Part shown: one piece after another, positions 1 through 64,000 of the stretch
How the letters are laid out: each line of letters begins with the position of its first letter
How positions within the stretch are numbered: position 1 is the stretch's first letter
Source of the DNA: Patescibacteria group bacterium
GTDB lineage: Bacteria > Patescibacteriota > Patescibacteriia > 2-12-FULL-60-25
DNA length: 64,000 nt
Direction of reading: 5' to 3'
Assembly: GCA_041658705.1 (NCBI GenBank)
Contig: JBAZZT010000004.1
Location: 30,758-94,757 of the forward strand
Position numbers and translations under genes: made by a program
Notes under the pieces: model-generated
What the model was told of the DNA's origin: nothing
The model's database searches: none
The model's input: only the letters and a program-made list of their open reading frames with translations

Positions 1-2881
1 GACGTCGCTGTTGCGTGCTTTCGGTTACTCGACCAACGAAGAGATCTCCGAGATCTTCACCACCACCGACATCCATCCCCTGAACCACTACATCGAATCG
101 ACCTTGGGCAAAGACGCGGCGGCCAACGAAGACGAAGGTCTGATCGAAGTCTATAAGCGGATAAGGCCGGGCGACCTGGCTACGGCCGACAACGCCAAAT
201 CGCTCATCCATTCGATGTTCTTCAAGTTCGAGCGCTATGACTTGGGAGCAGTGGGTCGTTACAAATTCAACCAACGTTTCGGTTTGCCGGTCGTGGAGGC
301 GGAAGTGGCCAAGGAAGAGAATCGCATCCTGACCAAAGAGGATTTGGTCATGATCCTGAAGGAAATCATCCGTCTCAACAACATGCAGGAAGAGGCGGAC
401 GACGTGGATCACCTGGGCAACCGCCGCGTGCGCGCCATCGGCGAATTGGCGCAGAGCCGTTTCCGCATCGGACTCGCGCGCATGGAGCGCATCGTCAAAG
501 ACCGCATGTCGACGCAGGACATCACGGCGTTGACCCCGGCCAAACTCATCAACGCGCGGCCGGTCATCGGCGCAGTGCGCGAGTTCTTCATGAGCTCGCA
601 ATTGTCGCAGTTCATGGACCAGACCAATCCGCTGGCTGAACTCGAACATCGCCGCCGCCTTTCGGCCATGGGCCCGGGCGGTCTGTCGCGTGAGCGCGCC
701 GGTTTCGACGTACGCGACGTGCATCGCACCCACTACGGACGCATCTGCCCCATCGCTTCGTCCGAAGGTCCGAACATCGGTCTGGTCGGCCACATGGCGT
801 GCTATGCGCGCATCAATGATTTCGGTTTCATCGAGACGCCTTATCGCAAGGTCAAGAACTGGGCGCAGAACGACGGCAAGGACGGCGTGGACGAGGTCTT
901 GCGCGTGGACATCTCCAACGGCAAGGGCGAGAGCGTGGCTAAGGCAGGGGATGAGATAGATTCCAAGCTCGCCGCCAAACTCAAAAAAGAAGTCTCGTTC
1001 GAAAAGCTGCCCATCGTGCCGCATGTGACGGGCGAGATCGTTTATCTGAATGCTTTCGCCGAAGAGCGCAGCACCGCGGCTCCGGCCACCACCCCGGTGG
1101 GACGCGACGGTAAATTTTTAGTCGAACGCACCCCGGCGCGCAAAAACGGCGAGCCGATGATCGTGGACGTGTACGAAATCGATTACCTGGACGTTTCATC
1201 CAAGCAGATTTTGTCCATCGCGACTTCGCTCATCCCGTTCGTCGAACATGACGACGGCCAGCGCGCGCTCATGGGCACCAACATGCAACGCCAAGCCGTG
1301 CCCTGCATCAAACCGGATGCACCGATCGTGGGCACGGGCGTCGAACGCCGCGCGGCGGTCGATGCCGGCCACGCCATCCTGGCGCCGGAAGACGGCACTG
1401 TGGCTTCGGTCTCGGCCAAGCACATCGAATTCAAATCCGACGCGGGCGAAACGCGCCGCTATGACCTGATCAAATTCCAGCGCTCCAACGCCTCGACTTG
1501 CAACAACCAGCGGCCGCGCGTGGACAAGGGACAAAAAGTCTACGCTGGCGAAGTCCTGGCCGACGGCACGTCGTGCGACAGGGGAGAGATGGCGCTGGGC
1601 CAAAACCTGTTGGTCGCCTTCCTGTCGTGGGACGGCTATAACTATGAAGACGCCATTATCCTGTCCGAACGTCTGGTGCAGCAGGACCGCTTCACTTCGA
1701 TCCACATCGAACACCATTCCATCGACGTGCGCGACACCAAACTCGGCCCCGAAGTCGTGACCTCCGACATCCCGAACGTGTCCGAAGAAAAACTCAAGAA
1801 CCTGGATGAAAACGGCGTGGTGCGCATCGGCGCGGAAGTCAAATCCGGCGACATCCTGGTCGGTAAGATCACGCCCAAGGGCGAGACCGATTTGTCGGCC
1901 GAGGAAAAACTGCTGCGCGCCATCTTCGGCGAGAAAGCGCGCGACGTGCGCGACACCTCGATGTATCTGGAACACGGCGAACACGGCAAAGTCGTGGGCG
2001 TGACCGTGTTCTCGCGCGAGGACGGCGACAAGCTGCAGCCTGGAGTCATCAAACAGATCGTGGTCTCGGTCGCGGACCTGCGCAAGATCCAAGTCGGCGA
2101 CAAGCTGGCCGGCCGCCACGGCAACAAAGGCGTCATCTCCAAGGTCGTGCCGGTCGAAGATATGCCTTTCCTCGAGGACGGCACGCCGGTCGACGTCATC
2201 CTGTCGCCGTTGGGCGTCGTCTCGCGTATGAACTTGGGACAGATCCTGGAGACGCATTTGGGTTTGGCCGCCAACGCGCAAGGTTATCGCGTGGCCACTC
2301 CGGTCTTCGACGGCGTATCCGAGGAGACCATCCGCCAAGAGCTCGTGAAAGCGGGCTTCAGCGAAGACGGCAAAGTGCCGCTCTACGACGGACGCTCGGG
2401 CGAACGCTACGACAACGATCCTACGGTCGGCTACACCTATATACTCAAACTGAACCACATGGTGGAAGACAAGATCCACCAGCGCTCGATCGGCCCGTAC
2501 TCGCTCATCACGCAACAGCCGTTGGGCGGCAAGGCGCAATCCGGAGGTCAGCGCTTCGGCGAGATGGAAGTCTGGGCGCTTGAGGCGTACGGCGCCGCGC
2601 ACATGCTGCAGGAGATTCTCACCATCAAATCAGACGACGTGCCGGGCCGTTCCAAAGCTTACGAATCCATCATCAAGGGCGAACCGATCCGCAAAGTCAA
2701 CGTGCCGGAATCCTTCAACGTGCTCATCCGCGAACTCAAGGGCCTGTGCCTCGACGTGGAACTCTTGAAGGAGGGTCATCGCATCGAAGAGACTTCGCCT
2801 AAACCGGAGCAGTTCAAACCGCGCCCGGCTTTGACTAATTCATTCGCCGACGCGGACTGGGGTCCGGCCGAACAAGCCTAA
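1..2881 (+). CDS. rpoB: DNA-directed RNA polymerase subunit beta, C-terminal part (5' end lies upstream of the window)
   Basis: Reading frame is open to the window edge. Conserved beta motifs are present: [50 protein letters not shown]. rpoC follows 12 nt later. Confidence 0.97.
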
Positions 2882-2893
2882 ACGACCACCCAT

Positions 2894-6844
<3,951 letters not shown>

Positions 6845-6845
6845 G

Positions 6846-6962
6846 GTAGGGGCGCATGGTTATGCGCCCTGACGGTAGACGGTAGCCAATGTAGGGGCGC
6901 ATGCCATGCGCCCAGACGGTCGACGATAGCCAAATGTAGGGGCGCGGTTTCCGCGCCCCTTT
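6846..6962. repeat. Cluster of three REP-like palindromes (GTAGGGGCG..N..CGCCCCTAC family) with GGCTACCGTC spacers
   Basis: gtaggggcgcatggttatgcgccc, gtaggggcgcatgccatgcgccc and gtaggggcgcggtttccgcgcccc lie directly after the rpoC stop. A near-identical composite recurs at 51115..51207. Confidence 0.85.
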
Positions 6963-6967
6963 GGGTA

Positions 6968-7007
6968 TAAAAAAAGAAACCCGCCAGAGCCTGGGAGACG
7001 TGGCGGG
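6968..7007 (-). terminator. Rho-independent terminator of CDS 7035..7493
   Basis: On the minus strand: cccgcca..tggcggg stem followed by tttcttttttt. Confidence 0.6.
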
Positions 7008-7034
7008 TCAATTGGACGAAGGCGGTCGAAAGAT

Positions 7035-7493
7035 CTAGGCGGCTGCCTTTTTGAGTTTGACCTCGAAGGCTCTGGCGAGGGCGAGCACGGCTTTTCCCCA
7101 CCGATTGTTCTTCTTGAGAGGCATGAGATAGGCGGAAGCCTCTTTCTTGCCGGCGGCGACCTCTGCCTTCATCTCATCGCTCTGCTTCACGATCTCCTGA
7201 ACGATGAGCGCGATAGCCTCCTTCTCGGAGCCATCGCAGTGTACGACCAGTCGCTTGCACATGGCCAAGTAGTCCTCGAATGAGCTTTCGAAATAGTCGG
7301 CGTAGGCTTCGTCCGTGGGTGTTCTGTTACCGTGGCCTAAGCCGGCCGCCATCGCGACAAGGTTGCAAGTGATCGCGTCGAGACCTTTGGCGGACTTTGG
7401 ATGCTCCCGAAATCCCAAAGGGTGAGCGAAGCCTCGGAGATCGTACTGGGTCATGACGATTGCTCGATCGATATTCGCGGTGAGAAAGTCCAT
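7035..7493 (-). CDS. Hypothetical protein (152 aa)
   Basis: Clean ORF with an AAGGA Shine-Dalgarno-like site upstream and its own terminator. No family recognised. Confidence 0.55.
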   Translation of the reverse strand: MDFLTANIDRAIVMTQYDLRGFAHPLGFREHPKSAKGLDAITCNLVAMAAGLGHGNRTPTDEAYADYFESSFEDYLAMCKRLVVHCDGSEKEAIALIVQEIVKQSDEMKAEVAAGKKEASAYLMPLKKNNRWGKAVLALARAFEVKLKKAAA

Positions 7494-7588
7494 TTCTCTA
7501 TCCTTTCGTGTCGTTTCCTGCCCAGACAGCGTATCTGGGTTTCGGGAAATATTACTTATTTAGTCAGATATGTCAAGCAGCGACGGGT

Positions 7589-7615
7589 ATAAAAAAAGAC
7601 GTCCCTGGGGGACGC
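7589..7615 (-). terminator. Rho-independent terminator of CDS 7681..8151
   Basis: On the minus strand: gcgtccc..gggacg stem followed by tcttttttta. Confidence 0.55.
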
Positions 7616-7680
7616 CTTTCAACAGAGTCTTGGCATGATGATCATCACAGCCTCCTGGTTAAAGGTTCACTGCATTCGGT

Positions 7681-8151
7681 TCACTCCGGAATTTCGACCT
7701 TGGGGTCGTGACGCCGGAACGCGCGGAGCAAGAATCGTTCGCGTTTGATGAGCGGGCAGTGCGGCAACAAGTCGCGGATCCGGAACATGCGCCAGATGAA
7801 CGCCTTGGCCGTCTTGTCCGTCACATCCTTGAAACGGTGCGCTTTTTCGACCACGAGTCCGATGGAGGATGGATCGTTGAAGAGCAGCGCGCGGGCGACT
7901 TGGCCGAACGAGTAGATGTCACGGGCTTGATCCAGGTCGCGCGGTGAGACGTGATCCGGGACAAAGTCATGGCTCTCGTTCAACGTCTCCACCTCCTTCT
8001 GCAACTTGACCCGTTCGATATCACGTTCGTCCACCAGCCCGCGTTCCGCGAGCTGTTCGGCCAAGGTCTTCCTCGGTCCGGTTTGAGGTTTGGCTTGGGC
8101 TTTCGAAGCCAAGCCGCGTGCCGCCAGTTGTTCCGCCAGGGTTTTGTTCAC
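7681..8151 (-). CDS. Hypothetical protein (156 aa) with a duplicated N-terminal TLAEQLAxRGL motif
   Basis: GTG start preceded by AAGGAG. The repeat TLAEQLAARGL / TLAEQLAERGLV is weakly reminiscent of DUF2058/YaiL N-termini. The family call is not secure. Confidence 0.55.
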   Translation of the reverse strand: MNKTLAEQLAARGLASKAQAKPQTGPRKTLAEQLAERGLVDERDIERVKLQKEVETLNESHDFVPDHVSPRDLDQARDIYSFGQVARALLFNDPSSIGLVVEKAHRFKDVTDKTAKAFIWRMFRIRDLLPHCPLIKRERFLLRAFRRHDPKVEIPE

Positions 8152-8240
8152 TCTCGACGCTCCTTTGGTGAAAGCACTTGGAATGTGCGGATTGACTGGA
8201 GAATATACACCAAAACAGCAGTCTTGTCAATTCCGAGGGG

Positions 8241-8310
8241 AGTAGTTAGCAGTTAGCATTTAGTAGTTAAAGCTAGGACCCTAACTACTATCTACTAAAT
8301 GCTAACTACT
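8241..8310. repeat. Low-complexity word hairpin (AGTAG/TTAGC words)
   Basis: agtagttagcagttagcatttagtagttaa .. taactactatctactaaatgctaactact forms imperfect inverted arms in a divergent intergenic region. Confidence 0.7.
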
Positions 8311-8434
8311 TGTTTATAAGAAAAGTCCCCCTAACGCCGCTTTTGTCAAGACCCACCAGGTGAGGTATAAAGAGTTCGAAACAGCAGGTTCATGAAGTTT
8401 TAAGCTTTAAGTTTTGAGTTTTGAACTAGCTCCT

Positions 8435-9160
8435 ATGTCTCGGCATTCAAAATGGTCCAAAGTCAAACAGTTCAAAGGTGCTGTCGATGCCAAGCGTTCG
8501 GCGTCGTTCACCAAGCTGGCGCGCGAGATCACGGTCGCGGCGCGCGAAAAAGGACCTGACCCGAGCATGAACGTGCGGTTGCGCGTGGCCATGGACCGGG
8601 CGCGCAAAGCCTCCATGCCAAAAGACGCCATCGAGCGGGCGGTGGTGCGGGGAGCGGGGACGGGCGCGGACGCGGCGATCATCGAGTCGTTGACTTACGA
8701 AGCGTATGCCCCGGGCGGGACCGCGCTGGTCGTCGAGTGTCTGACTGACAACCGCAACCGTTCGGCTAACGACGTGAAGCACGCCTTATCCAAACACGAA
8801 GCCAACCTGGCGAGCCAAGGTTCGGTCACTTATCTGTTCGACAAAAAAGCGGTGGTCAAGATTCAGGGCGGATTGCCCGCGGACAAGCGCGACGAGATGG
8901 AGCTAGCGCTCATCGATGTCGGAGCTGAAGACATCGAAGACGTCGACGGGACGACCGAAGTCAGGGGAGCGCCGGCGGATCTATCTAAACTCGCCGATGC
9001 GGCGCAAAAACTCGGGCTCACGCTCGAATCGGCCGAGTTCGAATGGATACCGAAGTCGCTGGTCGAGACGAATGAAGAAAACGGAACCAAAGTCGCGGAG
9101 CTGATCGATGAATTGGAGAACCTCGACGATGTCGCGCATGTTTATTCTAATTTGGCGTAG
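8435..9160 (+). CDS. yebC: YebC/PmpR-family transcriptional regulator (TACO1 family)
   Basis: Family-typical N-terminus MSRHSKWSKVKQFKG. ATG at 8435 is preferred over the upstream TTG at 8414. Confidence 0.9.
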   Translation: MSRHSKWSKVKQFKGAVDAKRSASFTKLAREITVAAREKGPDPSMNVRLRVAMDRARKASMPKDAIERAVVRGAGTGADAAIIESLTYEAYAPGGTALVVECLTDNRNRSANDVKHALSKHEANLASQGSVTYLFDKKAVVKIQGGLPADKRDEMELALIDVGAEDIEDVDGTTEVRGAPADLSKLADAAQKLGLTLESAEFEWIPKSLVETNEENGTKVAELIDELENLDDVAHVYSNLA

Positions 9161-9214
9161 GGGCGTGTGCCACACGCCCCTGGTCGGACAGGGCGCATAA
9201 CCATGCGCCCCTAC
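9157..9214. repeat. Two REP-like palindromes overlapping the yebC stop codon
   Basis: gtaggggcgtgtgccacacgcccc contains the TAG stop. agggcgcataaccatgcgcccctac ends 6 nt before the ruvC ATG. Confidence 0.8.
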
Positions 9215-9220
9215 AAAATA

Positions 9221-9712
9221 ATGGCAACACCTCTACGCGTCCTTGGTGTCGATCCGGGCTTTGGTCGGACGGGGTTTGGCGTCATCGAGCAGCAGGGGAG
9301 CGAAGTCACGTGGCTGGCGCACGGCTGCGTCGAGACGGAAAGCAAGATGGAATTCGAGGATCGTTTGGCGGCGATCAAGCAAAAACTCACGCAGGTGATC
9401 CAAGAGCACCGACCCGATTGCATGTCGCTCGAACATCTGTATTTCCAAACCAACGTAAAAACCGCCATGAAAGTCGGCATGGCGCGCGGCGTCATCATGC
9501 TCATCGCGCAGGAAAATAATCTGCCCATCGTCGAGCTTACGCCCAACCAGGTCAAACAAGGCATCACGGGATACGGCAGCGCGGACAAAAAGCAGGTGCA
9601 AGCCATGGTGCAAAGATTTTTGCATCTGAAAGACATCCCGCAACCCGACGACGCAGCAGACGCCCTAGCCATCGCCATCGTCGGTGGCGCGGTGTATAAG
9701 CAGGGGAAATAA
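9221..9712 (+). CDS. ruvC: Crossover junction endodeoxyribonuclease RuvC
   Basis: RVLGVDPGFGRTGFGVIE and the C-terminal DDAADALAIAI catalytic region. ATG 9221 is preferred because the upstream part of the ORF is REP sequence. Confidence 0.9.
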   Translation: MATPLRVLGVDPGFGRTGFGVIEQQGSEVTWLAHGCVETESKMEFEDRLAAIKQKLTQVIQEHRPDCMSLEHLYFQTNVKTAMKVGMARGVIMLIAQENNLPIVELTPNQVKQGITGYGSADKKQVQAMVQRFLHLKDIPQPDDAADALAIAIVGGAVYKQGK

Positions 9713-9724
9713 CCAATAAACAAT

Positions 9725-9788
9725 CTAGGTTCTAGGTTCTGGGTGCTAGGTGCTAGGTTCAGAAACCTAGAACCTAGAACCTGTTTTT
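9725..9788. repeat. Word hairpin (CTAGGT words) followed by a T-run; probable ruvC terminator
   Basis: ctaggttctaggttc...gaacctagaacctagaacc followed by tgttttt. The same words occur at 48900..48954. Confidence 0.7.
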
Positions 9789-9831
9789 CAGATTTGATTC
9801 CGCGGCTTCATTAGCATAAACTGCGGATAGC

Positions 9832-10875
9832 ATGAGCCTCAACCCCTTCGAAACCTCCAAAACCAAAATAGTCCCTGAACCAGTCGAAGGGCTACCTAGT
9901 ACCTCCGGTATCCGCCGCCAGGATTTGCCGACCCACGTCAGGAAGTACGCGGATAAACTCGCTGCGCAGATTAAAGAGATCTACGCCAAATACGGAGCCA
10001 AGAATTTCGAAGAGCTTAAAGAGAACAAGAAACTGTCTGCGCAAGATGCGCGTAAAGTTGCGGATCTGTTCAAAGCCTTCCAGAAAGCTGTCGAGAAGAA
10101 CGAGATTGAATCGGTCAGCCCGCAGGAAGCTATTGAAATCCTGGGTCGCGAGAACGTCCATGGCATCGAGGACGTCGAAGCCATGCTAGGACAAGGTTTC
10201 GTCGACATCTCTAAAGTCCCATCAATCCCGTACACTGCAGACGATTTGAATAAATCCAATGAGATAAAAGAAAAAACCGGCGTCGAAGAGATGCTTGTCC
10301 TCTTTGTCGCGGATGAAGACGGCAAACCTCTCACCGGAGAACGCATGAATGAACTCATCCAAGCGGAATATGACAAGCTCGGCCTAGGCAAATTCCTACT
10401 TAATACCGATTGGTATAAGAACAAGGACCTCTTCACGAAACTAGGCTTGAACTACGAATGGAAGCTCATCACCAAACAAACCATCCCTGGTTCAAAGAAC
10501 AAACGTCATCACTACGAACCAGGCGACCGCTTCACCCACCAAGACACCCAAGAGTTCGTCATCGAGGAATACGCCAAGCAACTCGATATCCCGCGCAATC
10601 AACTGCATCGCCCAGAGCCCTTCCAGATGCTTTATGCTACCGCTCTTCACTTGATTACGACCGAACGTCTTGATGGTCAGGGCAAAGGTGAACGCTTCCT
10701 CAAGAATGAATATCACTGGTCTGATGTTCGCTCCTCGGATGGGAACCTCGTGTATGTCGGCTCTGCCGATTCGGTTGGCGCGGACGTGGACAGGACCTCC
10801 CGTGACGTTGGGAATGGTTTTTTCGGTGTCTGCCTTTCGCGTGAGCCTTTTTCTACCAAATCCTTGAACACTTGA
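9832..10875 (+). CDS. Paralog A of a 3-member family; putative DGR-type variable protein with a C-type-lectin/FGE-like C-terminus
   Basis: 347 aa, highly similar to 10898..11908 and 41110..42150 except for the last roughly 45 codons. No signal peptide. Confidence 0.85.
   Translation: MSLNPFETSKTKIVPEPVEGLPSTSGIRRQDLPTHVRKYADKLAAQIKEIYAKYGAKNFEELKENKKLSAQDARKVADLFKAFQKAVEKNEIESVSPQEAIEILGRENVHGIEDVEAMLGQGFVDISKVPSIPYTADDLNKSNEIKEKTGVEEMLVLFVADEDGKPLTGERMNELIQAEYDKLGLGKFLLNTDWYKNKDLFTKLGLNYEWKLITKQTIPGSKNKRHHYEPGDRFTHQDTQEFVIEEYAKQLDIPRNQLHRPEPFQMLYATALHLITTERLDGQGKGERFLKNEYHWSDVRSSDGNLVYVGSADSVGADVDRTSRDVGNGFFGVCLSREPFSTKSLNT
10729..10875 (+). other. VR-like hypervariable block 1 (3' end of paralog A)
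   Basis: Aligns codon-for-codon with the TR-like element 42440..42586. Amino-acid differences fall on the template's AAC/AAT/GAC/CAC codons. Confidence 0.65.
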
Positions 10876-10897
10876 CCCTTCGTCCCTGAACAAAGCC

Positions 10898-11908
10898 ATG
10901 CCCACCAACCCCTTCGAAACCGCCCCGAATCTCACCACCTCCCACATCCGTCGGCAGGATTTGCCGACTCACGTCAGGCGCTACGCCGATAAACTCGCGG
11001 CGCAGATAAGAGAAATCTACGCCAAATACGGAGCCAAGAACTTCGAAGAGCTTAAAGAGAACAAGAAGCTGTCGGCGCAAGACGCACGCAAGGTGGCTGA
11101 TTTGTTCAAAGCCTTCAATGATGCAGTCGAGAAGAAAGAGGTCGAACCTGGGTTACAGGAAGCCATCGAAATCCTAGGTCGCGAAAACGTCCACGGCATC
11201 GAAGACGTAGAAGTCATGCTGGGGGATGGTTTTGTGGACGAATCAAAAGTCCCACCCATCCCATACACTCCTGAAGAGCTTGAGAAATCCAAAGAAATCA
11301 AAGAAAAGACCGGCGTCGAAGAGATGTTTGTCTTATTCGTCGCTGACAAGGACGGCAGACCGCTCACGGGAGAGCGCATGAACGAGCTCATCCAAGCTGA
11401 ATACACCAAGCTCGGGTTGGGCAAATTCCTGCTCAACACCGATTGGTACAAGAATGAGGACTTTTTTAAGAAGTTGGGTTTGAGCTACGAATGGAAACTC
11501 ATCACCAAACAAACCATCCCTGGTTCGAAGAACAAGCGTCATCACTACGAACCTGGAGACACCTTCACCCACCAAGACACCCAAGAATTCTCTATCGAGG
11601 AATACGCCGAGAAACTCGATATCCCTCGTGACCAGTTACAGCGCCCAGAGCCTTTCCAAATGCTCTATGCGGTTGCCCTTCATTTGATCGCGACGGAACG
11701 CCTCAACGGCAAGGGTAAAGGTGAACGCATCCTCGCAAAAGAGTATCACTGGTCCGATGTCCGCTCCTCGCATGGGAGCCTCGTGCGCGTGGGCGGCCAT
11801 GCCGATTCGGACGGCGCGCACGTGCACAGGAACCACCGTGGCGTTCAGGGCCTCGATCTCGACGTTTGTCTCTCGCGTGAATCTTCTTCCAAATCCTTGG
11901 ACACTTGA
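10898..11908 (+). CDS. Paralog B of the same family
   Basis: 336 aa, tandem to paralog A across a 22-nt gap, with the same conserved body and a divergent C-terminal block. Confidence 0.85.
   Translation: MPTNPFETAPNLTTSHIRRQDLPTHVRRYADKLAAQIREIYAKYGAKNFEELKENKKLSAQDARKVADLFKAFNDAVEKKEVEPGLQEAIEILGRENVHGIEDVEVMLGDGFVDESKVPPIPYTPEELEKSKEIKEKTGVEEMFVLFVADKDGRPLTGERMNELIQAEYTKLGLGKFLLNTDWYKNEDFFKKLGLSYEWKLITKQTIPGSKNKRHHYEPGDTFTHQDTQEFSIEEYAEKLDIPRDQLQRPEPFQMLYAVALHLIATERLNGKGKGERILAKEYHWSDVRSSHGSLVRVGGHADSDGAHVHRNHRGVQGLDLDVCLSRESSSKSLDT
11762..11908 (+). other. VR-like hypervariable block 2 (3' end of paralog B)
   Basis: Same anchors (cgctcctcg ... tcgcgtga). Relative to the TR-like element it carries one extra codon and one missing codon. 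Confidence 0.55.
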
Positions 11909-11939
11909 TTCTTGATACTTTGACCCTTGGTCTGCTTAA

Positions 11940-11969
11940 TTGAAGTTTATTCATCCGTGCCTGTACAAT
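11940..11969 (+). promoter_or_regulatory. Candidate sigma70-type promoter (TTGAAG, 18-nt spacer, extended -10 TGTACAAT)
   Basis: ttgaag tttattcatccgtgcc tg tacaat lies 12 nt upstream of ATG 11982. Confidence 0.4.
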
Positions 11970-11981
11970 GCTCGGTACGCT

Positions 11982-12893
11982 ATGGGACAAAATCATAAAG
12001 CTGCATCGTCGCGTTTATTGACTGATCGGTTCACCGGCGAAAAGATCATCGTCGCGCCGGGCAGATCGCGTCGGCCGGAAGACATCAAACGCAAAGTCAA
12101 AGATATCTTCAGCCCGGACGAGATCGTCAGGCGCGAAGACACGCAAGCGGTCTTCGGTCGCGGAAAATTCAAAGTCACGGCCATCAAGAATCTGTACCCG
12201 GTGTTCAACGGCGCGGGTTATCTGTACGGTCGGCAGGAGATTTTGGTCGAAGGGTCGCGCAGCCTGCCATTTTGGGATTTCAGCGCAGAACAAATGGCGG
12301 TATGTCTGGAAGCGATCGCCGCCAGGATCAAGAGCCTGCGTCGCGATGGCAAAATCAAATACAGCGTGGCCTTCAAGAACGAAGGCGAGCGCGCCGGCGC
12401 CTCCCAGCCTCATCCGCACACCCAACTTTACGGCATGTCCTTCGTGCCTGACCGGATCAAGCTGGCGCTCAAGAATCGGCGCCGCGCGTTAGGAGTCGCT
12501 AATCCCAAAGGCAACTATCTGTTGAAGGAGGCTGCGCCTGAACTCATCGTCTACCGCGATAAGTTCGTGACGGCTTTCGCGCCGCCCATCTCACGCTTCG
12601 GCCATGAGATTTGTCTCACCACTAACCGGCGTTTGGATTCCATCACCGACGCTACGCCGCATGAATTGAAGGCTTTGGCCAAGGGGCTTAAGAGCCTCAT
12701 GCCGTTCATGAAAAAACGGAAACTCGCGTTCAATTTTTTCACCCACGACATCCCGGGTCGGAGAGATGAATGTTTTGAGCTTCGTTTTACGCCGCGGCGC
12801 AACATCTTCGGCGGTTATGAATTGGATAACGGCGTGTTCATCAACCCGGTTTCCGCCGAACAAGCGGCGCGCGAATACCGCGCAGCACTCTAA
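11982..12893 (+). CDS. Galactose-1-phosphate uridylyltransferase-like HIT-superfamily protein
   Basis: HxHxQ motif SQPHPHTQLYG in a GalT-like context (FKNEGERAGAS). ATG 11982 is preferred over TTG 11940. Confidence 0.7.
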   Translation: MGQNHKAASSRLLTDRFTGEKIIVAPGRSRRPEDIKRKVKDIFSPDEIVRREDTQAVFGRGKFKVTAIKNLYPVFNGAGYLYGRQEILVEGSRSLPFWDFSAEQMAVCLEAIAARIKSLRRDGKIKYSVAFKNEGERAGASQPHPHTQLYGMSFVPDRIKLALKNRRRALGVANPKGNYLLKEAAPELIVYRDKFVTAFAPPISRFGHEICLTTNRRLDSITDATPHELKALAKGLKSLMPFMKKRKLAFNFFTHDIPGRRDECFELRFTPRRNIFGGYELDNGVFINPVSAEQAAREYRAAL

Positions 12894-12974
12894 TCCGTCA
12901 TTCCCGCGCCCCCGCCTGTCATTCCCGCGAAAGCGGGAATCTAGAAGCGATACGATTCAGCGGTTTCAGAAAAA

Positions 12975-13020
12975 GTGCATTTCCTAAAAACCCGCGGCCG
13001 CGGGTTTTTAGGAAATGCAC
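12975..13020. repeat. Perfect 46-bp palindrome
   Basis: gtgcatttcctaaaaacccgcgg|ccgcgggtttttaggaaatgcac. Confidence 0.9.
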
Positions 13021-13379
13021 ACTTAGTCCATGCATGCGCGAGGATGACATTAATATTATGCGCTCGCCACGTCGTTCGCGAGCGACGTGGCGAGGAGTAG
13101 CGGCGACGAAGTCGCGTCAGACGTGTCGAAACAATCTCCGAAAGCCAGAGATCCCGGCTCAAGGCCGGGATGACAAATAACAATCATCCCGCGCCCCCCT
13201 TCCGTTATCCTCCGCCCCCTCCCTGTCATCCTCCGGTTTAACCGGGGGATCCAGAGAGAGAAACCTTTCCAATGTTTTCAAGGTCTGGATTACCCGGTTG
13301 AACCGGGTAATGACAGGGTTGTTTTTTTGTCATCCCGCACTTGATGCGGGATCTCCGGAGATTGCTGCGCGTTTTTGGG

Positions 13380-13423
13380 TCATGGCTTGCCACGGCGTTC
13401 GCGAACGCCGTGGCAAGCCATGA
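13380..13423. repeat. Perfect 44-bp palindrome
   Basis: tcatggcttgccacggcgttcg|cgaacgccgtggcaagccatga. Confidence 0.9.
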
Positions 13424-13645
13424 CAGAAGGGTTTTTTATAGGCTTTTTAGCCCCCTGAAAAACCTTGTTATCCTGCTTTTTGCGTGATAGAATTAGGGGG
13501 CGAAAAAAGACCGAAAATACCAGTAATCATGCCCTGTCAGAAGTCCGATGGGGCATGGAGATTGGCCGAAGTTGTTGGATCGATTTCGGCTGACGCCTTA
13601 CCGAATAAGCTAAACCATCTATCTACCCAGACTTCTAACAGGGCT

Positions 13646-14293
13646 ATGCAAATTTTTTGGCACGGATATTCCACCATCCGCCTCGAGACCAAGAGCAGCG
13701 AAAAAGAAGCGACCGTCCTCACCGATCCGTATGAAAACGAGGCGAGTTTGCGTTTTCCGCGCGCCGTGACGCCCGACGTGCTGATCCTGTCGCACCAAGA
13801 GCGCAAGCGTTTTAATTTAGACGGCGTCGCTGGCAGCCCGTTCGTCATATCTGACCCCGGCGAGTTTGAGGTGAAGGACGTCTTCGTGCAGGGCATCCAA
13901 GATCGCAGCCTCGATTCCGGGACAGCGGCTCGCCCCGTCATCTACCGCATCTCGGCCGAAGGCATGAATTTGGGTTTTTTGGGTCAGATCAAACGCAAAC
14001 TTACGGATTACGAACTTGAGGAACTGGGCGAGGTGGACATCTTGCTCATGCCGGTGGGCGGGGGAGAGGTCATGGATTCGAAACTGGCTTCCGAAATCAT
14101 CTCGCTGGTCGAGCCGCGCATCGTCGTGCCGTTGCATTACGGCATCCCCGGGATCAAGACCAAGCTCGACGGCGTCGACGCCTTCTGCAAATCGCTCGGC
14201 GTATGCAAACGACAAGATGCGAACAAACTCAAGATCAGCAAAAAGGAATTGCCCGTCGAGGATCTGCTTGTGATGGTGCTCGAAAGAACATGA
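13646..14293 (+). CDS. MBL-fold (UPF0173-like) protein without the HxHxDH metal motif
   Basis: MQIFWHGYSTIRLE..TVLTDPY..DVLILSHQERKRF matches the layout of UPF0173 metal-dependent hydrolases, but the THGHGDH position reads SHQERKR. ATG 13646 is preferred. Confidence 0.6.
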   Translation: MQIFWHGYSTIRLETKSSEKEATVLTDPYENEASLRFPRAVTPDVLILSHQERKRFNLDGVAGSPFVISDPGEFEVKDVFVQGIQDRSLDSGTAARPVIYRISAEGMNLGFLGQIKRKLTDYELEELGEVDILLMPVGGGEVMDSKLASEIISLVEPRIVVPLHYGIPGIKTKLDGVDAFCKSLGVCKRQDANKLKISKKELPVEDLLVMVLERT

Positions 14294-14295
14294 TT

Positions 14296-14383
14296 AAAAA
14301 TTACAAATTAAAAATTATGAATTACAAATGTCGAAATCAGGATTGCTCCGGTATTACAATTTGTAATTTTTAATTTGTAATTG
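14296..14383. repeat. Word hairpin (ATTACAAAT words) ending 5 nt before a start codon
   Basis: aaaaattacaaattaaaaattatgaattacaaatg .. attacaatttgtaatttttaatttgtaattg. Same family as 42737..42809 and 49420..49491. Confidence 0.8.
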
Positions 14384-14388
14384 ACTCT

Positions 14389-14901
14389 ATGCCTCCTAAA
14401 CGCAAAACTTCGCCTCCGGCCAAACGGGCCACGCGAGCGCGACCGGCAGCGCAGGCCGTCGCGGCACCGACTCTCGCGCCGCTGCAATCCGGACGGCTCT
14501 TGTCGGGCGAGGAAAAGCACCAGCTCATCCTGGCCCACGCCGCCGCGCGCGAACCGGGCGATCCGGTGCAGGTGCTGTCTATGTGGGCGGGAGTGCTCGC
14601 GGTAGCCTTCGTCATCGCAGTCGGTTGGTGGTGGGCCATGAAGCCGATGCTGACGACGCAAGTCCAAGGCGATCTGAAACCCGCGGTCACGGAGATGACG
14701 CAGAACCTGACGCAAGGCGGTACCAACATGCTGCGCAACATGGAGACCGCTTGGGCGCCGATCAAACAAAAGCTCGAGACCTACCGGGCCCAAGCCGAGA
14801 CTGAACAAACGGCCCAGACCATCGCCGACCAGGTGAACGGGGCGCGCAACGTCTTCGCCGCGACCTCCACGGGCGCGGTCAAACCAAGTATGAAAAAATA
14901 A
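14389..14901 (+). CDS. Hypothetical membrane protein (170 aa; basic N-terminus, one TM segment)
   Basis: TM segment MWAGVLAVAFVIAVGWWWAM. No family recognised. Confidence 0.6.
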   Translation: MPPKRKTSPPAKRATRARPAAQAVAAPTLAPLQSGRLLSGEEKHQLILAHAAAREPGDPVQVLSMWAGVLAVAFVIAVGWWWAMKPMLTTQVQGDLKPAVTEMTQNLTQGGTNMLRNMETAWAPIKQKLETYRAQAETEQTAQTIADQVNGARNVFAATSTGAVKPSMKK

Positions 14902-14909
14902 AGATGAAC

Positions 14910-15000
14910 TGTCAGCCTGAGCCTGTCGAAGGACCTTTATCAGCCTAACGATTTGCTGCTAAAGGTCCTTCGACTCGCTCGAAGCTCGCTCAGGATGACA
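14910..15000. repeat. Inverted-repeat element of the TGTCATCCTGAGC..GAAGGACC family
   Basis: tgtcagcctgagcctgtcgaaggaccttta .. taaaggtccttcgactcgctcgaagctcgctcaggatgaca. Confidence 0.8.
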
Positions 15001-15010
15001 ATCTATCTTC

Positions 15011-15045
15011 CTGGCTACCCTCTACTCTCTACCCTCTACCCTCTC
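15011..15045 (+). repeat. CT-word leader (GGCTACCCTCTACTCTCTACCCTCTAC) directly upstream of gyrA
   Basis: The same roughly 30-nt word precedes yidC (44248..44276) and rbfA (22692..22720, minus strand). Confidence 0.8.
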
Positions 15046-15050
15046 TAAAT

Positions 15051-17543
15051 ATGGAAGGACAGCAACAGCCGTTGCAGTACATCGGCAACATCGAACAACA
15101 AGACATCGTGCAGGAGATGCGCAAATCTTTCCTCGATTACGCCATGAGCGTGATCGTGGATCGGGCGCTGCCTGACGTGCGCGACGGACTCAAACCCGTG
15201 CATCGTCGCATCCTGTACTCCATGTGGCAGAGCGGGCTGCGTTCCAATGCGCGTTTCAAGAAGTGCGCCACGGTGGTCGGCGACGTGCTCGGCAAATACC
15301 ATCCGCACGGCGACGTCGCAGTCTACGATTCCTTGGTGCGCATGGCGCAGGATTTTTCGTTGCGTTATCCGCTCATCCGCGGCCAAGGCAACTTCGGTTC
15401 GGTCGACGGCGATCCGGCTGCGGCCTATCGCTATACCGAATCCAAGTTGGCTGCCATCGCGGACGAGCTCATGTTCGACATCGAGAAGGAGACGGTCAAC
15501 TTCCGCCCCAACTACGACGGTTCGACCAAGGAACCGAGCGTCTTGCCGGCTAGGTTGCCCAACCTGCTTTTGAACGGCACCCTGGGCATTGCGGTCGGCA
15601 TGGCGACCAATATCCCGCCTCACAACTTGCGCGAGATCACCTCGGCCATCTGCGCTTTGATCGAAGATTCGGACATCACGGTCGAAGGCTTGATGAAGCA
15701 CATCACGGGTCCTGACTTCCCGACCGGCGGCATCATCTACGACATCAACGAGATCAAGCAGGCCTACGCCACGGGCAAAGGCGGCATCGTGATGCGCGCC
15801 CGCGCCGAGATCACCGAGGATAAAGCCAACCAGTTCCGCATCATCGTGACCGAAATCCCGTATCAGGTGAACAAGTCCACGCTCATGGAGCGCATCGCCG
15901 AGCTGGTGCTGGAGAAAAAAATCGACGGCATCAAAGGTTTGCAGGACGAGTCGAACAAAGACGGCATCCGCATCGTCATCGACCTTAAAAAAGACGCTTA
16001 TCCGCGCAAAGTCCTGAACCAGTTGTACAAACAGACCCAGCTGCAGGAGACGTTCCACGTCAACATGCTGGCGCTGGTGGACGGCGGCATGCAGCCGCGC
16101 GTGCTCACGGTCAAGAACATCCTCGAGGAATACATCAAGCATCGGCAAGAGGTGGTGCGCCGCCGCACGGAATACGATTTGACGCGGGCCAAGGAGCGCG
16201 CCCACATCCTCGAAGGTTTGCGCATCGCTTTGCTCAAGATCGACGAGGTCATCGCGACCATCAAAAAGTCCAAAGACAAGGATGAGGCCAAGATCAACCT
16301 GATCAAAAAGTTCAAGCTGTCAGAGATTCAGGCCGTGGCCATCTTGGAGATGCGGCTGCAGCAGCTGGCCAACCTGGAGCGCCTCAAGATCGAGCAGGAA
16401 TATGACGAGAAGATGGCTTTGATCAAGGAACTCGAAGCCATCCTGAAGTCGCCCAAAAAGATGTTGAGTATCATCCAGGGCGAAGTCGAGGAATTGCGCG
16501 AGAAGTACGGCGACGAACGCCGCACGCAAGTCATCAAATCGCCGGTGGGCGAATTCTCGAACGAAGATTTGATCCCCGACGAACCGACGGTGGTCATGCT
16601 CACGGCCGACGGCTACATCAAACGCATGCCCATCGACACCTTCCGCACGCAAGGCCGCGGCGGCAAAGGCGTGGCGGGCCTGACCACCAAAGAGGAAGAC
16701 CGGGTCGAGCATCTTTTTTCGACCAACACGCACGCGGACATCTTATTCTTCACTTCGCGCGGCCGCGTCTTCCAGCTCAAGGCTTACGACGTGCCGGCCG
16801 GCAGCCGCACGGCCAAAGGCCAAGCCATCGTCAACTTCCTGCAGTTGGCGCCGGGGGAGAGGGTCGCGACGGCGCTGGCCATGGGCGACATTGAAGGCTC
16901 GAAACATCTGGTCATGGTGACGCAGCAAGGCACGATCAAAAAGACTTCGCTCGAAGAGTTCGAGAACGTGCGCCGCTCCGGCCTGATCGCCATCAACCTG
17001 CGCGACGGCGACGACCTCAAGTGGGTCAAGCCGTCATCCGGCGCGGACGAGATCGTGCTCGTGACCAAAAACGGCCAAGCCATCCGTTTCAAAGAGACCG
17101 ACGTGCGGGCTATGGGACGCAACGCGTCCGGCGTGCGCGGCGTCAACCTGAAGAAAAACGATTTGGTGGTGGGCATGGACGTGGTCATCCCGTCGCTCGT
17201 GAAAAAAGGCCATCTGGACCTCTTCACCATCGCGGAGAACGGTTTGGGCAAGCGCACCAACTTGTCGGAATACAAAGTGCAGAAGCGCGGCGGCTCGGGT
17301 ATCCGCACCATGAAAGTGACGGCCAAGACCGGCGGCGTGATCGGCGCTTACGTCTCGTCCAAAGACGAGGAGCGCGACATCATGCTCATGTCGAAAAAAG
17401 GCATCGTCATCCGCGTGCCCTTCAAGACCGTGCCCATCCTCGGCCGCGACACCCAAGGCGTGCGCATCATGCGCTTCAAGGAAGACGGCGACCTGGTCTC
17501 AAGCGTGACCTTCATCGGCGCCGACGGCAAGAGCGCGGAATAA
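15051..17543 (+). CDS. gyrA: DNA gyrase subunit A
   Basis: 830 aa. GKYHPHGD, active-site region [11 protein letters not shown], and C-terminal beta-pinwheel repeats. Confidence 0.97.
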
Positions 17544-17547
17544 AAAT

Positions 17548-17670
17548 ATGAGCAAATCGATAAAAATACTGCTGTTGATATCGATTCTGATCATACTTGC
17601 CGTCACCGGATTCATCTTAAGCGGAACACTCTCGATAGGGGAGTTGATGAAGTCGACGCCGCCAAGATAA
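17548..17670 (+). CDS. Possible 40-aa single-TM micro-protein (below the ORF-track cut-off)
   Basis: MSKSIKILLLISILIILAVTGFILSGTLSIGELMKSTPPR. Starts 2 nt after the gyrA stop and is followed by a terminator. Confidence 0.35.
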   Translation: MSKSIKILLLISILIILAVTGFILSGTLSIGELMKSTPPR

Positions 17671-17675
17671 TTAAA

Positions 17676-17705
17676 AACCATCCGCTCGTCGCGGATGGTT
17701 TTTGA
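17676..17705 (+). terminator. Rho-independent terminator (gyrA / micro-ORF)
   Basis: aaccatccgc tcgtc gcggatggtt followed by tttg. Confidence 0.7.
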
Positions 17706-17729
17706 TGACTGGCGACGAGTGCCTATGCT

Positions 17730-17843
17730 GATAAAGGTCCTTCGGCTGCGCTGCTGCTCCGCTCAGGATGACAATCCTGTCCAGGATGACATTTTTTCTA
17801 CAGCTCTCTTCACTGTCATCCTGAGCCTGTCGAAGGACCTTTT
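17730..17843. repeat. TGTCATCCTGAGC..GAAGGACC family copies
   Basis: gataaaggtccttcggctgcg..ccgctcaggatgacaa .. ctgtcatcctgagcctgtcgaaggacctttt. Confidence 0.8.
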
Positions 17844-17866
17844 GCAGCGACCGATTGTCTTTTGGG

Positions 17867-18484
17867 TTACTTCAGGGTGAAAATCTTATCAATCAAACCG
17901 TAGGCCAGGGCTTGCGTCGGATCCATGAAATTGTCGCGGTCCGTGTCGTTCTCGATTTTTTTGAAGGCTTGGCCGGTGTGTTTGGCCAAGAGTTTGTTGA
18001 TTTGGTCTTTGACCTTGAGGATGCGTTCGGCGCGGATTTTGATGTCCGTGGCTTGGCCCTCGATACCGCCCAAAGGCTGGTGGATCATGATTTCGGAGTT
18101 GGGCAAAGCGAAACGCTTGCCTTTGGCGCCGCCCGCGAGCAAGACCGCGGCCATGGAGGCGGACATGCCGATGCAGATGGTCGAGACATCGCACGCCACG
18201 TGCTGCATGGTGTCGTAGACCGCGAGGCCGGCCGTCACGCTGCCGCCCGGGGAGTTGATGTAAAGTTTGATGTCCTTGGTCTTGTCCTGGCTCTCGAGGA
18301 AGAGCATCTGCGCGATGATGATGTTGGCCGTGTCGTCGTCGATGGGCGAGCCGAGCATCACGATGCGGTCCTTCAACAGACGCGAGTAGATGTCATACGC
18401 GCGTTCGCCGTAGGTGGATTTTTCGATCACGGTCGGCACCAGCCAGGAACTGTTGAGGTGGGAGTTGAGGGAATAGGGATTCAT
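17867..18484 (-). CDS. clpP: ATP-dependent Clp protease proteolytic subunit
   Basis: 205 aa. Catalytic Ser context [11 protein letters not shown], His context MIHQP, and Asp context DTDRDNFM. Confidence 0.96.
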
Positions 18485-18568
18485 AGGAGATGGTCGTTAG
18501 TCAGTTAAAAAGAAGTTGTCATTGCGAGCGCATATACCAAATGCGCGTGGCAATCTCTGATGGTTTTC

Positions 18569-18597
18569 AATATATCTCATATCCTTTTAGCAGTCAA
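18569..18597 (-). promoter_or_regulatory. clpP promoter (TTGACT, 17-nt spacer, TATATT)
   Basis: Minus strand reads ttgact gctaaaaggatatgaga tatatt. The -35 box lies inside the CIRCE operator. Confidence 0.6.
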
Positions 18598-18613
18598 AAG
18601 CAGCGAGTGCTAA
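18587..18613. promoter_or_regulatory. CIRCE-type inverted repeat (HrcA operator) upstream of clpP
   Basis: ttagcagtc-aaaagcagc-gagtgctaa versus consensus TTAGCACTC-N9-GAGTGCTAA (17/18 arm positions). Confidence 0.75.
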
Positions 18614-18775
18614 GGTCATGGAACACGGAACATGGAGCACGGAACATCTTTAAATAGCGGAAAAATGCAGGATGCGAGCGTTGACAATAGGCTCGAATCA
18701 TGCCATATTCGGCGTAGCTCTTTCGCAACACCATAGGGCGCGAACCGGTCGCATGGGGCGATTGGGTAGTGCGAG

Positions 18776-19594
18776 ATGGTTAGCGTGGAGGATACGAGAA
18801 TGACCATCCAAGGCAAACTCAAGCAGATCAAAGAACGAGCGGCAGCTGGCCAAATCCTGGAAATGGATTTGGACCAGTTCATCGCGAATCCGCTCCTCTG
18901 GCGCAAGGCCGCTCTGTCGGCCTGTGCCATCGCTCCCGAGGACGCCCAGGCTTTCTGGCGAGGCGTGTACGACGAGTTGGGCATGAATGTGGCAGTGTCG
19001 ACCATGTCCGCGCTCACCGACAAGCAGATCAAGTCGCTGGACAAGTTCAACTTCTTGCCCGTGTACATCCCGAGCATCTCCGAGGACAGATACCCCGAAG
19101 GTTTCATCAAGCCAGCCTGGGGCAAGTACCTCGATATCTCGGAGATCAAGCGCAAGCCGCTTGGAGGGTTCTGGGTCGCGATCGAAACAATCGCTAAGCC
19201 CGATTGGAATGATCCCGCAGGCTATGCCGAAGATCGCCTGATGGCGGCAGTGAAACGCAGCTCGCGCTTCGATACGAGCCACGACGACCTGGAACAAGGT
19301 CTGCTCAAGGCGATCGCCAAGGCCACAGGCTTCCCTAAGAAGGGAACGCGCCTGCCCACGGCTGAAGAGTGGAACTTCATCGCCAACCTGTTCAACTGGT
19401 TGCGCAAACATCGCGGCATGCGCTTGCCCGACCTCGGCGCCAAGGACTCCTGGGAATGGTGCGAAAACGCTTGCGGTTCGGGCAACTTCATCATCGTCGG
19501 TGACCGTGAGATCGGCGGGTTGGCTGGCGTGCGCAAGTACGGGCGCGGCGACCGCAGCGGCGATGTCGGCTTCCGCGTCCTGGCAGTTTTGTGA
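18776..19594 (+). CDS. FGE-sulfatase/SUMF1-like (C-type-lectin fold) domain protein
   Basis: C-terminus RLPTAEEWNF..DSWEWCEN..GDVGFRVLAVL has the RLPTxxEW / WEWC / GFRV hallmarks. Its tail loosely parallels the VR region of the three paralogs. Confidence 0.7.
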   Translation: MVSVEDTRMTIQGKLKQIKERAAAGQILEMDLDQFIANPLLWRKAALSACAIAPEDAQAFWRGVYDELGMNVAVSTMSALTDKQIKSLDKFNFLPVYIPSISEDRYPEGFIKPAWGKYLDISEIKRKPLGGFWVAIETIAKPDWNDPAGYAEDRLMAAVKRSSRFDTSHDDLEQGLLKAIAKATGFPKKGTRLPTAEEWNFIANLFNWLRKHRGMRLPDLGAKDSWEWCENACGSGNFIIVGDREIGGLAGVRKYGRGDRSGDVGFRVLAVL

Positions 19595-19630
19595 CTCTGT
19601 CCCTCTGCCCTTTGACGCTCTGAACGTCAA

Positions 19631-19670
19631 ACGTCCCGTTACCCCAACTTGGGTGCGGGACGTTTTTTGT
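19631..19670 (+). terminator. Rho-independent terminator of 18776..19594
   Basis: acgtcccg .. cgggacgt followed by tttttgtt. Confidence 0.7.
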
Positions 19671-19674
19671 TACC

Positions 19675-19706
19675 AAGAAAAAAACAAACCCGGATAGGGT
19701 CCGGGC
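19675..19706 (-). terminator. Rho-independent terminator of the Nudix gene
   Basis: Minus strand: cccgga cccta tccggg followed by tttgttttttt. Confidence 0.6.
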
Positions 19707-19742
19707 AGAGCCTTGCACCAGACGGTGCAGGGCGGAGTGCCA

Positions 19743-20198
19743 TCAAGCGCAGCGGCGCAGCGCTTCTTGGGCGTAGTAGCGCACCAGCGGCAGCAAGTTG
19801 AGGGCGGGGTCGTCGAGGTCGTTGGTTTTGAACCAACGGATGTCGTCGTGCTCGCGTTCCGCCAAAACGACTTGGTCGGTGGCGGCGCGGGCTAGATAGA
19901 CCAGCCCGATATGCTGGTGCGTCGACGTGATGTTATGGATGTCCATGAAGACCGGCGGGATGAGGCTGCGGCCGTTGGGCGTGGGTACAGAGGGCCGCGA
20001 ACCCAAGAGTTCGATCTCGAGTCCGCTCTCTTCCCGCACTTCGCGCAAGATCGCGCTCTCCGGGTCTTCGTCGAGTTCGACATGGCCGCCCACGGGCAAC
20101 CAAATGCCCAAAGCTTTGTGCTTGATGAGCAGGACTTTGCCCGCGTGGACGATGTAGGCGACGACGGCGAAATCTATCTTTTCATGAATGTGCGGCAT
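19743..20198 (-). CDS. Nudix hydrolase
   Basis: Nudix box GGHVELDEDPESAILREVREESGLE. Confidence 0.9.
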   Translation of the reverse strand: MPHIHEKIDFAVVAYIVHAGKVLLIKHKALGIWLPVGGHVELDEDPESAILREVREESGLEIELLGSRPSVPTPNGRSLIPPVFMDIHNITSTHQHIGLVYLARAATDQVVLAEREHDDIRWFKTNDLDDPALNLLPLVRYYAQEALRRCA

Positions 20199-20207
20199 GG
20201 ACTGACC

Positions 20208-21227
20208 TTAATCTTCCTTTCTAGCCGCGTCAACGATGCGCGGGCCTGCGGGCGTTTCTTCGATCCTGCCTGGGACGGTGAATCCGGCGGCTTTGCGATG
20301 TCCGCCGCCGCCCATGAGTTTAGCCAGCTTGGACACGTCGCGGCGGATGCTGCGGAACGAACCTTTGATGAATCCTCCGGGCAATTCGCGCAGCACCATG
20401 ATGGTATCGCTGTCACCGACCACGGAGTTCAAAAAATTCGCCGCGCCGTCGATCGCCTCGGGCGTCACGTCCGAAGAATCCGCTTCCAAGATATACGTCG
20501 AGACCACGTCCAATTCTGTGTTGTGGCGCAGGCGCGAGAGCATGACGCCCCAAATGCGCAGCATGTCGATGGATTTATTATGCAGCATGTGGTGCAGGAT
20601 CTCGCCGTTGTGCGCGCCGGCCGACAACATGTGCGAAGCCGCGGCGATGGTCTCGGAGCGCGTGCTGGCGTTGGAAAAATTACTGGTATCAAAATAGATG
20701 CCAGTCAAGAGGGCGGTTGCGATCTTGGGATCAAGCGCGATGTTGTTATGCGCAAAAAAACGGTGCATGATCTCGCTCGTCGAACTGGCTTCCGGCAGCA
20801 CGATGTTCATGTGTCCGTAGCGTTCGTTCGTGGCGTGATGATCGATGTTCACCAGGAGATATCCGGCGGGCAAACGGGGCACGTGGTCTTGCACGCCGCA
20901 ATAACGCAGGTCGCCGGAATCGAAGATCATGACCACGTCATAGGTCGCATCGAAAACAGCCGGGTCGTCGGTATAAAGATGCACGCAATCCAGGAAAGCC
21001 AGCGACGGCGCGGGTTTGTCGGCACAGAACGCCGTGACTTGTTTGCCTTGTCCGGCGAGCCACATGAGCATGGCCGAGCTCGCGCCCAAAGTGTCGCCGT
21101 CCGGTTTTTTATGCGCCACCAAAAGCACGCGTCCGGCGCGCCGGAGTTCTTCGTGCAACCTGCCGTAGAGATGGCTCGTGGTATCCATGGCGATACAGGA
21201 GCTTAGCATTTGGATGCGAGCAGTCAA
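20208..21227 (-). CDS. DHH/DHHA1 phosphoesterase (NrnA-like oligoribonuclease / pAp phosphatase)
   Basis: HKKPDGDTLGAS, NIDHHATN and GGGGHRKAAG motifs. The start may instead be ATG at 21188. Confidence 0.88.
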   Translation of the reverse strand: MTARIQMLSSCIAMDTTSHLYGRLHEELRRAGRVLLVAHKKPDGDTLGASSAMLMWLAGQGKQVTAFCADKPAPSLAFLDCVHLYTDDPAVFDATYDVVMIFDSGDLRYCGVQDHVPRLPAGYLLVNIDHHATNERYGHMNIVLPEASSTSEIMHRFFAHNNIALDPKIATALLTGIYFDTSNFSNASTRSETIAAASHMLSAGAHNGEILHHMLHNKSIDMLRIWGVMLSRLRHNTELDVVSTYILEADSSDVTPEAIDGAANFLNSVVGDSDTIMVLRELPGGFIKGSFRSIRRDVSKLAKLMGGGGHRKAAGFTVPGRIEETPAGPRIVDAARKED

Positions 21228-21240
21228 GGATCGACTATTT

Positions 21241-21362
21241 TGTCGTCCTGAGCTTGTCGAAGGATCTTTTTAAGTGTCTCGTCTGAATCAGTCAACGGTT
21301 GATAAAGGTCCTTCGACTGCGCTACGGCTCGTCAGACGAGCCTGCGCTCCGCTCAGGATGAA
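21241..21362. repeat. TGTCATCCTGAGC..GAAGGACC family inverted-repeat element
   Basis: tgtcgtcctgagcttgtcgaaggatc .. gataaaggtccttcgactgcg .. ccgctcaggatgaac. Confidence 0.8.
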
Positions 21363-21369
21363 CAAATCT

Positions 21370-21408
21370 TAAAAAATACCGCCGTCAACGTGTGAAGTTA
21401 GACGGCGG
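21370..21408 (-). terminator. Rho-independent terminator of 21414..21980
   Basis: Minus strand: ccgccgtc .. gacggcgg followed by tatttttt. Confidence 0.6.
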
Positions 21409-21413
21409 ATGAG

Positions 21414-21980
21414 TCATGAGGCGGCTTGCCTCTTGGGTTTAGCGGAATCGTCGGCTGCGCTCGATTCATCGACCAGTTCGGAGACCTGTAGGTATTCCTT
21501 GACGCGCTTGGCGCCTTCGGGAGCAGGTTTCGAATTCAGGTAGCGCTTGAGGTTGTCCTGATCCAAGCTGGTGTCCAGACCAGTCCGATAACCGATTTGG
21601 CCCAGCAGGATCTCCACGATTTCGCTTCCCAAGCGGCGCTTTTTCTCGCCGCGCTGCCAGCGCTTGGCCCTTTTTATCAAGTACTTCGTGAGGCCGCAGG
21701 CCACGTGCCCCCAGAAGAAGGTAATCACGGACAAGAACATGAGTAAGACGGAGGCAATCAAGAGGCTGCCCGCGATGCCCACGTCTCGATAGCTGGCTGC
21801 TTTGAGAGCCGGTTTTAGAGGGCGTTTGTCCAACCAGTGATCCGTGACCAGGAAGCCGACCGTGATACAAAGGTTGGCTATCACCCACGAGACTTCGCTC
21901 TTGAGCCAGTAGGCTAGAACGAACAGACCGAGGTGCGTCAGGAAACGAATGAACATCCAGAGCAGACCGTTCTTCGGCAT
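21414..21980 (-). CDS. Hypothetical multi-pass membrane protein (188 aa)
   Basis: Start moved to ATG 21980 (GGAG 7 nt upstream). The longer ORF to 22274 runs through the repeat island. Confidence 0.6.
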   Translation of the reverse strand: MPKNGLLWMFIRFLTHLGLFVLAYWLKSEVSWVIANLCITVGFLVTDHWLDKRPLKPALKAASYRDVGIAGSLLIASVLLMFLSVITFFWGHVACGLTKYLIKRAKRWQRGEKKRRLGSEIVEILLGQIGYRTGLDTSLDQDNLKRYLNSKPAPEGAKRVKEYLQVSELVDESSAADDSAKPKRQAAS

Positions 21981-22063
21981 GCCGATCTCCTTATGAAAGG
22001 ACTGGCCATTAAAACAAAAAAATGGATAACAGTCAAGCCATCCTGGTGACACATCACACCGAC

Positions 22064-22315
22064 TCCCTGTCATCCCAAGGAAGATTTTTATTCTCTGGAT
22101 TACCTGGCCGCGCCACGTCCAACGTGGTTGAACCGGGTAATGACAGAAGAAAGATGCGTCATCCCGTAACCCTCTTCTGTCATCCCGGCCAAGCAGCAGC
22201 GCGAGCCGGGATCTCTGAAATCGGAGATCCCGCATCAAGTGCGGGATGACAAGGGGCGGGGTGCGGGATGACAAGGGGGGCCGTGCGGGATGACAATAAA
22301 AGCAGGCGGGATGCC
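22064..22315. repeat. Second palindrome island (GTCATCCCG..CGGGATGAC words)
   Basis: Shares the words attacc(c/t)gg..ccgggtaatgacag and atcccgcatcaagtgcgggatgac with 12894..13440. Confidence 0.85.
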
Positions 22316-22340
22316 ATAAAACTAACCGACCGCCGACTTT

Positions 22341-22688
22341 TTACAGTTCTCCCTTTCTCTCCAACTCGTTTATTGTCTGTTCGATATGCGAAGCGTATTC
22401 TTCGGTCGTATCAACCTTCCAGAACAGATTCGGGATGCGGCGTAGGCGCAGGGTGCGGGCGATTTCGTGTTTGATTTCTTTGGAGAACTCGCGCAACGTG
22501 GCGAGCGCATCTTCCGTGCGGTCTCCCGGCAGGACCGAGATGGTGACGCTGGCGTGTTTTTCGTCGCGGGTCATCTTGGAATCCAGCACCGTCACGAAGA
22601 TGCCGCGCGGGAATTCCACGACGGTGGGTAGCGCAGCGGCGATCGCCATGCGCAGATGATCCATGCCTTGTTCCATTTTGCGGGACAT
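22341..22688 (-). CDS. rbfA: Ribosome-binding factor A
   Basis: 115 aa. RbfA-like layout with the C-terminal RIPNLFWKVDTTEE. Confidence 0.85.
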   Translation of the reverse strand: MSRKMEQGMDHLRMAIAAALPTVVEFPRGIFVTVLDSKMTRDEKHASVTISVLPGDRTEDALATLREFSKEIKHEIARTLRLRRIPNLFWKVDTTEEYASHIEQTINELERKGEL

Positions 22689-22753
22689 ATAGGATAGAGG
22701 GTAGAGAGTAGACGGTAGCCAAAATTTCTAATGACTAATTTCTAATGTCTAAC
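22689..22753 (-). repeat. Composite leader (TTCTAATG words plus GGCTACCGTCTAC CT-word) abutting the rbfA start
   Basis: The reverse complement is near-identical to 44218..44276 in front of yidC. Confidence 0.8.
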
Positions 22754-22857
22754 TTTTGACTTTCGACTCACAACCGCCACCTTAACAAGAATCAACGAAA
22801 AAGAAAACCCTGAACCTTCCCATTTACCTGCGATTTTAGTACTCTAGTACGCATCGT

Positions 22858-25089
22858 ATGTTCCTGAAACGGCTCGAAATCCAAGGTTTCAAGACCTTTG
22901 CGCAACGCACGGTCTTGGAATTCATCGCGGACAAGTCCAAGAATCGCGGCGTGACGGGCATCGTGGGCCCGAATGGTTCGGGTAAATCCAACATCGCAGA
23001 TGCTATCCGTTGGGTCATGGGCGAGCAGAGCATGAAGCTCCTGCGCAGCAAACGTTCCGAAGACGTCATCTTTTCCGGTTCAGCCAAAAAATCCCGCGCC
23101 GGTTTCGCCGAGGTCAGTTTGACGCTTTTGAACGACGACAAACCAGATATCGAGATGCACGAGATCGTGGTCACGCGCCGCCTGTACCGCGACGGCCAAT
23201 CCGAATACCTGGTCAACGGCAAGGACGTGCGCTTGGCCGACGTGGCGCTGCTCCTGGCGCAATGCGGCATCGGACAACGCACCTACAGCGTCATCGGGCA
23301 AGGCATGGTGGACGCGGTGCTTTCGGCGACGCCCACGGAACGCAAAGAATTCTTCGACGAAGCGGCGGGTCTGCGCACCTTCCAACTCAAGCGCGGCTCG
23401 GCCGTCAACAAACTCGATGCTTCGCGCGACAATTTGAAGCAAGCCGAGATGCTGTTGCGCGAGATCGAGCCGCGTCTGACCTCGCTCGAGCGCCAGGTCA
23501 AACGCTTGCGCCAGCGTGAAGCGTTGGAGGCTGAACTCAAGACCGTCGAGAGCTCATATTTCGGCAGCGTGTGGCGCGAGCTGCGCGGCAAGATGGGGGA
23601 GACGTCCAAACAGACCGCAGCGGCGCAGAAAGAATTCGAAAAAAAGAACGCGGAGATCGAAGCCATGGAAGCGGAGCTGGCGGCCATGGAAAAGGCCGCG
23701 CCCGTGTCGGACGAAGTGCGCAAGATCCGTACCTCCATCGACGCCTTAAAGGAAGAACGCAGCAAGCTGCGCGAGCAACAAATCCGTCTGGAAGCGCAGC
23801 GCGAGGCTAAAGCCGCGTCGGCCCACCGGCCGTGGGCGCCTTTGCCGCTGTCCAAGATCATCGAGAAGATCGAGAGCCTGACCAAGCGGCATGACGAGTT
23901 GTTCGTTTTGATCGAAAAAGGCGCTAAGCTGGATAAACTGCAAAAGATCGTGCGCGAGCTCAAAGAAGAAAGCGCGGAACTCCTGTCCAAGCTGCAACAA
24001 CCGGCGCCGGAACCGGAAAAAGAACGGACTGATCCGGACTTGGAAAAAGAGTTGGCTGGTTTGCTGGTCAAGATGAGCAAGATCGCCGAAGAAGTCGGGG
24101 GGTTAGAGACTGAATTGCGCGATTTAGGCGCCAAGGAAGATAAGGGCCGCGCTCGCCTGTTCGAGGTGCAGCGCGCGCTCACGGCCAAGCGGCACGAAGC
24201 GCAAAAAGCCGAGCAGCGGCTGAACGAGACGAATGTCGAGATGGCGCGTTTCGAGACGCGGCACGATGCGTTGTTGAGTGAATTGCGCCAACAAGCGCCG
24301 CAGCTCGAGACGGGGTTGGAAGCGTTGGCGCAAGCGGCGGGCAAACTCTCCGATTTGGCGCCGGCCGAACAACTCCAATCGCGCATGCAGCGCCTGCGTT
24401 CGCAGCTCGAATGGATCGGCGGCATCGATCCGGAGACGTTGAAGGAATACGATACGACCAAAACGCGCTTCGAGGAACTCTCGACGCATTCGACCGACCT
24501 TAAGCAAGCCATCGCTTCGCTCGAGACGGTGATCGTGGAACTTGATCGGACGATCAAGCAGAGGGGAGACGTGGCCTTCCGTGAACTGGACCAGGAGTTC
24601 GGCAAGTATTTCAAGATCCTGTTCGGCGGCGGTGACGCCAAGCTCATCAAGCTCGAACCCGAACCCATCGAAAGCGCAGCGCTCGAAGGCGAGGGTGCGG
24701 AATGTGCTGCGCCGGATGAAGAGGATGAAGAACGCTATACTTTGGCTGGAGTGGATATCCAGGCTACGCCGCCGGGCAAGCGCCTGAAATCCATCGCGCT
24801 TTTGTCGGGCGGCGAACGCGCCTTGACCTCGATTGCGCTCATCTGCGCCATCATGGCCATCAACCCGTCGCCTTTCGTCGTCTTGGACGAGGTGGACGCG
24901 GCGCTCGACGAGGCCAACTCGCTCAAATTCGCCGGCATCGTCGATTCCCTGGCTGACCGGACGCAGTTCGTGATTGTGACCCATAACCGCGCTACGATGA
25001 ACAAAGCTGGGGTGCTTTATGGGGTGACCATGGGCGATGACGGGGTCTCGATGCTCTTGTCTGTAAACTTGGAAAAGACCAAGAATTGA
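22858..25089 (+). CDS. smc: SMC-family chromosome partition ATPase, unusually short (743 aa), no recognisable hinge
   Basis: N-terminal LEIQGFKTFA..GIVGPNGSGKSNIADAIRWVMGEQS. C-terminal signature LSGGERALTSIAL and Walker B FVVLDEVDAALD. The middle is continuous coiled coil with a Pro-rich break, QQPAPEPEKERTDPD. Confidence 0.9.
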   Translation: MFLKRLEIQGFKTFAQRTVLEFIADKSKNRGVTGIVGPNGSGKSNIADAIRWVMGEQSMKLLRSKRSEDVIFSGSAKKSRAGFAEVSLTLLNDDKPDIEMHEIVVTRRLYRDGQSEYLVNGKDVRLADVALLLAQCGIGQRTYSVIGQGMVDAVLSATPTERKEFFDEAAGLRTFQLKRGSAVNKLDASRDNLKQAEMLLREIEPRLTSLERQVKRLRQREALEAELKTVESSYFGSVWRELRGKMGETSKQTAAAQKEFEKKNAEIEAMEAELAAMEKAAPVSDEVRKIRTSIDALKEERSKLREQQIRLEAQREAKAASAHRPWAPLPLSKIIEKIESLTKRHDELFVLIEKGAKLDKLQKIVRELKEESAELLSKLQQPAPEPEKERTDPDLEKELAGLLVKMSKIAEEVGGLETELRDLGAKEDKGRARLFEVQRALTAKRHEAQKAEQRLNETNVEMARFETRHDALLSELRQQAPQLETGLEALAQAAGKLSDLAPAEQLQSRMQRLRSQLEWIGGIDPETLKEYDTTKTRFEELSTHSTDLKQAIASLETVIVELDRTIKQRGDVAFRELDQEFGKYFKILFGGGDAKLIKLEPEPIESAALEGEGAECAAPDEEDEERYTLAGVDIQATPPGKRLKSIALLSGGERALTSIALICAIMAINPSPFVVLDEVDAALDEANSLKFAGIVDSLADRTQFVIVTHNRATMNKAGVLYGVTMGDDGVSMLLSVNLEKTKN

Positions 25090-25240
25090 GGGCTAAAACC
25101 GGCTGTATTTGCCTGAATTCAAAAAGAGCCTAAATAAAATGTTTTTGCGCCCTTGACAGACGCTGGAATTGGCTCTAAGCTGTACTCACGATCCTTAAAG
25201 CGGCCTTTCCGAAGAGAGCCGTTTTTTCGTCTCTCAAGAG

Positions 25241-25269
25241 TTGACAAGAACCGAGGGATGTGATAAAAA
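25241..25269 (+). promoter_or_regulatory. Strong candidate promoter (TTGACA, 17-nt spacer ending in an extended -10, TGaTAAAAA)
   Basis: ttgaca agaaccgagggatg tga taaaaa. Confidence 0.55.
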
Positions 25270-25275
25270 GGACAA

Positions 25276-25425
25276 TTCGGTCATTCAAAGAATTCCATGA
25301 GGCTCAAGGCAATCCGCGTCCACGACAAGCATGGAACCTTTTTCTTAGGGTGTCGCAGGTCTTCGGACTCGCTCTCCCCTATAAACAGGTTTCTTGGGTG
25401 CGGATTGCCTTGAGCCTTTTTGTTT
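25276..25425 (+). ncRNA. Candidate small structured RNA, class unknown
   Basis: A perfect 17-bp closing stem (ggctcaaggcaatccgc 25301..25317 with gcggattgccttgagcc 25400..25416) is followed by tttttgttt. It encloses 82 nt including a ggtc-uucg-gac hairpin. No ORF is present. Confidence 0.45.
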
Positions 25426-25438
25426 AAAGAAATACAAA

Positions 25439-25514
25439 GAATTTAGAATTTAGAATTTAGAATATAGAATTTGGAAGTTCGAATTCCACATTCCACATTC
25501 TAAATTCCAACTTC
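25439..25514. repeat. Word hairpin (GAATTTAGAAT / TTCCACATTC words) upstream of 25527
   Basis: Same word family as 27670..27742 and 60421..60499. Confidence 0.8.
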
Positions 25515-25526
25515 ACCTTCCGCTGC

Positions 25527-25733
25527 ATGAAAGCCAAAATCACCAATCTGGACGAAAGTCGCGTGACGCTGACCCTGGAAGACGGTCAGGTTTTGAGTTT
25601 GCCGGCGGCTGCCGTATCCGGCCAAATCAAGCCCGGCCAGGAGGCGCTTTTGGCGGTTTTTCCTGTGGGCGGCGAGGAGGCTGGTCGGCAACAATTGGCA
25701 CGGGACTTCCTAAATGAGATATTAAGGGGGTAA
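25527..25733 (+). CDS. Small protein (68 aa), DUF3006-like
   Basis: MKAKITNLDESRVTLTLEDGQVLSLP resembles DUF3006 N-termini. The call is weak. Confidence 0.5.
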   Translation: MKAKITNLDESRVTLTLEDGQVLSLPAAAVSGQIKPGQEALLAVFPVGGEEAGRQQLARDFLNEILRG

Positions 25734-25755
25734 AATAGACCCTGGTATCTTGGAA

Positions 25756-25812
25756 TTTGTATTATGTATTTTGGGTTTCGACCCCAAATACAAAATACAA
25801 ACCCCAAACCCC
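25756..25812. repeat. Word hairpin (TGTATTTTGGGG / CCCCAAATACA words) upstream of the VanW gene
   Basis: tgtattatgtattttgggtttcgaccccaaatacaaaatacaaaccccaaacccc. Confidence 0.65.
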
Positions 25813-25822
25813 ATTCCCTATC

Positions 25823-27658
25823 ATGGACAAAGACACAAAGACAATCAGATTAGTGCTGTGGTGGACGGCCGCGACTTTTGGCGTGCTGGCCGTTTTCACT
25901 TTGTTGTTGGTCGGAGCCTGCGCCGCGTACGGCAGGATGTATGAGAACCGGATCTTTCCGGGCGTCAGGGTCTTGAGCGTGCGTTTGGATGGTTTGACCA
26001 AGACCGAGGCGCGCAAGGCAGTGCAAGATTCCATCGACAATGTTTTGTCGAAGGGTTTGCGTTTCAATTATGATGGTCGTGAATTGGTGATCGATCCCAA
26101 CCTGGTCTCGACCGACCCGGGCGCGGCGCGTGATTTAGTGCGCTACGATGTCGATCAAGCGCTGGAACAAGCTTATGCTTTGGGCCGTGATGCCGGCTGG
26201 ATCTCGAACGCGGCGGAGCAGTTGGGTCTGCGCGTCTCGCCCAAAGAAGTCCCGCCGCGGGTGACCTTGGATCGCAGCGGTTTGGACGAAGCGCTGCAAG
26301 CCGCGGCCGAACGCGAGCTGCATCCGGTCAAGGACGCGCGACTTAGCATAAACGCTTCGACCACGCCCGCGACCATCGGCATCGAGCCGGAACAAAGCGG
26401 GCTTTCGCTCATCACTTCGAGCGCGCTCGACGAACTGACTTACCAAGCGCGTCGGCTTGAATTCAAGCCCATCGCTTTGAGCGATCAGATCATCAATCCG
26501 ACGGTCACGGCCAAGGATCTTGAGCCGCTCATACCTGAAGCGGAGAATATCATGGCGCGGCCCCAGCTTGTTTTGACCCACGACAACCAAGAGTTCCCTG
26601 TGACGGCGACGCTGCTCGGACGTTGGCTTACGGTCACGGGTACGCAACGTGAGATCGCTTTGACTTTGGACGCGCAGAAGTTCGCGGCGGACATCAAAAC
26701 TCTGGCCGGCAAGATCGAGAAGCCGGGCAAAAACGGCGGCTTGGAAATCAAAGACGGCAAGATTGTGTCCTTCACGCCGGGTAATGAGGGCGTCGAAATC
26801 GATACGGCGGCGACTTACGCCGTGGTCATGCGGAATTGGCCGACCAGTTCGACCCTAGCCATCGTTACGCACACCGCACCTGGGCGCCTGGTGGGGGAAG
26901 ATCCGGAAAAGTTGGGCATCAAGGATTTGCTTGGAGTCGGGACTTCTAACTTTTCCGGTTCGCCCAAGAATCGGCTCAAGAACATCGCGCGCGCCATTGA
27001 GCTCCTGAACGGCACGGTGATCGAACCCGACCAGATTTTTTCGCTCATCGACACCATGGGCGAGATCGACGGCAAGAACGGTTGGTTCCCCGAGATGGTG
27101 ATCAAGGGCAACGAGACCAAACCGGAATATGGCGGCGGTTTGTGCCAGATCGGCACTACGGTTTTCCGCGCTGCGATGAAATCCGGCTTGCCTATCGTGG
27201 AGCGCGCCAACCACTCGTATCGCGTGCGCTATTATGAACCGGCCGGCACGGACGCCACAGTCTACGGTCCGCATCCCGACATGCGCTTCAAGAACGACAC
27301 GGGTCATCCTATCTATATCAACGCTTATCAAAAGGGGAATGAGCTGTTCTTCGAATATTGGGGCACGAGCGACGGGCGCAAGGGCGAGATCGGCAAGTCG
27401 CACGTGTATAACATCGTCCCGCCTCCGCCGACCAAGTTGATCGAGACTCTGGAATTGGCGCCGGGCAAAAAGAAGTGCAGCGAGATCGCCCACACCGGGG
27501 CTGACGCGGATTTCACTTACACCATCACGACCGCCGACGGCACAGTGACTGATCGAATTTTCCGCAGCCATTATCGGCCGTGGCAAGCGGTGTGCATGAT
27601 CGGAGTCGAAAAGTTGAGCGACCCAATCGGCACAGCGACGTCGACGACGGCGAATTGA
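25823..27658 (+). CDS. VanW-domain protein with an N-terminal TM anchor
   Basis: VanW core GGGLCQIGTTVFRAAMKSGLPIVERANHSYRVRYY. ATG 25823 is preferred because the upstream part of the ORF is word-hairpin sequence. Confidence 0.88.
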   Translation: MDKDTKTIRLVLWWTAATFGVLAVFTLLLVGACAAYGRMYENRIFPGVRVLSVRLDGLTKTEARKAVQDSIDNVLSKGLRFNYDGRELVIDPNLVSTDPGAARDLVRYDVDQALEQAYALGRDAGWISNAAEQLGLRVSPKEVPPRVTLDRSGLDEALQAAAERELHPVKDARLSINASTTPATIGIEPEQSGLSLITSSALDELTYQARRLEFKPIALSDQIINPTVTAKDLEPLIPEAENIMARPQLVLTHDNQEFPVTATLLGRWLTVTGTQREIALTLDAQKFAADIKTLAGKIEKPGKNGGLEIKDGKIVSFTPGNEGVEIDTAATYAVVMRNWPTSSTLAIVTHTAPGRLVGEDPEKLGIKDLLGVGTSNFSGSPKNRLKNIARAIELLNGTVIEPDQIFSLIDTMGEIDGKNGWFPEMVIKGNETKPEYGGGLCQIGTTVFRAAMKSGLPIVERANHSYRVRYYEPAGTDATVYGPHPDMRFKNDTGHPIYINAYQKGNELFFEYWGTSDGRKGEIGKSHVYNIVPPPPTKLIETLELAPGKKKCSEIAHTGADADFTYTITTADGTVTDRIFRSHYRPWQAVCMIGVEKLSDPIGTATSTTAN

Positions 27659-27669
27659 AGAGGGGGAAA

Positions 27670-27742
27670 GTGAATTTGGAATATGGAATTTAGAATGTGG
27701 AATCAGAACTTCCAAATTCCATATTCTATATTCTAAATTCAC
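27670..27742. repeat. Word hairpin (GGAATTT/AGAAT words) between the VanW and Hsp20 genes
   Basis: gtgaatttggaatatggaatttagaatgtggaat .. ttccaaattccatattctatattctaaattcac. Confidence 0.8.
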
Positions 27743-27763
27743 CATTTGCTATACTCCCCCCGT

Positions 27764-28129
27764 ATGTACGAATTTTCACAGGATTGGTCGGGGACGGCAG
27801 GGGAGGGGCAGCTCTCGGTGGATGTCTTTCGCCAGGGCGAGGATTTGGTCATCCGCTCCACGGTCTCGGGCGTGACGCCGGAGGATTTGAACGTCTCGAT
27901 TCATGGCGACCTTTTGACCATCCGCGGCAAACGCGAATTTTTGCATGAGGTTTCGGAGGACCAGTGGTTTTATAAAGAATGTTTTTGGGGCGCTTTCAGC
28001 CGTTCGCTGGTCTTGCCTTTTGAAGTCGCGGCGGACGCGGCCCAAGCCAGCCTGAAAAACGGCGTGTTGGAGATCAGGATTCCAGTGCGCGAACAAGGCA
28101 AAAGGGTAGCGGTGACATGGGAAGAGTGA
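27764..28129 (+). CDS. Hsp20/alpha-crystallin family small heat-shock protein
   Basis: Alpha-crystallin domain LSVDVFRQGEDLVIRSTVSGV..LTIRGKRE..FSRSLVLPFEV..KNGVLEIRIP. Confidence 0.9.
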   Translation: MYEFSQDWSGTAGEGQLSVDVFRQGEDLVIRSTVSGVTPEDLNVSIHGDLLTIRGKREFLHEVSEDQWFYKECFWGAFSRSLVLPFEVAADAAQASLKNGVLEIRIPVREQGKRVAVTWEE

Positions 28130-28212
28130 GTAGGGAGTAGTAAGTAGTGAGTAGCCAGGCCGTTTGCCTGGTTTTTGCTTGCTATCTACTCGCTACTTGC
28201 TACTTACTACTC
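28127..28212. terminator. hsp20 terminator (ccagg..cctgg followed by ttttt) embedded in a long AGTAG-word hairpin
   Basis: gagtagggagtagtaagtagtgagtag ccaggccgtttgcctgg ttttt .. ctatctactcgctacttgctacttactactc. Confidence 0.7.
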
Positions 28213-28255
28213 ATTCTCTTGTGCTATACTCTGCGCATAACTGAAGAGCCATATC

Positions 28256-28924
28256 ATGCTGGAATCCATTGCCCAACGATGGAAGTTTATGGCCACGGAA
28301 CAAAAGGTTTCTGTGGTCGTGCTTGGCATTTGCGGCGTACTGGCCATTGGCCTCTCGCTGTATAATTTGCGTTTGAGCGTGATGAGTCCTTTCCTGGCTA
28401 AAAAATCCGAGATGACGGCGGCTAAAAAGATCATCGGTCTGACTCAAGAAGAAGAAATCGCCAAGCAGCAGCGGATGGACACCGACGGCGACAGCTTGTC
28501 GGATTGGGATGAAGTGAACATCTATCACACCAACCCCAATTTGCGCGACTCATGCGGCGACGGTAGGGCGGATAACATCCGCGTGGTCAGCGGCAAGAAT
28601 TTGAACTGCGCCGGAAAAGCCGCGACCGGGCAGTTGGATGTTTCGGGAGTCGGTTCCATCGCTCCGACCATGGGCGGCACGCAGCAGCAGACGACGGATA
28701 ATCTGTTGAGCATGTTCGCCACCGGTACGGAGGCGGAGGCGAGTCCTGTTGAACCGGCTTTAGCGCGTGATCCCGCGGCGATCAGGGCGGCACTCAAAGG
28801 CAAAGTCGATCAGACCAAGCTCAATCAGTTGAGCGACACCCAGCTCCTTGAGTATTACGACACGGCATTAGCAGAACAGAAAAAACTCCAAGCCGAAGCG
28901 GCGACCGGCACCGCAACCCAATAA
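28256..28924 (+). CDS. Membrane-anchored protein with thrombospondin-type-3-like Ca-binding repeat
   Basis: TM segment VSVVVLGICGVLAIGLSLY followed by DTDGDSLSDWDEVNIYHTNPNLRDSCGDGRADN. Confidence 0.7.
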   Translation: MLESIAQRWKFMATEQKVSVVVLGICGVLAIGLSLYNLRLSVMSPFLAKKSEMTAAKKIIGLTQEEEIAKQQRMDTDGDSLSDWDEVNIYHTNPNLRDSCGDGRADNIRVVSGKNLNCAGKAATGQLDVSGVGSIAPTMGGTQQQTTDNLLSMFATGTEAEASPVEPALARDPAAIRAALKGKVDQTKLNQLSDTQLLEYYDTALAEQKKLQAEAATGTATQ

Positions 28925-28933
28925 CAACCTATG

Positions 28934-29075
28934 CCGTGTAAGACAAAAACTATGAGTACAGGCTGTGTGACCATTTATCTTTCTTTCGGCATCAATGGAT
29001 CGAAGTCTTACAATGCGAAAAGATCCCACTTTAATCAAAGGTCAAAAGCTAAAAAATAGTTTTTGTCTTACACGG
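28934..29075. repeat. 142-bp element bounded by perfect 19-bp inverted repeats; the right arm ends 1 nt before the giant-gene ATG
   Basis: ccgtgtaagacaaaaacta (28934..28952) and tagtttttgtcttacacgg (29057..29075). Confidence 0.85.
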
Positions 29076-29076
29076 T

Positions 29077-32000
29077 ATGCTTCCCGCGTGGCTGTCCAAA
29101 AATAAAAACAAGTTCGTCCTCGGAGGACTGACCCTCGTCCTGGCCTTGGGTACGGTCATCGTGGCCTATCCGAAGAAAGCGGAAGCGAGTTTGTTGCAGG
29201 CTGATCCGAACGCGGCTATCGCGGCTCGGGCGCAACTTTGCGGCTACGTGACCGGTGCCGGCACTTCTCCGGGCGCGACTTCGATCATCGGCTTGATGCC
29301 GGAATGCCATTATTACGAAATCTACAAGGCCAAGGTGGACATGATCCAATCCACCATCCAGTTCGGAGTGGTGCGGGCTTTGCTCGGCGCGCTGCAATAC
29401 GGCACGCAGATGATCGCCCAACAGACGGCGCAGTGGATTCTCGAAGGCGCGCACGGTAAACCGTCATTCTGGACCATGAACTGGGGAGAATTCCTGGCCA
29501 ACGTGGGCGAGGACGCGGTCAACCGGTTCATCGGCGAACTGGATAAGACCATGCAGGGTTGGGGCTTGGGCAGCTTGTGTACGCCCATGTCGCTCAACAT
29601 GCGTTTGGCTTTGTACATCAAGCCCATCGTGCCGCAGGCCTTTCAAGGTTGCGACTGGGCCAAGATGAAGGGCGCGTTCAACCAGACAAAAAATACTTTT
29701 TCGCCCACCGAAATCGCGGCAAATTTGCGCAAGTCGGTCCAGCCCGGAGGCAACCAGATCGATATGATGCTCAAGGTGAACAGCGAAATCCTGGTGAACA
29801 AGGAGGCGGCGGAGAAGTGGTATGAAAAACAACGTATTGAGACGCGCGGCTTCAAATCGATCACCGATTTGATCAGCGGCAAGATCAAGACGCCGGCCGA
29901 AGTCGTGGACGAGACGGTGCGCCAATCCAACGTGGTCAAGCTGCAACATGACGTGACCACGGCGGACATCAATGCGCTGGCCATGGCCGCGTTCTGGGCT
30001 GGGTTCGAACAGTTGCCGCAAGTCGCTGCCTCGCAATTCCTGAACACCTTGGCCGTGGGCGCATTGCAGAAGTTTTTCACTTGGATTTTCGGCGGCATGA
30101 CGGGCGGCGACGAGACTTGGTATAATCTCGATTTATCCGATCCATTCGCGCAACGCAGTGCGCAACCCAAGACCGACGCATTGCAAAAAGCCTTTTCGGA
30201 CATGATCATCCCTGATCTGTTCACCAATAAAGACGAAGATTTCGTATTTGAGATGACGTCTTGCGTCGAAGGCAGCCGCTCATATTGGGGTTGCAGCATG
30301 GACGAAGGGTTGGCTCAAGCGCTGCGGGCCTCGGCGGAAAGCGGGGCTTATACCGTGGCGCGTGCAGCCGGCATCGGCGGCACCGGAGCGAGCGAATATC
30401 TGCACAAAGATTGGGAGCTGATTCCCGAAAGCGAAGTCAAGGATAACCAGGATTCGGGTTGCTACCAGCGCGCCTACTGCGCCTCGAACCTGGCCAAGCT
30501 GCGCTTTGCGCGCATCATCCCGTTGGGCTGGGAGCTCGCCGCCAATTCACCTTTCAACGTAAAAGCCAACGGCAGATATGTCACCTTGGGCCAGGTCGTC
30601 GCGGGTTTCAACTCCTGCAACGCCCAAGGACAAGTCGACGCCGAGCATCCGTGGTGCCATCTTATCAATCCCGCTTGGGTGCTTACGGCGCCGCCTTTCA
30701 AATGCCAACTCAAAGGCTATGGTACGACCCTGGCCGCGCCGGACACGCCGATGCGCCAGCAAGAATGCAGCGACCTGGTCTCCTGCTTGAAGCGCGATGA
30801 CAAGGGCAAGTGCTTGGGCCAATACGGATCATGCTTATCCGAAAAGACGGTGTGGCGTTTTGGCGCCGACTCGTGCGACCAGAAGTTCGTGAGTTGCCGC
30901 ACCTACCAGTCGCGCGCCACCGGCGCACACCAAGGCCAGAACGTATCCTATATAAGGAATACCATAGATTACGGATCGTGCAACCAGGATAACGTGGGTT
31001 GCCTGTATTATGCGACGACGCGCGACGTCACGACGACGAGCACCGAGCGCTGGGTGGCCACGACGCTCGAAGTCAAAAACAAGAAGGGCGCATTGGCCGG
31101 TTATGACATCCGCCAGATGCCGCGCGTGTATTTTGATGCCACGGTGCAGGCTTGCGATGCGTCGTCCGATGGTTGCACCAAAGTGCAGCGCGTCAATCCC
31201 GGCAGTCCGGCGTTCAACCTCGTGCGCAACGGTTCCTTCGAGGACAATTTGGACAACCTGCCGGACAAACTCGTGGCTTGGTTCGACGACAACGATAACC
31301 CGGTCGGACAGAAACCGTTCAACCCGGCGACGGGTCCGGCTTACCAAAGCGGCCAAGCGAGCTACTACAACGCCACGACGCACCAGCCCGTCACTCTTTA
31401 TCCCTACCGCCCCTACGTCTTGTCTTTTTACGCTCGTGCCGACGGGGGAGCCGCTCCCGACGTGCAGGTATTTTTGGATCTGTATCAGGCACCGAACAAG
31501 CCGGTCGTTACAACGGGTCCGGCGGTCTACCGCAGTTCCAATTGCAGCAAAAAAACCCAGACTTCAGTCGGTTTGAGCAGCTTCAAACCGGGCAACGATT
31601 GGCAGCGTTATACCTGCGAGTTCAGTTCCAACCCGGATGTGCGTTTGGGCGTGCTGAAGATATCCGTCAAGAACGCGGCGCTGGATGACGTGCAGCTTGA
31701 GGAGGCTGATCGCGCGACGGATTACATCGATGGCGCAGCGGACAATCTTCCGGTCGAACATATCAAACTGCCGCCGGAGGAATTGGGTTGCAAGGGCGAT
31801 GCCAAGACAGACCGCAAAGAGTGCGCGGATTATGCGCTCATGTGCCAAGCCACTGAAGCCGGCTGCCAGGGTTGGAGCGACGCGGGGGATGCGAGCGGAA
31901 TCGAAATCCCGGCCATCGTCTCGCCGCTTGATCGCTGTCCCAAGAGCTGCGTGGGTTACGCGGAGTATCGCAAATTGCCCTCGGCTTTCGATCTGGTCAA

Positions 32001-35000
32001 CACAGGCAACCCCACTGATCCGCAGAATGATTCCGCTGACGACACCGCGGCTTCCTTCGTGCCGAGCAAAGCCCAAGCTTGCAGCGCCGACGAAGCGGGT
32101 TGCGAAGAGCTGACTAATCTTGAAGCTTCGGCGCAAGGTGGCGAATCAAAACTTTTCTTGAGCTATGCGCGGGCTTGTAGCAAACCGGGTGACGATGCCA
32201 AGACCTTCTTCACCTGGGAGGGTTCGGAGGAGACGGGTTATCAATTGCGCACCTGGAGTTTAGTCAAAGAGCTTAACGCGGAGGGTCCGAAAATCCTGCT
32301 CAAAGCCGGTCCGGACGGCGTGCTCAAGGATCCGCAAGCCTGCACTGCCGCGACGTGGTCAGCCAAGACCGATTTGGATTGTCGTCAATTCTACGACGAG
32401 ACGGGCAAGGACTATTACCGTTATTATTCGCAAACCATCATCTCGAGCGTGGACTGCCGCGATTACCGCAAGAACAATTCGACTTCGGACGATTGCACCA
32501 AGACGAGCGGCGACCCGAATAACTACAATCCGACCAACAAAGCCTGCATCTATCACGTGCTGGCGAGCTTGAGCAACCAGTGCAAGGAAACCAACGCGGG
32601 CTGTCGCGGCTACCTGGGCACGACCGGGCGCAACACCGCGACCGTGTTGCACGAGACTTTCGCCGCCGCGACAAGCTCGCTTTTCTACGCGCCGAACAAT
32701 CAAAAGATCAAGATTTCAAACGAGGCGTTGCTGGTCGGCGATCATTCGCTGCAGATCCAAGCCAGCGACGCCAGCGTGGATTTCACTTCAGCCACCGGCA
32801 GCTTGTACACCGTGAGCTTCTGGCTCAAGACGACCAAAGCGGGGAGTGCACCGGCCAGCTTGAAACTGGGCAACACGGTCGTGGGTACGTTCAGCCTGGT
32901 GCCCGACTGGAAACGCTTCGAGGTCGGACCGTTCAAGGCCGTCGGCACCAAATCAAAGTTGACTTGGAGCGGTTTGCCCGATCCGTCCTACCTGGACGAA
33001 GTCGCGGTGGTCCGTTTGCAGGACGTGGTTTACGTCAAAAAAGATTCGTGGGTCATCCCGCCCGAGTGCGACCAGACTGCCGAAGGCATCCCGCAGCCGC
33101 GCGCCATGTTGGGCTGCCGTGAATACAAGAATCGCGCGGGCAAAGTCGAGGACGTGCGGCAATTTTCGCGCCTGTGCCGCTACGCCAGCATCGGCTGTAC
33201 CGCTTACGTCGACACACGCAACTCCGACAGTCCCTATGCCGAGACTTTCAAGCTCACCGGGCTGAACGTGCCGGATCCGAACAATCCCGCGAGCAAACTG
33301 TGGGATACGCTGTACGCGGGCGATTCAGTCGTCACTCGGCTGGCGGACCGCTATGTCTATGCGGTCGACGAGCCGGGCGTGCATTGCGCCGCCGACCAAG
33401 CTTCGTGCCGCGCGTTCGGCAAACCCACCTTCGATCCCACGGGTGCGCCATCCAGCACCTTCGAGACGGTTTATCTCAAAGACGACATCACGCAATATAT
33501 GGATGCGGGCGGCGAACCCAAGGCCTTGTGCCGACCCAAGGAACTTTTCTGCGATAAATTCACCAGCGGACAAGTCACCTCGTATTTTCGCGATCCGCTG
33601 AATCACGTCTGCGAATGGCAAGATAAAGTGGCGCTCAATAAATTCCCTGGACTGCCCGACGGCGAATATTCCGGTTGGTTCGTGATCGGCGCCGCAGTAC
33701 CCACGCCGTGTTATCCCGAAAAGATCTCGAGCGGCAATACCTTTTTGAGCGAATATTCCGGCACGCCTAATTACCGTGGTTGGACGGACACTTGCCCGGT
33801 CGAACAGTCGGAGTGCACCGAATATCGCGATTCCAACGATCACACCGACCTGGAACACCCGCAGGGCAAACCGTATTATTTCGTCGACAACAACCGGCTG
33901 GATAAAGCTTCGTGCCAAGGCAAAGTAGATCTGCTTTCCGGCTGCGTGCTGTTCCGCGACATGAACGACAGCCGCCTGACCTACAGCACCGACGCGACCT
34001 ATGCCAAGTCGCACGCGGACGGCGACGTATCCGTCGCACCAATCAATTGCAGTACCGATGCTGACAATCCGGCTTGCCAAAAAGTCGGATACTGCGTTAA
34101 CCAAAGATTCAAGATCTGGAGCAATACGAAGCAAGCCTACACGGGAGAGTCGTCGGACATGACGCAAATCCAAGAAACCAAGAAGCATATAAATGATAAA
34201 TGTACGACCGACAAAGATTGTTCGGTGACGGCGTCGGCCGTCGGTCCGTTGGCTGACGAATATCGTATTACCGGAACTTGCCAAGCCAATGACTCCAACC
34301 TGCTCGTCAAGGTAAAACTCGATCGCGATTGCCAGACCTGGCTCGGTTGCGCCAGCGGCGAGACCGTCTACGATCCGGTGCAGCAGAAGTACAAAGATTT
34401 ATGTACCGAACTCGCGACGTGCGACAAGGCGGGCGGGACGGGCAACCAATTCTGCTCGCATTACGTAGACCGTGTCAGCGCGCCGTCCGGCGTCGGTTTT
34501 CAGGAAAAAGTCATGCGTCAGGGCGCCTTCGTGGATTCCACGCTCTACGCTTCGCGTTCGGTCGGCTTCGGCGATCCGGATTATTCCAGCTTCAGCTTGC
34601 CGTACCATTTCCAAATCGCCGATCTGCAGAACCGGGCCGTGGGCTTTGAGCTCCTCGCGAACCATGCCGGTAAGGTGCGCAACAGTTACTCCGACGACTT
34701 CCGCCTGACCGCGGCCGTGCCCTTGGCGTTTGGCGGTTTTAACGCCCTCGATCCCTATGCCGCGGACATCATCAAAGACAATTTATATCCTTACCTAAAC
34801 CTGTGCCGCCATCGCCAGACCAAGGCCGTGGGTTATTATTTGGCCGACCCTGGGGATACGGCTATCCCGCGCAAACCAACGGAAAAAGTACCGCGCTGTT
34901 ATTTGGCGATTGACCGACCATATACCCAAGTCGCCTCCGACCTCCAAGGTTCGGGCGTCAACCCGCGCAACGCGCAGAATTTGGCTGATGTGTTCGAGCA

Positions 35001-38000
35001 GTCGGGCAACGTCAAGGCCAACCAACAACTTACCCAAGCCTTCCCTAATTCAGAATGCCGCTCATATCCCGAGACCAATTCTCCGTTCGACGCGCGCTTC
35101 GTCAAAGATTGGAATCTGGATGCCGAACCGCCCACGCCGCTGAATCTCGTCGAAGGTTACGCTGGCGTGCCGACTTGTGAGTACGGCGAAAATTGCGATT
35201 GCAGCTATCAAAAAGTCAATTACGCCAACCGTTCCAAATATTACGCGGCGTACGGCGCATCTTTCCCGCCCGGCGTGTGCCAGGGCGGTGATAAGGACGG
35301 GCAGGCTTGTCGTCCCAACGAGGGAAGCGGAGCCGTTGCGCTCACTCTTGCGCCGACGAGCACCGCAGGCGGCAGTGAAATCCCGGACATGAACCTGTGC
35401 ACCGGCGGCGGCTCTTGCGTGCCTGTGCAATCCTACAGCTTGATCCGTGGCATCGCCGGACAATGTTTGCAGCGCGACAATGCGCGCACCCTGGGCGGCG
35501 CCAAGGAATACAATCCTTGCTTGGTGTGGAATCCCGCGCCGGTGTTGTTCGGCAAAGATGACATCTACCATTATTATCCGACGGCCGGCTATCTGCCGCC
35601 TGCCGAATCAGGGGAGTACTACTGCGTCTCGGATGCGCGCGAGCCCCGCAGCTTCAAAACCAGCGTGGAAAACAACATCATGGGTTGGAATTGGTTCGAT
35701 AAAGATAATCCGCTGGTCTTGATCCAGAAAAATCTTGATACCTCCATCATCGCCGAACCACCGGGCAAGATGACGGCATTCTGGTTCGATGAATGTTTCA
35801 GCATGGATCCGGGCGGCGCCTCGGACAGCGACCTGCCCTTAGGTTGGTCCGGCATGCCCGGGTTTACGGGCAGCGGCAACGACGACGACTTCTACGAAAG
35901 AGCTTGTGGCTGGGGACACGCCTCGATCGACGGGACCAACGCGCGCGGCACGGATTCCGGAGCGAGTTGCGCTTGGGTCAGGACGCAGAATTCCGGCGCC
36001 AACATGGCGGCTGATTTTACGGCCGGCCGTTGGGTGACGACCGGACAGGGCGTGAGCCGGAACTACGCGGAATATTTCGTGCCCATCAATGGCAAGTATT
36101 GGGCCAAGTGGCTTTTGCAAAGCAAGACGGATCCGGGGGAAGTCGACATCAAGAACGCGCTGCTCGAAAAGAATTTCAGCTATTTCGACTTCAAGCCGCT
36201 CTACAAGACGGGCGCCGGCGGCGGAGCGTGCTCCTTGAGCGGCTGGTGGGCGGATGAGTTCCCGTTGGAGGGGACTGCCGCCGGCGTGGACAAGGGGCAG
36301 AACCAACTGATCAAGAACATCATGGCCGAGTGGAGCAAACTGACGTCGCAAAAATCCGATTTCGTGCGCAACCAAAAAGGCGAGCTCATCAAACTGCCGT
36401 GCTTATACAACGACAAGAACACGCAGGATGAGTCGGCCGACGATTATTGCTACTACAAATTCTGGCAAGCGGATTTTCGTGGCCAAGGCGCCAAAAAATT
36501 CCAGATGATGGATGATGACTTCGGCGGCGCGCACAAACTTTCCGCCCCGGACGTGCTCTACATGGAATCAGACGGTTCCAAGCCGTTCTTCTCGATCCGC
36601 GCCATGTTTGAGGACGCTTCGCTGACGGACAACGCCATCAAGGAAGAGGACATCAAAGGCAACAGCGGCAAACTGGGCGGCCCCTTCCGCTTCGTGGGTT
36701 GGTGGGTCACGGCCTCGTTCCCCGGCGCCAGCAACAACCGCTACATCTACATGACGCTCGATATCGGCCACGCCGACATCTGCAAAGAGGTGGCGCGCGT
36801 CAGGTCCTCGGTCAACGGCGACAGCGTGGCGTTCACGGATCGCGTTTGGGACGGATCAGGCTTTAGCCTGCCGCTCCTGGGTTATCTGTACGGCGAGACG
36901 AATGCACCGTTCGGTTCGGCGCGGCACACACGTGAGATCGGCATGGAGCCGCTGTTCCAAGTCAAAGACAAGAAAGTCGCCGCCAACTTCCGCATGAGCG
37001 TGGCGAAGCCGACTTTCATTTCCGCCGGCGCCAAATTTTTCCGCTTGGGTGAGTTGCCCAAAGCCAATTGGGCCTGGCTCTCCAACCTGTTCGCCAAAAT
37101 CTACAACGTCTACCGCTATTACGATTTGCCCGTCGACAAGTCCTCCTACGCCTGCGTGAGCGGGCCGCAGTTCGGCAAACGCTGCTCGCCGGATCCGCTT
37201 TCGAGCCAAAGCACCTGCGGCTGGCAGGGCACCTGCAACCCGACCCTGCTCCAAGTGGATGCGGGAAGCGCTTTCTGCAACTCGCTGTCCGGAGTGAACG
37301 CCGGCCAAGCCTGCGGCGCCGGCGGAGGCAGCGGACTCGGCAGCTATCATGTATGCCACGCTGCGCCTTTGCGTAACGTTGGCGGACAGCTCGCGCCGCA
37401 ATATGCGCCGTGCCAGGTGGATTCCGCGCTGTGGAGCACTAATAATGATCATTATACCTACACAGGCACGGCCAGTTCCGATCCGTTCAATGCTGTGACC
37501 GTGCAACATTGCATAGACGCCAAATCCACAAACTGCATTAACCTCACGCGAGCCACGGCGGCCCAGGCCGGAGCCTTCAAGTGCGCCAACAACGCCGTGC
37601 ATTTCCCCGACGGAACCCGCGCCTGGTGCCGCAAACCCAGCGGCGGCAATGCTTCGACGGATTGTCCGATTGAAGTGCACGGTGATTGCGATGGCACGGC
37701 AGGGCATTGCGCACCCGGCTGGCGCGACGGAACGTACCAGGCTCAAACCGGAGGATACGAATACGTCAAATGCAGCAATAAGGATTCGGATTCCGCATGT
37801 TCATTCACCTGGCAGAACTGGTGGTACAACGATATGAAGAGGGCTTCGGGTTTTCCTGAAAAGCCCATGCCTTACCCGGATGAACACGCCATCGTTGCAC
37901 AAGTGCAACACGCTGAAGGCGCGTTCTTCAACGTCCAAGTCGATCCCATCAACGGCAGTTACCCGATCAACACCAACTATCCGGTGAACGGTTGGGTGCC

Positions 38001-39963
38001 TGACCCGGCCACGGCCGCCAACATAAAGATCGAAGGCAACCTGTGGTGGATGGGCGGGGATTGGGGCGCTTGGGGTCAAATCGGCGATACCAACGGCGCT
38101 GATCCGGGCAAGGATATCGGCAGCAAGAATTTGGCCGGCGCCAGATATCTTGACCGGGCCGATTGGCAGGGCCTCAACAGATTCCCCGGAGCTTTCGTCT
38201 TCGCCGTGTCGGGGCAATATCTGTCCTGCAACGGTCCTGGCGATTGCGGAACTAAGCAATGGAGCGAGATGTACATCCCGGGACACTGCGAAGCGTTGCC
38301 CGTCGATTATCACGAGTGCGCAAATATCAAGAAACATGCTGATGCCATGGGGGAGGTGAAGGACTATAACAACGACGGTAAAAATGAGTGCCCGAACACC
38401 CCAGACATTCCGAATTATTCCTTGGTGACGGCCCAGCAATGGGGCGGAGGTCAGATTACCCTAACGAGATGGCACGGTGATAGCGCATCCAAGCTTGGTA
38501 TCTGCGAAGGCGGCGGGAATGAGGGCGGTTTCTGCACGGACAGCAAGGATTGCAAGCCGCTGTGGGTGGGCGGTAAGGAAACAGTCGAGTCGATGGAGTA
38601 TTGCAAGTCCGTGTCGAAAACTGACGGCACTCCGAACTCCGGCGCGTTCGGTGGCACGGCCTGGAGCTGTTTAGCCGATACCGGGGACCCTAACTCGAAC
38701 AACCCTGACCTTGACAACAACAGCTGTACCCATGGCGCCGGATATCAGAAGAGACCCGATGTGTGCGGCTTGGATCCCAATCGCGCCGATTGCCTGACCG
38801 GCATCTTGGAACGGGATACGGTCTCACCGCCGTCTTATGACCAAGCCCAAAGGACGCCGCCGACTGACGTGACCGCCGGCCTGTTCACGCCGTCTTACAT
38901 CGCGAAGTTCAACAATAATAACGACACGAGTTTGGCGCGGAATTATTCCTACATGGCTTACTACGCGCCGCGGCCGCCGCAGATCGCGGCACCTGACACC
39001 TCGCGCCAATGCCCTGGCCCGGGACAATGCCCCATCGCGCAAGTCGGCGCTTTCAGCCTGGACGGTACAAGCGAGGGCAAAGTGGCGTATGTCGGCGGGC
39101 AAGCCTTGTCTACGATTCGTTTCTACGGCTGGGCCGCGGACGATCAAGCCGGCCTCAAGGATCTGATCGTCGATTGGGGAGATGGACATCGCCAGCAGTA
39201 TCGCGACGTGCAGATGAAGAACAAAAAACCGTTCTGCGGCAGCACCAGGGAATGCGAATTCACGCCCGGCCTAAGCTGCACCACGGATCGCGATTGTCCG
39301 CCTTCGGCCGGCCGTTGCATCGAAGCTGGATTCTGCCAGAGCCAGCCTGCCCAACGCTGCCACCAGGACGCGGATTGCACGGCTCCGGGCGCAGCAGCGG
39401 AGGACAAGTGCGTGACTAGGCTCACCTTCGGCAACAGCGATGAGGATTGCGAGCAAAATTATTTCGAATTCACTCACGTCTACTCGTGTCCGCAGGTCAA
39501 TAATTTGGAGGCGTGCGGCGCGACATCGAGGTGCTCCGGCGACAATGACCGACCCTGCGCCGCCAACAATCCTTGCGCGCCGGGCGATCAATGCGTGGCT
39601 GGTTTGGCCAAGAGCGGCGGTTGCTTTGACAGCCAATTCTCATCTTGCCGCTTTACCCCCAAAGTTTATCTCAAGGATAATTGGGGTTGGTGCGCGGGCG
39701 AGTGCCGTAACGAAATCGCAGGCGGCAAACTCTCGGGCGGATTCGGAACCACCAACAAAGCGCTTTTGCCCAACGGCGGTTGCTACGGCGGTACGGATAT
39801 CTATCAAAACAGCGACGCCAAAGCGCTGCGGCCAGTCGGGACCGATGCGGCGAACAAGAATGTCTACGACATGTGTGACCCAGATAAATTCGTCGGACAG
39901 AAGACCAGTTATCGACCCTGGGTCGTATTCAAAGGCGCGCTGCAGTTGGGGGTAGGGAAGTAG
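29077..39963 (+). CDS. Giant secreted / cell-surface Cys-rich protein (3628 aa)
   Basis: Uninterrupted 10.9-kb ORF with an N-terminal signal/anchor FVLGGLTLVLALGTVIVAYP. About 138 Cys by hand count. Recurrent C-x5-6-C-x2-3-aromatic units. Two CBM/jelly-roll-like segments (NLVRNGSFED..LDDVQLEE; YTVSFWLKT..YLDEVAVVRL). PKD-like VDWGDGH near the C-terminus. Confidence 0.9.
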   Translation: MLPAWLSKNKNKFVLGGLTLVLALGTVIVAYPKKAEASLLQADPNAAIAARAQLCGYVTGAGTSPGATSIIGLMPECHYYEIYKAKVDMIQSTIQFGVVRALLGALQYGTQMIAQQTAQWILEGAHGKPSFWTMNWGEFLANVGEDAVNRFIGELDKTMQGWGLGSLCTPMSLNMRLALYIKPIVPQAFQGCDWAKMKGAFNQTKNTFSPTEIAANLRKSVQPGGNQIDMMLKVNSEILVNKEAAEKWYEKQRIETRGFKSITDLISGKIKTPAEVVDETVRQSNVVKLQHDVTTADINALAMAAFWAGFEQLPQVAASQFLNTLAVGALQKFFTWIFGGMTGGDETWYNLDLSDPFAQRSAQPKTDALQKAFSDMIIPDLFTNKDEDFVFEMTSCVEGSRSYWGCSMDEGLAQALRASAESGAYTVARAAGIGGTGASEYLHKDWELIPESEVKDNQDSGCYQRAYCASNLAKLRFARIIPLGWELAANSPFNVKANGRYVTLGQVVAGFNSCNAQGQVDAEHPWCHLINPAWVLTAPPFKCQLKGYGTTLAAPDTPMRQQECSDLVSCLKRDDKGKCLGQYGSCLSEKTVWRFGADSCDQKFVSCRTYQSRATGAHQGQNVSYIRNTIDYGSCNQDNVGCLYYATTRDVTTTSTERWVATTLEVKNKKGALAGYDIRQMPRVYFDATVQACDASSDGCTKVQRVNPGSPAFNLVRNGSFEDNLDNLPDKLVAWFDDNDNPVGQKPFNPATGPAYQSGQASYYNATTHQPVTLYPYRPYVLSFYARADGGAAPDVQVFLDLYQAPNKPVVTTGPAVYRSSNCSKKTQTSVGLSSFKPGNDWQRYTCEFSSNPDVRLGVLKISVKNAALDDVQLEEADRATDYIDGAADNLPVEHIKLPPEELGCKGDAKTDRKECADYALMCQATEAGCQGWSDAGDASGIEIPAIVSPLDRCPKSCVGYAEYRKLPSAFDLVNTGNPTDPQNDSADDTAASFVPSKAQACSADEAGCEELTNLEASAQGGESKLFLSYARACSKPGDDAKTFFTWEGSEETGYQLRTWSLVKELNAEGPKILLKAGPDGVLKDPQACTAATWSAKTDLDCRQFYDETGKDYYRYYSQTIISSVDCRDYRKNNSTSDDCTKTSGDPNNYNPTNKACIYHVLASLSNQCKETNAGCRGYLGTTGRNTATVLHETFAAATSSLFYAPNNQKIKISNEALLVGDHSLQIQASDASVDFTSATGSLYTVSFWLKTTKAGSAPASLKLGNTVVGTFSLVPDWKRFEVGPFKAVGTKSKLTWSGLPDPSYLDEVAVVRLQDVVYVKKDSWVIPPECDQTAEGIPQPRAMLGCREYKNRAGKVEDVRQFSRLCRYASIGCTAYVDTRNSDSPYAETFKLTGLNVPDPNNPASKLWDTLYAGDSVVTRLADRYVYAVDEPGVHCAADQASCRAFGKPTFDPTGAPSSTFETVYLKDDITQYMDAGGEPKALCRPKELFCDKFTSGQVTSYFRDPLNHVCEWQDKVALNKFPGLPDGEYSGWFVIGAAVPTPCYPEKISSGNTFLSEYSGTPNYRGWTDTCPVEQSECTEYRDSNDHTDLEHPQGKPYYFVDNNRLDKASCQGKVDLLSGCVLFRDMNDSRLTYSTDATYAKSHADGDVSVAPINCSTDADNPACQKVGYCVNQRFKIWSNTKQAYTGESSDMTQIQETKKHINDKCTTDKDCSVTASAVGPLADEYRITGTCQANDSNLLVKVKLDRDCQTWLGCASGETVYDPVQQKYKDLCTELATCDKAGGTGNQFCSHYVDRVSAPSGVGFQEKVMRQGAFVDSTLYASRSVGFGDPDYSSFSLPYHFQIADLQNRAVGFELLANHAGKVRNSYSDDFRLTAAVPLAFGGFNALDPYAADIIKDNLYPYLNLCRHRQTKAVGYYLADPGDTAIPRKPTEKVPRCYLAIDRPYTQVASDLQGSGVNPRNAQNLADVFEQSGNVKANQQLTQAFPNSECRSYPETNSPFDARFVKDWNLDAEPPTPLNLVEGYAGVPTCEYGENCDCSYQKVNYANRSKYYAAYGASFPPGVCQGGDKDGQACRPNEGSGAVALTLAPTSTAGGSEIPDMNLCTGGGSCVPVQSYSLIRGIAGQCLQRDNARTLGGAKEYNPCLVWNPAPVLFGKDDIYHYYPTAGYLPPAESGEYYCVSDAREPRSFKTSVENNIMGWNWFDKDNPLVLIQKNLDTSIIAEPPGKMTAFWFDECFSMDPGGASDSDLPLGWSGMPGFTGSGNDDDFYERACGWGHASIDGTNARGTDSGASCAWVRTQNSGANMAADFTAGRWVTTGQGVSRNYAEYFVPINGKYWAKWLLQSKTDPGEVDIKNALLEKNFSYFDFKPLYKTGAGGGACSLSGWWADEFPLEGTAAGVDKGQNQLIKNIMAEWSKLTSQKSDFVRNQKGELIKLPCLYNDKNTQDESADDYCYYKFWQADFRGQGAKKFQMMDDDFGGAHKLSAPDVLYMESDGSKPFFSIRAMFEDASLTDNAIKEEDIKGNSGKLGGPFRFVGWWVTASFPGASNNRYIYMTLDIGHADICKEVARVRSSVNGDSVAFTDRVWDGSGFSLPLLGYLYGETNAPFGSARHTREIGMEPLFQVKDKKVAANFRMSVAKPTFISAGAKFFRLGELPKANWAWLSNLFAKIYNVYRYYDLPVDKSSYACVSGPQFGKRCSPDPLSSQSTCGWQGTCNPTLLQVDAGSAFCNSLSGVNAGQACGAGGGSGLGSYHVCHAAPLRNVGGQLAPQYAPCQVDSALWSTNNDHYTYTGTASSDPFNAVTVQHCIDAKSTNCINLTRATAAQAGAFKCANNAVHFPDGTRAWCRKPSGGNASTDCPIEVHGDCDGTAGHCAPGWRDGTYQAQTGGYEYVKCSNKDSDSACSFTWQNWWYNDMKRASGFPEKPMPYPDEHAIVAQVQHAEGAFFNVQVDPINGSYPINTNYPVNGWVPDPATAANIKIEGNLWWMGGDWGAWGQIGDTNGADPGKDIGSKNLAGARYLDRADWQGLNRFPGAFVFAVSGQYLSCNGPGDCGTKQWSEMYIPGHCEALPVDYHECANIKKHADAMGEVKDYNNDGKNECPNTPDIPNYSLVTAQQWGGGQITLTRWHGDSASKLGICEGGGNEGGFCTDSKDCKPLWVGGKETVESMEYCKSVSKTDGTPNSGAFGGTAWSCLADTGDPNSNNPDLDNNSCTHGAGYQKRPDVCGLDPNRADCLTGILERDTVSPPSYDQAQRTPPTDVTAGLFTPSYIAKFNNNNDTSLARNYSYMAYYAPRPPQIAAPDTSRQCPGPGQCPIAQVGAFSLDGTSEGKVAYVGGQALSTIRFYGWAADDQAGLKDLIVDWGDGHRQQYRDVQMKNKKPFCGSTRECEFTPGLSCTTDRDCPPSAGRCIEAGFCQSQPAQRCHQDADCTAPGAAAEDKCVTRLTFGNSDEDCEQNYFEFTHVYSCPQVNNLEACGATSRCSGDNDRPCAANNPCAPGDQCVAGLAKSGGCFDSQFSSCRFTPKVYLKDNWGWCAGECRNEIAGGKLSGGFGTTNKALLPNGGCYGGTDIYQNSDAKALRPVGTDAANKNVYDMCDPDKFVGQKTSYRPWVVFKGALQLGVGK

Positions 39964-40000
39964 GGGCGCATGCCATGCGCCCGGCCGGTAGAGGGTAGCC
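39960..40000. repeat. REP-like palindrome overlapping the giant-gene stop codon, plus a GGTAGAGGGTAGCC word
   Basis: g TAG gggcgcatgccatgcgccc ggccggtagagggtagcc. Confidence 0.8.
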
Positions 40001-40011
40001 CGGAAAATGAA

Positions 40012-40112
40012 TTGTCATCCTGAGCGAAGCGCTAGCGAAGTCGAAGGACCTTTATCAGCCATCGGTTCAGACCAGCGCTTAAAAAGGTCCTTCGACAAGC
40101 TCAGGACGACAA
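40012..40112. repeat. TGTCATCCTGAGC..GAAGGACC family inverted-repeat element
   Basis: ttgtcatcctgagcgaagcgctagcgaagtcgaaggaccttt .. aaaaaggtccttcgacaagctcaggacgacaa. Confidence 0.8.
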
Positions 40113-40152
40113 ATAAAAAAAGAGCCCTCTTCGGAGTCGAAGAGGGTTTTTC
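40113..40152. terminator. Bidirectional rho-independent terminator
   Basis: A-run, then ccctcttcg gagt cgaagaggg, then ttttt. Lies between convergent genes. Confidence 0.7.
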
Positions 40153-40154
40153 TG

Positions 40155-40970
40155 TCAGGCAATCCGCGGCTTAAGTCCGCCTTGCAGGATGCGCAGGTGC
40201 GGCACGTCGCGGTGGCTGGAGAGGAGATGGAGCGTGCGCAAAGTCACGAAGTGGCTGGTCAGGAGATCTCCTTGCGAACCCCGTCGCGCATAATCTTGAA
40301 GCGCCAGCTTGATCCAACGTTCGACTTCGAGCGTGCCCTTGAACTCTTTCGAGCGGAGCAGATCCAGGGCGGCCGCGCCCAGCGGGGGCGGAGTCGAACC
40401 GTCGGGCAGGGTGAGCCGTTGGTGCATGGCGCGGATAAGATCCGTGTGGTCATTTTTTCGCTCTGACCAACTGGGCCAGTCCAGGGCCGGCGCCACGCAA
40501 ATTTCACGGAGTTCGGGCGACAGCTTGGGCGAGTTGTCGTTGTGCGCCGGAAAAGGATCGAGGCGGCAGGCGACCAGCATGAACGGGAAATCCTCACGCC
40601 ATTCCGCGAGCTCACGTTGGATGTCGCTCGGGATGTCGTCGCCACGCATGAAGAGCAACGACTTGCCTCGCACTTTGCGCAGCATGGCGGCGTCTGGATA
40701 TCTGTCGTCGATGATGATGGATCCGTTGCTTCCGCGTTGGCGGGCCAGTTGCACGAACAGGCTTTTGAGCTCCAGCCGTTCCAGATCAGGGATCTTGAGT
40801 GCCACGACCCAGCCGGCTTGGGCGCGGGAAAGCACTCCGGCGAGCAAGAGCTTCATGGCCGCACTTTTGCGCACTAGAGGAAAAAGCGTTTGAACCGTCC
40901 GTGCTTTTTTTCCAGCCATATCGCACCAGGTGAAAAGAGCCTTGTCCCGGATCCGCCGGGCCGGCGCCAT
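40155..40970 (-). CDS. Hypothetical protein (271 aa), possibly a degenerate AAA+/sigma54-activator-like domain without a Walker A motif
   Basis: Layout SLLFMRGDDIP..LVAC..WSERKNDHTDLIRAMHQRL..AALDLLRSKEFKGTLEVERWI loosely follows the GTLFLDEI..RxIAAT..LRERxEDI..WPGNVREL order. No GxxGxGK motif. The family call is weak. Confidence 0.5.
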   Translation of the reverse strand: MAPARRIRDKALFTWCDMAGKKARTVQTLFPLVRKSAAMKLLLAGVLSRAQAGWVVALKIPDLERLELKSLFVQLARQRGSNGSIIIDDRYPDAAMLRKVRGKSLLFMRGDDIPSDIQRELAEWREDFPFMLVACRLDPFPAHNDNSPKLSPELREICVAPALDWPSWSERKNDHTDLIRAMHQRLTLPDGSTPPPLGAAALDLLRSKEFKGTLEVERWIKLALQDYARRGSQGDLLTSHFVTLRTLHLLSSHRDVPHLRILQGGLKPRIA

Positions 40971-41109
40971 CGGTTAGAAAGCTAAGTGATATTAAGAGAA
41001 ATAAGCGGGAAAGTCAATACAGCTAGCTTGTTTTTCTCACCCGTATTGCTCCCCGACTCAATCTACCTGTAGACTACCCCATGAACACCCCCGCTCTCGA
41101 AATTAAACC

Positions 41110-42150
41110 ATGCCCGCCAACCCCTTCGAAACCCCTAAAAGTAAAATAGCCCCTGAACCTGTCGAAGGGCTACCTTATACTTCCGGGATTCGTCGGCAGG
41201 ATTTGCCGACCCACGTCAGGCGCTACGCCGATAAACTCGCTGCGCAGATAAAAGAAATCTACGCCAAATACGGAGCCGCTAACTTCGAGCAGTTAAAAGA
41301 GAACAAGAAGCTATCAGCTCAAGACGCACGCAAGGTGGCTGATTTGTTCAAAGCCTTTCAGAAAGCCATCGAGACTAAAGACGTTGAACTAGACCTCGAA
41401 GAAGCCATCGAAATCCTGGACCGCGAGAATGTCCACGGCGTTGAGGACGTCGAAGCCATGCTAGGCGAAGGTTTCGTCGATATCTCCAAAGTCCCACCCA
41501 TCCCATACACTCCTGAAGACCTAGCCAAATCCAAAGAGATCAAAGAGAAGACTGGCGTCGAAGAGATGCTCATCCTCTTCGTCGCTGACAAGGACGGAAC
41601 GCTACTCACGGGAGAACGCATGAACGGACTCATCCAAGCTGAATACACCAAGCTCGGCCTGGGTAAATTCCTGTTCAACACCGACTCATATAAGAACGAG
41701 GACTTCTTCAAGAAGCTGGGCTTTAACTACGAATGGAAGCTCATCTCCAAACAGACCATCCCCGATTCAAAGAACAAGCGCCATCATCACGAACCAGGAG
41801 ACAGCTTCACGCATCAAGACACCCAAGAGTTCGCCATCGAGGAATACGCGAAGAAACTTGATATTCCACGTGACCAATTACATCGTCCAGAGCCGTTCCA
41901 GATGCTCTACGCCACCGCTCTCCATCTGATTGCGACCGAACGCCTCAATGGCCAGGGCAAAGGCGAACGCATCCTCGTAAACGAGTATCACTGGTCTGAT
42001 GTTCTTTCCTCGGATGGGAGCTCTGTGCTCGTCGGCTATGCCGATGCGGACGGCGCGCGCGTGAGCGGGAGCTCCCGTGTCGCTCGGCTTGGTGGTCTGG
42101 GGGTGGGTCTTTCGCGTGAGCCTTTTTCTTCCAAATCCTTGGACACTTGA
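41110..42150 (+). CDS. Paralog C of the variable-protein family, adjacent to the TR-like element
   Basis: 346 aa. Same conserved body as 9832..10875 and 10898..11908, with a divergent C-terminal block. Confidence 0.85.
   Translation: MPANPFETPKSKIAPEPVEGLPYTSGIRRQDLPTHVRRYADKLAAQIKEIYAKYGAANFEQLKENKKLSAQDARKVADLFKAFQKAIETKDVELDLEEAIEILDRENVHGVEDVEAMLGEGFVDISKVPPIPYTPEDLAKSKEIKEKTGVEEMLILFVADKDGTLLTGERMNGLIQAEYTKLGLGKFLFNTDSYKNEDFFKKLGFNYEWKLISKQTIPDSKNKRHHHEPGDSFTHQDTQEFAIEEYAKKLDIPRDQLHRPEPFQMLYATALHLIATERLNGQGKGERILVNEYHWSDVLSSDGSSVLVGYADADGARVSGSSRVARLGGLGVGLSREPFSSKSLDT
42004..42150 (+). other. VR-like hypervariable block 3 (3' end of paralog C)
   Basis: Same length as the TR-like element. 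By hand count, 18 of 26 template adenines are substituted versus 14 of 91 other positions over 39 codons. Confidence 0.65.
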
Positions 42151-42175
42151 TACTTGACCCTTGGACCCTTAATTT

Positions 42176-42203
42176 TTGTTTTCGAATTTTTTTTTGGTAG
42201 AAT
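42176..42203 (+). promoter_or_regulatory. Candidate promoter (TTGTTT, 16-nt spacer, extended -10 TGgTAGAAT) for the TR-containing transcript
   Basis: ttgttt tcgaattttttttt tgg tagaat. Confidence 0.45.
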
Positions 42204-42439
42204 AATCACAGGTCATCCCGCTGCGGTGCGGCGGAATGTGCGGTCGGCAACGGTCGCATGGCTGTTGCACTCCTCGATTAAGGTCGCGGGGTCGCCTGCC
42301 TAATAAAAGAAGCTCACTGCTTGTCCTGTCCTGAAGCGGACTCTGACGGGGTCAGAGAGCGGCCGCTGCGTGATCATACAATGGGAACCGCCGGGATTTG
42401 GTCGAACCCATGCTGCCCAAGATGGGACAGGACAACAGA

Positions 42440-42586
42440 CGCTCCTCGGATGGGAACTTTGTGAACGTCGGCAACGCCGATTCGGACGGGGCGAACGTGA
42501 ACAGGAATTCCCACGACAATCGGAACGACAATCTCGGCGTTTGTCTTTCGCGTGAGTCTTTTTCTTCCAAATTCTTGGACACCTAA
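42440..42586 (+). repeat. Template-repeat (TR)-like copy of the paralogs' C-terminal block, Asn/AAY-rich
   Basis: Conceptual translation RSSDGNFVNVGNADSDGANVNRNSHDNRNDNLGVCLSRESFSSKFLDT. It has 9 Asn codons (AAC/AAT) among the 26 codons from GNF to DNL, exactly where the three VR blocks vary. Homology to the paralogs starts abruptly at cgctcctcgg. Confidence 0.65.
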
Positions 42587-42703
42587 CTCTTGAAGTTTGG
42601 ATTTTAGCATCAGCCTTTTTTCATCCGTCGATTTGGGGCTCATCTTGCATCGGACAAGCCTCGAACTTGACTTTTTTACCACCTTACTCTATTCTATGCG
42701 CAT

Positions 42704-42733
42704 ACTCGTTCCGGTTGGACGAGTTTATTTATT
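42704..42733 (+). terminator. Rho-independent terminator after the TR region
   Basis: actcgt tccggttgg acgagt followed by ttatttatt. Confidence 0.5.
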
Positions 42734-42736
42734 AGG

Positions 42737-42809
42737 CAATTACAAATGCCAAATGCCAAATTACAAATTATCCGTCAATTTGGCATTCGTAATTTGTAAT
42801 TTGTAATTG
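42737..42809. repeat. Word hairpin (ATTACAAAT/GCCAAAT words) ending 5 nt before the nusA ATG
   Basis: caattacaaatgccaaatgccaaattacaaatta .. aatttggcattcgtaatttgtaatttgtaattg. Confidence 0.85.
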
Positions 42810-42814
42810 TATAT

Positions 42815-44182
42815 ATGGCCTCCCCAATTTCCCAAGCTATCCGACAGGTGTGCGACGAAAAGAATTTGTCTTACGAATCCGTGCTTGAGACGGTCGAAGC
42901 GGCATTGGCCGCGGCTTATCGCAAGGACTTCGGCAATAAGAACCAGAACATAAAAGTCCAGTTCGATCCCGAGACGTATGACGGTGCGACGGCCGGCATC
43001 CGGGTTTTCGACGTGAAACAGGTGGTCGAAGACATGGAGCTGCCGCCGGACTATTTCGAGAAGTTCGAAGCCGCGCATGCCATCAAAAAGGATGCGCCGC
43101 GCCCCTCCGACATCATGCGCACCGCTCCTCCGGCACTCGCGCCGGCCGAGGAAGCCGCGCCGGCGGGCGAAGGCGAAAAGGCCGAAGACGAATTCGTCTT
43201 CAACCAAAAGACCATGATCATGTTGTCCGACGCGCGCGACCTCAAACCCGATGCGCAATTGGATGACGAGATCAAAGTGGAGTTGTCCGTGCCCGCGGCG
43301 TTCGGCCGCATGGCGGCGCAGACGGCTAAACAAGTCATCATGCAAAAGCTGCGCGAAGCCGAGCGCAACGTCATCTTCGGCGATTTCAAGGATCGCGAAG
43401 GCGAGCTCATGAACGTGACCATCCAGCGCCGCGAAGGCCGGGTCGTGCTCATCGACTTGGGTCGCGCTACGGGTGTGCTTTTGCCTGAAGATCAAATCGA
43501 AACCGAGCGTTATTTCCCCGGCGTGCGCATCAAAGCCATCCTGCGCGAAGTCACGATGACCAACAAGGGTCCGGAGATCCGTCTGTCGCGTTCGAGTCCC
43601 GGGCTGGTGGCCGCCATCTTCGCCCAAGAGATCCCGGAGATCGCCAACGGCATCGTGGAGATCAAGAACATCGCGCGCGAAGCCGGTTCGCGCACCAAAG
43701 TCGCGGTCACGGCGCATGACGACGCCATCGATCCCATCGGCTCGTGCATCGGACAGCGCGGCACGCGTATCCAGACCATCATCCGCGAACTGGGCGGCGA
43801 GAAAGTCGATGTCATCAACTGGTCGGCGGACGACGCGGAATTCATCACCGCGGCGCTTTCCCCGGCCAAAGCTTTGGATATCCGTTTGGACGCCGGGAGC
43901 CACTTGGCCACGGTCCATGTGCCGGCCGACCAACTCTCGCTGGCCATCGGCAAAGGCGGACAGAACGTGCGTTTGGCCGCCAAGCTTTCCGGTTGGAAAA
44001 TCACCGTCGCCGAAGAAAGCGGCCGCAAAGTCGCCGACTCCGACGTGGGCGAATTTGCAGGCGAAGAGAAACCTGAAAGCGCAGCCGAAGCGGACCAAAA
44101 AGAAGAAGTAACCAAAGTCGAGATCAAGGCGACTGAAGAAACACCTCTCGAATCCGAGAATAAGGAAAAAAAGAATTTATAA
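42815..44182 (+). CDS. nusA: Transcription termination/antitermination factor NusA
   Basis: 455 aa. NusA N-terminal domain, S1 domain (GELMNVTIQRREGRVVLIDLG) and KH domains (GSCIGQRGTRIQTIIRELGGEKVDVI; LAIGKGGQNVRLAAKLSGWKI). Confidence 0.95.
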   Translation: MASPISQAIRQVCDEKNLSYESVLETVEAALAAAYRKDFGNKNQNIKVQFDPETYDGATAGIRVFDVKQVVEDMELPPDYFEKFEAAHAIKKDAPRPSDIMRTAPPALAPAEEAAPAGEGEKAEDEFVFNQKTMIMLSDARDLKPDAQLDDEIKVELSVPAAFGRMAAQTAKQVIMQKLREAERNVIFGDFKDREGELMNVTIQRREGRVVLIDLGRATGVLLPEDQIETERYFPGVRIKAILREVTMTNKGPEIRLSRSSPGLVAAIFAQEIPEIANGIVEIKNIAREAGSRTKVAVTAHDDAIDPIGSCIGQRGTRIQTIIRELGGEKVDVINWSADDAEFITAALSPAKALDIRLDAGSHLATVHVPADQLSLAIGKGGQNVRLAAKLSGWKITVAEESGRKVADSDVGEFAGEEKPESAAEADQKEEVTKVEIKATEETPLESENKEKKNL

Positions 44183-44247
44183 TGATTAATTTCTAATGAC
44201 TAAATTCTGAACTGGCACTAGACATTAGAAATCAGACATTAGTCATT
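44181..44247. repeat. Word hairpin (TTCTAATG words) after nusA
   Basis: aatgattaatttctaatgactaaattctg .. ctagacattagaaatcagacattagtcatt. Confidence 0.75.
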
Positions 44248-44276
44248 CCGGCTACCCTCTACTCTCTACCCTCTAC
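44248..44276 (+). repeat. CT-word leader directly upstream of yidC
   Basis: ccggctaccctctactctctaccctctac, followed by ttt and the ATG. Confidence 0.8.
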
Positions 44277-44279
44277 TTT

Positions 44280-45044
44280 ATGATCGCACTCTTCAACCTC
44301 ATCATCTTCCAGCCACTCTTGAACCTGCTCATCTGGCTTTACCATGTGATCCCGGGCAGCGACTTTGGTTTTGCCATCATCGCGTTGACCATCCTGGTCA
44401 AGCTGGTCCTGTATCCTTTGAGCGCTTCGCAGATAAAGCAGCAACGCGCGCTACAAGAACTGCAGCCCAAGATGGACGAGATCAGGAAGCGTTTGAAAGA
44501 CGATAAAGAAGCGCAAGCTAAGGAGCTCATGGAGCTGTATCGCCGCGAAAAGGTGAATCCCGCGGCGTCGTGTTTGCCGCTTTTGATCCAGCTGCCCATC
44601 TTCATCGGATTGTTCCAGGCGTTGCGCGAAGGTTTGTCTTCGCATTCGCTTAACTTGCTTTATCCTTTCATCGCCAATCCGGGCGTGGTCAACAAGATGT
44701 TTTTGGGTTTCGTGGATTTGAGCCAGCCGAATTACATCCTGGCCATCTTGGGCGGTGCCGTGCAGTTTTGGCAATCCTGGCAGCTTTTCCGCAAGCCCAG
44801 CCCGACCACTCCGCCGCCGGCCGACGTCAAAGGCCAAGCAGGCACCAAGGACGAATCCATGGCCGCCATGATGAACAAGCAGATGATGTACGTCATGCCC
44901 ATCATGACGGTGGTCATCGGTTTCACTTTGCCGGGTGGACTCACGCTGTATCTCTTGGTCATGAGCCTTTTGACCGTGGCCCAGCAAGCGCTGTTCCTGA
45001 AAAAACCCCAGCCGCCAAAGGCAGAAGCGCAGTTGCAGCAATAG
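44280..45044 (+). CDS. yidC: Membrane protein insertase YidC (short Oxa1-type form)
   Basis: 254 aa. FAIIALTILVKLVLYPL, QxKMxxLQPKM-like QELQPKMDEIRKR, and CLPLLIQLPIFIGLFQAL. Confidence 0.9.
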   Translation: MIALFNLIIFQPLLNLLIWLYHVIPGSDFGFAIIALTILVKLVLYPLSASQIKQQRALQELQPKMDEIRKRLKDDKEAQAKELMELYRREKVNPAASCLPLLIQLPIFIGLFQALREGLSSHSLNLLYPFIANPGVVNKMFLGFVDLSQPNYILAILGGAVQFWQSWQLFRKPSPTTPPPADVKGQAGTKDESMAAMMNKQMMYVMPIMTVVIGFTLPGGLTLYLLVMSLLTVAQQALFLKKPQPPKAEAQLQQ

Positions 45045-45053
45045 TATTTATTA

Positions 45054-45105
45054 GTAGGGGCGGGGTTACCCCGCCCTTCGAGGGGCGCGGAAACCGCGCC
45101 CCTAC
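45054..45105. repeat. Two REP-like palindromes after yidC
   Basis: gtaggggcggggttaccccgccc and gaggggcgcggaaaccgcgcccctac. Confidence 0.8.
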
Positions 45106-45154
45106 GTTTCCCAGGTACTTGCTACTTGCTACTTGCTACTGCTACGCTTTCCCC

Positions 45155-45463
45155 ATGTTGGTCAATACTAATAAGCTCAAGAACGTCAAAGTCCGCACCA
45201 AATCGGGCATTTCCTTGGGGCGTTTGGCTAGTTTGGATTTGGACGCCGACAGCGGGCACTTGATTTCGTTGCACGTCCGCACGAGCGGCATGTTGCCGGG
45301 CTTGATGGATGAAGAGGCGTTGGTCGCCTGGTCGCAAGTGCTTTCGATGAGTGAAAAAGAGATCGTGGTGACGGATGCTTTCGTGACCCAAGGCGCGACT
45401 TGGATCAAAAAGCGTTTCGCCGCGCCATCCGCCCAATTCAAGGAGCGGACTGAATCGGCATGA
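45155..45463 (+). CDS. PRC-barrel domain protein (YlmC/YmxH-like)
   Basis: 102 aa. VRTKSGISLGRLASLDLDADSGHLISLHV. The upstream part of ORF 44768..45463 overlaps yidC and repeats, so ATG 45155 is used. Confidence 0.7.
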   Translation: MLVNTNKLKNVKVRTKSGISLGRLASLDLDADSGHLISLHVRTSGMLPGLMDEEALVAWSQVLSMSEKEIVVTDAFVTQGATWIKKRFAAPSAQFKERTESA

Positions 45464-46380
45464 ACGCGGCGTGCGATGCGATCCGGAAGACCTTGTGTTT
45501 CCACCGGGCCTGGCGATATGCTCCGACGCTGCCCGAACTTTTCTCGACTTTGGAAACGACGACGCCGATCAGCGAACAAGATTTTTCAGCGGCTTTGCGC
45601 GGCTTGGAGAATGAAGGGTGGGTCAGACAAGGCAGGGGACGCGTCGGGTTGGCGGAAAACTTCGACGAAATCGTCGCCGAGATTGCGCGGCGCGATGCGC
45701 TGCAAGCGGCCAAACGGCGACGCGCTCGGCGTTTTGCTTTTTGGCTCAAATTTTTAGGCGCGCGGTTCGTCGCTTTATCCAACACCACCGCTTTGGGCAA
45801 TGCGCGGCGCGACGGAGACTTGGATTTTTTCGTGGTGGTGAGGCGAGGCGCGCTTTGGTCGACGCGTTTTTTGAGCGCCGGCCTGTTTCGCTTGCTCGGC
45901 CTCCTGCCCAGTCAAAAGCATGCGCGCGACACGGCTTGCTTGTCGTATTTCGTGACCGACGACGCGCTGGATCTGTCCGCTCACCTGCTGGCGCCGGACG
46001 ATCCGTACTTCCGTCATTGGTTCCTGTCTCTCCTGCCTTTATATGATGACGGCGTGTCGCAGGATTTATGGCGTGCCAATCCCAAGATAACCTCGCGTCA
46101 CGCCATGGCGCGACCTTGGATTGCCCCGCCCGATTTGCGTTTAGCTTTTGGCTACCGTCTACCGTCAGGGCGCATGGCATGCGCCCCTACCCTCTATCGT
46201 CTACTCGAATCTCCCTCCCGCGCTTTTCAATTGCGTTGGTTCCCGCCAGGCATCAAACAACTCATGAACCGCGATACGCGAGTCGTGGTCAATGAGCAGA
46301 CGCTCAAACTCCACGTCAATGATCGGCGCGAAGAGTATCGTCGCGCTTATGAGGCGTTAATCTCCAAAGTCACGCTATGA
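45460..46380 (+). CDS. Hypothetical protein (306 aa) carrying an in-frame REP/CT-word insertion
   Basis: ATGA overlaps with both neighbouring genes indicate an operon. GDLDFFVVV hints at a nucleotidyltransferase-like fold, which is weak evidence. Confidence 0.65.
   Translation: MNAACDAIRKTLCFHRAWRYAPTLPELFSTLETTTPISEQDFSAALRGLENEGWVRQGRGRVGLAENFDEIVAEIARRDALQAAKRRRARRFAFWLKFLGARFVALSNTTALGNARRDGDLDFFVVVRRGALWSTRFLSAGLFRLLGLLPSQKHARDTACLSYFVTDDALDLSAHLLAPDDPYFRHWFLSLLPLYDDGVSQDLWRANPKITSRHAMARPWIAPPDLRLAFGYRLPSGRMACAPTLYRLLESPSRAFQLRWFPPGIKQLMNRDTRVVVNEQTLKLHVNDRREEYRRAYEALISKVTL
46150..46203. repeat. Composite repeat (GGCTACCGTCTACCGTC plus a REP palindrome plus a CT-word) inside a coding region
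   Basis: ggctaccgtctaccgtcagggcgcatggcatgcgcccctaccctctatcgtctac. Read in frame it encodes GYRLPSGRMACAPTLYRLLE. Confidence 0.8.
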
Positions 46381-47657
46381 GCGGCTGGCGCGAAAAATTA
46401 TTCGAGATTTCATGGCGTGCTGCCATCCTAGTTTTGCCTTGGCAGACGCGTTGGTATCGTCCCGCGGAACTCGGCGGCTGGCCGTGGGAGCAGGGGAGTC
46501 TGGTCGTTTATGCAGCCTGGATCCCGATTCTCGCGACCATTCTTTTCGGTTTTACGCCGCGCCGCGATAAACGCTTGGTCTTGCCTGCGATCCTCGCGCT
46601 TCTGCTCATCGCCGCGGGTTTTTCCACCGGCGCGCCCTGGCAGCCGATGCTTGTGTGGTGGGTGCAGATTTTATTGCTCGGATTCTTCGTTTGGACTTTG
46701 TTCGATAAAAAAGTGGCAGTGCGCAAATTACTTTTTTGGTTCGTGACGTCGTTGCTTGCGCCAACGCTTTTGGGTGCATACCAATTCGCGCAACAAAAAG
46801 CTTTTGCCGCTTCGTGGCTCGGTTTGGCCGCGCATGATCCGCGCGAGCTCGGCGTCTCGGTCGTGGAGTGGAGCGAGTTCCGCTTACTGCGCGTCTACGG
46901 CAGCTTTCCGCATCCCAACATCTTCGGCGGTTGGCTCGCGGCCGGGATCCTGGCCGCCGTTCATGCCGCGGGTTCAGCTCAAGATAGATTTCGCGCTTAT
47001 GCCTACGCCTTGGCCGCCGCGGTTTTTTCGGGCGTGCTCATCTTGACCTTCAGTCGCAGCGCCATGCTCGCCGCCGCCTTAAGCCTCGCCGTCTTGGGCA
47101 CAAGATCATTTCTGCACCGCAAGTCAGCGGAAACGAATTTCAGTTTCGTGGTTCTTGCGCTGGTCTGCGCTGTGCTGGGCGCGGGCTTGATCGGAATCAC
47201 GCAACTCGAACCTTTGACCACGCGAGTCAAAGCGCAAGACCGACTTGAGCTCATCTCGCAGGCAGAACGACAATCGAGTCTGGCTGAAGGTTGGGAGATG
47301 TTCAAGCGTCGCCCTGTCTTGGGTACGGGAGCCAATGCTGAACTCTTTTTCATGGCGCAGACCGCGCGCAAAAATTCCCAAGGTAAATTAAATGCGCCGC
47401 TCGAATCCCCGCACGATTTTTTCTTGCTCCTCCTGGTTGATTTTGGTTTCGTGGGCAGTCTCGTCTTTATACTTTTGTCAGTTTTGAGTTTGCGCCAGCT
47501 GACGCCGCGTTTGGAATTTTTTTCTTGGTTACTGCCGCTTGCGTTGTTCGATCATTACGTTTGGTCATATTGGTCCGGGCTGGCGCTTTTGGCCTTGGTT
47601 TTGTTGCTTTTTAGCCGTAGCGCTCCATCCATTGACAAACCCGCCGAAGCCGCCTAG
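46377..47657 (+). CDS. O-antigen ligase (Wzy_C) family membrane protein
   Basis: 426 aa, polytopic, with the characteristic LTFSRSAMLAAALSLAVLG loop region. Confidence 0.8.
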   Translation: MSGWREKLFEISWRAAILVLPWQTRWYRPAELGGWPWEQGSLVVYAAWIPILATILFGFTPRRDKRLVLPAILALLLIAAGFSTGAPWQPMLVWWVQILLLGFFVWTLFDKKVAVRKLLFWFVTSLLAPTLLGAYQFAQQKAFAASWLGLAAHDPRELGVSVVEWSEFRLLRVYGSFPHPNIFGGWLAAGILAAVHAAGSAQDRFRAYAYALAAAVFSGVLILTFSRSAMLAAALSLAVLGTRSFLHRKSAETNFSFVVLALVCAVLGAGLIGITQLEPLTTRVKAQDRLELISQAERQSSLAEGWEMFKRRPVLGTGANAELFFMAQTARKNSQGKLNAPLESPHDFFLLLLVDFGFVGSLVFILLSVLSLRQLTPRLEFFSWLLPLALFDHYVWSYWSGLALLALVLLLFSRSAPSIDKPAEAA

Positions 47658-47690
47658 GGTTTATCCGTACCTTGGAGGAAGCAGGACAAG

Positions 47691-48068
47691 ATGATGTCTG
47701 CCTCGAAAAGTCAGGACGTCGGTGAGATGTTTGAACCCCCCAAGCTCCAGACCAAGGACTTTCCGGTCGTGGTCACGTGGATAGTTCAGCAAGAGGTCGG
47801 GGGCGGGAAGTCGGATGGCTGCAACTTGGTGCATTCGCAAACGGCCCTGAACGAGTTGTTCCTGCGGCTGGCCGAGGAGCGCCAAGTCCACCGTTCGTTG
47901 GTGCGCATCAAGCTGCTGCATCCGGAAGACCTTGTCTCCAAAGCCGCGACCGAACGGGTCTGCGCCTTTGATCCCACGCACAATCCTCCGGGATTCAAGC
48001 ACCAGTCCTTTTGCCACGAGTGCGGCGCGCCGACGACCGTCGTCAAGATCGTCGATCCGTCCGTGTGA
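47691..48068 (+). CDS. Hypothetical protein (125 aa)
   Basis: GGAGGA lies 10 nt upstream. Composition is more protein-like than the overlapping minus-strand ORF 47661..48143, which is Arg-rich. Confidence 0.45.
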   Translation: MMSASKSQDVGEMFEPPKLQTKDFPVVVTWIVQQEVGGGKSDGCNLVHSQTALNELFLRLAEERQVHRSLVRIKLLHPEDLVSKAATERVCAFDPTHNPPGFKHQSFCHECGAPTTVVKIVDPSV

Positions 48069-48130
48069 AGCAAAACCATTCCGCCGCGCGGCTGGCGAGT
48101 CTAAACTCCAAAGCTCCGCGCCTCGTACCG

Positions 48131-48160
48131 ACGGGAATCGCAAGATTCCCGTATTTTAAT
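48131..48160 (+). terminator. Rho-independent terminator
   Basis: acgggaatc gcaa gattcccgt followed by atttta. Confidence 0.55.
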
Positions 48161-48203
48161 ACTTTGCTATCGTCATTTTTTTAAAACTGAAATCCATAGA
48201 GAA

Positions 48204-48289
48204 TGTCATTCTTGAGGCCGTCTGACGGCCGAAGAATCTTCCAATTCCTTAAGGTATAGGAAGATCCTTCGCGTTGCTCAAGGATGACA
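48204..48289. repeat. Diverged TGTCATyCTGAG..GGATGACA inverted-repeat element
   Basis: tgtcattcttgaggccgtctgacggccgaagaatctt .. aagatccttcgcgttgctcaaggatgaca. Confidence 0.7.
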
Positions 48290-48326
48290 TTTGCTTAGAT
48301 ACTGTCCTGGCATCATCGGCACCCGC

Positions 48327-48851
48327 TTAATTTCGGCAAGTGAATACGAAAGCCGGCGGTAGGTTCTTGAAAGTGAGATTGACTTCGACTCGAGGGAAGA
48401 TGTCTTTCAATTCATGCAGCGTGTGGCGTGAATATTGGAACATGATGAAACTGCCGTCGGGTTCTAAATGGTCGCGGATCAAAGTGAAGACGCGCTGGCG
48501 TTTTTCCTCGTGCATGACGGCAAAGGGGATACCGGAGAGGATCGCGTCGAAGGTCCGCGTGTCGCGTTCCAGGATGTCCGCCGCGTCGCCGCGCAAAAGT
48601 TCGCAGTCGGGGAATTTTTTGGCGCAGATGTCGGCCAGCTCCGGATCGCGTTCGAGCAGGGTCAATTTTTCCGCTGCGCCGATCTGCTCAAGGATGCGCC
48701 GTGTGATTGCGCCTTCACCCGGACCAAGCTCCAGTATGCGCATGCCAGGCTTGAGTTCGCGTACCATGAGGCGCGCCAGAAAACGCGAACTCGGCGCGAT
48801 TGAGCCGATACGCGCCGGGTGCCGGATGAGCTTCTTGAGCCACCAAAGCAT
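48327..48851 (-). CDS. Class I SAM-dependent methyltransferase
   Basis: SAM motif I ILELGPGEGAITRRIL preceded by IAPSSRFLA. Confidence 0.8.
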   Translation of the reverse strand: MLWWLKKLIRHPARIGSIAPSSRFLARLMVRELKPGMRILELGPGEGAITRRILEQIGAAEKLTLLERDPELADICAKKFPDCELLRGDAADILERDTRTFDAILSGIPFAVMHEEKRQRVFTLIRDHLEPDGSFIMFQYSRHTLHELKDIFPRVEVNLTFKNLPPAFVFTCRN

Positions 48852-48899
48852 ATTTAGCGCAGGATAAGCTAAAATTAGAAAGATGACAAAGTATAGACA

Positions 48900-48954
48900 G
48901 GTGCTAGGTACTAGGTTCTGGGTTCAGAACCTAGTACCTAGCACCTAGAACCTG
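48900..48954. repeat. Word hairpin (CTAGGT words)
   Basis: ggtgctaggtactaggttctgggttc a gaacctagtacctagcacc. Confidence 0.8.
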
Positions 48955-49044
48955 AATCAGGTTTCCGTGATTCGTATTTCGCGGCTTCCGTGTTAAGGTC
49001 TTGACGCCAAAGCACAATCTTTGGCATATTTAAACCGCTCCGCT

Positions 49045-49071
49045 TTAGCACTCAAAGGCTTCGAATGCTAT
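49045..49071. promoter_or_regulatory. CIRCE-like operator upstream of groES
   Basis: ttagcactc-aaaggcttc-gaatgctat. The left arm is perfect and the right arm matches GAGTGCTAA at 7/9 positions. TTGACG lies at 49001. Confidence 0.6.
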
Positions 49072-49126
49072 TCCGAGCTGTTTATATCACTAAAATAACG
49101 CATTCTTTAATCTTTTTACGCCATCT

Positions 49127-49420
49127 ATGAAACTACGTCCGCTGGGTGACAGGGTGATCGTCAAAGCCCTACCCAAAGAAGAAGTGACCAAGACCGGGAT
49201 TATCCTGCCGGAAACGGTCGATAAGGAACGTCCGGAACAGGGTGAGGTCATCGCCGTGGGTCCGGGTCGTCTTTTGGATTCAGGTTCGCGCGCCGCGATG
49301 AACCTCAAAGTCGGCGACAAAGTCGTGTTCAAGAAATATTCGCCGGATGAGGTCAAGATCGAGGAAGTCGATTATCTCGTCATCGCCGAGTCCGACGTGA
49401 TGGCAGTGATAGAAAATTAA
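49127..49420 (+). CDS. groES: Co-chaperonin GroES
   Basis: MKLRPLGDRVIVK..GEVIAVGPG. Confidence 0.96.
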   Translation: MKLRPLGDRVIVKALPKEEVTKTGIILPETVDKERPEQGEVIAVGPGRLLDSGSRAAMNLKVGDKVVFKKYSPDEVKIEEVDYLVIAESDVMAVIEN

Positions 49421-49491
49421 AAATGCCAAATGCCAAATGACGAATTGAGAGGATATGACATTTGGCATTCGTAATTTGTAATTCGTAATTG
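49420..49491. repeat. Word hairpin (GCCAAAT/ATTACAAAT words) between groES and groEL
   Basis: aaaatgccaaatgccaaatgacgaattg .. catttggcattcgtaatttgtaattcgtaattg. Ends 8 nt before the groEL ATG. Confidence 0.8.
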
Positions 49492-49499
49492 AATGAACT

Positions 49500-51113
49500 A
49501 TGTCCAAGCAAATCATTTTCGACGAGAAAGCTCGGCAGGCCATGCGGCGGGGAGTGGATCAGTTGGCCAATGCGGTCAAGGTCACGCTCGGTCCCCGGGG
49601 CCGCAACGTGGTCATAGATAAAGGTTACGGCGCGCCCACCATCACCAAAGACGGCGTGACCGTGGCCAAGGAAATCGAGCTCGAAGACAAATTCGAGAAT
49701 ATCGGCGCGGAGTTGGTCAAAGAAGTCGCGTCCAAGACCAACGATGTGGCCGGCGACGGCACCACCACCGCGACCGTTTTGGCCCAAGCCATGATCGCGG
49801 AGGGCTTGAAGAACATCACCGCCGGCGCCAACCCGCTGGCGGTCAAACGCGGCATCGAAAAAGGCGTGGAAGCCATCGTGGAAGAATTGAAGAAGATCTC
49901 CAAGCCGGTGCAAGGCGGCGAAATCGAACAGGTCGCGTCCATCTCGGCCAACGACGCCGAGATCGGCAAGAAGATCGCTGACGCCATGAAGGAAATCGGC
50001 ACCGACGGCGTGATCACGGTCGAGGAAGGCCAGACTTTCGGCATCGAGACCGAGGTGGTCAAGGGCATGCGCATCGACAAGGGTTACAGCACGCCTTACA
50101 TGGTGACCAACCCGGAGCGCTTGGAAGCTGAATACAACGATCCGTACATCCTGATCACCGACAAAAAAATCTCATCCATCCAAGATATCTTGCCCACGCT
50201 GGAGAAGGTGGTGCAGACCGGCAAAAAGGAAATCGTCATCGTGTGCGATGACATCGACGGCGAGGCTTTGACCACGCTCATCGTCAACAAGCTGCGCGGT
50301 ACGTTCAACGCGCTGGCGGTCAAGGCGCCGGGTTTCGGCGACCGCCGCAAAGACCTGCTTCAGGACATCGCCGCCGTGACCGGCGCGACCGTCATCACCG
50401 AGGATCTGGGCCGCAAGCTTGATTCGGCCACGCTCGAGGACTTGGGCAGCGCGCACAAAGTCGTGTCCGCCAAGGATCATACGACTTTCGTCGGCGGCAA
50501 AGGCGATGAAGAAAAAATCAAAGCGCGCGTCGCGCAGATCCGCAAAGCGCTCGAGACCACGGAATCGGAGTTCGACCGCGAGAAGTTGCAGGAACGGCTG
50601 GCTAAGCTGGCCGGTGGCGTGTGCGTGATCAAAGTCGGCGCCGCGACCGAAGTCGAGATGAAAGAGAAAAAACATCGCATCGAGGACGCAGTCTCGGCCA
50701 CCAAGGCCGCGGTCGAAGAGGGTATCGTGCCGGGCGGCGGAGTCGCGCTCTTGCGCACCCAAAGCGCACTCGACCTGGTAAAAGTCGAGGGCGAAGAAGC
50801 GATCGGCTTGGCTATCCTGCGCAAAGCCATCGAGGAACCGATCCGCGCCATCGCGGAGAACGCGGGCAAAGAAGGTTCGGTCGTGGTGGAAGAAGTGAAG
50901 AAGCGCAAAGGCAGCGAAGGTTACAACGCGCTCACCGACACCTACGAAGATCTGCTCAAAGCCGGCATCGTGGATCCGACCAAAGTCACGCGTTATGCCT
51001 TACAGAACGCCGCCTCGGTCGCAGCCATGTTCCTGACCACCGAGTGCGTGATCACCGACAAACCTAAAAAAGAAGAACCCGCCGCACCCGGCATGGGCGG
51101 GATGGATTACTAA
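49500..51113 (+). CDS. groEL: Chaperonin GroEL
   Basis: 537 aa. [12 protein letters not shown] and the C-terminal GMGGMDY. Confidence 0.98.
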
Positions 51114-51114
51114 A

Positions 51115-51207
51115 CTAGAGGGTAGCTTGTAGACGGTAGCCAATGTAGGGGCGCATGCCATGCGCCCAGACGGTAGCCAAAATGTAGGGGCGCGGTTTCC
51201 GCGCCCT
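51115..51207. repeat. Composite REP cluster near-identical to the one after rpoC
   Basis: agacggtagccaatgtaggggcgcatgccatgcgcccagacggtagccaaaatgtaggggcgcggtttccgcgccc. Confidence 0.85.
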
Positions 51208-51262
51208 TTTGGTAATAGGAAAAATGCTGTTATGCTTCTGGAGGCTTGGATAGGAGGATGTC

Positions 51263-51721
51263 ATGGGACAAGCGTTGTTGCTCATTTTGATTTTTCTGGC
51301 CTGGTTCGCGGCCTTTTATCTGTTTGCAGCGAGTCTCTTCTTCTTGCGCGGCGAGAGGTGGCGTTGGCCCTGGCGTCGAATGCCTGGATTCGTGACCAGC
51401 GCTCTGCTCGTTTCGGTTCTTCTGCTGACCGTGAAACTCATTCAGGTGCTCGGAAAGTGGGGGCTGTTGGCGCCCCTGCTCATGGTGACGGGAGTTGCCG
51501 TAGGTTTTTTCGCCGTTTACTTTTCGGGGCCGCTGCTGCGACGGATGAGGTTGCCGTCAAAGCTCGTATCAAAGGGCTCGGAACCTTACCGCTCGCAGCG
51601 CGTAAGGATCGTCTGGGCCGAAACCGTTACGGAAAGAATCCACGTTTTTCTGTGGGACTCCTTCATCCACGAGCCGCCAGCGCTCGAAGACCCAGTCGCT
51701 TCAAGCGCGACCAAAACTTGA
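51263..51721 (+). CDS. Hypothetical polytopic membrane protein (152 aa), paralog 1
   Basis: About 4 TM segments. The tail ..GSEPYRSQR..SSATKT parallels the next gene. Confidence 0.55.
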   Translation: MGQALLLILIFLAWFAAFYLFAASLFFLRGERWRWPWRRMPGFVTSALLVSVLLLTVKLIQVLGKWGLLAPLLMVTGVAVGFFAVYFSGPLLRRMRLPSKLVSKGSEPYRSQRVRIVWAETVTERIHVFLWDSFIHEPPALEDPVASSATKT

Positions 51722-51727
51722 ACTCGG

Positions 51728-51756
51728 ACGGCGCACGCTCGCGCCGTTCTTTTCTT
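51728..51756 (+). terminator. Rho-independent terminator
   Basis: acggcgc acgctc gcgccgt followed by tcttttctt. Confidence 0.65.
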
Positions 51757-51787
51757 ACTCGCGAAATCTTGACCGCAGAGGAAATTA

Positions 51788-52267
51788 ATGCTAATTGATA
51801 CGCAGGAGGGAGTCATGCTGGAGAACCTTTTATGTGCTCTGTTTTTTTCTCTTCCTATTGTTTGGTGGTTTCTGTATATGGGCCCCCTGCAGGAAGCGGA
51901 GTATCGGGGGAAGAGAAATCTAGCGTGGAAGATCATTTGGGGTTTGCGAAATTGGGTGGGGAACCTAGCTACCTTTTGCGCATTCATCTTCGCCAGCCTA
52001 TGGGTTGGCAGCGTCTACAGGGGCGTCATCTACGCTGTACTCTGCGGCTGGTGCATAGGCATGTTCGTCAGCAGCCTCGTGGTATTTATTCTGCGGGAAG
52101 TTAAGATCCCTACAGAATTATCGCCCGACCTCGGCCCCTACCGCTCACTCTTGAAAGCCTTGCCTCACGCGTTTCCCAAGACGCTCCCGCGAAAGTTTTA
52201 CGTCTTCCTGTTGAACTTCTACAGATCTGGCTGGGACGACTCCGCTTCTTCAACGGAGAAAACCTGA
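51788..52267 (+). CDS. Hypothetical polytopic membrane protein (159 aa), paralog 2
   Basis: Same architecture as paralog 1, with tail ..LGPYRSLL..SSTEKT. The start may instead be ATG 51815. Confidence 0.55.
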   Translation: MLIDTQEGVMLENLLCALFFSLPIVWWFLYMGPLQEAEYRGKRNLAWKIIWGLRNWVGNLATFCAFIFASLWVGSVYRGVIYAVLCGWCIGMFVSSLVVFILREVKIPTELSPDLGPYRSLLKALPHAFPKTLPRKFYVFLLNFYRSGWDDSASSTEKT

Positions 52268-52272
52268 CCCGG

Positions 52273-52298
52273 ACGGCGCATACTCGCGCCGTTCTTTC
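52273..52298 (+). terminator. Rho-independent terminator, near-copy of 51728..51756
   Basis: acggcgc atactc gcgccgt followed by tctttc. Confidence 0.6.
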
Positions 52299-52368
52299 AT
52301 ATCAAACAAAAAACGTGACCTTCTCGTCGCGAGATGGTATCCTGTGGCGCATAACAATAAATACTTAT

Positions 52369-52686
52369 ATGGCAAAAATCGTTTTCGACAAAAAAGACAT
52401 CGAAGAGAACAAAGTCGTGGCCGCGTTGAGTTACGTCTGGATTTTGTTCCTCGTTCCGCTGTTGGCTAAGCGGGATTCCAAATACGCGCAAGAACATGCC
52501 AAGCAGGGTTTGATTTTGTTCATCGTCTGGATCGTGGGTTCGCTCGTGTTTTGGTTTCCGCTCATCGGTTGGGCTTTGGCCATCATCGTGCTCGTGCTGA
52601 ATGTCCTAGCCTTCATCAAATGCCTGCAAGGCGAGTTTTGGGAAATTCCGGTCATCGGCCAGTATCGCAGCAAATTCAATCTTTGA
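52369..52686 (+). CDS. DUF4870-like small membrane protein
   Basis: VVAALSYVWILFLVPLLAKRDSKYAQEHAKQGLILF pattern. ATG 52369 is used. Confidence 0.7.
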   Translation: MAKIVFDKKDIEENKVVAALSYVWILFLVPLLAKRDSKYAQEHAKQGLILFIVWIVGSLVFWFPLIGWALAIIVLVLNVLAFIKCLQGEFWEIPVIGQYRSKFNL

Positions 52687-52742
52687 CCGCCGTTCAGTTT
52701 GCCAGTTGACCGCGCCCCGAGGTAATATCGGGGCGTTGCCGT

Positions 52743-53873
52743 ATGAATCAAGAATTCCAAACGCGCCTCGACGCCTTGCGCGCCAAGCTAGACGAAGCTT
52801 GGCGGGTTTTGGAGATGGATGCGCGGCGCGAGGAAATCGCGGCGCTTGAGGTCGTGACGTCGGCGCCGGATTTTTGGAGCAACCAGGAACGCGCACGTCG
52901 CGAATCGCAGAAGCTCGCCGATCTTAAAAAAGATTTCGACGCTTGGTCGGCGCTGCGCAACGAAGTCATGGAACTGCAGGAACTCTTGGAATTGGCCGAC
53001 GCGGAAAAAGACGACTCATTGACCAAAGACGGTTTGGGCAAGATGGACGAGCTGGAAAAACGCTACGCCGACATGGAATTTTCCATGCTTTTGGGCGGAG
53101 CGCATGACGCCTCGAACGTCGTGCTTACGATCCACGCCGGCGCCGGCGGCACGGATGCGCAGGATTGGGCCGAGATGCTGATGCGCATGTATTTCCGTTA
53201 TGCCGAGAAGAAAGGTTGGAAGGTGAAGCTGGCCGACGAATCGCGCGGCACCGAAGCGGGCATCAAATCCGCGACGTTCTTCGTCGAAGGCCGCTTTGCT
53301 TACGGCTATCTCAAAGGTGAAGCCGGCGTGCATCGCTTGGTCAGGCTCTCGCCCTTCAACGCCGACAGCTTGCGCCAGACGTCATTTGCCCTGGTCGAAG
53401 TCATTCCGGAGGTCGATGAAGATGTCGATATCGAGATCAAACCCGAGGATTTGCGCATCGACACCTTCACTTCGGGCGGCAAAGGCGGGCAATCGGTGAA
53501 CACGACTTATTCGGCCGTGCGCATCGTCCATCTGCCGACCAATATCATCGTCACCTGCCAAAACGAACGCTCGCAGACCCAAAACCGCGAGACAGCCATG
53601 AAAGTCTTGAAGTCGCGCTTGCTATTGCTGAAAGAAGAAGAACTTCAGAAAGAGAAAAAGGAACTCCGCGGCGAATACCACAGCGCGGAGTGGGGGAGTC
53701 AGATCCGTTCATACGTCTTGCATCCCTACCACATGGTCAAAGACCTGCGCACCGGCGTCGAGACTTCGGACACGGACGCGGTGTTGAACGGCGAACTGGA
53801 CATGTTCGTCGAAGCCGAACTGCGCCAAGGCATCAAACCCGGAGATTTCAGGGAAGAGTTGAATAAGGAGTAA
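52743..53873 (+). CDS. prfB: Peptide chain release factor 2, encoded in a single frame
   Basis: SPF motif (RLSPFNA) and GGQ motif (SGGKGGQSVNTT). The N-terminal region is contiguous with no programmed +1 frameshift site. Confidence 0.95.
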   Translation: MNQEFQTRLDALRAKLDEAWRVLEMDARREEIAALEVVTSAPDFWSNQERARRESQKLADLKKDFDAWSALRNEVMELQELLELADAEKDDSLTKDGLGKMDELEKRYADMEFSMLLGGAHDASNVVLTIHAGAGGTDAQDWAEMLMRMYFRYAEKKGWKVKLADESRGTEAGIKSATFFVEGRFAYGYLKGEAGVHRLVRLSPFNADSLRQTSFALVEVIPEVDEDVDIEIKPEDLRIDTFTSGGKGGQSVNTTYSAVRIVHLPTNIIVTCQNERSQTQNRETAMKVLKSRLLLLKEEELQKEKKELRGEYHSAEWGSQIRSYVLHPYHMVKDLRTGVETSDTDAVLNGELDMFVEAELRQGIKPGDFREELNKE

Positions 53874-53875
53874 CG

Positions 53876-53908
53876 AAAAAGCGTCCCGGTGGCCACCGGG
53901 ACGCTTTT
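53876..53908. terminator. Bidirectional terminator (perfect 24-bp palindrome flanked by A- and T-runs)
   Basis: aaaaa gcgtcccggtgg|ccaccgggacgc tttt. Confidence 0.75.
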
Positions 53909-53928
53909 GAGACTGGAGTCGAGAGAGG

Positions 53929-54330
53929 TCAGCGCTCAAGTCGGATGAATATGCCGAACGGCGGTATCCATCTGTAACCATGCTCGCGGGTTCCGCTGAT
54001 AAACAGATGAAGGCCCTCGTCTTGGCAGAAGTCAAAGAGCATAAGGGCGGCACCTTTGAGTTCGTCGCGCGTCGGAAAGAAGTTGCCTTTCCCGGCCGGC
54101 CATTCCATATACCGGAAGTCTCCGACGTCGATTACTAAGCCTCCACGATCGACGGTATTTTCGATGTAGGCCGGGATTTTGGCGATTATTTCCTCGGCCC
54201 AGGCCCGTCGTTCGGCGTCGAGCCCTTCGGTTCGATCCACCCGTTTTTCGGGGTGCCGTTCCCCGAGTCTTTTTCTCCATTCGCTTGCAAGGGACATGGC
54301 TGACGTTCCTTTCTCAGCAAGGTTTACCAA
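53929..54330 (-). CDS. Hypothetical protein (133 aa; start may be ATG 54297)
   Basis: ORF lies between the bidirectional terminator and the epimerase promoter region. No family recognised. Confidence 0.5.
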   Translation of the reverse strand: MVNLAEKGTSAMSLASEWRKRLGERHPEKRVDRTEGLDAERRAWAEEIIAKIPAYIENTVDRGGLVIDVGDFRYMEWPAGKGNFFPTRDELKGAALMLFDFCQDEGLHLFISGTREHGYRWIPPFGIFIRLER

Positions 54331-54406
54331 GTCCTATCTTTGTGGTCAAGCCGTTGACATGAGCTACTTTTTGAATACGTTTCAATCTAGGCTACACTGT
54401 CGGCAT

Positions 54407-55333
54407 ATGAAAACAGCCATCGTGACCGGCGGAGCGGGGTTCATCGGTTCGCATCTGGTCGACGCTTTGGTCGAGCGAAAGTTCAAAGTCGTCGTGCTCG
54501 ATGACTTGTCGACCGGGTTCAGGAAAAACATCAATCCAAAAGCGACTTTCAAAAAACTTGATATCCGGGGACCGGCCGCAGCCGCGCTCATAAAAAAACT
54601 CAAGCCCGCGGTCGTCTTCCATCTGGCGGCGCAGGCCAGCATCCCGGTTTCGGTCAAAGATCCGGTCATGGATGCCGAGACGAATGTCATGGCTACTTTG
54701 CGGCTCTTGGAAGCTTCAGCCCAAGCCAAAGTCAAACGCTTCATCTTCGCGAGCACAGGCGGCGCTTTATCCTCGGAGCAGACCATCTTGCCCACCGACG
54801 AAAAACACGCGGCGGCTCCGCAATCGCCTTATGCCATCGCCAAAGTCGCGAGCGAATATTACGGCGCTTTCTATCGAGCGGCACGCGGATTGCCTTTCAC
54901 GTCTTTCCGTTTCGCCAACGTCTATGGCCCGCGCCAGAATCCGCACGGTGAGGCTGGCGTGGTGGCGATTTTTTGCAAACGCATGTTGGCGGACGAAACG
55001 CTCAAGCTAAACGGCACAGGCGAGCAGACGCGGGATTACGTCTTCGTGGGCGACGTGGTGGCGGCGCTGATGGCGGGCCTGGACAAGCCCGAAGCCCCCG
55101 GACCGTATCATGTGGGAACGGGAATCGAGACTTCGGTCAAGCGGATCTTCGCCCTGTTGAGCAAGTTCAGTGCCTACGAAAAAAAGCCGCTCAAGGGTCC
55201 GGCTGATATCGGAGCGCCATTGCGCAGCGCCCTCGACTCATCCAAACTGCGGCATGACATGGGTTGGAGACCTAAGATGGTTTTTGAACAAGGTTTGAAT
55301 ATAACTTTAGATTGGTTCAGGACGCAAGTCTAA
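54407..55333 (+). CDS. NAD-dependent epimerase/dehydratase (UDP-glucose 4-epimerase-like)
   Basis: Rossmann motif TGGAGFIGSHL at the N-terminus and the YxxxK motif (YAIAKVASE). ATG 54407 is used instead of 54179. Confidence 0.88.
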   Translation: MKTAIVTGGAGFIGSHLVDALVERKFKVVVLDDLSTGFRKNINPKATFKKLDIRGPAAAALIKKLKPAVVFHLAAQASIPVSVKDPVMDAETNVMATLRLLEASAQAKVKRFIFASTGGALSSEQTILPTDEKHAAAPQSPYAIAKVASEYYGAFYRAARGLPFTSFRFANVYGPRQNPHGEAGVVAIFCKRMLADETLKLNGTGEQTRDYVFVGDVVAALMAGLDKPEAPGPYHVGTGIETSVKRIFALLSKFSAYEKKPLKGPADIGAPLRSALDSSKLRHDMGWRPKMVFEQGLNITLDWFRTQV

Positions 55334-55442
55334 AGATGATTGATGTCGCGTCATCCACACGCAGGTCATTTTTAGATTCGCTTGACGCTGCGGAAGCCAG
55401 GACGTATAACCCAGGCGTACATTTCTAGCCAGGGAGGCCGTC

Positions 55443-56069
55443 ATGGGCAGCGTTTTCGTTTCCGCTCATCCGCTAGTCAGGTGCAAGCTGACCCAATTGC
55501 GCGTCATCGAGACTGCGCCGAAAAAGTTCCGCGAGCTGGTCGGCGAACTCGCCATGCTGTTGGCCTACGAGGCTTGCGACGATCTGGAACTAGCCGACTA
55601 CAAAGTGCTGACGCCGCTCGCCGCGGCTAAAGGCTGGATGCTCAAGGACAAGATCGGCCTTGTGCCCATCCTGCGCGCCGGGCTCGGCATGGTGGAAGGC
55701 ATCCATCAGATGATGCCCAACGCGCAAGTCTGGCACATTGGGTTGTATCGCGACGAGAACACTTTGCGTCCCGTCGAGTACTACAACAAGCTGCCCGTCT
55801 CGCCGACGGTGGAGGTCTGCCTGGTGCTCGATCCCATGCTGGCGACCGGCGGTTCAGCCGTGGCGACAGTCGACATCCTGAAGAAATGGGGCGCCAAGCG
55901 CATCAAGTTCATCGGCCTCATCGCCGCGCCCGAAGGCGTGCAGCGGTTGAGCGAGGCTCATCCCGACGTACCCATCCACTTGGCGGCGTTGGACGAGAGA
56001 TTGAACGAACGCGGCTATATCCTGCCCGGCCTGGGCGACGCCGGCGACCGCCAATTCGGCACGGCCTGA
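55443..56069 (+). CDS. upp: Uracil phosphoribosyltransferase
   Basis: 208 aa. PRPP-binding motif [12 protein letters not shown] and the C-terminal [12 protein letters not shown]. Confidence 0.95.
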
Positions 56070-56076
56070 AAACTTT

Positions 56077-56110
56077 CCGGAACCCTGACCTCGGGGTTCC
56101 GGATTTTTTG
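56077..56110 (+). terminator. upp terminator
   Basis: ccggaaccc tgacctc ggggttccgg followed by attttttg. Confidence 0.75.
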
Positions 56111-56120
56111 AAAAATCGCG

Positions 56121-56160
56121 ATTTCCTCAATTCGTACCTATCGGACCATTTTGAGGAAAT
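56121..56160. other. Hairpin 1 of a twin pair: 10-bp stem with a conserved loop
   Basis: atttcctcaa [t tcgtacctatcggaccat t] ttgaggaaat. Confidence 0.8.
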
Positions 56161-56221
56161 GAATGATAATGGAAACACACTTCGATGTGGGTTTGGATGA
56201 ACGAATAAGCGGGTAAGACCA

Positions 56222-56261
56222 ATTGCCCCAAATCGTACCTATCGGACCATTTTGGGGCAAT
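56222..56261. other. Hairpin 2 of the twin pair: different 11-bp stem, identical 18-nt loop
   Basis: attgccccaaa [tcgtacctatcggaccat] tttggggcaat. Confidence 0.8.
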
Positions 56262-56307
56262 CGAGGATTTTTTGGACGCTCGCGCTTTCGCGTGGTTTAA
56301 TTGCCGC

Positions 56308-57135
56308 ATGACGCCGGGTGAAATAAAAAAAGTTTTGGGGGAGATCGGGGGAGCGCCGAACAAACGTTTAGGACAAAATTTTTTGATTGACGAAAAAGTC
56401 TTGGCTGACGTCGTGGCTGCGGCGCGCATCGACCCCGGCGACAAAGTGCTGGAGATCGGACCGGGTTTGGGCGTGTTGACCAAGGCGCTCGTCGCGCGCG
56501 GAGCCGAGGTCGTGGCCATCGAGCGGGATCGCAGGTTCGTGGAATATCTGCAACGCGCCGTATCTTCGAAGATTATCCAAGGCGATGCCACGGAGATCCA
56601 TTGGCATGAGATCATAGGCAACGGAGTGTGGAAATTCGTCTCGAATTTGCCTTACGCCATTACCTCGTTCGCTTTGCGTAAGGCGTTGTGGAATCCTAAC
56701 CCGCCGGAACTCTTGGTGGCGCTCGTGCAGCGCGAAGTGGCGGAAAGAGCCACGTCGCTCGCGAGCGACGTGGCAGGCCATCGAAAAAAAGGCAAGACCT
56801 CGCTATTGTCGCTCATGGTGGCGTTGGCGTCCGAAGAAGCGCGTGTCTTGCGTCTGGTGTCTGCCGATTGTTTTTATCCTGCACCCAAAGTCGAATCGGC
56901 CATCTTGTTCATAAAACCTATGCCATTGATAGCGCGCGAAAAAAAGTGGGGGATCGATCCGGAAAAAATCATGCAACTGGCGCGCCGCGGCTTTGCCCAT
57001 CCGAGGAAATTGTTGCGTTCAAACTTAGGGCTACCCTCTACCCTCTACCATCTACTCTCTAATCCCAATTCCCGCGCCGAAGATCTGTCGCCCGAAGCTT
57101 GGGCGTGCCTGGCGCGTGAGCTTAAGAGTTTTTGA
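56308..57135 (+). CDS. rsmA: 16S rRNA (adenine1518/1519-N6) dimethyltransferase RsmA/KsgA
   Basis: KRLGQNFLID, SAM motif LEIGPGLGVLT, and NLPY. ATG 56308 is used. Confidence 0.92.
   Translation: MTPGEIKKVLGEIGGAPNKRLGQNFLIDEKVLADVVAAARIDPGDKVLEIGPGLGVLTKALVARGAEVVAIERDRRFVEYLQRAVSSKIIQGDATEIHWHEIIGNGVWKFVSNLPYAITSFALRKALWNPNPPELLVALVQREVAERATSLASDVAGHRKKGKTSLLSLMVALASEEARVLRLVSADCFYPAPKVESAILFIKPMPLIAREKKWGIDPEKIMQLARRGFAHPRKLLRSNLGLPSTLYHLLSNPNSRAEDLSPEAWACLARELKSF
56748..56773. repeat. Perfect 26-bp palindrome inside the rsmA coding sequence
   Basis: gccacgtcgctcg|cgagcgacgtggc encodes ..ATSLASDVA.. The same gccacgtcg..cgacgtggc core occurs intergenically near 13064..13092. Confidence 0.85.
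57029..57060. repeat. CT-word repeat inside the 3' end of rsmA
   Basis: ggctaccctctaccctctaccatctactctct encodes ..GLPSTLYHLLS.. Confidence 0.75.
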
Positions 57136-57151
57136 TTTGTGCATCGTTTTT

Positions 57152-57260
57152 TTGTCATGGCGAGCGCATATACTGAATGCGCGCGGCAATCTCCGGATTC
57201 CAGAGATTGCTTCGTCGCGTTAAACGCGACTTCGTCGTTGCTACTCCTCGCAATGACAGG
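57152..57260. repeat. TTGTCATGGCGAGCGCATATAC..GCAATGACA inverted-repeat element
   Basis: The left arm matches 18516..18563. The internal gcaatctccgg and cgacgaagtcgcg words match 13090..13140. Confidence 0.75.
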
Positions 57261-57261
57261 G

Positions 57262-57317
57262 ATAAAAGAAAACCGGCCGAATGCGAGGGGAAGGAGTTCC
57301 TTCCTGCATTCGGCCGG
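57262..57317 (-). terminator. Strong rho-independent terminator of 57350..58360
   Basis: Minus strand: ccggccgaatgc .. gcattcggccgg (12-bp stem) followed by ttttctttta. Confidence 0.75.
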
Positions 57318-57349
57318 TGACCTGTTGAAGCGGTGCGGTTCCGCTTCTG

Positions 57350-58360
57350 CTACTCCGCCGCAGCTTCCGCAGCCGGCTGCTCGGCGGCAGGCTGCGCTGC
57401 CTTGGGTGCCGCAGGCGTGAAGCCCCGGAGGTCGAGCCGATGAGACAGCGTCTCGTCAGCGCTCGGCTTCACGTCGTCGCGCCGCGCCCTGGGGTCCATC
57501 TGCCGATGCATCCACTGCTCGGCCTGCTCCAAGGCCTGGGCGCCGCGGAGCGGGTTGGCAGCCGTGTAGATGAGTGACACGAACAGGCTGATCTCGCCCT
57601 TGAAGGAATCGACTTCCTCCTTGGTGTAGGTGTAGTCCCCACCACCGTGCGAGGCCTGGAGCACCAGCCCCAGGACGAAGCGTGCCGCTACGAGCTTGCC
57701 GTCCTCGGGCGAGACGTTCGTGTCCTCGAGCCGCTTCTTGGTCTCGCGGTCCAGGAGCAAACGCACGCGCTCGATCGAGAGCCGCGGGTGCCTGCCGCGC
57801 TGACCCTGCGGCTGCGCCTGCTGCGTCGGCTTGCCTACGGCATCGACGACCTCGGGAGCCTGCATGTTCTGCAGGGAAGCCTGGAGTAACTGCTGCCGCT
57901 CGATTTGACGGGCGCGCCGCGCATCTTCCTTGGCCTTGTCCGCCGCCAGCCGCGCTTCAGTCCTGCGGCGATTCCCTTCGCGCTCCGCGTTCTCGTCTCT
58001 GGCCTCAAGCGTCCGTTTGGCGAGGACGAGGGCGTCATGGATTGCGCAGACGACGTAGTTCATGCGCTTCACTCTGCTCTCCGACTTCTCGTTGCCGCTC
58101 TTGGCCTCTTCCCGGAGAACCGCGAGGTCGAATCTCTGCGCTTCGCAGTAGACCAGTGCCCGAATGAAGTGCGGCCAAGATCCGGGCGGCGCCACCTTGG
58201 GGGTACCGCACTCGATGAAGGGCTTGCGGCCCGCGAGCGCAATCGGAGGCTTCACGCCAGCTGAGACCGCGGCAGCGACTGCCTTGATGACGTCCATGGA
58301 CACTTTCCCGTTCCTGCAAGAATCGATCGCGCTGACTGCTGACTTGATGGCTTCGATCAT
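57350..58360 (-). CDS. Hypothetical protein (336 aa) with a charged coiled-coil centre and an Ala/Pro/Gln-rich tail
   Basis: GGAGGT lies 6 nt upstream of the ATG. No family recognised. The region looks GC-richer than its surroundings. Confidence 0.6.
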   Translation of the reverse strand: MIEAIKSAVSAIDSCRNGKVSMDVIKAVAAAVSAGVKPPIALAGRKPFIECGTPKVAPPGSWPHFIRALVYCEAQRFDLAVLREEAKSGNEKSESRVKRMNYVVCAIHDALVLAKRTLEARDENAEREGNRRRTEARLAADKAKEDARRARQIERQQLLQASLQNMQAPEVVDAVGKPTQQAQPQGQRGRHPRLSIERVRLLLDRETKKRLEDTNVSPEDGKLVAARFVLGLVLQASHGGGDYTYTKEEVDSFKGEISLFVSLIYTAANPLRGAQALEQAEQWMHRQMDPRARRDDVKPSADETLSHRLDLRGFTPAAPKAAQPAAEQPAAEAAAE

Positions 58361-58470
58361 GTGATACCTCCGGTGGGGAGCAATGTGGACCGACGGAACC
58401 GCCCGTCAGTCCGATGTGGAGCGGATACGGGCAACATGCCCGCGAGCGCAAACCGTGAAATGAACCGAGT

Positions 58471-58499
58471 AACTTAGCAGATTTTGATAAATCTGTCAA
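58471..58499 (-). promoter_or_regulatory. Candidate promoter (TTGACA, 17-nt spacer, TAAGTT) with a 7-bp-arm palindrome filling the spacer
   Basis: Minus strand: ttgaca gatttatcaaaatctgc taagtt. The palindrome is cagattt tgat aaatctg. Confidence 0.45.
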
Positions 58500-58572
58500 G
58501 AGTATGACTTACAAAAATAATAAAATAGGCCAAATGGCCTTGTTTTTTGATAAAAAAGTCTAATTTACTATC

Positions 58573-58601
58573 TTGACAAAATGTGTAAAGTGTGTTATCT
58601 T
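58573..58601 (+). promoter_or_regulatory. Candidate promoter (TTGACA, 17-nt spacer, TATCTT)
   Basis: ttgaca aaatgtgtaaagtgtgt tatctt. Lies about 70 nt upstream of ATG 58672. Confidence 0.45.
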
Positions 58602-58671
58602 TTCTTGTCTCGTGTCATTTGAGGCGCGGATCGTCCCCTCATGGGACGCCCTTTACACAAGGAGAATTTGC

Positions 58672-59337
58672 ATGAAGAAGTTGCTGTTCGCGGTCTGTCT
58701 GTTCGGCGCGTGCCAGTTCGGCTGCATCGAAAAGGTCATCATCGGTGACAATGGCCAGTTGCCGTCGTGCGAAACGTCGACCTCGCCCTGCGAGCTGCCC
58801 GGCGAGCCGAACGGACTGCCTACTTCAGGCTGCGATCCAATAGTCAAGGTCACCGTCATCGGTCCGGGCGAAGGGCAGATCGCCGCGGGCGCCAAAGGTG
58901 CGCTCTTCGCGAGGGCTAGTGTCATCAACGCCTGTGGGCCAACCACGTTCAAGTCCCTGTCTGTATATTTGGCCAGCGAACAACTGACCAAGTACTGCGC
59001 AGCGACCTGTACGGCGACTGATGCGTGGAATTTCAGTCGCCCGATGTTGGTCAGCGGTGGAACGGTGTTCGTAGCCGCGAACGGTTTCCATCTTGCGCAA
59101 ATGTACGATGGGACGCCTGCCCTCGAAGCGACATTCGATCAACCATTCTCCGTCGCAGCAGGGGAGACCGTCACCCTCGATTTCTTGGTCGATGTGGCGG
59201 ATGTCGAGGCTGTGCCGGGCAGCTTGTTCGGTCGCCGCTTCCGCGCGACTCTCGGTTGGGCATTCATCAACTCGTCGGTCGTGTACTCGGGCGTGGTGGC
59301 CGACGGCGGCTACCAGACGATCACGCCCGCCAAGTAG
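58672..59337 (+). CDS. Secreted protein / possible lipoprotein (221 aa)
   Basis: AAGGAG RBS. Signal peptide MKKLLFAVCLFGAC with a lipobox-like LFGAC. Confidence 0.65.
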   Translation: MKKLLFAVCLFGACQFGCIEKVIIGDNGQLPSCETSTSPCELPGEPNGLPTSGCDPIVKVTVIGPGEGQIAAGAKGALFARASVINACGPTTFKSLSVYLASEQLTKYCAATCTATDAWNFSRPMLVSGGTVFVAANGFHLAQMYDGTPALEATFDQPFSVAAGETVTLDFLVDVADVEAVPGSLFGRRFRATLGWAFINSSVVYSGVVADGGYQTITPAK

Positions 59338-59370
59338 TCGAGCGCCAAGCGCGCCGGCGACTCTAAAAAA

Positions 59371-59395
59371 ACGCCTCGGTTTCTCACCGAGGCGT
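59371..59395. terminator. Bidirectional terminator
   Basis: aaaaaa acgcctcgg tttctca ccgaggcgt ttat. Confidence 0.65.
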
Positions 59396-59491
59396 TTATC
59401 GTTACCGATTCTTTATAGGTAGCCCTTCGACTGCGCTGTCGCGGAGTTTACCCCGCACTCGATGCGGGGTTCAGGGAATATTAATAATATC

Positions 59492-59519
59492 GTAGGGGCG
59501 AATGATTATTCGCCCCTAC
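59492..59519. repeat. REP-like palindrome
   Basis: gtaggggcg aatgattatt cgcccctac. Confidence 0.8.
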
Positions 59520-59525
59520 TACCGA

Positions 59526-60320
59526 TTAGGCTTGGGGTTTGCGTCGCGAGAACAGCGCTCCGGCGATAAGTCCGAGGATCAAGAGCACAGCCCCTCCTAT
59601 GACAGCTTGGATCACGGTCATGCCTTGAGCCGGTTGCGCTGCCACGGGTGCGGATGTTTGCGCCGGAGGTGTCGCGCTTTCATCTTCTTGCGCCGCGACT
59701 TCGGTCGTAGTCGTTGGGGTGGTGACTACGCTTTCACGTATTTCGGGGATGGCTAGCGCCACGTCAGGCGTCTGCGTCACGAGTTTTTGCGGATTGGCGG
59801 AGGAGAGTCGGATATGCAGGGCGCCGGGTACTACCGGGATGGCGACGGCGTGTTCGGTGATGAAGGTCTTGTCCTCCAAGGCTTTGCCATAGTCAGCCGT
59901 GAGTCCGTATTCGATTTTGGATGTAGTTTCTTGATCGGTCTTCCAAGTCGCTTTGAGGATTTTGCCGTCGGATGAGATTTGGATGTCGGTGATCTGCGGA
60001 GCGTTGGCCTTGGGTGTCGGGATGAGGATGGGCGGGATGATCAACGGTTCAAGGTTGTTGAACATGTCCGGGTTCGGGACAGGGAGCGGCTTGGGCGTCG
60101 GCATCGGGGTCGCATTCAAAAGACCTGGGTCGAAGATGACCGAGGCGCCTTGCCAGGGGATCTTGATGCCGACATCCGAAGTGCTAGTCGTGAGTTCGAC
60201 TTTCGGCGGCGCCGTTATCCGAAGATTGTTTTTCAGGGCGTCTGGCGTAACCACGGCGAAGGCGGCTTGGGCAGCCAAGAGACATACCGCTACGGAACCG
60301 ATGATGACCATTTTGCGCAT
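59526..60320 (-). CDS. Secreted protein with an FN3-like domain and a C-terminal TM anchor (264 aa)
   Basis: Signal peptide MRKMVIIGSVAVCLLAAQAAFA. ILKATWKTDQETTSKIEYGLTADYG resembles an FN3 / purple-acid-phosphatase N-terminal domain. Tail is GGAVLLILGLIAGALFSRRKPQA. Confidence 0.65.
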   Translation of the reverse strand: MRKMVIIGSVAVCLLAAQAAFAVVTPDALKNNLRITAPPKVELTTSTSDVGIKIPWQGASVIFDPGLLNATPMPTPKPLPVPNPDMFNNLEPLIIPPILIPTPKANAPQITDIQISSDGKILKATWKTDQETTSKIEYGLTADYGKALEDKTFITEHAVAIPVVPGALHIRLSSANPQKLVTQTPDVALAIPEIRESVVTTPTTTTEVAAQEDESATPPAQTSAPVAAQPAQGMTVIQAVIGGAVLLILGLIAGALFSRRKPQA

Positions 60321-60420
60321 AAAATTCTAGGATTAGGTTTTAGCTGGACGCAGCATACAAATTAATCCTGGGTTTGGGAATACGGTGTTTGTCGAGGGCG
60401 GGTTCTAGGGCAGGTGAGTC

Positions 60421-60499
60421 AGGTGAATATGGAATATAGAATTTGGAATTTAGAATTCAGGTCTTCCATATTCCATATTCCAAATTCCACATTCACCTT
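60421..60499. repeat. Word hairpin (GGAATAT/AGAATTT words) upstream of the rRNA promoter
   Basis: aggtgaatatggaatatagaatttggaatttagaa .. ttccatattccatattccaaattccacattcacct. Confidence 0.8.
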
Positions 60500-60566
60500 C
60501 GGAAACGGCTCTTTTTAGCCCGAATTTCCATAATATTCAGCCCTCCGTGGAGCGCAAACCAGGCTC

Positions 60567-60595
60567 TTGACACATGCTTTGGAATTCGGTAACCT
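60567..60595 (+). promoter_or_regulatory. Candidate 16S rRNA promoter (TTGACA, 17-nt spacer, TAACCT)
   Basis: ttgaca catgctttggaattcgg taacct. Lies about 270 nt upstream of the mature 16S 5' end. Confidence 0.4.
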
Positions 60596-60866
60596 GCCCG
60601 CACGTCCAAACCCCATCCACTGGGGAGCTTGAAAAGGGGAAAAACACCACGCCAAAAGCGTGGATTCAGATTCCCGCGTAATGCCTAGCGGCTTCACGCG
60701 GCGGCACAGCCCCTCCAGGACGCAGACTCGTCAAGTCGCTCATGCGACCAAGAGTCAAAGCACTTCGAAAACAGAAGAGTGATCGCAACAAAAGTATCGG
60801 GTCCGTTCCGCAGCGATGCGGAACACAAATGATTGATCCCTCCGACCAACCAGGGTCGGAGAGGGT

Positions 60867-62372
<1,506 letters not shown>

Positions 62373-62505
62373 CTAGGGAGATATACAATTCTGTCATCGC
62401 GTAAGCGATACTCAGGATAAGATTCCCAGGTCGATTTCTCCGCTTCGGCGGAGAATCACCCCGATATGATTTTGCGATCACTTTTCTGAAGACGAAGGCA
62501 AGATG

Positions 62506-62530
62506 CCCCCGCGCGGGGTGTTTTTGTTTT
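62506..62530 (+). terminator. Rho-independent terminator about 135 nt after the 16S 3' end
   Basis: ccccgc gcgggg followed by tgtttttgtttt. Confidence 0.7.
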
Positions 62531-62580
62531 ACGACTTGCCAACATAAGCGCCGAATGTTATCCCATGGGCAGTTCATTCA

Positions 62581-62775
62581 ATGGAGGGAGTGATGACGAC
62601 GACAATGAGAATCATCGATTGGATGCTTGATTCCCGGCGAGTGGGTTGGGTGATTCTGGTCGTGTTCCTGGCGGCAGCCGCGATGGCACTTACCGGCTGG
62701 GCCATCGACAACACGCCGCTCATGATCGCGGGCGTGATCATCCTGCCCGTAGGATTCATGCTGTTCTCGAGGTGA
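62581..62775 (+). CDS. Small 2-TM membrane protein (64 aa; start may be 62593)
   Basis: GGAGGG is near the start. TM segments are VGWVILVVFLAAAAMALTGW and LMIAGVIILPVGFMLF. Confidence 0.45.
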   Translation: MEGVMTTTMRIIDWMLDSRRVGWVILVVFLAAAAMALTGWAIDNTPLMIAGVIILPVGFMLFSR

Positions 62776-62785
62776 GGGTCGGCGC

Positions 62786-63097
62786 ATGCTAGAAGCTATT
62801 GATAACCTGCAGCCTGGATTCGCCTTCGTCACGCCGGCGCACGCCGTCATCCGGCGTTTCGATCATAGTCTCGTAGGCATCCGCATGGGTTGCAGCGAGC
62901 CGATCATCATGGATTTCCTGGATGAGTCGATCGCCGACGAGTTCCTCACCAAATGGGGGATGAAGCTTTATCCTGACGTGTTGTCAGTGACGCGCCAGAT
63001 CCCCATGGACCTGGAAGAGGTCGAATACATCTTGCGCGCCATGGTGAAATTGCGCGCCATGGTGAAATTGCGCGCCATGGTGAACATAGCCCAGTGA
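62786..63097 (+). CDS. Hypothetical protein (103 aa) ending in a tandem hexapeptide repeat
   Basis: The C-terminus LRAMVK LRAMVK LRAMVN is encoded by an 18-bp tandem repeat. Confidence 0.45.
   Translation: MLEAIDNLQPGFAFVTPAHAVIRRFDHSLVGIRMGCSEPIIMDFLDESIADEFLTKWGMKLYPDVLSVTRQIPMDLEEVEYILRAMVKLRAMVKLRAMVNIAQ
63032..63085 (+). repeat. 3 x 18-bp tandem repeat
   Basis: ttgcgcgccatggtgaaa occurs twice, followed by ttgcgcgccatggtgaac. Confidence 0.9.
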
Positions 63098-63185
63098 GCC
63101 GAGTCTCTTATCCACGCACCCGCTACCTCAAGCGCGGTGCGTTTTTGATTTGTGCGCGGTGCGCGTTACGCGGTACGATACCCGT

Positions 63186-64000
63186 ATGCACATGGAACAG
63201 GCTTTGAGGAAGGAAGAGGCGAAGACCGATATCGCCAATCCGATCAAAAAACCGCGCGAATTGCCGGCGGATATCCCATCCTCCATCAATCCCACCTTGT
63301 ATAAGGCTTTGTGGGAAATCTTGCCTGAAAAAAATGGAGCGACGCCTTTGGCTAAAGGCGGGGAACATCTGGTCTTTGAGTTCGTCGATCCCAATAAAAA
63401 ATCTAAACATGGGAATGTCGTATACAAAGTAAATTTTCTCGATTCGCTCGATATCGTCGACGCCGCGCGCCGCGGTAAATCGAAAGAGGTGGATCGGATA
63501 GTCCGCAGCATGGAGACGGCGATGGCCGCGCGCGAAGGCAAGCTCAACGAGATGAGGAAATATTTCGGTTTCAGCGCCGTGCCCGTGCAATATGCGGCGA
63601 TAAAACAACTCCCGGTCACGCCGCAGATAATCGAAGCGCTCAAACCGCGTACCAAGACGGAGGGTTTGCCTAAAGAGCTTCCGGTCTGGATCACGGTGCA
63701 GCGCAAGGTGGATTTGCCGCCGGAGGATACGCATTCGATCAACGGTTATTATCCTGAAGCGAATTTCAAATATAAAAAAGGCGTGCATCTTGCCCAAGCG
63801 GAAGAAGAGTATGACGCGGCGCACCGGACTTTGACCGGTCCTGCCCAGAGATTCAGCGGCGCCGACAGGATGCTGTGTCTGGCCATATTTCCGGAACTCA
63901 AAGATGTGCTGGTTCTGGCCGAAGCTGATCCGTCGTTCCGCTCTAAACTCGAAGAGTTCGTACATGCTTTGATCCGTTATACCCAGGAGACTGGCACCTC
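63186..64000 (+). CDS. Hypothetical protein, 5' part (open to the window end; not in the ORF track)
   Basis: Translates without a stop from ATG 63186 to position 64000 (MHMEQALRKEEAKTDIANPIKKPREL..GGEHLVFEFVDPNKKSKHGNVVYKVNF..). Codon usage resembles neighbouring genes. The listed minus-strand ORFs 63123..63965 and 63128..63742 look like shadows of it. Confidence 0.55.
   Translation, partial: MHMEQALRKEEAKTDIANPIKKPRELPADIPSSINPTLYKALWEILPEKNGATPLAKGGEHLVFEFVDPNKKSKHGNVVYKVNFLDSLDIVDAARRGKSKEVDRIVRSMETAMAAREGKLNEMRKYFGFSAVPVQYAAIKQLPVTPQIIEALKPRTKTEGLPKELPVWITVQRKVDLPPEDTHSINGYYPEANFKYKKGVHLAQAEEEYDAAHRTLTGPAQRFSGADRMLCLAIFPELKDVLVLAEADPSFRSKLEEFVHALIRYTQETGT

Follow-up and report, generated by a model that had tools for sequence, protein, structure and literature searches.

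Three paralogous genes with a variable 3′ region

The window, that is, the whole stretch of 64,000 nucleotides analysed here, contains three related open reading frames, all of which are present on the forward strand where the first-pass annotation had placed them. P1 (WC641_03365, MFA4954324.1; 9832..10875, 347 aa), a DGR-target paralog that is 100% identical to P0007, is followed in tandem by P2 (WC641_03360; 10898..11908, 336 aa), and a further paralog, P3 (WC641_03270, MFA4954305.1; 346 aa), is found at 41110..42150. Alignment to a template repeat (TR), which is described below, places the variable regions (VRs) on the same strand at 10729..10839 in P1 (VR1), at 11762..11875 in P2 (VR2), where an in-frame 3-nt insertion is present at 11791-11793, and at 42004..42114 in P3 (VR3). 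The ranges proposed at first pass are therefore real, but the VRs start slightly further 5′. Within the ORF, the VR takes a 3′-terminal position (codons 299-335 of 346) and is followed by a conserved tail of 12-13 codons, which might be an IMH-like element.

Three copies of this gene had been counted initially. In the MAG carrying the WC641 locus tags (GCA_041648195.1), the paralog family comprises approximately 24 copies, or about 1.6% of the roughly 1,460 genes estimated from the locus-tag numbers, with about 0.4 Mb of the genome covered. The members have in common an N-terminal module of approximately 90 residues, which was overlooked in the first-pass annotation and which is separate and lineage-specific, and a core domain of about 250 aa, which occurs in many CPR DGR cassettes. 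The core domain was modelled well in one of five AF2 models (pLDDT 84.7, pTM 0.86). In a Foldseek search of this model against the PDB, the best match was TvpA (2Y3C; E = 0.56, TM = 0.32), with the FGE-like domains of EgtB and SenA ranking next, and all of these matches are non-significant (E at least 0.56, TM at most 0.32). The pLDDT of the full-length AF2 model is 56.7, and a Foldseek search with that model is therefore meaningless. No significant match to the core model was obtained in the BFVD library of viral structures, and neither a PDB sequence profile search nor Pfam scans with relaxed settings over 26 members of the family returned an FGE-sulfatase, DUF1566 or lectin match. The CLec/FGE fold suggested earlier agrees with TvpA as top PDB match, but given these scores and the empty Pfam result, a CLec fold of the core domain is only hinted at by the model.

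The three genes had also been described as identical in body and variable in a C-terminal block of 35 codons, and the first half of this description does not hold. At the nucleotide level, the genes are 77-81% identical. Their proteins share 84-86% of residues in the body (residues 25-298), 46-54% in the stretch 299-333 and 75-92% in the final 13 residues, which form the tail. Synonymous sites in the body are near saturation (dS about 0.9-1.2), with a dN/dS of about 0.11. The concentration of variation in the block, on the other hand, is far above chance: among 40 paralogs, the entropy per column rises from 0.1-0.9 bits in the body to 1.5-2.3 bits in the block, where 10-14 residue types are found in each of nine columns. 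A hint from NG86 dS that the VR is younger than the body proved to be an artefact, as body and VR hardly differ in third-codon-position identity between paralogs of the same genome (0.67 and 0.69, respectively). VR third positions are thus as diverged as those of the body, which indicates that no homogenisation has taken place. L006 and other Ga0265292/6 loci had been taken for a sister genome and were shown to belong to the same genome, so that comparisons with them are comparisons between paralogs. Where loci from different assemblies overlap, all are 100% identical and give no signal of heterogeneity.

Adenine-specific variation and the template block after P3

A gene-less fourth copy of the 3′ region, overlooked at first pass, lies downstream of P3 at 42440-42586. 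Its first part, 42440..42550 on the forward strand, is an Asn-rich, RT-less TR, which is located inside an annotated ORF of 62 aa (WC641_03265) and the adenines of which span 42450-42531. When the VRs of P1, P2 and P3 are compared with this TR, 45 of 75 adenine sites are mismatched, as opposed to 42 of 258 other sites (p = 6e-13). Individually, the mismatches amount to 13/25 adenine and 15/86 non-adenine sites for VR1, 14/25 and 13/86 for VR2 and 18/25 and 14/86 for VR3, which is adjacent to the TR. The TR contains nine AAY codons, and these coincide exactly with the nine columns that exceed 2.7 bits among the 40 paralogs. In addition, GAY codons of the TR have become D, G or V in the paralogs and AGG codons R, G or W. 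In pairwise comparisons of 29 genes, body positions have an identity of 0.81 and non-adenine sites of the VR one of 0.75, whereas the adenine sites of the VR reach only 0.34. Distant homologues (L003, L004, L005 and L029) are followed by a TR, a bAvd gene (PF22296) and an RT gene (RVT_1), and in L003 and L029 the target is present as an AAA_5::target fusion. With a TR in the window, adenine-specific variation and a cassette in the same genome (see below), the assignment of P1-P3 to a DGR target family is upheld, and it is strongly supported that the proteins are DGR targets with a C-terminal variable region.

One could also envisage that the variable block is a surface loop shaped by diversifying selection and gene conversion, similar to antigenic-variation cassettes, and that no retroelement is involved. 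Gene conversion between paralogs does take place, since the gene at the P3 locus of the related strain L011 has a P1-like 3′ half, and members of a subgroup to which P3 belongs share adenine-site codons as a mosaic; the 3-nt insertion in VR2 also fits this idea, as DGRs make none. However, gene conversion moves variants and cannot create an adenine pattern, and here the variability matches, at single-base resolution, the adenines in a gene-less template, in a genome that holds the template, bAvd and RT, and in which fresh changes at two loci are confined to adenine sites. We consider this explanation highly improbable; as the sole cause it is refuted by the adenine signature together with the WC641_03025 tract described below, and gene conversion remains as a secondary process.

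The TR is part of a block of approximately 500 nt (42160..42659, + strand), which consists of a promoter-like site, a non-coding RNA domain, the TR, a target-type tail and a further ~70 nt. This block is missing from the same locus in L011, where the sequence runs from window position ~42159 straight into ~42659 with flanks that are 88% and 94% identical, and CTTGAC micro-repeats are found at the junction. From this arrangement, the promoter-like site, structured RNA domain and TR would represent a second template module that was inserted just after P3. The candidate promoter, read from the sequence, is an extended -10-like TGGTAGAAT (42195..42203, + strand) that precedes the non-coding domain. 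The site is also conserved in L006 and L030, which are the other two copies in the genome; a consensus promoter scan did not flag it. In alignments, the tail (42551..42586, + strand) is of the type found at the 3′ end of the target genes, reading ..RESFSSKFLDT before a stop codon at 42584-42586, whereas the TR of the RT-bearing cassette A carries no such tail and ends in ..GTGTTTCG, followed by AAGTGA and a terminator-like hairpin.

The conserved non-coding domain (42210..42439, + strand) lies directly 5′ of the TR and is shared with RT-bearing cassettes of distant genomes. It contains an invariant motif, CACTGCTTGTC (42315-42325), which occurs once per TR-bearing locus, always on the same strand and upstream of the TR. 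Rfam searches returned 16S rRNA as the sole match and no family for the element upstream of the TR. A 12-bp long-range helix is formed by TTGTCCTGTCCT (42321..42332, + strand) as 5′ arm and GGGACAGGACAA (42424..42435, + strand) as 3′ arm, the latter ending 4 nt before the TR. Compensatory changes are seen in 6 of the 12 pairs, none of 500 shuffles was as good, and 94% of cells are paired, a fraction that is biased upward because the arms were located by complementarity. RNAalifold on a MAFFT alignment missed this helix, as the 3′ arms were misaligned. The covariation-supported helix links the conserved motif with the 5′ border of the TR.

Differences between this TR and that of cassette A fall on codon positions one, two and three in a ratio of 2/3/11 of 37 (p = 0.003), and all nine AAY codons are kept. 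This codon-like constraint suggests that the RT-less TR may be in use. Neither tblastn with the L003 RT and Avd nor Pfam searches of approximately 35 ORFs found an RT or Avd gene in the window, and no clean derivative of the TR was present among the VRs examined. The TR may have been, or may still be, usable in trans.

An active cassette elsewhere in the genome and the stasis of P1-P3

In addition to two complete DGRs, the genome has TR copies without an RT, at least two in number. Cassette A (WC641_03510-03520), consisting of a target, a structured RNA domain 5′ of the TR, the TR itself, bAvd and RT, is located outside the window, 28 genes beyond P1, and, by accession order, on the same 121,414-bp contig as P1-P3. 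RVT_1 ORFs are found on L030 at 1396-2385 and 8962-10017, with motifs LGNLTSQLFANIYL and YCDDF. The bAvd family (PF22296) is matched with E = 1.2e-15 by the frameshift-corrected ORF of cassette A on L030, and with E = 3.5e-16 by cassette B; the frameshift in the cassette A avd gene lies in a G9 run and was seen in one assembly. Between the TR of cassette A and the adjacent VR, 18 of 24 adenine sites and 2 of 84 other sites are mismatched, and in cassette B all 20 mismatches over 132 nt are at TR adenines. The target next to cassette A, WC641_03520, differs at 11 residues between two MAGs from one population, WC641 and WC892 (179/190 identical), and all 11 are at AAY or GAY codons of the TR. 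Hence, cassette A currently diversifies the target beside it. At least occasionally, its activity extends in trans to a remote paralog, via short 3′-anchored tracts: WC641_03025/WC892_02505, which is located on another contig, shows six nucleotide differences over 7,011 bp between the MAGs, all within 14 nt, and one of its alleles departs from the cassette TR at adenines only over a clean run of 41 nt that starts at the 3′ end.

P1, P2 and P3 behave differently. Ongoing hypervariation, as implied by the first-pass annotation, is not supported for them: all three genes are the same in the two MAGs, in which 19 of 23 paralogs are identical, in a comparison of consensus sequences that represent the majority allele at each site. 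WC641_03520 and WC641_03025 differ in the VR only, and no such VR-confined variation was detected for P1-P3. WC641 and WC892 may come from closely linked samples, and low-frequency variants of P1-P3 may be present within the population. The VRs of P1-P3 do not differ from either TR at adenines only: each has 13-15 non-adenine mismatches over 86 sites against the window TR and 15-21 per 87 against the cassette TR. Clean runs from the 3′ end extend over 3-8 nt against both TRs (5-8 nt for VR3). VR1 is also static with respect to its copy in the diverged strain L011, from which it differs at 2 of 25 adenine and 9 of 86 non-adenine sites; across this strain split of about 6-12%, the VR of P1 has undergone no adenine-biased change. 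P1-P3 thus look like former or rare targets.

We propose that the VRs of P1-P3 were randomised by a DGR and are now fixed variants that are no longer rewritten, with the machinery live elsewhere on the contig, and we regard this as very probable. According to this model, an RT-bAvd complex that makes errors at adenines would copy the RNA of the template repeat into cDNA, and the adenine-mutated cDNA would replace the VR, beginning at the VR 3′ end. P1-P3, which may once have been targets of the cassette A element, would not be rewritten at present and would evolve under ordinary purifying selection, with occasional shuffling by gene conversion between paralogs. Within the subgroup formed by P3, P0001, L010_7293 and L014, we observed a common 3′ VR end, upstream adenine sites near saturation and a body divergence of 7.5-15%. 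This pattern counts against our model, because it is not predicted by strictly 3′-anchored homing. Also at odds with the model are the RT-less TR, which seems to be in use but has no clean derivative among the VRs examined, and the frameshift in the avd gene of cassette A.

Alternatively, all of the approximately 24 paralogs, including P1-P3, could be live remote targets that are often rewritten by the cassette RT, with short tracts and several TR alleles (those of the cassette, the RT-less copy in the window and perhaps unseen ones) accounting for the non-adenine mismatches. The tract freshly given by the cassette TR to a remote paralog on another contig is in line with this, as are the codon-like constraint on the RT-less TR with its nine of nine AAY codons, the saturation of adenine sites even where paralog bodies have diverged by only 7.5%, and the fact that further TR copies may exist, given the ~0.4 Mb covered. 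On the other hand, 19 of 23 paralogs stayed the same in both MAGs though the adjacent target changed at 11 codons, the clean 3′ runs of P1-P3 are very short against either TR, their VR third positions have diverged as much as those of the body and the VR of P1 passed unchanged through the L011 split. We therefore consider frequent rewriting of P1-P3 to be improbable and favour the fixed-variant model.

Comparison with known systems

Apart from DGRs, no natural machinery for targeted protein hypermutation is known in prokaryotes. CPR bacteria are particularly rich in DGRs, and we know of almost nothing that has been reported on the targets in this group. In the genome described here, a working cassette, a trans-homing tract, frozen paralogs and RT-less templates at several stages of decay are found together, making it a compact natural system for the choice of remote targets, the length of homing tracts and the fate of duplicated targets and templates. 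Our results also indicate that DGR-like variation among paralogs does not imply present-day hypervariability. One might speculate that the system has two tiers, in which a hot, continuously rewritten RT-adjacent target is combined with a library of ~23 copies, refreshed occasionally by trans-homing and gene conversion, and with RT-less satellite templates; we think this rather unlikely, though not implausible. Similarly tentative is the idea that these satellite templates, each with its own promoter-like site and 5′ RNA domain, are under template-type selection and serve a single RT-Avd. If true, diversification would be organised as a repertoire in an ultra-small bacterium with a probably episymbiotic lifestyle, and TR RNA genes would propagate independently of the RT.

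Remote variable proteins and dispersed CLec paralogs have been described for cyanobacterial DGRs (Vallota-Eastman et al. 2020, PMC7517822), and Trichodesmium erythraeum has 18 TR/VR-homologous loci (PMC8867640). As in those systems, one or two RT cassettes are accompanied here by numerous paralogs, which are scattered over the genome and carry a 3′-terminal VR, by graded TR/VR homology and by recent duplication within the genome. The mostly cytosolic predictions for the cyanobacterial proteins would match the cytoplasmic location suggested for P1-P3 at first pass, although the localisation of P1-P3 may also depend on their shared N-terminal module. In contrast to the approximately 10 copies per multi-Mb genome in cyanobacteria, there are ~24 among roughly 1,460 genes here, the core domain matches no Pfam family and the partner is a lineage-specific module of ~90 aa instead of a kinase or peptidase. 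In Thiohalocapsa PB-PSB1, each class has one complete locus as well as 'degenerate' ones, in which the RT or other components are missing (PMC10907252), and evidence for diversification in trans and for turnover of loci by recombination is shared with our system (Dore et al. 2024). Decay in Thiohalocapsa is driven by transposons and MITEs, whereas here we find a template block that is flanked by CTTGAC micro-repeats and has a target-gene 3′ tail, and its targets are NACHT/conflict-system sensors in a 7.95-Mb genome, unlike those of our system.

The DGR of Treponema denticola, with seven non-adjacent targets (Wu et al. 2018, PMC5758913), is likewise cellular with several remote paralogs, and its TvpA is the best, though non-significant, match to our core model. 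In the same study, non-adjacent targets were required to differ from the TR at adenines only. The Treponema targets are lipoproteins with VR-TR differences of this kind, whereas P1-P3 have 15-17% non-adenine mismatches and, in the first-pass reading of their sequence, appear to lack a signal peptide; a lipobox would likewise be absent. Comparable systems are also the CPR DGRs, which form clade 2 of Roux et al. 2021 (PMC8144416), and the 'CPR set' of Wu et al. 2018 includes targets in which a P-loop NTPase precedes the VR (PMC5758913). With the DGRs of CPR/Patescibacteria, our system shares its types of RT and bAvd, its host phylum, VR classes whose fold is unknown and AAA_5::target fusions. 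Compared with them, the genome studied here stands out by the 24 members of its target family, by having two DGRs that are complete and by its RT-less TR copies, of which there are at least two. Overall, the kind of system is a familiar one, and what is unusual is the size of its paralog set.

The three paralogs and a template repeat

All three genes reported by the first-pass annotation are present on the + strand: P1 (9832-10875, 347 aa), P2 (10898-11908, 336 aa) and P3 (41110-42150, 346 aa). In MAG WC641 (GCA_041648195.1), WC641_03365 matches P1 and WC641_03360 matches P2 at 100% identity, and WC641_03270 corresponds to P3; window positions 32410-52586 are identical to ENA contig k141_569370. 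The bodies had been described as identical, which has to be corrected, as the genes share only 77-81% nucleotide identity and the proteins 84-86% identity over residues 25-298. That the C-terminal block varies more is confirmed, and the excess is strongly non-random, with 46-54% protein identity over residues 299-333, the variable region (VR), and 75-92% over the last 13 residues. The body dN/dS of ~0.11 and a dS near saturation indicate that P1-P3 are old paralogs under purifying selection. Just 5' of the P3 locus, a giant Cys-rich ORF (29077-39963, 3,628 aa) with an N-terminal hydrophobic segment is encoded, a putative counterpart of the very large surface proteins of CPR bacteria.

An Asn-rich, gene-less copy of the variable block is located 290 nt 3' of P3, in a 62-aa ORF from the ORF list (42398-42586, WC641_03265) that translates to SSDGNFVNVGNADSDGANVNRNSHDNRNDNLGVCLSRESFSSKFLDT. 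When positions 42440-42550 of this copy are compared with the three VRs, 45/75 adenine cells are mismatched versus 42/258 non-adenine cells (odds ratio 7.7, Fisher p = 6e-13). In an alignment of 40 full-length homologues, nine columns have an entropy of >2.7 bits and 10-14 residue types (P3 positions 304, 307, 310, 317, 319, 321, 325, 327 and 329), and these coincide exactly with the nine AAY codons of the copy; of its other codons, GAY gives D/G/V and AGG gives R/G/W. The match of the AAY columns and the excess at adenine cells are the hallmark of a diversity-generating retroelement (DGR) and its adenine-directed mutagenesis. Judged by its sequence, the copy at 42440-42550 is the template repeat (TR), which we refer to as TR_win, and with a template in the window and variation that tracks its adenines, the earlier proposal that P1-P3 are DGR target proteins is strongly supported.

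Complete cassettes and the RT-less template module

Distant homologues of the target core domain (28-31% identity) are found in complete cassettes on four unrelated Patescibacteria contigs (L003, L004, L005 and L029). These consist of genes for a CobT-like vWA protein, a 135-aa ORF, an AAA_5::target fusion and a standalone target of 330-347 aa, followed by a conserved non-coding stretch of ~270 nt, the TR, a bAvd gene (PF22296) on the opposite strand and finally the RT (RVT_1). Their TRs share 75-80% nucleotide identity with TR_win. In L003 (5134-10810) and L029 (243-5881) the target domain lies within a conserved operon, in which the MoxR-like AAA_5 ATPase is fused to a second copy of it; this gene content hints that the canonical operon might encode an ATPase/vWA machine with a diversified specificity subunit. 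A family profile search of 1.84 billion representative proteins gave 714 clusters at 50% identity, many of which are 600-1000-aa fusions.

A search with the TR peptide identified a second TR ORF in the same genome, WC641_03515, at locus L030. Here, the partial paralog WC641_03520 is followed by the conserved non-coding domain, the template TR_A, bAvd on the minus strand and the RT (RVT_1), which make up cassette A, then by leuS and a UDP-glucose dehydrogenase gene, and then by a second, unrelated DGR. TR_A and the adjacent VR are mismatched at 18/24 adenine and 2/84 other positions and read as a textbook pair. The bAvd protein is recognised with E = 1e-15 once a frameshift in a G9 run is corrected; this homopolymer (L030 ~1371-1379) lies right behind the avd ATG and puts the frame out of register in the assembly, and represents either an error of sequencing or assembly or an on/off tract prone to slippage. 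NCBI protein accession numbers along the contig run from ..304 (TR_win ORF) and ..305 (P3) over ..323 (P2) and ..324 (P1) to ..352 (TR_A ORF) and ..353 (contig-end paralog), and in WC892, a second MAG of the same population, all of these are on a single 121,414-bp contig. Thus, the RT cassette and the window share a contig; the cassette lies 28 protein genes past P1, outside the window. The second DGR, cassette B (L030 6999-10017), is complete and 5 kb away from cassette A, with an unrelated target of 268-354 aa and its own TR, bAvd and RT; all 20 mismatches in 132 nt are at TR adenines. It does not contain the CACTGCTTGTC motif.

This motif occurs once per TR-bearing locus, on the same strand as the TR and 5' of it. 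Its 3' part (42321-42332) is predicted to form a 12-bp helix with the bases immediately 5' of the TR (42424-42435). The helix sequence varies by lineage while complementarity is kept: the arms are TTGTCCTGTCCT with GGGACAGGACAA in the window, L006 and L030, and TTGTCCGCCATT with GATGGCGGACAA in L003; L004, L005 and L029 have G-U variants and L025 a third version. Overall, 94% of cells are paired, a number to be read with the caveat that the 3' arms were picked by complementarity and that the independent lineages are few. Compensatory changes affect 6/12 pairs, 0/500 shuffles match this and slid controls are 35-60% paired. The folding energy of the whole region is unremarkable (z = -1.3).

Around TR_win, a block of ~500 nt is absent from a related strain, in which locus L011 fuses window position ~42159 straight to ~42659. 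The block is bounded by CTTGAC micro-repeats and contains an extended -10-like sequence (TGGTAGAAT, 42195-42203), the conserved non-coding domain, TR_win and a copy of the target-gene 3' tail including the stop codon. Instead of a target-type tail, TR_A has a terminator-like hairpin at its end. In a module copy 3' of WC641_05835 (L006) the TR shows a loss of adenines and a 1-nt insertion. At L019 (5209-5444), a locus of another strain, the promoter-like site and the non-coding domain as far as the 3' helix arm are preserved behind a paralog, but no TR is left and the invariant motif has changed from CACTG to CATTG; we regard this as a further decay stage of the module. TR_win retains 9/9 AAY codons, and its differences from TR_A affect 2, 3 and 11 of the 37 codons at positions 1, 2 and 3, respectively (p = 0.003), the constraint expected of a TR in use. 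None of the VRs examined is a clean derivative of TR_win.

Other repeats are also present in the window. A palindromic, AT-rich element of ~75 nt (AATTACAAATGCCAAATGCCAAAT ... ATTTGGCATTCGTAATTTGTAATT) is found at 42738-42810, 49415-49491 and 14299-14383, where nusA, groEL and an ORF at 14389 start immediately 3' of it; it may represent a repeat of the operator or MITE type. Further short intergenic repeats (6843-6964, 46148-46193 and 51129-51212) are 90-94% identical to each other.

Frozen and active target copies

P1-P3 have 13-15/86 non-adenine mismatches per VR to TR_win and 15-21/87 to TR_A, with a clean match at the 3' end of only 3-8 nt to either. For 18 paralogs of the genome, third codon positions are about equally conserved in the body (identity 0.67) and in the VR (0.69). 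The neutral sites of the VR therefore have the same age as the genes and were not homogenised by a common template; the apparently low VR dS by the NG86 method, which would make the VR younger than the body, is an artefact. The P2 VR carries an in-frame GGG insertion (11791-11793) that is absent from the TR and from the VRs of P1 and P3, a change that is not made by DGR homing and fits a long residence without rewriting. The P3 subgroup has a common 3' VR end, yet the upstream adenine sites are saturated. At the P3 locus of the related strain (L011 2205-3257), the 3' half including the VR is ≥93% identical to P1, which indicates gene conversion between paralogs. The L011 and P1 VRs differ at 2/25 adenine and 9/86 other sites (p = 1.0), with flanks 6-12% diverged. 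The mismatches to the TRs, these unbiased differences and the identity of P1-P3 across MAGs indicate that these genes served as targets in the past or do so very rarely, and that they are now fixed variants.

The genome contains 23 or more paralogs, complete or partial, as well as one 81-aa fragment, and locus tags up to ~07300 suggest roughly 1,460 genes. Between WC641 and WC892, 19 paralogs, among them P1, P2 and P3, are identical and two have a single body SNP each. The cassette-adjacent target differs at 11/190 residues, 11/11 of which are at AAY or GAY codons of TR_A. On another contig, the remote paralog WC641_03025/WC892_02505 differs at three residues; in the corresponding DNA (L033 versus L035) there are 6 differences in 7,011 bp, confined to 14 nt in codons 325-329. 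The WC892 allele, CGC CGG GTT GGT TAC, derives perfectly from AAC CGG AAT GGT AAC in TR_A through changes at adenines only and has a 41-nt clean run from the 3' end, whereas third-position mismatches to TR_A remain in the WC641 allele. The change amounts to a fresh homing tract, short and 3'-anchored, that was delivered in trans. Separately, the same Thr/Ala difference in PIPYT[T/A]EDLEK distinguishes the MAGs in two paralogs (P0003/P0332, residue 135; P0024/P0334, residue 125), which suggests gene conversion or cross-assembly between copies. The window also contains a complete bacterial 16S rRNA gene (60867-62372, Rfam RF00177, 1431 bits), which is suited to placing the organism.

Target protein architecture and comparison with known systems

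Pfam has no model for the core domain. The full-length AF2 model is poor; the core domain alone (P3 residues 95-346) reached pLDDT 84.7 and pTM 0.86 in 1/5 models. Against the PDB, this predicted structure is closest to TvpA (2Y3C), and the FGE-like domains of EgtB and SenA come next; all are weak matches (E ≥ 0.56, TM ≤ 0.32) that hint at a possible C-type-lectin (CLec) fold. The core domain is preceded by an N-terminal module of ~90 aa (9832-10101, 10898-11140 and 41110-41379; NPFE..GIRRQDLPT.VR.YA..KKLSAQDARKVADL), which is also found in at least six same-genome proteins with unrelated C-terminal domains (WC641_05535, 01500, 07180, 05490, 07240 and 04575). Its only sequence matches, ribosome-recycling factor and IF2_N, are weak, and it may serve in trafficking or docking.

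Target paralogs that are dispersed and show graded homology between TR and VR have been described in cyanobacteria (PMC7517822, PMC8867640), degenerate RT-less loci together with trans activity in Thiohalocapsa (PMC10907252), remote DGR targets in Treponema (PMC5758913) and a DGR clade in CPR bacteria (PMC8144416, PMC5758913). The genome encoding P1-P3 is of the same kind as these systems, and what stands out here is a target family that is large for the genome size, the presence of hot, occasionally refreshed and frozen copies side by side, and the RT-less template modules.

Follow-up and report, generated by a model that had tools for sequence, protein, structure and literature searches.

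A giant cysteine-rich exported protein of Uhrbacteria and its operon partner: a candidate cell-surface structure

Background

Large Cys-rich extracellular proteins have been described in the CPR bacterium Candidatus Peribacter riflensis, where a contribution to rigidity and/or attachment was proposed (Anantharaman et al. 2016, PMC4736985). They average 1,655 aa with ~7% Cys and are encoded in a strain-variable cluster of 14 genes (PMC4736985). Among the Saccharibacteria, the essential envelope proteins SEML1_0890, SEML1_0891 and SEML1_0315 of Southlakia epibionticum possess polysaccharide-binding domains whose presumed targets are glycans of the host (Wang et al. 2023, PMC10633639).

Here we analyze a giant protein encoded in a 64,000-nucleotide stretch of DNA from an uhrbacterial genome (the window). 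It shares with the Peribacter proteins the CPR origin, large size, signal peptide, Cys richness, near absence of annotation and presence of a disulfide-forming protein in the genome, and it falls into the class of large Cys-rich extracellular proteins of CPR, a descriptive class and not a homology family. It differs from them in its length of 3,628 aa, its Cys content of 3.8%, its status as a single-copy core gene and its distribution, which in a phylum-wide sample comprised just three related families within its class. With the Saccharibacteria proteins it has in common the CPR cell envelope and glycan-binding-type modules; the latter proteins, which contain VCBS, dockerin and FN3 domains, are not homologous to it, are not giant and are not reported to be disulfide-rich. 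Like LapA and SiiE (RTX/T1SS) and the LPXTG-anchored adhesins of Gram-positive bacteria, it is very large, secreted and equipped with ligand-binding-type modules on a long scaffold. In contrast to these fibrillar adhesins it lacks tandem Ig/cadherin-type repeats, RTX, a T1SS signal and LPXTG; its scaffold is non-repetitive, with predicted disulfide staples and Sec export. The first-pass annotation of this DNA regarded such a protein as unusual for bacteria, a view that has to be narrowed given the CPR proteins described above (PMC4736985) and a second, unrelated Cys-rich giant in the same genome.

Results

The giant gene and its locus

The reading frame of the giant gene is intact over 10.9 kb without a stop codon, as the first-pass annotation had stated, and occupies 10,887 of the 64,000 bases of the window (17%, also as claimed); the encoded protein has a mass of ~390 kDa. 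The hydrophobic segment noted at its N-terminus is real and has the features of a cleavable Sec signal peptide (Table 1). A hydrophobic 17-mer is found at the N-terminus of 81 of 95 homologs, with classic AxA sites visible among the N-termini listed; the secreted reading is well supported. No TM-like segment follows residue 100 in any of the 95 homologs, and the C-terminus, with its conserved end RPW-V-F-GALQLGV, does not carry an LPXTG motif with a hydrophobic segment and charged tail. The protein is thus predicted to have a cleavable signal peptide, no other TM segment and no C-terminal anchor.

Homologs of the giant protein number 134 in the databases, and at least 205 species genomes encode collinear homologs of full length. 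The family is single-copy in 123 of the 127 genomes of its own order, and in a phylum-wide sample it was found only in its own taxonomic family and two sister families. Its neighbourhood is syntenic and combines envelope and housekeeping genes (VanW/PG_binding_4, HSP20, SMC, NusA, YidC); the conserved cores of the giant protein change about as fast as the VanW envelope protein encoded nearby.

A small gene for a membrane-anchored protein with a TSP3-type motif immediately precedes the giant gene in 66 of ~68 loci, mostly at a spacing of -4 to +33 bp, which indicates that the two genes form an operon. The same arrangement is present in both sister families. The match of the partner protein to Pfam TSP3_bac (E 3.8e-4) lies below the curated cut-off. 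In this genome the gap is 152 bp, whereas almost all other loci have 33 bp or less, and it holds a MITE-like element that folds at -49.8 kcal/mol and has related copies at C1:22489-22618, C7:9402-9548 and C5:67529-67591 (C, contig). Separation of the giant gene from its partner by this element, seen in this genome only, is what speaks for an assembly artefact, a chimera or a decaying pseudogene, a reading that we consider vanishingly improbable. The gene is collinear with homologs in more than 100 independent assemblies, closed chromosomes among them, and shows no sign of frameshift or chimerism; its GC content is like that of the flanks, and every conserved Cys is kept in the protein. Given full-length collinear homologs in so many genomes, the giant gene is not an artefact, and this alternative is effectively refuted.

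The second Cys-rich secreted giant of this genome (C14:17108-27133; 3,341 aa, 156 Cys) resembles the first one in organism, size, Cys richness and secretion, and differs in sequence and in beginning with a T4SS_pilin domain (PF18895). Paralogy of the two was rejected, since no sequence similarity was detectable. Linkage of the giant gene to a T4SS-like cluster was not seen: no secretion or pilus gene appeared among those window ORFs that were scanned with Pfam, and VirB4 (PF03135) was not found in the genome. The pilin arrays of this genome are located on contigs C7, C14 and C1; the sole AAA_10 match on the contig of the giant gene is weak and lies about 40 kb away from it.

Cysteines and disulfide bonding

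The giant protein contains exactly 138 Cys, the even number counted earlier, or 3.8% compared with 1.15% in the proteome. Neighbouring Cys at a spacing of 6-7 occur 33 times versus 8.4 +/- 2.8 (maximum 21) in 1,000 shuffles. All ten Cys units listed in the first-pass annotation are present, eight of them as C-x6-C-x2-aromatic, whereas CDASSDGCTKV and CSADEAGCEEL end in V or L. Two types of unit can be distinguished: C-x6-C followed by an aromatic residue, confined to residues 579-1580, and C-x5-C (C-x2-D-x-D-C or C-G-x2-G-x-C) in the middle and tail. Neither corresponds to a described repeat family by Pfam, NCBIfam or PDB searches: NCBIfam returned nothing at E<=1, the Myxococcus cysteine-rich repeat TIGR02232 included, and Pfam only UCR_hinge and Toxin_16 at chance level. 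A tandem-repeat architecture was also rejected: profile self-comparison yielded only weak signals, with ~80% probability over stretches of ~50 aa. We regard the C-x6-C unit as a short motif that recurs, not as a repeat domain.

Several lines of evidence strongly support disulfide bonding, in agreement with the initial disulfide-rich reading. In the giant family, 124 of the 138 Cys are conserved at 90% or more versus 38% identity elsewhere. The Cys count is even in 78 of 95 homologs (p=1.6e-10), and variable Cys appear and vanish as local pairs, for instance 496/501 in the same 24 sequences. Within this genome, even counts are found in 65% of exported-type versus 44% of cytoplasmic-type proteins (p=3e-5). 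A search for thiol-disulfide oxidoreductases, proposed along with the first-pass annotation, was positive: the genome encodes a VKOR-DsbA fusion (VKOR-Thioredoxin_4) and three more DsbA-like genes. Conserved paired Cys thus coincide with an extracytoplasmic oxidation system, as expected of a disulfide-bonded exported protein, and judging from these sequence data the giant protein is probably held by ~69 disulfide bonds.

Domain organization

The giant protein is a mosaic of conserved cores and one indel-rich hypervariable region (Table 1).

Table 1. Features of the giant gene and its upstream region (positions in the window; residues of the giant protein)
Feature	Positions	Strand	Residues	Basis or remarks
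Partner gene, 222 aa	28256..28924	+		N-terminal TM anchor, conserved TSP3-type motif DTDGDSLSDWDE, conserved Cys pair
MITE-like 142-bp element between partner and giant genes	28934..29075	.		19-bp terminal inverted repeats; specific to this genome
Giant gene, 3,628 aa, 138 Cys	29077..39963	+		ORF, Cys count, homologs
Predicted Sec signal peptide	29077..29187	+	1-37	Hydropathy; n-region KNKNK, hydrophobic core 13-31, A-E-A/S
Cys-poor, mainly helical N-domain	29374..30231	+	~100-385	AF2 helices, pLDDT mostly 35-70; moderate conservation
Most conserved Cys-rich core	30241..31200	+	~389-708	First C-x6-C hairpin units
Jelly-roll 1, CBM4/9-like	31201..31716	+	~709-880	Pfam CBM_4_9, PDB, Foldseek
Conserved Cys-rich beta region	31717..32673	+	~881-1199	C-x6-C units at 916, 923, 1002, 1169
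Jelly-roll 2, CBM4-like	32674..33036	+	~1200-1320	Family profile, model
Conserved region, four more C-x6-C-aromatic units	33037..34056	+	~1321-1660	Unit list
Middle region	34057..37476	+	~1661-2800	Conserved blocks, no detectable relatives
Indel-rich hypervariable region	37477..38676	+	~2801-3200	Alignment, model
Conserved Cys-dense C-terminal region	38677..39960	+	~3201-3628	Invariant DWGDG, RPW-V-F-GALQLGV end, no anchor motif

The Cys-rich core is 60-70% identical to the closest relatives; its AF2 pLDDT is 70-90 at residues 389-540 and low at 545-700. Both jelly-roll/CBM-like segments of the first-pass annotation were borne out. For jelly-roll 1, CBM_4_9 (PF02018) scores 14.2 bits against the whole protein and 21.8 bits (E 2.6e-4) against the isolated segment, both below the gathering threshold of 25.9; the same match is precomputed for many homologs, and PDB 4d0q gives a weak profile match. 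Foldseek places the fold with the CBM16, CBM4 and CBM22 structures 2zey, 3oea, 2y6j, 1gui and 4xup (E 2e-6 to 1e-4, target TM 0.57-0.68), that is, a beta-jelly-roll superimposable on solved modules of these families. A Foldseek match to Elapor1 was unusable (TM 0.07-0.14, rmsd about 25 A). Jelly-roll 2 is a beta-sandwich in the AF2 model (pLDDT 72-88), and its family profile matches the laminarinase CBM4 structure 1gui (E 0.012). By profile and model, the two CBM4/16/22-type jelly-rolls are the only recognisable domains of the giant protein; they share the fold of CBM4, CBM9, CBM16 and CBM22 modules with weak profile matches, the resemblance covers only ~300 of 3,628 residues, and no catalytic partner domain was detected. 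None of the adhesin domains Ig, cadherin, FN3 and vWA was recognised, and Pfam showed no domains for RTX repeats, a T1SS signal or tandem Ig-like repeats.

The Cys-rich beta region between the jelly-rolls is modelled at pLDDT 80-94 for residues ~970-1180, and the conserved region after jelly-roll 2 shows a weak internal repeat with residues 605-660 and 1166-1222 (hhalign ~80%). Residues 1300-3628 match no Pfam family and no PDB sequence; for the middle region, Pfam was negative across 43 homolog segments and PDB sequence searches at E<=5. In the hypervariable region column identity falls to 0.13-0.24 with 30-54% gaps, identity is 23-45% even to the closest relatives, and pLDDT is below 50 at residues 2941-3010 and 3090-3112.

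The C-terminal region is modelled at pLDDT 80-96, and the tail is as Cys-dense as first described (13 Cys in residues 3401-3500). The AF2 model of residues 2429-3628 (pTM 0.66) has no fold neighbours in PDB or BFVD by Foldseek; no viral fold similarity was seen for the C-terminal third. The VDWGDGH sequence had been called PKD-like: DWGDG does occur there and is invariant in the family, while Pfam and Foldseek do not support a PKD assignment. PF00801 and PF18911 gave no match at E<=10 in residues 3290-3400 or in 41 homolog C-terminal segments, and Foldseek alignments to PKD folds appear only at E 3-6. Two other candidates were rejected: a protein rich in Ca-binding motifs (a single conserved D-x-D-x-N motif, at residue 3211) and a C-terminal tail serving as a mobile module of small proteins (most of the short matches have no start Met and are fragments at the ends of contigs).

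Discussion

We propose, with about even confidence, that the giant protein is a disulfide-stapled surface fibre for cell contact that would bind glycans and be docked to the cell by its partner. The proposal builds on the export signal, the conservation of the family, the operon pairing, the evidence for disulfides and the CBM-type folds. By analogy, the Peribacteria attachment proteins (PMC4736985) and the Saccharibacteria envelope proteins (PMC10633639) lend this proposal some precedent. The protein would be exported via Sec with cleavage of its signal peptide, and oxidised outside the membrane by VKOR-DsbA, its structure being stapled by ~69 disulfides, many of which may be short C-x5/6-C clamps across beta-hairpins. 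Docking to its membrane-anchored, co-transcribed partner, a step that we infer purely from gene order, would keep the mature protein at the cell surface. Held there, it could act as the core cell-contact structure of the lineage, with glycans of a host cell or an envelope polymer bound by the CBM-type jelly-rolls and perhaps also by the hypervariable region. The adhesin-like label given in the first-pass annotation is a plausible candidate reading.

Adhesins tend towards multi-copy, strain-variable genes, and the single-copy, core-genome, housekeeping-linked conservation of the giant gene is less typical of them; a structural role fits this pattern equally well. The protein might then be an S-layer-like lattice, sheath or wall scaffold that stabilises an ultra-small cell, with jelly-rolls that bind the cell's own wall polymers. 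Near-universal, single-copy occurrence in a syntenic envelope and housekeeping neighbourhood, conserved cores evolving like VanW, and the compact C-terminal model together with heavy disulfide stapling, suited to a rigid building block, all favour such a component. Nevertheless, we hold it to be rather unlikely: Pfam and NCBIfam detect neither SLH nor any other domain known from S-layers or wall anchoring, profile self-comparison reveals no lattice-forming repeat architecture, hypervariability with many indels is seen more typically in interaction surfaces, and 3,628 aa exceeds the size of most known S-layer proteins.

CBM4/16/22-type modules usually accompany glycoside hydrolases, and their presence, a predicted cleaved signal peptide without any anchor, and ~2,300 residues without an assigned fold that could hide a catalytic domain would also suit a released effector, enzyme or toxin-like, whose modules target polysaccharide of a host or competitor envelope. 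This appears quite improbable, because searches of Pfam, NCBIfam, PDB profiles and Foldseek returned no catalytic family, the compared loci show no immunity-like gene conserved beside the giant gene, and its constant association with a partner anchored in the membrane speaks for a protein that is kept at the cell.

Conclusions

Uhrbacteria are uncultured and ultra-small, and ideas about their way of life come solely from the functions missing in their genomes. For genomes of ~1 Mb, maintaining a 10.9-kb gene, intact and in one copy in nearly all members of the lineage, is a very large investment, so that its product probably plays a central part at the surface of the cell. With ~90% of its length lacking a Pfam relative and 2,300 residues lacking a PDB-sequence relative, the giant protein is a candidate host-contact apparatus and a candidate source of new disulfide-rich folds. 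It is possible, though doubtful, that the giant protein and its membrane partner make up a surface organelle that defines the uhrbacterial lineage and has not been described before: a fibre or lattice for host contact, non-repetitive, stapled by disulfides and composed largely of new folds. The dependence of these bacteria on extracytoplasmic oxidative folding by VKOR-DsbA would bear on their possible habitats. If true, the organelle reading would provide the first molecular handle on how uncultured Uhrbacteria attach to or sense their partners.

Conservation and distribution of the giant protein family

The gene for the giant Cys-rich secreted protein is real and well conserved, and its family is unnamed, uncharacterized and lineage-restricted. 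As the first-pass annotation had it, this is a single ORF, running through 3,628 codons without interruption; its GC content is in line with that of its flanks. A homologous-protein search returned 134 relatives, most of them 3,400-3,800 aa long, 42-48% identical and collinear with 98-100% of the query, every one labelled 'hypothetical protein' and derived from Candidatus Uhrbacteria or Patescibacteria MAGs. A frameshift or chimera is judged very unlikely because of this collinearity with >100 independent assemblies. In a species-representative scan, relatives were found in at least 205 genomes, closed or near-closed chromosomes among them. The giant is present in 123 of 127 genomes of its order (104/106 among the high-quality ones), effectively in single copy, double matches being fragments split over contigs; its own 1.48-Mb genome contains no paralog. 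Among 151 genomes evenly drawn from the phylum, it occurs only in the family to which the window belongs and in two sisters of that family, all of one class, plus one marginal match elsewhere (E = 7e-6). A literature search found no paper on the family.

Compared with the closest genomes, the conserved cores (residues 401-600, 901-1200, 1301-1600 and 3301-3400) show 60-73% identity, which is near the values of the neighbouring SMC (65%) and VanW (58%) proteins and below NusA and YidC (76-84%). Identity is ~41% in the first jelly-roll segment (residues 701-900), 37-52% in the second, 31-41% in residues 1801-2100 and 23-45% in the indel-rich residues 2801-3200. The pattern is that of a rigid conserved scaffold with faster-evolving candidate ligand-binding parts.

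Export and probable disulfide formation

The proposed N-terminal signal/anchor was borne out by a K/N-rich n-region, a single hydrophobic core (residues 13-31) and A-E-A|S. A comparable N-terminal hydrophobic segment occurs in 81 of 95 homologs, with PEAKA|Q-type sites among the N-termini listed, and a further TM-like segment in none of the 95 full-length homologs. The conserved C-terminus, RPW-V-F-GALQLGV, contains neither LPXTG nor another recognizable anchor. On these features, the mature protein is secreted through Sec.

The estimate of ~138 cysteines proved exact; they make up 3.8% of residues versus 1.15% in ORFs of the whole genome. Neighbouring cysteines are spaced 6 or 7 residues apart in 33 cases, compared with 8.4 +/- 2.8 (maximum 21) in 1,000 shuffles of the giant's own sequence. 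All ten Cys units listed by the first-pass annotation are present, although two close with V or L where an aromatic residue was claimed. When the family is aligned, two types of short Cys clamp can be told apart (see Table), and there is weak internal repetition of a ~50-aa module around the C-x6-C hairpin (hhalign probability near 80%). The Cys unit did not fall into a described Cys-repeat family in Pfam or NCBIfam.

Across 33 homologs, 124 of the 138 cysteines are at least 90% conserved, while the remaining positions average 38% identity. The Cys number is even in 78 of 95 full-length homologs (binomial p = 1.6e-10). Lineage-variable Cys columns are gained or lost jointly as local pairs (420/425, 496/501, 2240/2277 and 2243/2264), the pair 496/501 being present in exactly the same 24 sequences, and the non-conserved cysteines of the window giant are likewise neighbouring pairs. 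In the proteome of the window genome, 65% of exported-type and 44% of cytoplasmic-type proteins have an even Cys number (Fisher p = 3e-5); such an excess in exported proteins is reportedly, in work by Dutton et al. from 2008, what genomes usually show when disulfides are formed outside the cytoplasm. Thiol-disulfide oxidoreductases, which the first-pass annotation suggested seeking, are encoded in the genome: a VKOR-DsbA-like fusion, likely the cell-envelope disulfide oxidase, and three further DsbA-like proteins; DsbB is absent. Given the Cys conservation, even counts, paired variation, oxidase genes and proteome parity, about 69 disulfides would be the most economical reading.

The partner gene and the locus

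A gene for a 222-aa partner lies directly upstream of the giant in 66 of ~68 loci with upstream sequence, and in both sister families too. Gaps of typically -4 to +33 bp imply an operon, often with translational coupling. The partner is anchored by a TM segment at its N-terminus and has a conserved Cys pair; it also carries a conserved acidic motif of TSP3 type, DTDGDSLSDWDE, which scores below the cut-off for Pfam TSP3_bac (E 3.8e-4). Beyond the partner, the upstream side carries HSP20 in 46 loci and a VanW/PG_binding_4 protein in 42, and NusA and YidC lie downstream. The window ORFs that were searched against Pfam included no secretion or pilus gene, and in this genome the giant and its partner were not seen near a T4SS-like cluster. 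Only in the window genome is the gap 152 bp (<=33 bp in nearly all other loci), and it holds a 142-bp element ending 1 nt before the giant's ATG, which may affect translation initiation. Because related copies exist elsewhere in the genome, the element looks like a member of a small MITE family. A Wzy_C protein and a sugar epimerase/dehydratase encoded within 15 kb downstream show that the broader vicinity includes genes for surface-glycan synthesis.

Table. Features of the locus, the giant protein and the genome (C, other contigs of the same genome, outside the window)
Feature	Location	Strand	Remarks
Giant	29077-39963	+	3,628 aa
Partner	28256-28924	+	222 aa
142-bp element	28934-29075		19-bp perfect terminal inverted repeats; predicted fold -49.8 kcal/mol
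Related copies (3)	C1:22489-22618; C7:9402-9548; C5:67529-67591
Clamp type 1	residues 579-1580 only		C-x6-C, then Y/F/W two residues on; about a dozen copies
Clamp type 2	middle and Cys-dense tail		C-x5-C (C-x2-D-x-D-C or C-G-x2-G-x-C)
~50-aa module	residues roughly 605-660, 1166-1222, 1345-1416
VKOR + DsbA-like Thioredoxin_4 domain	C6:79700-80812	-	one open frame, 370-391 aa
DsbA-like	C6:30932-31429
DsbA-like	C15:6593-7069		adjoins another Cys-rich ORF
DsbA-like	C1:182732-183196		adjoins another Cys-rich ORF
Second giant Cys-rich ORF	C14:17108-27133	-	3,341 aa, 156 Cys; unrelated to window giant; N-terminus matches T4SS_pilin (PF18895), 53 bits
VirB2-like T4SS_pilin (PF18895)	C7:54900-57550	-	tandem array of six small genes
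271-aa ORF	40155-40970	-	directly downstream of giant; no Pfam family; homologs (29-34% identity) at equivalent position in only five closely related loci
Paralogs, ~340 aa (3)	41110-42150; 9832-10875; 10898-11908		near-identical N-termini; no Pfam family; first not conserved as neighbour of giant in other loci
O-antigen-ligase-like (Wzy_C) membrane protein	46377-47657	+
NAD-dependent sugar epimerase/dehydratase	54179-55333	+
254-aa ORF	58573-59337	+	13 Cys, hydrophobic N-terminus, no Pfam family; possibly a further small exported protein rich in disulfides

Domains and structure models

Searches with Pfam, NCBIfam and the family profile against all PDB sequences gave just two marginal matches, both CBM4/9-type and exactly where the two jelly-roll segments had been placed. 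AlphaFold2, run on residues 100-1299 with an alignment of 44 sequences, gave a model (mean pLDDT 68, pTM 0.33) with a helical N-domain of low confidence, beta-rich blocks that are confident at ~389-540 and 970-1180, and two confident beta-sandwiches, in agreement with the jelly-roll assignment. The Foldseek neighbours of this model are modules of CBM16, CBM4 and CBM22 (at E about 2e-6 and a target TM of 0.57-0.68), as well as the CBM-like receptor-binding domains of clostridial binary-toxin B components. Residues 2429-3628 were modelled with higher confidence (mean pLDDT 73.6, pTM 0.66), the hypervariable stretch excepted; no significant fold neighbours were found in PDB (best E 0.19) or BFVD. 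No Pfam family was hit by any of the 84 homolog segments spanning residues 1300-3628, and profiles built from them found nothing among PDB sequences at E <= 5. The PKD-like assignment of VDWGDGH fell away: DWGDG is invariant, yet no PKD domain is detectable around it.

Proposed role

The function that we infer for the giant, at about even confidence, is that of a protein exported by Sec and oxidized by the VKOR-DsbA system, which would build a disulfide-stapled surface structure and owe its retention at the cell to the membrane-anchored partner. Its CBM-type modules may bind glycans, most plausibly on another cell, since CPR bacteria are presumed to live as symbionts, and it would thereby act in cell contact. 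Of this best-supported reading, export, the conservation of family and operon, the evidence for disulfides and the CBM folds are shown by the analysis above; retention by the partner, glycan binding and the part in contact are inferred. Core, single-copy, housekeeping-linked conservation fits a purely structural envelope or S-layer-like component nearly as well, and we regard such a role as possible, if rather unlikely. The ~2,300 residues without assignment, and the fact that CBMs usually accompany enzymes, would agree with a released enzyme or effector, but the searches brought no catalytic family to light in the giant and we consider this improbable.

Large, very Cys-rich, signal-peptide-bearing extracellular proteins, proposed to serve rigidity or attachment, are described in Peribacteria (PMC4736985); cultivated Saccharibacteria have essential envelope proteins with polysaccharide-binding domains (PMC10633639), and elsewhere in the Patescibacteria it is routine to interpret large surface proteins as adhesins (PMC11809585, PMC13059738). 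None of these is homologous to the giant's family, which also falls outside the RTX/T1SS adhesins and the LPXTG proteins in membership tests. The giant belongs, as a new variant, with the known giant Cys-rich extracellular CPR proteins. It is of interest mainly because it is nearly universal in its order, large and dense in disulfides, and because so much of its fold space is unassigned.

Follow-up and report, generated by a model that had tools for sequence, protein, structure and literature searches.

The variable region VRc of this Patescibacteria genome probably derives from a fourth template lineage, referred to as D, and not from TR-B, the template repeat (TR) that lies next to it. This reading, to which a probability of roughly 60% is assigned, further holds that the variable regions (VRs) VRa and VRb have mostly drifted, and that the VRs of the window are static and the diversity-generating retroelement (DGR) system built on another template, TR-A, is active. 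The window, meaning the whole 64,000-nt stretch of DNA that was analyzed, corresponds to G000:C4:30758-94757, where G000 denotes a 1.48-Mb genome in 22 contigs from a Patescibacteria group bacterium.

Window variable regions and their mismatch to the local template

Three paralogous target genes were found in the window (9832-10875, 10898-11908 and 41110-42150), and the last ~36 codons of each are hypervariable (VRa, VRb and VRc, respectively). The VR-bearing genes and the template cassette of the window are listed below in window positions.

9832..10875, + strand: target paralog with VRa (core 10732-10839); 15 non-adenine mismatches to TR-B and 11 to the putative donor D
10898..11908, + strand: target paralog with VRb (core 11765-11875); 13 non-adenine mismatches to TR-B, 7 of them non-synonymous; +3 and -3 indels
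41110..42150, + strand: target gene with VRc, an ORF of 346 aa, one of ~27 paralogs genome-wide
42007..42114, + strand: VRc core; 18 adenine and 12 non-adenine differences from TR-B; member of backbone group D
42115..42165, + strand: 3′ flank of VRc, spanning the final 12 codons, the stop codon and a weak hairpin of 5 bp; kept across VR copies
42195..42203, + strand: extended -10-like box (TGGTAGAAT) preceded by a T-run; conserved ahead of each of the three template cassettes
42207..42442, + strand: structured leader of ~236-240 nt immediately preceding TR-B; shares 88-90% identity with the TR-A and TR-C leaders
42443..42550, + strand: TR-B, a template repeat without a reverse transcriptase (RT); 25 adenines; private GGG
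42551..42601, + strand: 3′ flank of TR-B; VR-like sequence retained

TR-B is intergenic, rich in Asn codons and located 436 nt 3′ of VRc, and the next gene is nusA. The VRs lie at the 3′ end of their target ORFs. The fold of the target was not recognized by Pfam, and no PDB profile matched below E = 0.05; the AlphaFold model has a mean pLDDT of 42, and a C-type lectin (CLec) fold is unreadable from so poor a model.

Mismatches were counted over a 108-column core in a MAFFT alignment of the four window copies, which is ungapped except for the extra VRb codon. Adenine-site changes relative to TR-B number 18 in VRc, 13 in VRa and 14 in VRb. For VRc, 18 of the 25 template adenines are changed vs 12 of the remaining 83 sites (Fisher p = 1e-7). 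Column entropy, computed over 26 VRs, reaches 1.71 bits at template adenines; at the other columns it is 0.54 bits, as in the flanks. Both the adenine bias and the non-adenine mismatches are real: the window VRs are DGR products that misfit their local template, and the adenine-only differences of a clean TR/VR pair are seen neither for VRc with TR-B nor for VRa or VRb.

An initial sequence-only reading of the window had proposed that the VRs share non-adenine states that TR-B lacks, and this proved correct, with 12, 15 and 13 such mismatches for VRc, VRa and VRb. As it had described, GGG is replaced by GGC in all three window VRs (and in 23/26 VRs genome-wide), CAC is replaced by CGT in all three, and VRa and VRc share a third-position T at columns 33, 72, 84 and 87. 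The length differences that it reported for VRb were likewise recovered, as a +3 insertion (the extra codon) inside the core and a -3 deletion (the missing codon) in the 3′ flank. Its own caveat, that the shared differences might be artefacts of alignment by hand, is ruled out by the ungapped MAFFT core and by the identical VRc sequence in an independent JGI assembly.

The hairpin after the VR is limited to a stem of 4-5 bp (TCCAA/TTGGA), with z-scores of -0.7 to +0.8 vs shuffled sequences. Downstream of the VR, the 3′ coding flank shows DNA-level conservation among the paralogs, synonymous positions included, and it is retained by TR-B and TR-C but not by the active TR-A. The conserved flank at 42115-42165 may be a candidate IMH-like recognition region.

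Template cassettes and reverse transcriptases

A blastn search of G000 with TR-B returned ~27 VR-like gene ends on 14 contigs together with two further template copies, TR-A, which adjoins a reverse transcriptase gene (RT1), and TR-C, on contig C9. Each of the three templates lies 436-439 nt 3′ of a target gene. The TGGTAGAAT box was not flagged by a simple promoter scan. For the leader, a fold with several helices is predicted, two of whose pairs show compensatory changes; no Rfam family matched it. TR-A lacks the VR-like 3′ flank and has a terminator-like hairpin in its place. TR-B retains the promoter box, the leader with its compensatory changes, and all adenines.

The sequence-only reading had offered, as one of two explanations, that a second cognate TR exists next to the RT. 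Further templates do exist, TR-A beside bAvd and RT1, and TR-C, and they jointly carry the expected states: GGC in both, CGT and AAT GGT in TR-A, and AAT at column 33 in TR-C. Neither is a clean donor, with 13-21 mismatches to the window VRs, so the genome search that had been suggested yielded two templates but none that fits the window VRs at all non-adenine positions.

TR-C (G000:C9:21182-21300) carries a +1 T insertion near its 3′ end and has G at four 3′ positions that are adenines in TR-B. Homing from TR-C would frameshift the target, and TR-C looks partly decayed. In a related strain from another metagenome, a piece of contig Ga0172379_10022871 (positions 1030-1520 of the piece) carries a target gene, its VR, the promoter box and the full leader, and the template is deleted, the leader directly abutting unrelated sequence. 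The template loss on this contig and the changes in TR-C indicate that cassettes decay.

A DGR-type RT was defined by an RVT_1 domain with an [ILV]GxxxSQ motif. No such RT was found in the 64-kb window, and TR-B and TR-C are both RT-less. Two complete DGRs are present at the start of the same contig, both outside the window, as listed here in contig coordinates.

G000:C4:1397-2386: RT1, RVT_1 at 69 bits, DGR motif LGNLTSQ
G000:C4:9042-10019: RT2, RVT_1 at 89 bits, DGR motif LGNLTSQ
G000:C4:7000-10019: DGR2, unrelated to DGR1, with a 354-aa target, VR at 7929-8060, TR at 8463-8594, and RT2

DGR1 is arranged in the order target (with VR C4_408), leader, TR-A, antisense bAvd and RT1, with TR-A, bAvd and RT1 at G000:C4:~870-2386. 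RT1 and bAvd thus lie ~70 kb upstream of TR-B on the same contig. The bAvd gene (PF22296, 58.9 bits) is antisense between TR-A and RT1; no bAvd was found beside TR-B among the window ORFs or by Pfam search. RT2 is 48% identical to RT1, and the VR of DGR2 is clean, with ~23 adenine changes and none at other sites within the VR.

The sole ATG of bAvd (1360-1395, in a piece of G000:C4 outside the window) is followed by a poly-C tract whose length is 10 C in G000 and 9 in the JGI assembly. This ATG is out of frame in both assemblies, and 8 or 11 C would place it in frame. The bAvd of DGR2 has the same layout of an out-of-frame ATG and nine C (G000:C4:~9000-9020). The poly-C at the start of bAvd could serve phase variation or slippage control of DGR activity.

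Fit of variable regions to the three templates

Only TR-A has a clean partner, C4_408, with 18 adenine changes and no non-adenine change. TR-B is a clean donor for no complete VR. Three VRs, C22_408, C4_108469 and the paralog at the C10 locus (whose VR sequence was taken from ENA assemblies), fit TR-C over the first ~70 columns and TR-B over the last 39 with 0-2 mismatches; the last 39 columns are without non-adenine mismatch to TR-B, and there is no mismatch at the TR-C/TR-B junction. These 39-column matches could reflect 3′ patch homing from TR-B, or from an older intact TR-C with the same 3′ part. The three VRs with TR-B tails were unchanged between assemblies.

A two-template mosaic of TR-A, TR-B and TR-C was rejected for the window VRs, with a Viterbi cost of 12-15 and 5-8 sites that no TR accounts for. 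Clean 3′ runs have a bimodal length distribution: they extend over 108, 41, 39, 39 and 39 columns in the template-fitting VRs and over 6 (VRa), 3 (VRb) and 8 (VRc) columns against any TR in the window VRs, which thus lack 3′-terminal TR identity (the IMH GC element). The earlier proposal that VRc was not recently homed from the local TR-B agrees with these data, since VRc is 12 non-adenine sites away, has a clean 3′ run of 8 nt, and is unchanged across assemblies.

Backbone classes and the putative template D

Pairwise comparison of the VRs revealed groups with near-identical non-adenine columns and many adenine-site differences. Group D comprises VRc, C9_20746, C2_62428, C3_27986 (JGI variant) and C12_33412, at loci unlinked to VRc. 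VRc shows 3-4 non-adenine differences from C3_27986-JGI, C2_62428 and C9_20746. Over the first 99 columns, VRc and C3_27986-JGI have no non-adenine difference and 14 adenine-site differences, and the two genes differ by 13.6% overall, at the usual rate up to the first VR codon. The chance of zero non-adenine differences in this pair is P(0 of 72 sites) = 3e-5. Furthermore, VRc and C3_27986-JGI share two derived non-synonymous states (columns 17 and 40) that are absent from the other D members. Two direct routes between these loci were considered and rejected: VRc mRNA did not serve as template for C3_27986, as the differences are not at VRc adenines, and general gene conversion between the two is at odds with the sequence just upstream of the VR, which diverges at the normal rate.

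D was built as a consensus donor from four members, with C12_33412 left out of the construction. C12_33412 has 1 mismatch to D vs 7, 11 and 13 to TR-A, TR-B and TR-C, and the G000 form of C3_27986 is an exact mosaic of D (67 columns) and TR-A (41 columns). D reads AAT (columns 31-33), GGC, TCC-CGT and AAT-GGT-GGT where TR-B reads AAC, GGG, TCC-CAC and AAC-GAC-AAT. A donor with exactly the states anticipated by the sequence-only reading is required by the backbone that VRc shares with four other VRs; it was present in no assembly searched. Template D was found neither in G000 (blastn and fuzzy pattern search) nor among JGI metagenome contigs with the leader 30-mer; the leader 30-mer retrieved no D cassette from metagenome, genome and viral collections; the D pattern had no match in species genomes; and a template pseudo-ORF search of the protein collection returned only TR-A and TR-B ORFs. 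Representatives of the same genus and family carried no DNA-level homolog of the locus or leader, which leaves the proposed comparison with sister genomes without a counterpart.

VRa is D-like in its central part only. No donor fits VRa or VRb, and both look drifted; of the three window VRs, VRb is the most decayed.

The shared states might instead have arisen by drift alone, with no separate D: the VRs would have last homed from the ancestor of TR-A, TR-B and TR-C, after which the VRs drifted under coding constraint and TR-B freely, the shared states being ancestral. Several observations agree with this account. The non-adenine mismatches are mostly synonymous third-position changes (12/15 in VRa, 9/12 in VRc), the shared window states are the family majority, and the GGG of TR-B is a private change (1/26 VRs). 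D differs from TR-A, TR-B and TR-C at 6, 8 and 7 fixed non-adenine sites, and being about equidistant from the three it could be their common ancestor and not a separate copy. Moreover, non-adenine VR distance tracks gene-body distance (Mantel r = 0.49, p = 0.001). Drift alone is nevertheless considered unlikely, because it does not account for the 99-column agreement of VRc and C3_27986-JGI described above in genes 13.6% apart, because their shared derived states at columns 17 and 40 need a later common donor, and because adenine-site distances carry no phylogenetic signal (r = 0.05), which indicates that mutagenesis continued after the paralogs split.

Differences between assemblies

The same strain was compared between G000, the JGI/NCBI assembly (3300028032 / GCA_041648195.1) and ENA assemblies. 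The assemblies compared are probably from the same or sibling samples, so that a VR described as static is static over a short time only. Over C4:1-5386, G000 and the JGI assembly differ by 16 substitutions, all of them inside VR C4_408 and 15 at TR-A adenines (Fisher p = 2e-11). The lone non-adenine change is a T>A (GGT>GGA) at C4:517 in the JGI variant, beside a mutated AAC codon. The C3_27986 locus (4011 nt) shows only 6 differences, all confined to a 14-nt patch that lies at the 3′ end of its VR. The G000 sequence matches TR-A perfectly over the last 41 columns there, and the JGI/ENA version fits D (NNT and GGT codons).

The window locus, in contrast, is identical between G000 and the JGI assembly over 6041 nt covering VRc, the leader, TR-B and nusA. 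The exact VRc protein was found on three contigs, and records at NCBI, JGI and ENA contain the VRa and VRb proteins in exact form. Unchanged VRs make up 17/20 of those assessable between assemblies; within group D, VRc, C9_20746 and C2_62428 are unchanged and C12_33412 differs by a single codon. Adenine-specific turnover is thus seen at C4_408 and at the C3_27986 3′ patch, and none at the window locus. The turnover at these two loci indicates that the DGR system is active in the genome.

The second explanation of the sequence-only reading, that the system had stopped homing and everything was drifting, accordingly fails for the genome as a whole, where the partner VR of TR-A and one remote VR differ between assemblies at VR positions only. 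It is a reasonable description of VRa and VRb, locally and on a short time scale.

The last 125 nt of contig C10 (G000:C10:49994-50118) are identical to C4:108531-108655, and the ENA assemblies have a different VR and flank at that place. The C10 contig end in G000 is probably chimeric.

A further possibility is that D persists, in a gap of the assembly or a region that varies between strains, and continues to diversify VRc. Many contig ends fall inside paralog genes, so a repeat-flanked cassette could be missing, and the group D backbone is very well preserved. This is distinctly improbable, given that no group D VR changed between assemblies save the one C12_33412 codon, that the D-type patch at C3_27986 is the variant replaced by TR-A-type sequence in G000, and that a leader 30-mer scan of the source metagenome gave no extra cassette.

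That TR-B is the true donor and a low-fidelity RT made the non-adenine mismatches is highly improbable. DGRs of bacteria of the candidate phyla radiation (CPR) often show several non-A-to-N substitutions, for which lower fidelity has been suggested (Wu et al., PMC5758913), and the active VR has one T>A change in its JGI variant. However, the same non-adenine states recur in many independent VRs, as random errors would not, and the active pair shows 0-1 non-adenine changes among 16-18. An alignment artefact or a chimeric assembly among paralogs is hardly credible: the C10 end, on which ENA disagrees, indicates that local chimeras occur, but the alignment is ungapped, the JGI assembly reproduces the 6-kb window locus without a difference, and three contigs encode the exact VRc protein.

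Proposed model

Under the favored reading of a fourth lineage, the window VRs would be part of a DGR network with several paralogous templates. Retrohoming would copy the non-adenine backbone of the template into the VR, so that VRs would fall into backbone classes. VRc would carry the backbone of the template lineage D, which would make the adjacent TR-B a paralogous RT-less cassette and not the VRc donor. The window VRs would have lost the exact 3′-terminal template identity that cDNA integration needs, and TR-A would still rewrite its adjacent VR in full as well as short 3′ patches of a remote VR that matches its 3′ end. The loci that turned over are those with long TR-A runs, so a lost 3′ match likely blocks homing at the window VRs. 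We infer both the existence of D as a template and this block to homing from comparison of the sequences.

It is also conceivable, and is put forward tentatively, that a single RT/bAvd pair serves several cassettes in trans (TR-B, TR-C and D), each defining a target class, with 3′ patch homing mixing the backbones. In such an arrangement TR-B would be, or would recently have been, a working template and not a relic, and the shared leader would recruit the enzyme.

Comparison with known systems

In Treponema denticola, DGRs have several TR types, and some remote targets fit a TR type since lost from the strain; these targets were interpreted as remnants of a DGR component that had disappeared (Nimkulrat et al. 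2016, PMC4891356). The targets described here also point to a template absent from the assemblies searched. T. denticola, however, has one TR per genome with types spread across strains, whereas three cassettes occur here in one 1.48-Mb genome, two of them RT-less, with ~27 targets in backbone classes. In cyanobacterial DGRs, targets are duplicated within the genome, remote VRs show graded TR homology, and the targets are CLec domains (Vallota-Eastman et al. 2020, PMC7517822). Dispersed target paralogs are common to both systems; neither multiple template cassettes nor a leader RNA was reported in that cyanobacterial study, whereas both are found here, and the present target has no Pfam or PDB match.

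In Bordetella phage BPP-1, cDNA integration starts at the 3′ end of the VR, in a GC element over which VR and TR do not differ (Guo et al. 2011, PMC3240598). Internal homology of at least 8 bp suffices for the 5′ junction, so that conversion can be partial, and 3′ identity is needed (PMC3240598). The 14-nt and 39-41-column 3′ patches observed here behave like such partial conversion. In BPP-1, avd precedes the TR and has the same orientation. The present system, by contrast, has bAvd antisense between TR and RT; it also has a 240-nt structured leader before the TR and just the 4-5-bp stem after the VR, and TR-B and TR-C keep a VR-like 3′ flank.

The Patescibacteria host and the frequent non-adenine substitutions are shared with DGRs of the CPR set (PMC5758913; Patescibacteria clade 2, Roux et al. 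2021, PMC8144416). In the CPR DGRs, frequent non-A-to-N substitutions were put down to low fidelity, no target having more than 11 non-adenine differences and single targets being the usual case (Wu et al. 2018, PMC5758913), in contrast to the 12-15 non-adenine differences found here in a ~27-member family. The cause of the non-adenine differences here appears to be donor mismatch or age and not RT infidelity. What sets the system apart from these known DGRs is that a single genome has several template cassettes, of which two lack an RT, together with natural patch homing.

Implications

DGR surveys usually pair a VR with its nearest TR, and non-adenine mismatches are then read as RT infidelity or inactivity. 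In the present genome, such mismatches sort the VRs into donor-backbone classes, part live from frozen targets, and indicate a template absent from the assemblies searched. The differences between assemblies provide natural-population evidence for trans homing into a remote paralog and for short-patch conversion at the 3′ end. Should cassettes that lack an RT and share a leader indeed work in trans, one enzyme could support many diversification programs in a minimal genome, and the leader would be a candidate RT-recruitment RNA.

Follow-up and report, generated by a model that had tools for sequence, protein, structure and literature searches.

Diversity-generating retroelements (DGRs) use error-prone reverse transcription to alter the tips of proteins. 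Surveys of DGRs begin from the reverse transcriptase (RT), and RT-less template cassettes and drifting target families therefore go unseen. To our knowledge, that of Bordetella phage BPP-1 is the only DGR that has been studied biochemically, and we take its RNA to be the RT-10 motif of Rfam/Weinberg. This RNA is composed of 20 nt of avd, the template repeat (TR), and a 140-nt spacer (Sp); the flanking RNA structure is required by RT-Avd, and the spacer primes and limits cDNA synthesis (bioRxiv 10.1101/2023.10.23.563531, PMC5737381). Some DGRs act on remote targets, and a plasmid can supply functional avd, TR, and brt in trans (PMC5758913). The largest number of non-adjacent targets reported by Wu et al. 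in 2018 was seven (PMC5758913).

The canonical Patescibacteria DGR loci used here for comparison were L003/L058, L004, L005/L059, L048, L057, L062, L063, L065, and L067, which are probably to be counted as putative members of the Patescibacteria-restricted "DGR clade 2" (Roux et al. 2021, PMC8144416). They display a common order. The target gene or genes end in the variable repeat (VR) and the IMH, and in most cases a GC hairpin comes next. A TGnTAnnnT box then precedes ~190 nt of non-coding sequence, which leads into the TR. Beyond the TR lie a strong hairpin followed by a U run, an antisense bAvd gene (PF22296), and an RVT_1 RT gene. The ~190-nt stretch 5′ of the TR, referred to here as the leader, was present and strongly covarying in 10/10 of the canonical loci sampled. 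The RT was within about 500 nt of the TR in 10/10 of these relatives, in line with the statement of the initial annotation that canonical DGRs keep the two side by side. In L003, the longest RT ORF (7340-8626, + strand) overlaps bAvd (7208-7588, - strand), and this overlap reaches up to about 250 nt in canonical loci. Since the RVT_1 match in the canonical RT ORF begins at residue 150, it is probable that the true RT start lies downstream of bAvd and that automatic ORF calls can hide bAvd. LOOT RNA (Rfam RF03000, 64-73 bits) was detected in L062 (4429-4557), L058 (3666-3800), and L059 (4443-4556), about 140-370 nt downstream of the RT gene. A 182-212-aa ORF devoid of Pfam domains begins shortly after it in L059 and L062. 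LOOT RNA was absent from L003, L004, L048, L063, and the DNA analyzed here.

Template repeat, variable repeats, and target paralogs

The window, i.e., the whole stretch of 64,000 nt (64 kb) that was analyzed, otherwise contains housekeeping genes (rpoB, rpoC, gyrA, smc, nusA, yidC, groEL, and prfA). The 16S rRNA (60867-62372) was the only Rfam match over the 64 kb, and ARAGORN revealed no tRNA gene. A 3628-aa ORF (29077-39963, + strand) with no Pfam match is located just upstream of the target locus. Intergenic palindromic elements of ~100-120 nt, belonging to one blastn family, occur at 40004-40116, 14910-15023, 17727-17849, and 21239-21324, with termini of the TGTCAT...ATGACA type (e.g., TGTCATCCTGAGC...GCTCAGGACGACA). 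Similar termini were seen by eye at 13221-13318, 48198-48311, and 57150-57260, which gave no blastn match to this family. Copies of the family and of the 48198-48311 element are present in several related-genome loci (77-99% identity). The palindromic elements are MITE- or REP-like, with no associated ORF. The features of the cassette and of its surroundings are listed in Table 1.

Table 1. Cassette, target paralogs, and adjacent nusA region, with positions in the window
Feature	Coordinates	Strand	Basis or remark
Target paralog 1, 347 aa	9832..10875	+	tblastn, 80% identity to paralog 3; carries VR1
VR1	10732-10880	+	blastn of TR; 3′ end of paralog 1
Target paralog 2, 336 aa	10898..11908	+	TR/VR match; carries VR2
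VR2	11765-11915	+	blastn of TR; 3′ end of paralog 2
Target paralog 3, 346 aa	41110..42150	+	ORF; carries VR3
VR3 and IMH-like part (about 42107-42165)	42007..42165	+	159-nt repeat with TR, A-biased mismatches
Extended -10 box TGGTAGAAT, T run before	42195..42203	+	sequence; conserved in related loci
5′ extension, two hairpins (42218-42234; 42238-42259 with GCAA loop)	42209..42259	+	fold
Conserved DGR leader RNA domain	42260..42442	+	covariance model R1, covariation
Leader P1	42260-42296	+	GGC...GCC closing a hairpin
Leader A-rich linker plus CACUGCUUG	42297-42323	+	
Leader P2, 5′ arm TTGTCCTGTCC and 3′ arm GGACAGGACAA	42321-42331 and 42425-42435	+	long-range helix
Leader P3, AGCGG/CCGCU	42335-42367	+	encloses hairpin 42341-42357
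Leader inner hairpin, CTCTGAC/GTCAGAG	42341-42347/42351-42357	+	
Leader motif UCAUACAA	42374-42381	+	
TR	42443..42601	+	direct repeat with VR3; adenine-rich; in-frame read SSDGNFVNVGNADSDGANVNRNSHDNRNDNLGVCLSRE...
Cassette tail with U run CCTTTTTTC (42614-42622)	42602..42658	+	not conserved in sister cassettes; absent from L015
nusA leader, outside cassette	42659..42814	+	95% identical in cassette-less L015
Promoter-like site in nusA leader	42667-42695	+	just before terminator-like hairpin
Terminator-like hairpin and T-rich tail	42704-42724	+	terminator scan
AT-rich inverted repeat, 33-nt arms	42737-42809	+	in nusA leader
nusA	42815..44182	+	Pfam NusA_N and KH_5

The TR and VR3 form a direct repeat with an offset of 436 and an identity of 75%. 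VR3 passes through the stop codon (42148-42150) of target paralog 3, comprising the final 48 codons of the ORF plus 15 nt, and the VR corresponds to the last 48 codons in each of the three paralogs. The two VR-bearing paralogs located at 9832-10875 and 10898-11908 had been overlooked in the initial annotation. The in-frame translation of the TR (SSDGNFVNVGNADSDGANVNRNSHDNRNDNLGVCLSRE) is rich in residues encoded by AAC/AAT codons, and the first 100 nt of the TR contain 25 adenines. In the blastn alignment of the TR (positions 1-128) with VR3, mismatches affected 18/28 of the TR adenines versus 13/100 of the other positions (Fisher p=2e-7). Adenine enrichment of the TR mismatches was also observed with VR1 (p=0.002) and VR2 (p=1e-4), and these biases in three VRs bear out the recognition of a TR-like element by the initial annotation. 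The 3′ part of the homology is invariant, GTCTTTCGCGTGAG and the next about 45 nt being common to the TR and the VRs; this IMH*-like part of the TR begins at about 42543.

Comparison of 39 distinct VRs of the family, put in register with the window TR, revealed that the entropy was 1.66 bits at TR adenines versus 0.62 bits elsewhere for TR positions 1-100 (p=1.8e-12). There was no adenine bias in the IMH-like zone (TR positions 101-148), with entropies of 0.57 and 0.59 bits. Nearest homologues across genomes displayed an identity of 0.2-0.48 at A sites versus 0.76-0.95 at non-A sites, with the exception of window VR1 and its counterpart in L015 (0.92 at A sites and 0.95 at non-A sites). The target family was clearly diversified in the past by a DGR with a TR resembling that of the window. 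On the basis of these sequence comparisons, 42443-42601 is a true DGR template repeat. Window VR1 (10732-10880) is near-identical to the VR of L015 at 3105-3255, in the gene of the nusA locus, despite an overall identity of 86% between the two genes. Such a pattern points to conversion between paralogous genes or to selection that has frozen the VR.

Homologues of the target protein (61 listed) all came from Patescibacteria, to which the family is restricted, and the WC641_ locus-tag prefix of one related MAG was borne by more than 25 of those listed. A metagenome scan with the target protein provided 50 loci. DGR targets carry the VR at the C-terminus of a protein with a C-type-lectin (or Ig) fold. 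Target paralog 3 gave no domain match in a Pfam search and no sequence match in the PDB, and its AF2 model (pLDDT 65, low confidence) gave no Foldseek match. The C-terminus of the target displayed 28-31% amino acid identity to the C-termini of the AAA-type targets of canonical DGRs. In L004, a second target of 323 aa (6949-7920), located beside the AAA-type target, has the WYKNEDFFKK motif in common with the 346-aa family of the window, which ties the orphan target family to an RT-bearing element. L068, a 5494-nt contig whose length had hinted at a linked RT, carries a remote target alone, with no leader, TR, or RT.

The structured leader RNA

The extended -10 promoter reported by the initial annotation is present in the window, and 14/14 related loci have a TGnTAnnnT box at the corresponding position before the homologous RNA. 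A sigma-70 scan did not list the box because it has no -35 element. The promoter is followed by a 5′ extension seen only in RT-less copies of the window type, in which its stem is kept via one-sided and two-sided changes (L006, L025, and L033).

Covariance model R1 was built from ten canonical RT- and bAvd-bearing loci only, with the window and its close relatives excluded. R1 matched the window at 42260-42451 over its full length (model positions 1-191) with a score of 34.6 bits (E=1.3e-10). This was the sole significant match in 64 kb, the runner-up having an E value of 0.82. R1 also matched the sister copies L008 (in the same place as L006), L025 (E=1.7e-10), and L033. A match in L007/L009 (886-1008, - strand; E=0.003) was taken as chance, as it covers ~120 nt for a 191-position model.

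Covariance analysis of the leader across related loci revealed extensive compensation. In an alignment of 14 sequences, 93.8% of the cells were paired, and 23/32 pairs displayed compensatory changes in alignment A7, which was fitted to the model, versus 21/28 in the MAFFT-based alignment A4. None of 500 shuffles was as good (0/500). Sliding the partners by 1 to 3 columns reduced pairing to 35-48%, with compensatory changes in at most 9 pairs. Folding of the leader as a single sequence was non-significant (z=-1.5); the decisive evidence is comparative. The 11-bp helix previously noticed on the 5′ side of the TR pairs as described and corresponds to P2, which covaries across 14 loci: nine versions of the P2 sequences were found, with pairing maintained. 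The local ctctgac/gtcagag hairpin is likewise present, cgtcccg/cgggacg substituting for it in L033. A 7-nt linker separates the 3′ arm of P2 from the TR in the window, and the gap between P2 and the TR reaches about 15 nt in relatives. The window and canonical leaders share the long-range helix, an inner GCGC helix, and the motifs GGCUnnUG, UCGCC, CUGCUU, AUAnA, and A-rich linker. The description of the 5′ region as structured is thus upheld by covariation and by the R1 match, and its description as GC-rich holds in relative terms only, with a value of 0.60 for 42204-42442 versus 0.56 for the window, and of 0.30 and 0.37 for its spacers. The comparisons establish the stretch preceding the TR as a genuine structured RNA that shares ancestry with canonical DGR leaders.

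The possibility that this locus is unrelated to DGRs, with chance helices and with a TR that is merely the displaced 3′ end of some paralog, may derive some comfort from the single-sequence folding score (z=-1.5) and from the many TR/VR mismatches outside adenines. This reading is, however, already contradicted by the bias of mismatches toward A sites (p=2e-7), the VR variability that follows the TR adenines (p=1.8e-12), the match of a model derived from RT-bearing DGR loci (E=1.3e-10), and the strong covariation (23/32 pairs), and we regard it as extremely improbable.

Rfam 15 gave no match to the leader RNA in the window, at the gathering threshold or at E<=10, or in the canonical loci. For the region 42100-42850 (E<=10), it returned only chance miRNA-like matches to the AT-rich repeat and neither RT-10 nor any retron family. 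Assignment of the cassette to the retrons was rejected, since there was no RT and no Rfam retron match. No description of the leader RNA was found in the literature searched, and screening IMG/VR with a leader pattern retrieved only one contig, itself among those already analyzed.

The 3′ side of the TR was less conserved. The initial annotation had placed a priming spacer in the ~120 nt following the TR. This assignment is not supported, since the region is unconserved in sister cassettes and has no notable fold, and its distal half belongs to the nusA leader. Folding revealed no stable hairpin in the cassette tail (42602-42658). The hairpin at 42704-42724, proposed as the terminator of the cassette, does exist, but it is not cassette-specific and belongs to the nusA leader. 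The inverted repeat at 42737-42809 (CAATTACAAATGCCAAATGCC... / ...GGCATTCGTAATTTGTAATTG), located between this terminator-like hairpin and the nusA start codon, differs by one base in the relative L015 and may be a nusA leader or regulatory element. An RNA of the BPP-1 type, with a structured 3′ spacer, was also rejected for the cassette in view of the lack of an RT-10 match and of a 3′ flank that was unaligned and without significant fold. In canonical relatives, a strong hairpin with a U run directly follows the TR and precedes the antisense bAvd gene, leaving no room for a 3′ spacer similar to that of BPP-1, so that the BPP-1 arrangement does not apply there. By its position, and by analogy with BPP-1, the leader would be the sole candidate for the RT-Avd-binding RNA in these relatives. 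Visual inspection of the leader for conserved complementarity to the TR 3′ end or to the U run of the terminator, as a priming site, gave no consistent candidate.

Search for RT and Avd and drift of the repeats

As stated in the initial annotation, nusA follows the TR in the window, where it occupies the position of bAvd and RT in canonical relatives, and the 64 kb contain no RT or Avd gene. A Pfam search of about 40 window ORFs, including the 3628-aa ORF, detected neither RVT_1 nor bAvd. A tblastn search of the whole window with the RT and Avd proteins of relatives was also negative (best E=0.25), and low-stringency tblastn with five bAvd proteins gave no match in the window, with no avd or RT remnant after the TR. 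RT and Avd were also absent within 10 kb of the sister cassette L006/L008 and from about 550 kb around some 40 related paralog loci. Two RT protein searches, with L003-type and L048-type queries, returned no protein tied to the WC641 MAG among the best 120 matches of each, the matches being named proteins without locus tags. For the genome itself, the search covered the 64 kb of the window, and the related loci represent an estimated quarter, roughly, of one related MAG.

Comparison of the mismatches at A and non-A sites distinguished the window from the ten RT-bearing relatives. In the latter, the VRs differed from the TR at 13-22 adenines and at only 0-2 other positions. The window VRs displayed 13-18 A mismatches and 13-17 non-A mismatches to the TR (12 non-A mismatches for L006). 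The window cassette is thus devoid of the adenine-only differences that are the mark of a currently working DGR. Across 39 VRs, the minimum number of non-A mismatches to either of the two TRs (window and L006) was 11. Pairwise comparison of the three window VRs also gave differences at 13-17 of 85 non-A sites, indicating that no TR is homogenizing them. The private non-A changes of the window TR at positions 33 and 48 are likewise missing from all three window VRs, in accordance with inactivity. The orphan cassette therefore has the A bias, the IMH, and the leader of a DGR template and lacks the RT, the Avd, and the adenine-only differences of a complete DGR.

Sister loci displayed various degrees of erosion. 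In the L006 TR, 6/25 adenine positions are changed, all from A to G; in L033, the 3′ half of the TR is scrambled; and in L025, the leader is kept and the TR is absent. L015, which together with L011 represents one organism with flanking genes about 92-95% identical to those of the window, is syntenic on both sides (about 88-94% nucleotide identity) and runs from the stop codon of the target straight into the nusA leader, with no cassette. The initial annotation had left three options, an orphan, trans-served, or decaying cassette. The 13-17 non-A mismatches, the eroded sister TRs, and the cassette-less L015 make decay the best of these. We propose, with a probability of roughly 0.6, that the locus is the decaying template half of a formerly active multi-target DGR.

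According to this proposal, the promoter would drive a structured leader RNA of ~240 nt directly followed by the 159-nt adenine-rich TR. On the model of the BPP-1 RNA, the leader would act as an RNA scaffold binding RT-Avd, and the 12-bp closing helix P2, which stops 7 nt (window) to about 15 nt short of the TR, might mark the end of the cDNA. The RT and Avd genes would have been lost from the locus in this genome. The former substrates of the cassette would have been paralogous proteins of surface type, encoded by a dispersed family with three members in the window. No TR would have rewritten the VRs for a long time, leading the TR and the VRs to drift apart, and the relic would retain an intact-looking promoter, leader fold, and TR.

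Several observations count against a relic. The window promoter is intact. The leader fold is also intact in the RT-less copies, with one mismatch in P1 and P2 in the window, and compensatory changes in the leader distinguish the window from L033 and are seen even within the group formed by the window, L006, and L025. The TR of the window has its full length and has lost none of its AAC/AAT codons; its mutagenized part carries just two private non-A changes. Finally, A sites are randomized between nearest homologues of genomes that both have RT-less cassettes. This randomization could reflect activity that continued after the separation of the RT from the TR.

These observations raise the question of a live cassette served in trans, in which a distant RT-Avd would use the leader and the TR, with homing being rare or occurring at unsampled paralogs. 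In addition to the intact promoter, leader fold, and TR, the low A-site identity of nearest homologues (only 0.2-0.48) and the retention of RT-less cassettes in two related lineages (the window and L006/L008) are consistent with such a service. The targets are in any case dispersed genome-wide, with dozens of them in each related MAG and three in the window, and remote targets and plasmid-borne avd, TR, and brt acting in trans are known (PMC5758913). In contrast, 39/39 VRs displayed at least 11 non-A mismatches to either TR versus 0-2 in RT-bearing relatives, the window VRs are not homogenized at non-A sites, the sister TRs are eroding, and the RT is within about 500 nt of the TR in 10/10 canonical relatives. 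None of the best 120 matches of each RT search was tied to the related MAG, although this is a weak test. We therefore consider service in trans to be unlikely, albeit the most serious competitor of a decaying relic.

The leader might also be kept as an exapted small RNA acting independently of reverse transcription, the TR being a passenger in the process of being lost. Of the cassette parts, the leader alone recurs in all four RT-less copies; it is complete in L025 and preceded there by the promoter (covariance model E=1.7e-10) with no TR, and it is kept with compensatory changes in L033, in which the 3′ half of the TR is scrambled. However, the leaders of the window, L006, and L025 have diverged (about 12%) at least as much as the neighboring gene or the non-A sites of the TR, providing no sign of extra constraint. 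The leader is moreover always located after a target paralog, the L025 leader is not followed by a terminator-like site, and the closest relative has no leader at the nusA locus. Exaptation thus appears improbable, and a decaying template half remains our preferred reading.

Comparison with known systems

The leader RNA is the part of the locus that appears to be undescribed. It is tentatively conceivable, at odds well below even, that it represents a new class of DGR RNA, with the scaffold located 5′ of the TR (a permuted RNP), and that stand-alone cassettes are used in trans or exapted for dozens of paralogs. Should the leader prove to do the work of the BPP-1 spacer, the architecture of the DGR ribonucleoprotein would not be universal, and the leader would provide a sequence handle to find DGR templates without relying on the RT. 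The locus shows what a DGR looks like after the loss of its enzyme, and the number of non-adenine TR/VR mismatches (0-2 versus more than 11) offers a simple yardstick of activity.

The window cassette derives from the DGRs of Patescibacteria and resembles the canonical ones in its extended -10 box, in leader helices P1, P2, and P3, and in the location of the TR directly after the leader, with TRs that are 75-80% identical over 95-120 nt. It differs from them by the presence of nusA instead of bAvd and RT, by the lack of a strong hairpin terminator after the TR, by the additional 50-nt 5′ hairpin extension of the leader, and by a TR/VR homology that is about 50 nt longer and extends beyond the stop codon. 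Its targets form a dispersed multi-copy family, whereas the canonical loci read have one or two targets each. Similar to BPP-1, the TR is embedded in a longer non-coding RNA and is flanked at its 5′ end by a helix of about 11-13 bp, which in BPP-1 is the "cPRT stop" duplex. In BPP-1, however, the structure is located 3′ of the TR and 20 nt upstream suffice, whereas ~190 nt of structure precede the TR here. As in the Treponema and Legionella DGRs (PMC5758913), one TR corresponds to several VRs in paralogs located far apart, but these DGRs keep the RT by the TR and their remote VRs differ only at adenines. In the family described here, more than 25 paralogs are found in one related MAG, and all VRs have drifted. 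The retron msr-msd RNA is also a structured non-coding RNA with a long-range closing helix and its own promoter. In retrons, nevertheless, this RNA is directly followed by the RT and a TR/VR pair is lacking, whereas the homologues of the leader are located in DGRs.

Follow-up and report, generated by a model that had tools for sequence, protein, structure and literature searches.

Probable remains of a template-RNA gene from an extinct multi-target DGR in a Patescibacteria chromosome

The window that we analysed, i.e., the whole stretch of 64,000 nucleotides, is a piece of the chromosome of a member of the Patescibacteria. It contains a bacterial 16S rRNA gene (60867-62372), and three paralogous genes in it (A, B and C) have homologs that are annotated as Patescibacteria. 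Since paralogs A and B are identical to proteins that carry the tag WC641_, the window belongs to the WC641_ MAG or to a near-identical genome; at least 21 full-length and two partial WC641_-tagged proteins fall into the family of these paralogs, which makes up roughly 1.5% of the genes of a very small genome. The exact proteins of A and B are present in the protein collection, and that of C is not. Between paralog C and the nusA gene (42815-44182) lies the element that concerns us here, a template repeat (TR) together with its leader; the variable regions (VRs) to which it corresponds are at the 3' ends of the paralogs. The features are listed below, with related loci cited as L001 and so on.

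9832 to 10875, + strand: paralog A, identical to WC641_03365; variable block at ~10738-10836
10898 to 11908, + strand: paralog B, identical to WC641_03360; VR-matching region at 11762-11904
41110 to 42150, + strand: paralog C, 346 aa, target-type; variable block at ~42013-42111
42151 to 42658, + strand: segment comprising leader, TR, tail and a further ~50 nt, absent from the syntenic site in L015 (megablast, alignment)
42195 to 42203, + strand: promoter-like extended -10 motif, TGGTAGAAT, after a T-run; position conserved across cassettes
42205 to 42439, + strand: structured TR-RNA leader, recognised from conservation, compensatory changes and a covariance model
42440 to 42547, + strand: TR body, from alignment with the three VRs, the site profile of 36 VRs and a codon-position control
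42548 to 42607, + strand: VR-type 3' tail of the TR, from identity comparisons with VR_C and L061, the site profile and hairpin folding

Paralogs A, B and C are ~80% identical in their DNA and have no significant Pfam match. The C-terminal 250 aa of paralog C are homologous to the variable proteins of a canonical DGR in L004 (BLASTP E 2e-24 and 1e-20). With 81 diverse homologs as input, AlphaFold2 gave a model of the variable domain (paralog C residues 93-346) with a pLDDT of 96.1 and a pTM of 0.93; an earlier model built from 40 close paralogs was discarded (pLDDT 47). Foldseek found no match for the model with E≤0.001 in PDB or BFVD, its best and non-significant matches including TvpA (2y3c), FGE and EgtB, and searches of Pfam, NCBIfam and PDB sequences with the variable domain found nothing. 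Some relatives fuse this domain to an AAA_5 (MoxR-like) ATPase and adjoin a CobT-type VWA protein. A target homolog that is 42% identical occurs in L038 and L039:10001-10810 with neither a TR copy nor an RT within 10 kb on either side; the target family therefore also occurs without a nearby DGR.

Several other features of the window deserve mention. A single ORF of 3628 aa (29077-39963) lies just upstream of the paralog C region. AT-rich palindromic repeats, with units like GAATTTAGAATTT or AATTACAAATGCCAAAT, are found between genes at 42737-42809, 49409-49507, 25425-25521, 27658-27740 and 60432-60500; they recur in many related contigs and look REP-like or terminator-like. GC-rich, hairpin-containing repeats follow genes at 6875-6975 and 51129-51223, at 18516-18557 and 57152-57193, and at 39944-39989, and one GC-rich 46-nt repeat pair is 100% identical (GTAGACGGTAGCCAATGTAGGGGCGCATGCCATGCGCCCAGACGGT).

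A preliminary description of this DNA had reported that 42440-42586 is a non-coding copy of the last ~147 nt of the three paralogs, and our alignments bear out both the coordinates and the content. The copy starts 290 nt beyond the end of paralog C (42150), as had been stated; its conceptual translation was correctly given as RSSDGNFVNVGNADSDGANVNRNSHDNRNDNLGVCLSRE; and the onset of homology at 42440 is indeed abrupt, the preceding 12 bases matching the VRs in almost no sequence. The TR variable block (42449-42547) contains 25 adenines, every one of them at codon position 1 or 2, and there are 9 AAY codons in the TR body. We counted mismatches between the TR and each VR over alignment columns 21-128 and compared template bases by Fisher's exact test. 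The earlier hand counts were reproduced, with VR_A differing from the TR at 13/25 A and 15/80 non-A sites (p=0.0017) and VR_C (the former VR3) at 18/25 and 14/80 (p=8.5e-7); for VR_B the values are 14/25 and 12/80 (p=1e-4). Drift at third codon positions had been named as the explanation that could undo this adenine bias. The bias survives when these positions are removed: mismatches are then 13/25 at A vs 3/41 at non-A sites for VR_A (p=7e-5), 14/25 vs 7/41 for VR_B (p=1.3e-3) and 18/25 vs 3/41 for VR_C (p=6e-8).

The same pattern holds in a wider set of 36 distinct VRs of the gene family, gathered from the window and related contigs. Mismatch to the TR reaches 64% at the 25 A sites, compared with 12% at non-A sites in codon positions 1 and 2 and 31% at third positions (Mann-Whitney p=1.8e-11 and 5e-6 for the excess at A sites). 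The TR adenines with randomised counterparts span 42450-42531, and here all four bases replace them in the VRs, position 42494 for example being split 9/9/9/9. The TR adenines from 42555 onward are conserved in the VRs, and the mutagenised block thus ends before them on the 3' side. Conservation across the 36 VRs is 85% or more at the majority of non-A sites. The differences between TR and VRs lie overwhelmingly, if not exclusively, at TR adenines: each VR also has 9-24 mismatches to the TR among 83 non-A sites (11-29%), mostly at third codon positions, and this distribution points to drift under purifying selection.

The sequence that precedes the TR is also conserved. The window leader (~235 nt) is 87-88% identical in L001 and L026, and compensatory changes are present. 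In a long-range leader stem, 42320-42331 (CTTGTCCTGTCC) pairs with 42424-42435 (GGGACAGGACAA); it closes a domain of ~100 nt and ends 4 nt before the TR. An analogous covarying stem, with stem sequences that differ from those of the window, is located 5' of the TR in L004, L005, L006, L055 and L059, and in five RT-linked cassettes we found 21 covarying pairs over leader, TR and terminator. Leader structures were obtained from single-sequence folds combined with alignment within each group; a MAFFT/RNAalifold analysis across both leader groups was set aside because the 3' strand was misaligned. When a covariance model derived only from RT-linked cassettes was run with filters off, its best match in 40000-45000 was 42309-42443 (+ strand, 14.6 bits, E 0.0013); with default filters the same model missed the window leader, and it lends weak support to the homology of the leaders. 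Rfam, at both gathering and lax thresholds, yielded no relevant match in the window cassette or in L004, but only miRNA-like noise on AT palindromes.

Immediately upstream of the leader is the promoter-like motif (42195-42203). By sequence reading, it stands at the same position in L001, L026, L061 (TGGTAATAT), L004 (TGCTAGTAT) and L005 (TGCTATAGT), and in each of these cassettes the leader is preceded by a T-run and then TGnTAnnAT. A consensus promoter scan did not call the window motif because it has no -35 element. We consider the motif to be the putative start of an independent TR-RNA transcript. To judge from these sequences, the TR of this lineage of CPR DGRs appears to form a complete RNA gene of its own, composed of the promoter-like motif, a ~190-nt leader, the TR and a strong terminator (L004:10893-11232, L005:12001-12340, L006:5805-6142 on the - strand, L055:5345-5680 and L059:5345-5700). 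This covarying unit, for which Rfam has no match, is a candidate for a new structured RNA element of DGRs.

Complete cassettes show what would be expected around such a gene: they run in the order targets, promoter-like motif, leader, TR, strong terminator hairpin, antisense avd and RT. Three distant Patescibacteria contigs (L004, L005 and L006) have two targets, a TR, a hairpin with T-run, an avd gene on the opposite strand and an RT that matches PF00078 (E 1e-22 to 1e-23); the RT catalytic motif in the cassette family is YTDD. The TRs of these RT-bearing cassettes are homologous to the window TR, with 80% identity in L004 and about 75-77% in L005 and L006. In a BLAST search of all the loci examined with the L004 cassette, the window TR was the only match outside its own group, and no VR was matched. 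Within L004-L006, mismatches between TR and VR number 15-22 at A and 0-1 at non-A. The closest complete-type cassette is L061, in which a target that is 59% identical is followed by a window-type leader, a TR, a strong hairpin and an antisense avd, and then by the end of the contig; it has 74% identity to the window over 280 nt of leader and TR, and its TR/VR mismatches are 11 at A vs 4 at non-A.

Avd is present in L004-L006, L055, L056, L059 and L061, and its L055, L056 and L059 representatives were assigned to the PF22296 (Pfam bAvd) family. Its gene is on the opposite strand between TR and RT, at L004:11208-11588, L055:5655-5906, L056:5671-5988 and L061:~11691-12038 (all - strand), so that it points towards the TR terminator and away from the RT gene. 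We also noted that serine recombinases adjoin the cassettes in L055 and L059, and that one cassette (L062) is on an IMG/VR contig that is classed as viral.

The identification of 42440-42586 as a DGR template repeat, as originally put forward, is supported by its homology to TRs that lie beside Avd and RT genes, and by the promoter-like motif and structured leader that it shares with them; the homology to RT-linked TRs makes the case stronger than the adenine statistics alone. It is hardly credible, in our estimation, that no retroelement was ever involved and that the copy is a pseudogene fragment, or a donor cassette for recombination, with coincidental richness in Asn codons. Such a reading can appeal to the fact that this is a truncated gene 3' end in a recombining family, whose sister genes at the same position are ~80% identical vs 92-95% for their flanks. 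It does not account for the coincidence of adenines with variable sites, where all four bases serve as replacements, nor for the DGR TR-RNA-gene leader that the copy carries; moreover, the RT-linked TR cassette of L004 picks out the window copy alone among all copies in the examined loci.

Another observation concerns the 3' end of the TR. The tail (42548-42607) matches the end of the gene, from its last codons through the stop-codon region, and ~25 nt of the flank. That the 3' ~40 nt is conserved with a few mismatches, as previously noted, is correct (2/38 positions differ from VR_C), and across the 36 VRs fixed or near-fixed differences from the TR occur at 42557, 42573 (T in the TR, C in 36/36 VRs) and 42583. 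The comparison of this region to an IMH/IMH* pair, on the other hand, may need revision. From 42548 onward the tail has 74% identity to the VR_C tail and flank vs 54% to the 3' end of the L061 TR; the 3' end is better read as VR-type, and the IMH* of L061, the closest complete cassette, is clearly different. Furthermore, the hairpin of the window tail, which is followed by UUUU, is weak (-12.2 kcal/mol, z -0.44) as compared with that of L004 (-27.1 kcal/mol, z -6.3). In sequence and predicted folding, the tail appears to be unlike the IMH*-plus-strong-terminator arrangement of complete cassettes. A short similarity after the TR (CATCCGTCGA) to the 3' end of avd (CATCCGCCGA) is too short to decide, and we claim no remnant of that gene. 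L054, a contig from an independent short-read assembly (Logan SRR8449812) that corresponds to window 42536-45097, breaks inside the VR-type tail, as is expected for a repeat.

We searched for the enzymes by tblastn. Two RTs of the cassette family detected no RT at E≤1e-3 in the 64-kb window, L001, L026 or 47 paralog loci. At E≤10 the window gave only weak matches; the best of them (E 0.027), the ORF at 18698-19630, has no Pfam match and was treated as chance. The ORF just after paralog B (11940-12893) is GalT-like and was ruled out as an RT. Four Avd queries found no Avd in the window, L001 or L026 (E≤5, with one chance-level match) or in the 47 paralog loci. Those of the loci that come from two sister metagenomes, Ga0265292 and Ga0265296, amount to ~434 kb of unique sequence and surround about twenty paralogs that belong to the same MAG. 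Among the best 120 database relatives of the RT, none has a WC641_ tag.

The VRs likewise offer no sign of recent homing, in that identity to the TR at non-A sites is absent in 36/36. The TR has private bases at 42475, where 33/36 VRs differ, and at 42490, where 31/36 VRs have C and one shares the G of the TR; further TR substitutions, at 42513-14 and 42573, are rarely or never found in VRs. At several of these private-substitution sites, the TR of L061 agrees with the VRs. VR_A differs from its closest sister-strain relative (L015) by 8% at A sites and by 8% at non-A sites, and the paralog proteins are mostly recovered identical on two contigs; these are consensus assemblies, in which low-frequency variants within a population are invisible. 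The preliminary description had implied a working DGR, and it is this implication that finds no support: the screened DNA yielded neither RT nor Avd, and every VR has 11-29% non-A mismatch vs 0-1 mismatches in working relatives.

In a DGR, the cDNA that RT and Avd make from the TR RNA contains misincorporations opposite adenines and comes to replace the 3' end of the target (PMC5758913, PMC6182149). We consider it probable that window 42195-42607 is the fossil of a truncated TR-RNA gene that belonged to an extinct multi-target Patescibacteria (CPR) DGR in a groundwater bacterium. About twenty paralogs, including the three of the window, would once have had their C-terminal variable blocks rewritten by this DGR, each of them independently randomised at the TR adenines. 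Transcription of the template would have started at the promoter-like motif. The part comprising hairpin, avd and RT would later have been lost, perhaps when the TR recombined with a paralog's VR and so acquired its VR-type 3' end; the RT would then be missing from the rest of the genome as well. Since that loss, the VRs would have been frozen and drifting under purifying selection, while the TR gained private substitutions.

The related loci form a decay series: leader, TR and avd in L061, leader and TR in the window and L001, the leader alone in L026, and none of these in L015, where the paralog abuts the nusA promoter directly. In the second TR copy (L001:11325-11462), 6/25 of the adenine positions of the window TR hold another base, mostly G. 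L060:5185-5330 may represent another decay state of the cassette; here, a 685-aa target (63% identical in the variable domain) is followed by what appears by eye to be the first leader hairpin, and then by an AbiEii gene.

The history of the family can be read from pairs of VRs. Their differences at A sites are saturated (~0.65) at any gene-body identity (0.77-0.93), so that pairs with gene bodies 87-93% identical are already saturated; at non-A sites the differences grow as the bodies diverge, from 0.11 to 0.26. Saturation at all body identities indicates that paralogs were randomised independently, and until late in the expansion of the family. Diversification thus continued until fairly late in family history, a point to be set against the fossil interpretation. 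In the sister strain (L011, L015), paralogs at the same position are only ~77-81% identical, compared with 92-95% for the flanking genes, and the closest relative of paralog A occupies the paralog C position in L015; from such comparisons, the target family would appear to be either recombination-shuffled or very fast-evolving.

Other points also temper the view that the locus is a fossil. An RT/Avd module may lie outside the DNA that we examined, and the retention of all AAY codons, together with the closeness to working TRs, would also fit a template under selection. We have therefore weighed the possibility that the DGR is split and still works, its self-transcribed TR RNA being used in trans by a remote or mobile RT/Avd, with rare homing. 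In this DGR lineage the TR unit is equipped with a promoter-like motif and a terminator of its own and avd is antisense, so that TR RNA is not co-transcribed with the RT; 25 adenines and 9 AAY codons are retained; canonical cassettes adjoin serine recombinases, and one is on a viral-classed contig; action in trans and incomplete loci have been documented in another bacterium (PMC10907252); and the screened portion of the MAG is only about half a megabase. Nonetheless, we judge this explanation unlikely. In the literature, action in trans is recognised by a perfect match at non-A sites (PMC10907252), which 0/36 VRs attain, the minimum being 9/83 mismatches. In addition, hardly any VR, if any at all, shares the private substitutions of the TR; the 3' end of the TR is VR-type and its terminator degenerate; WC641_ proteins are absent from the best 120 RT relatives; and one VR is unchanged between strains. 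It is more doubtful still that the chromosomal leader and TR are specifically the RNA half of a split DGR whose RT/Avd acts in trans, from elsewhere or upon arrival on a mobile element, a mobility at which the cassette copies linked to serine recombinases or found in IMG/VR hint. If true, the presence of the enzyme would decide when one template could rewrite the ~20 scattered paralogs.

We also noted that some VR groups are 5-8% apart at non-A sites, yet differ from the window TR at 9-16/74 of them. Groups that share non-A sequence unlike that of the window TR could have been copied from another TR. Were such a template elsewhere still live for these paralogs, 42440-42586 would be a dead duplicate. 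The MAG has at least two TR copies (in the window and at L001:11325-11462), and the VR groups agree with one another at non-A sites better than with either. We nevertheless hold a live template elsewhere to be very improbable: the closest VR pairs are still 5-8% apart at non-A sites, whereas co-templated VRs in L004-L006 are 0-1 sites from their TR, and neither further TR-like copies nor an RT were found in ~0.7 Mb of loci.

On the fossil interpretation that we prefer, the locus shows what remains of a DGR after its enzymes: a template in which the formerly variable positions can still be read, and a large protein family whose hypervariable tips are frozen. DGR finders start from the RT and demand near-perfect identity at non-A sites, and so would miss both this locus and its ~20 targets. 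The gene organisation of this CPR lineage, with a self-contained TR RNA gene, a covarying leader and antisense avd, could guide work on how RT recognises its RNA.

The locus is not a new kind of system. CPR DGRs have been described as a 'CPR set' with UVR-class variable regions (Wu et al. 2018, PMC5758913) and as DGR clade 2 (Roux et al. 2021, PMC8144416). The window TR is homologous to the TRs of canonical Patescibacteria cassettes, as is the variable domain to that of their targets, where it is fused to an AAA_5 (MoxR/midasin-like) ATPase; midasin matches were noted for UVR4 targets by Wu et al. (PMC5758913). As in clade 2 (PMC8144416), the targets have no recognisable membrane domain or other known domain. 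The window differs in that RT/Avd were not found and the VRs depart from the TR at non-A sites as well; furthermore, its targets are short (~340 aa), lack the ATPase, and occur about twenty to a genome, the largest target count given for one DGR by Wu et al. being eight (PMC5758913). Thiohalocapsa PB-PSB1 (Doré et al. 2024, PMC10907252) resembles it in having scattered paralogous targets and in that RT, TR or accessory genes are missing or broken. There, however, an intact TR exists to which the remote VRs are identical wherever the template base is not A, and the majority of these VRs are variable in natural populations (PMC10907252); here no VR matches, and an intact locus was not found in the examined DNA. 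With the prototype, the DGR of Bordetella phage BPP-1, the window shares adenine-specific differences, AAY codons, a C-terminal VR and a conserved 3' homology block. It departs from BPP-1 in that the 3' end of its TR is nearly identical to the IMH region of the VR rather than a distinct IMH*, and this CPR lineage departs from it in having avd antisense and after the TR, and a TR RNA with a long structured 5' leader and its own terminator.
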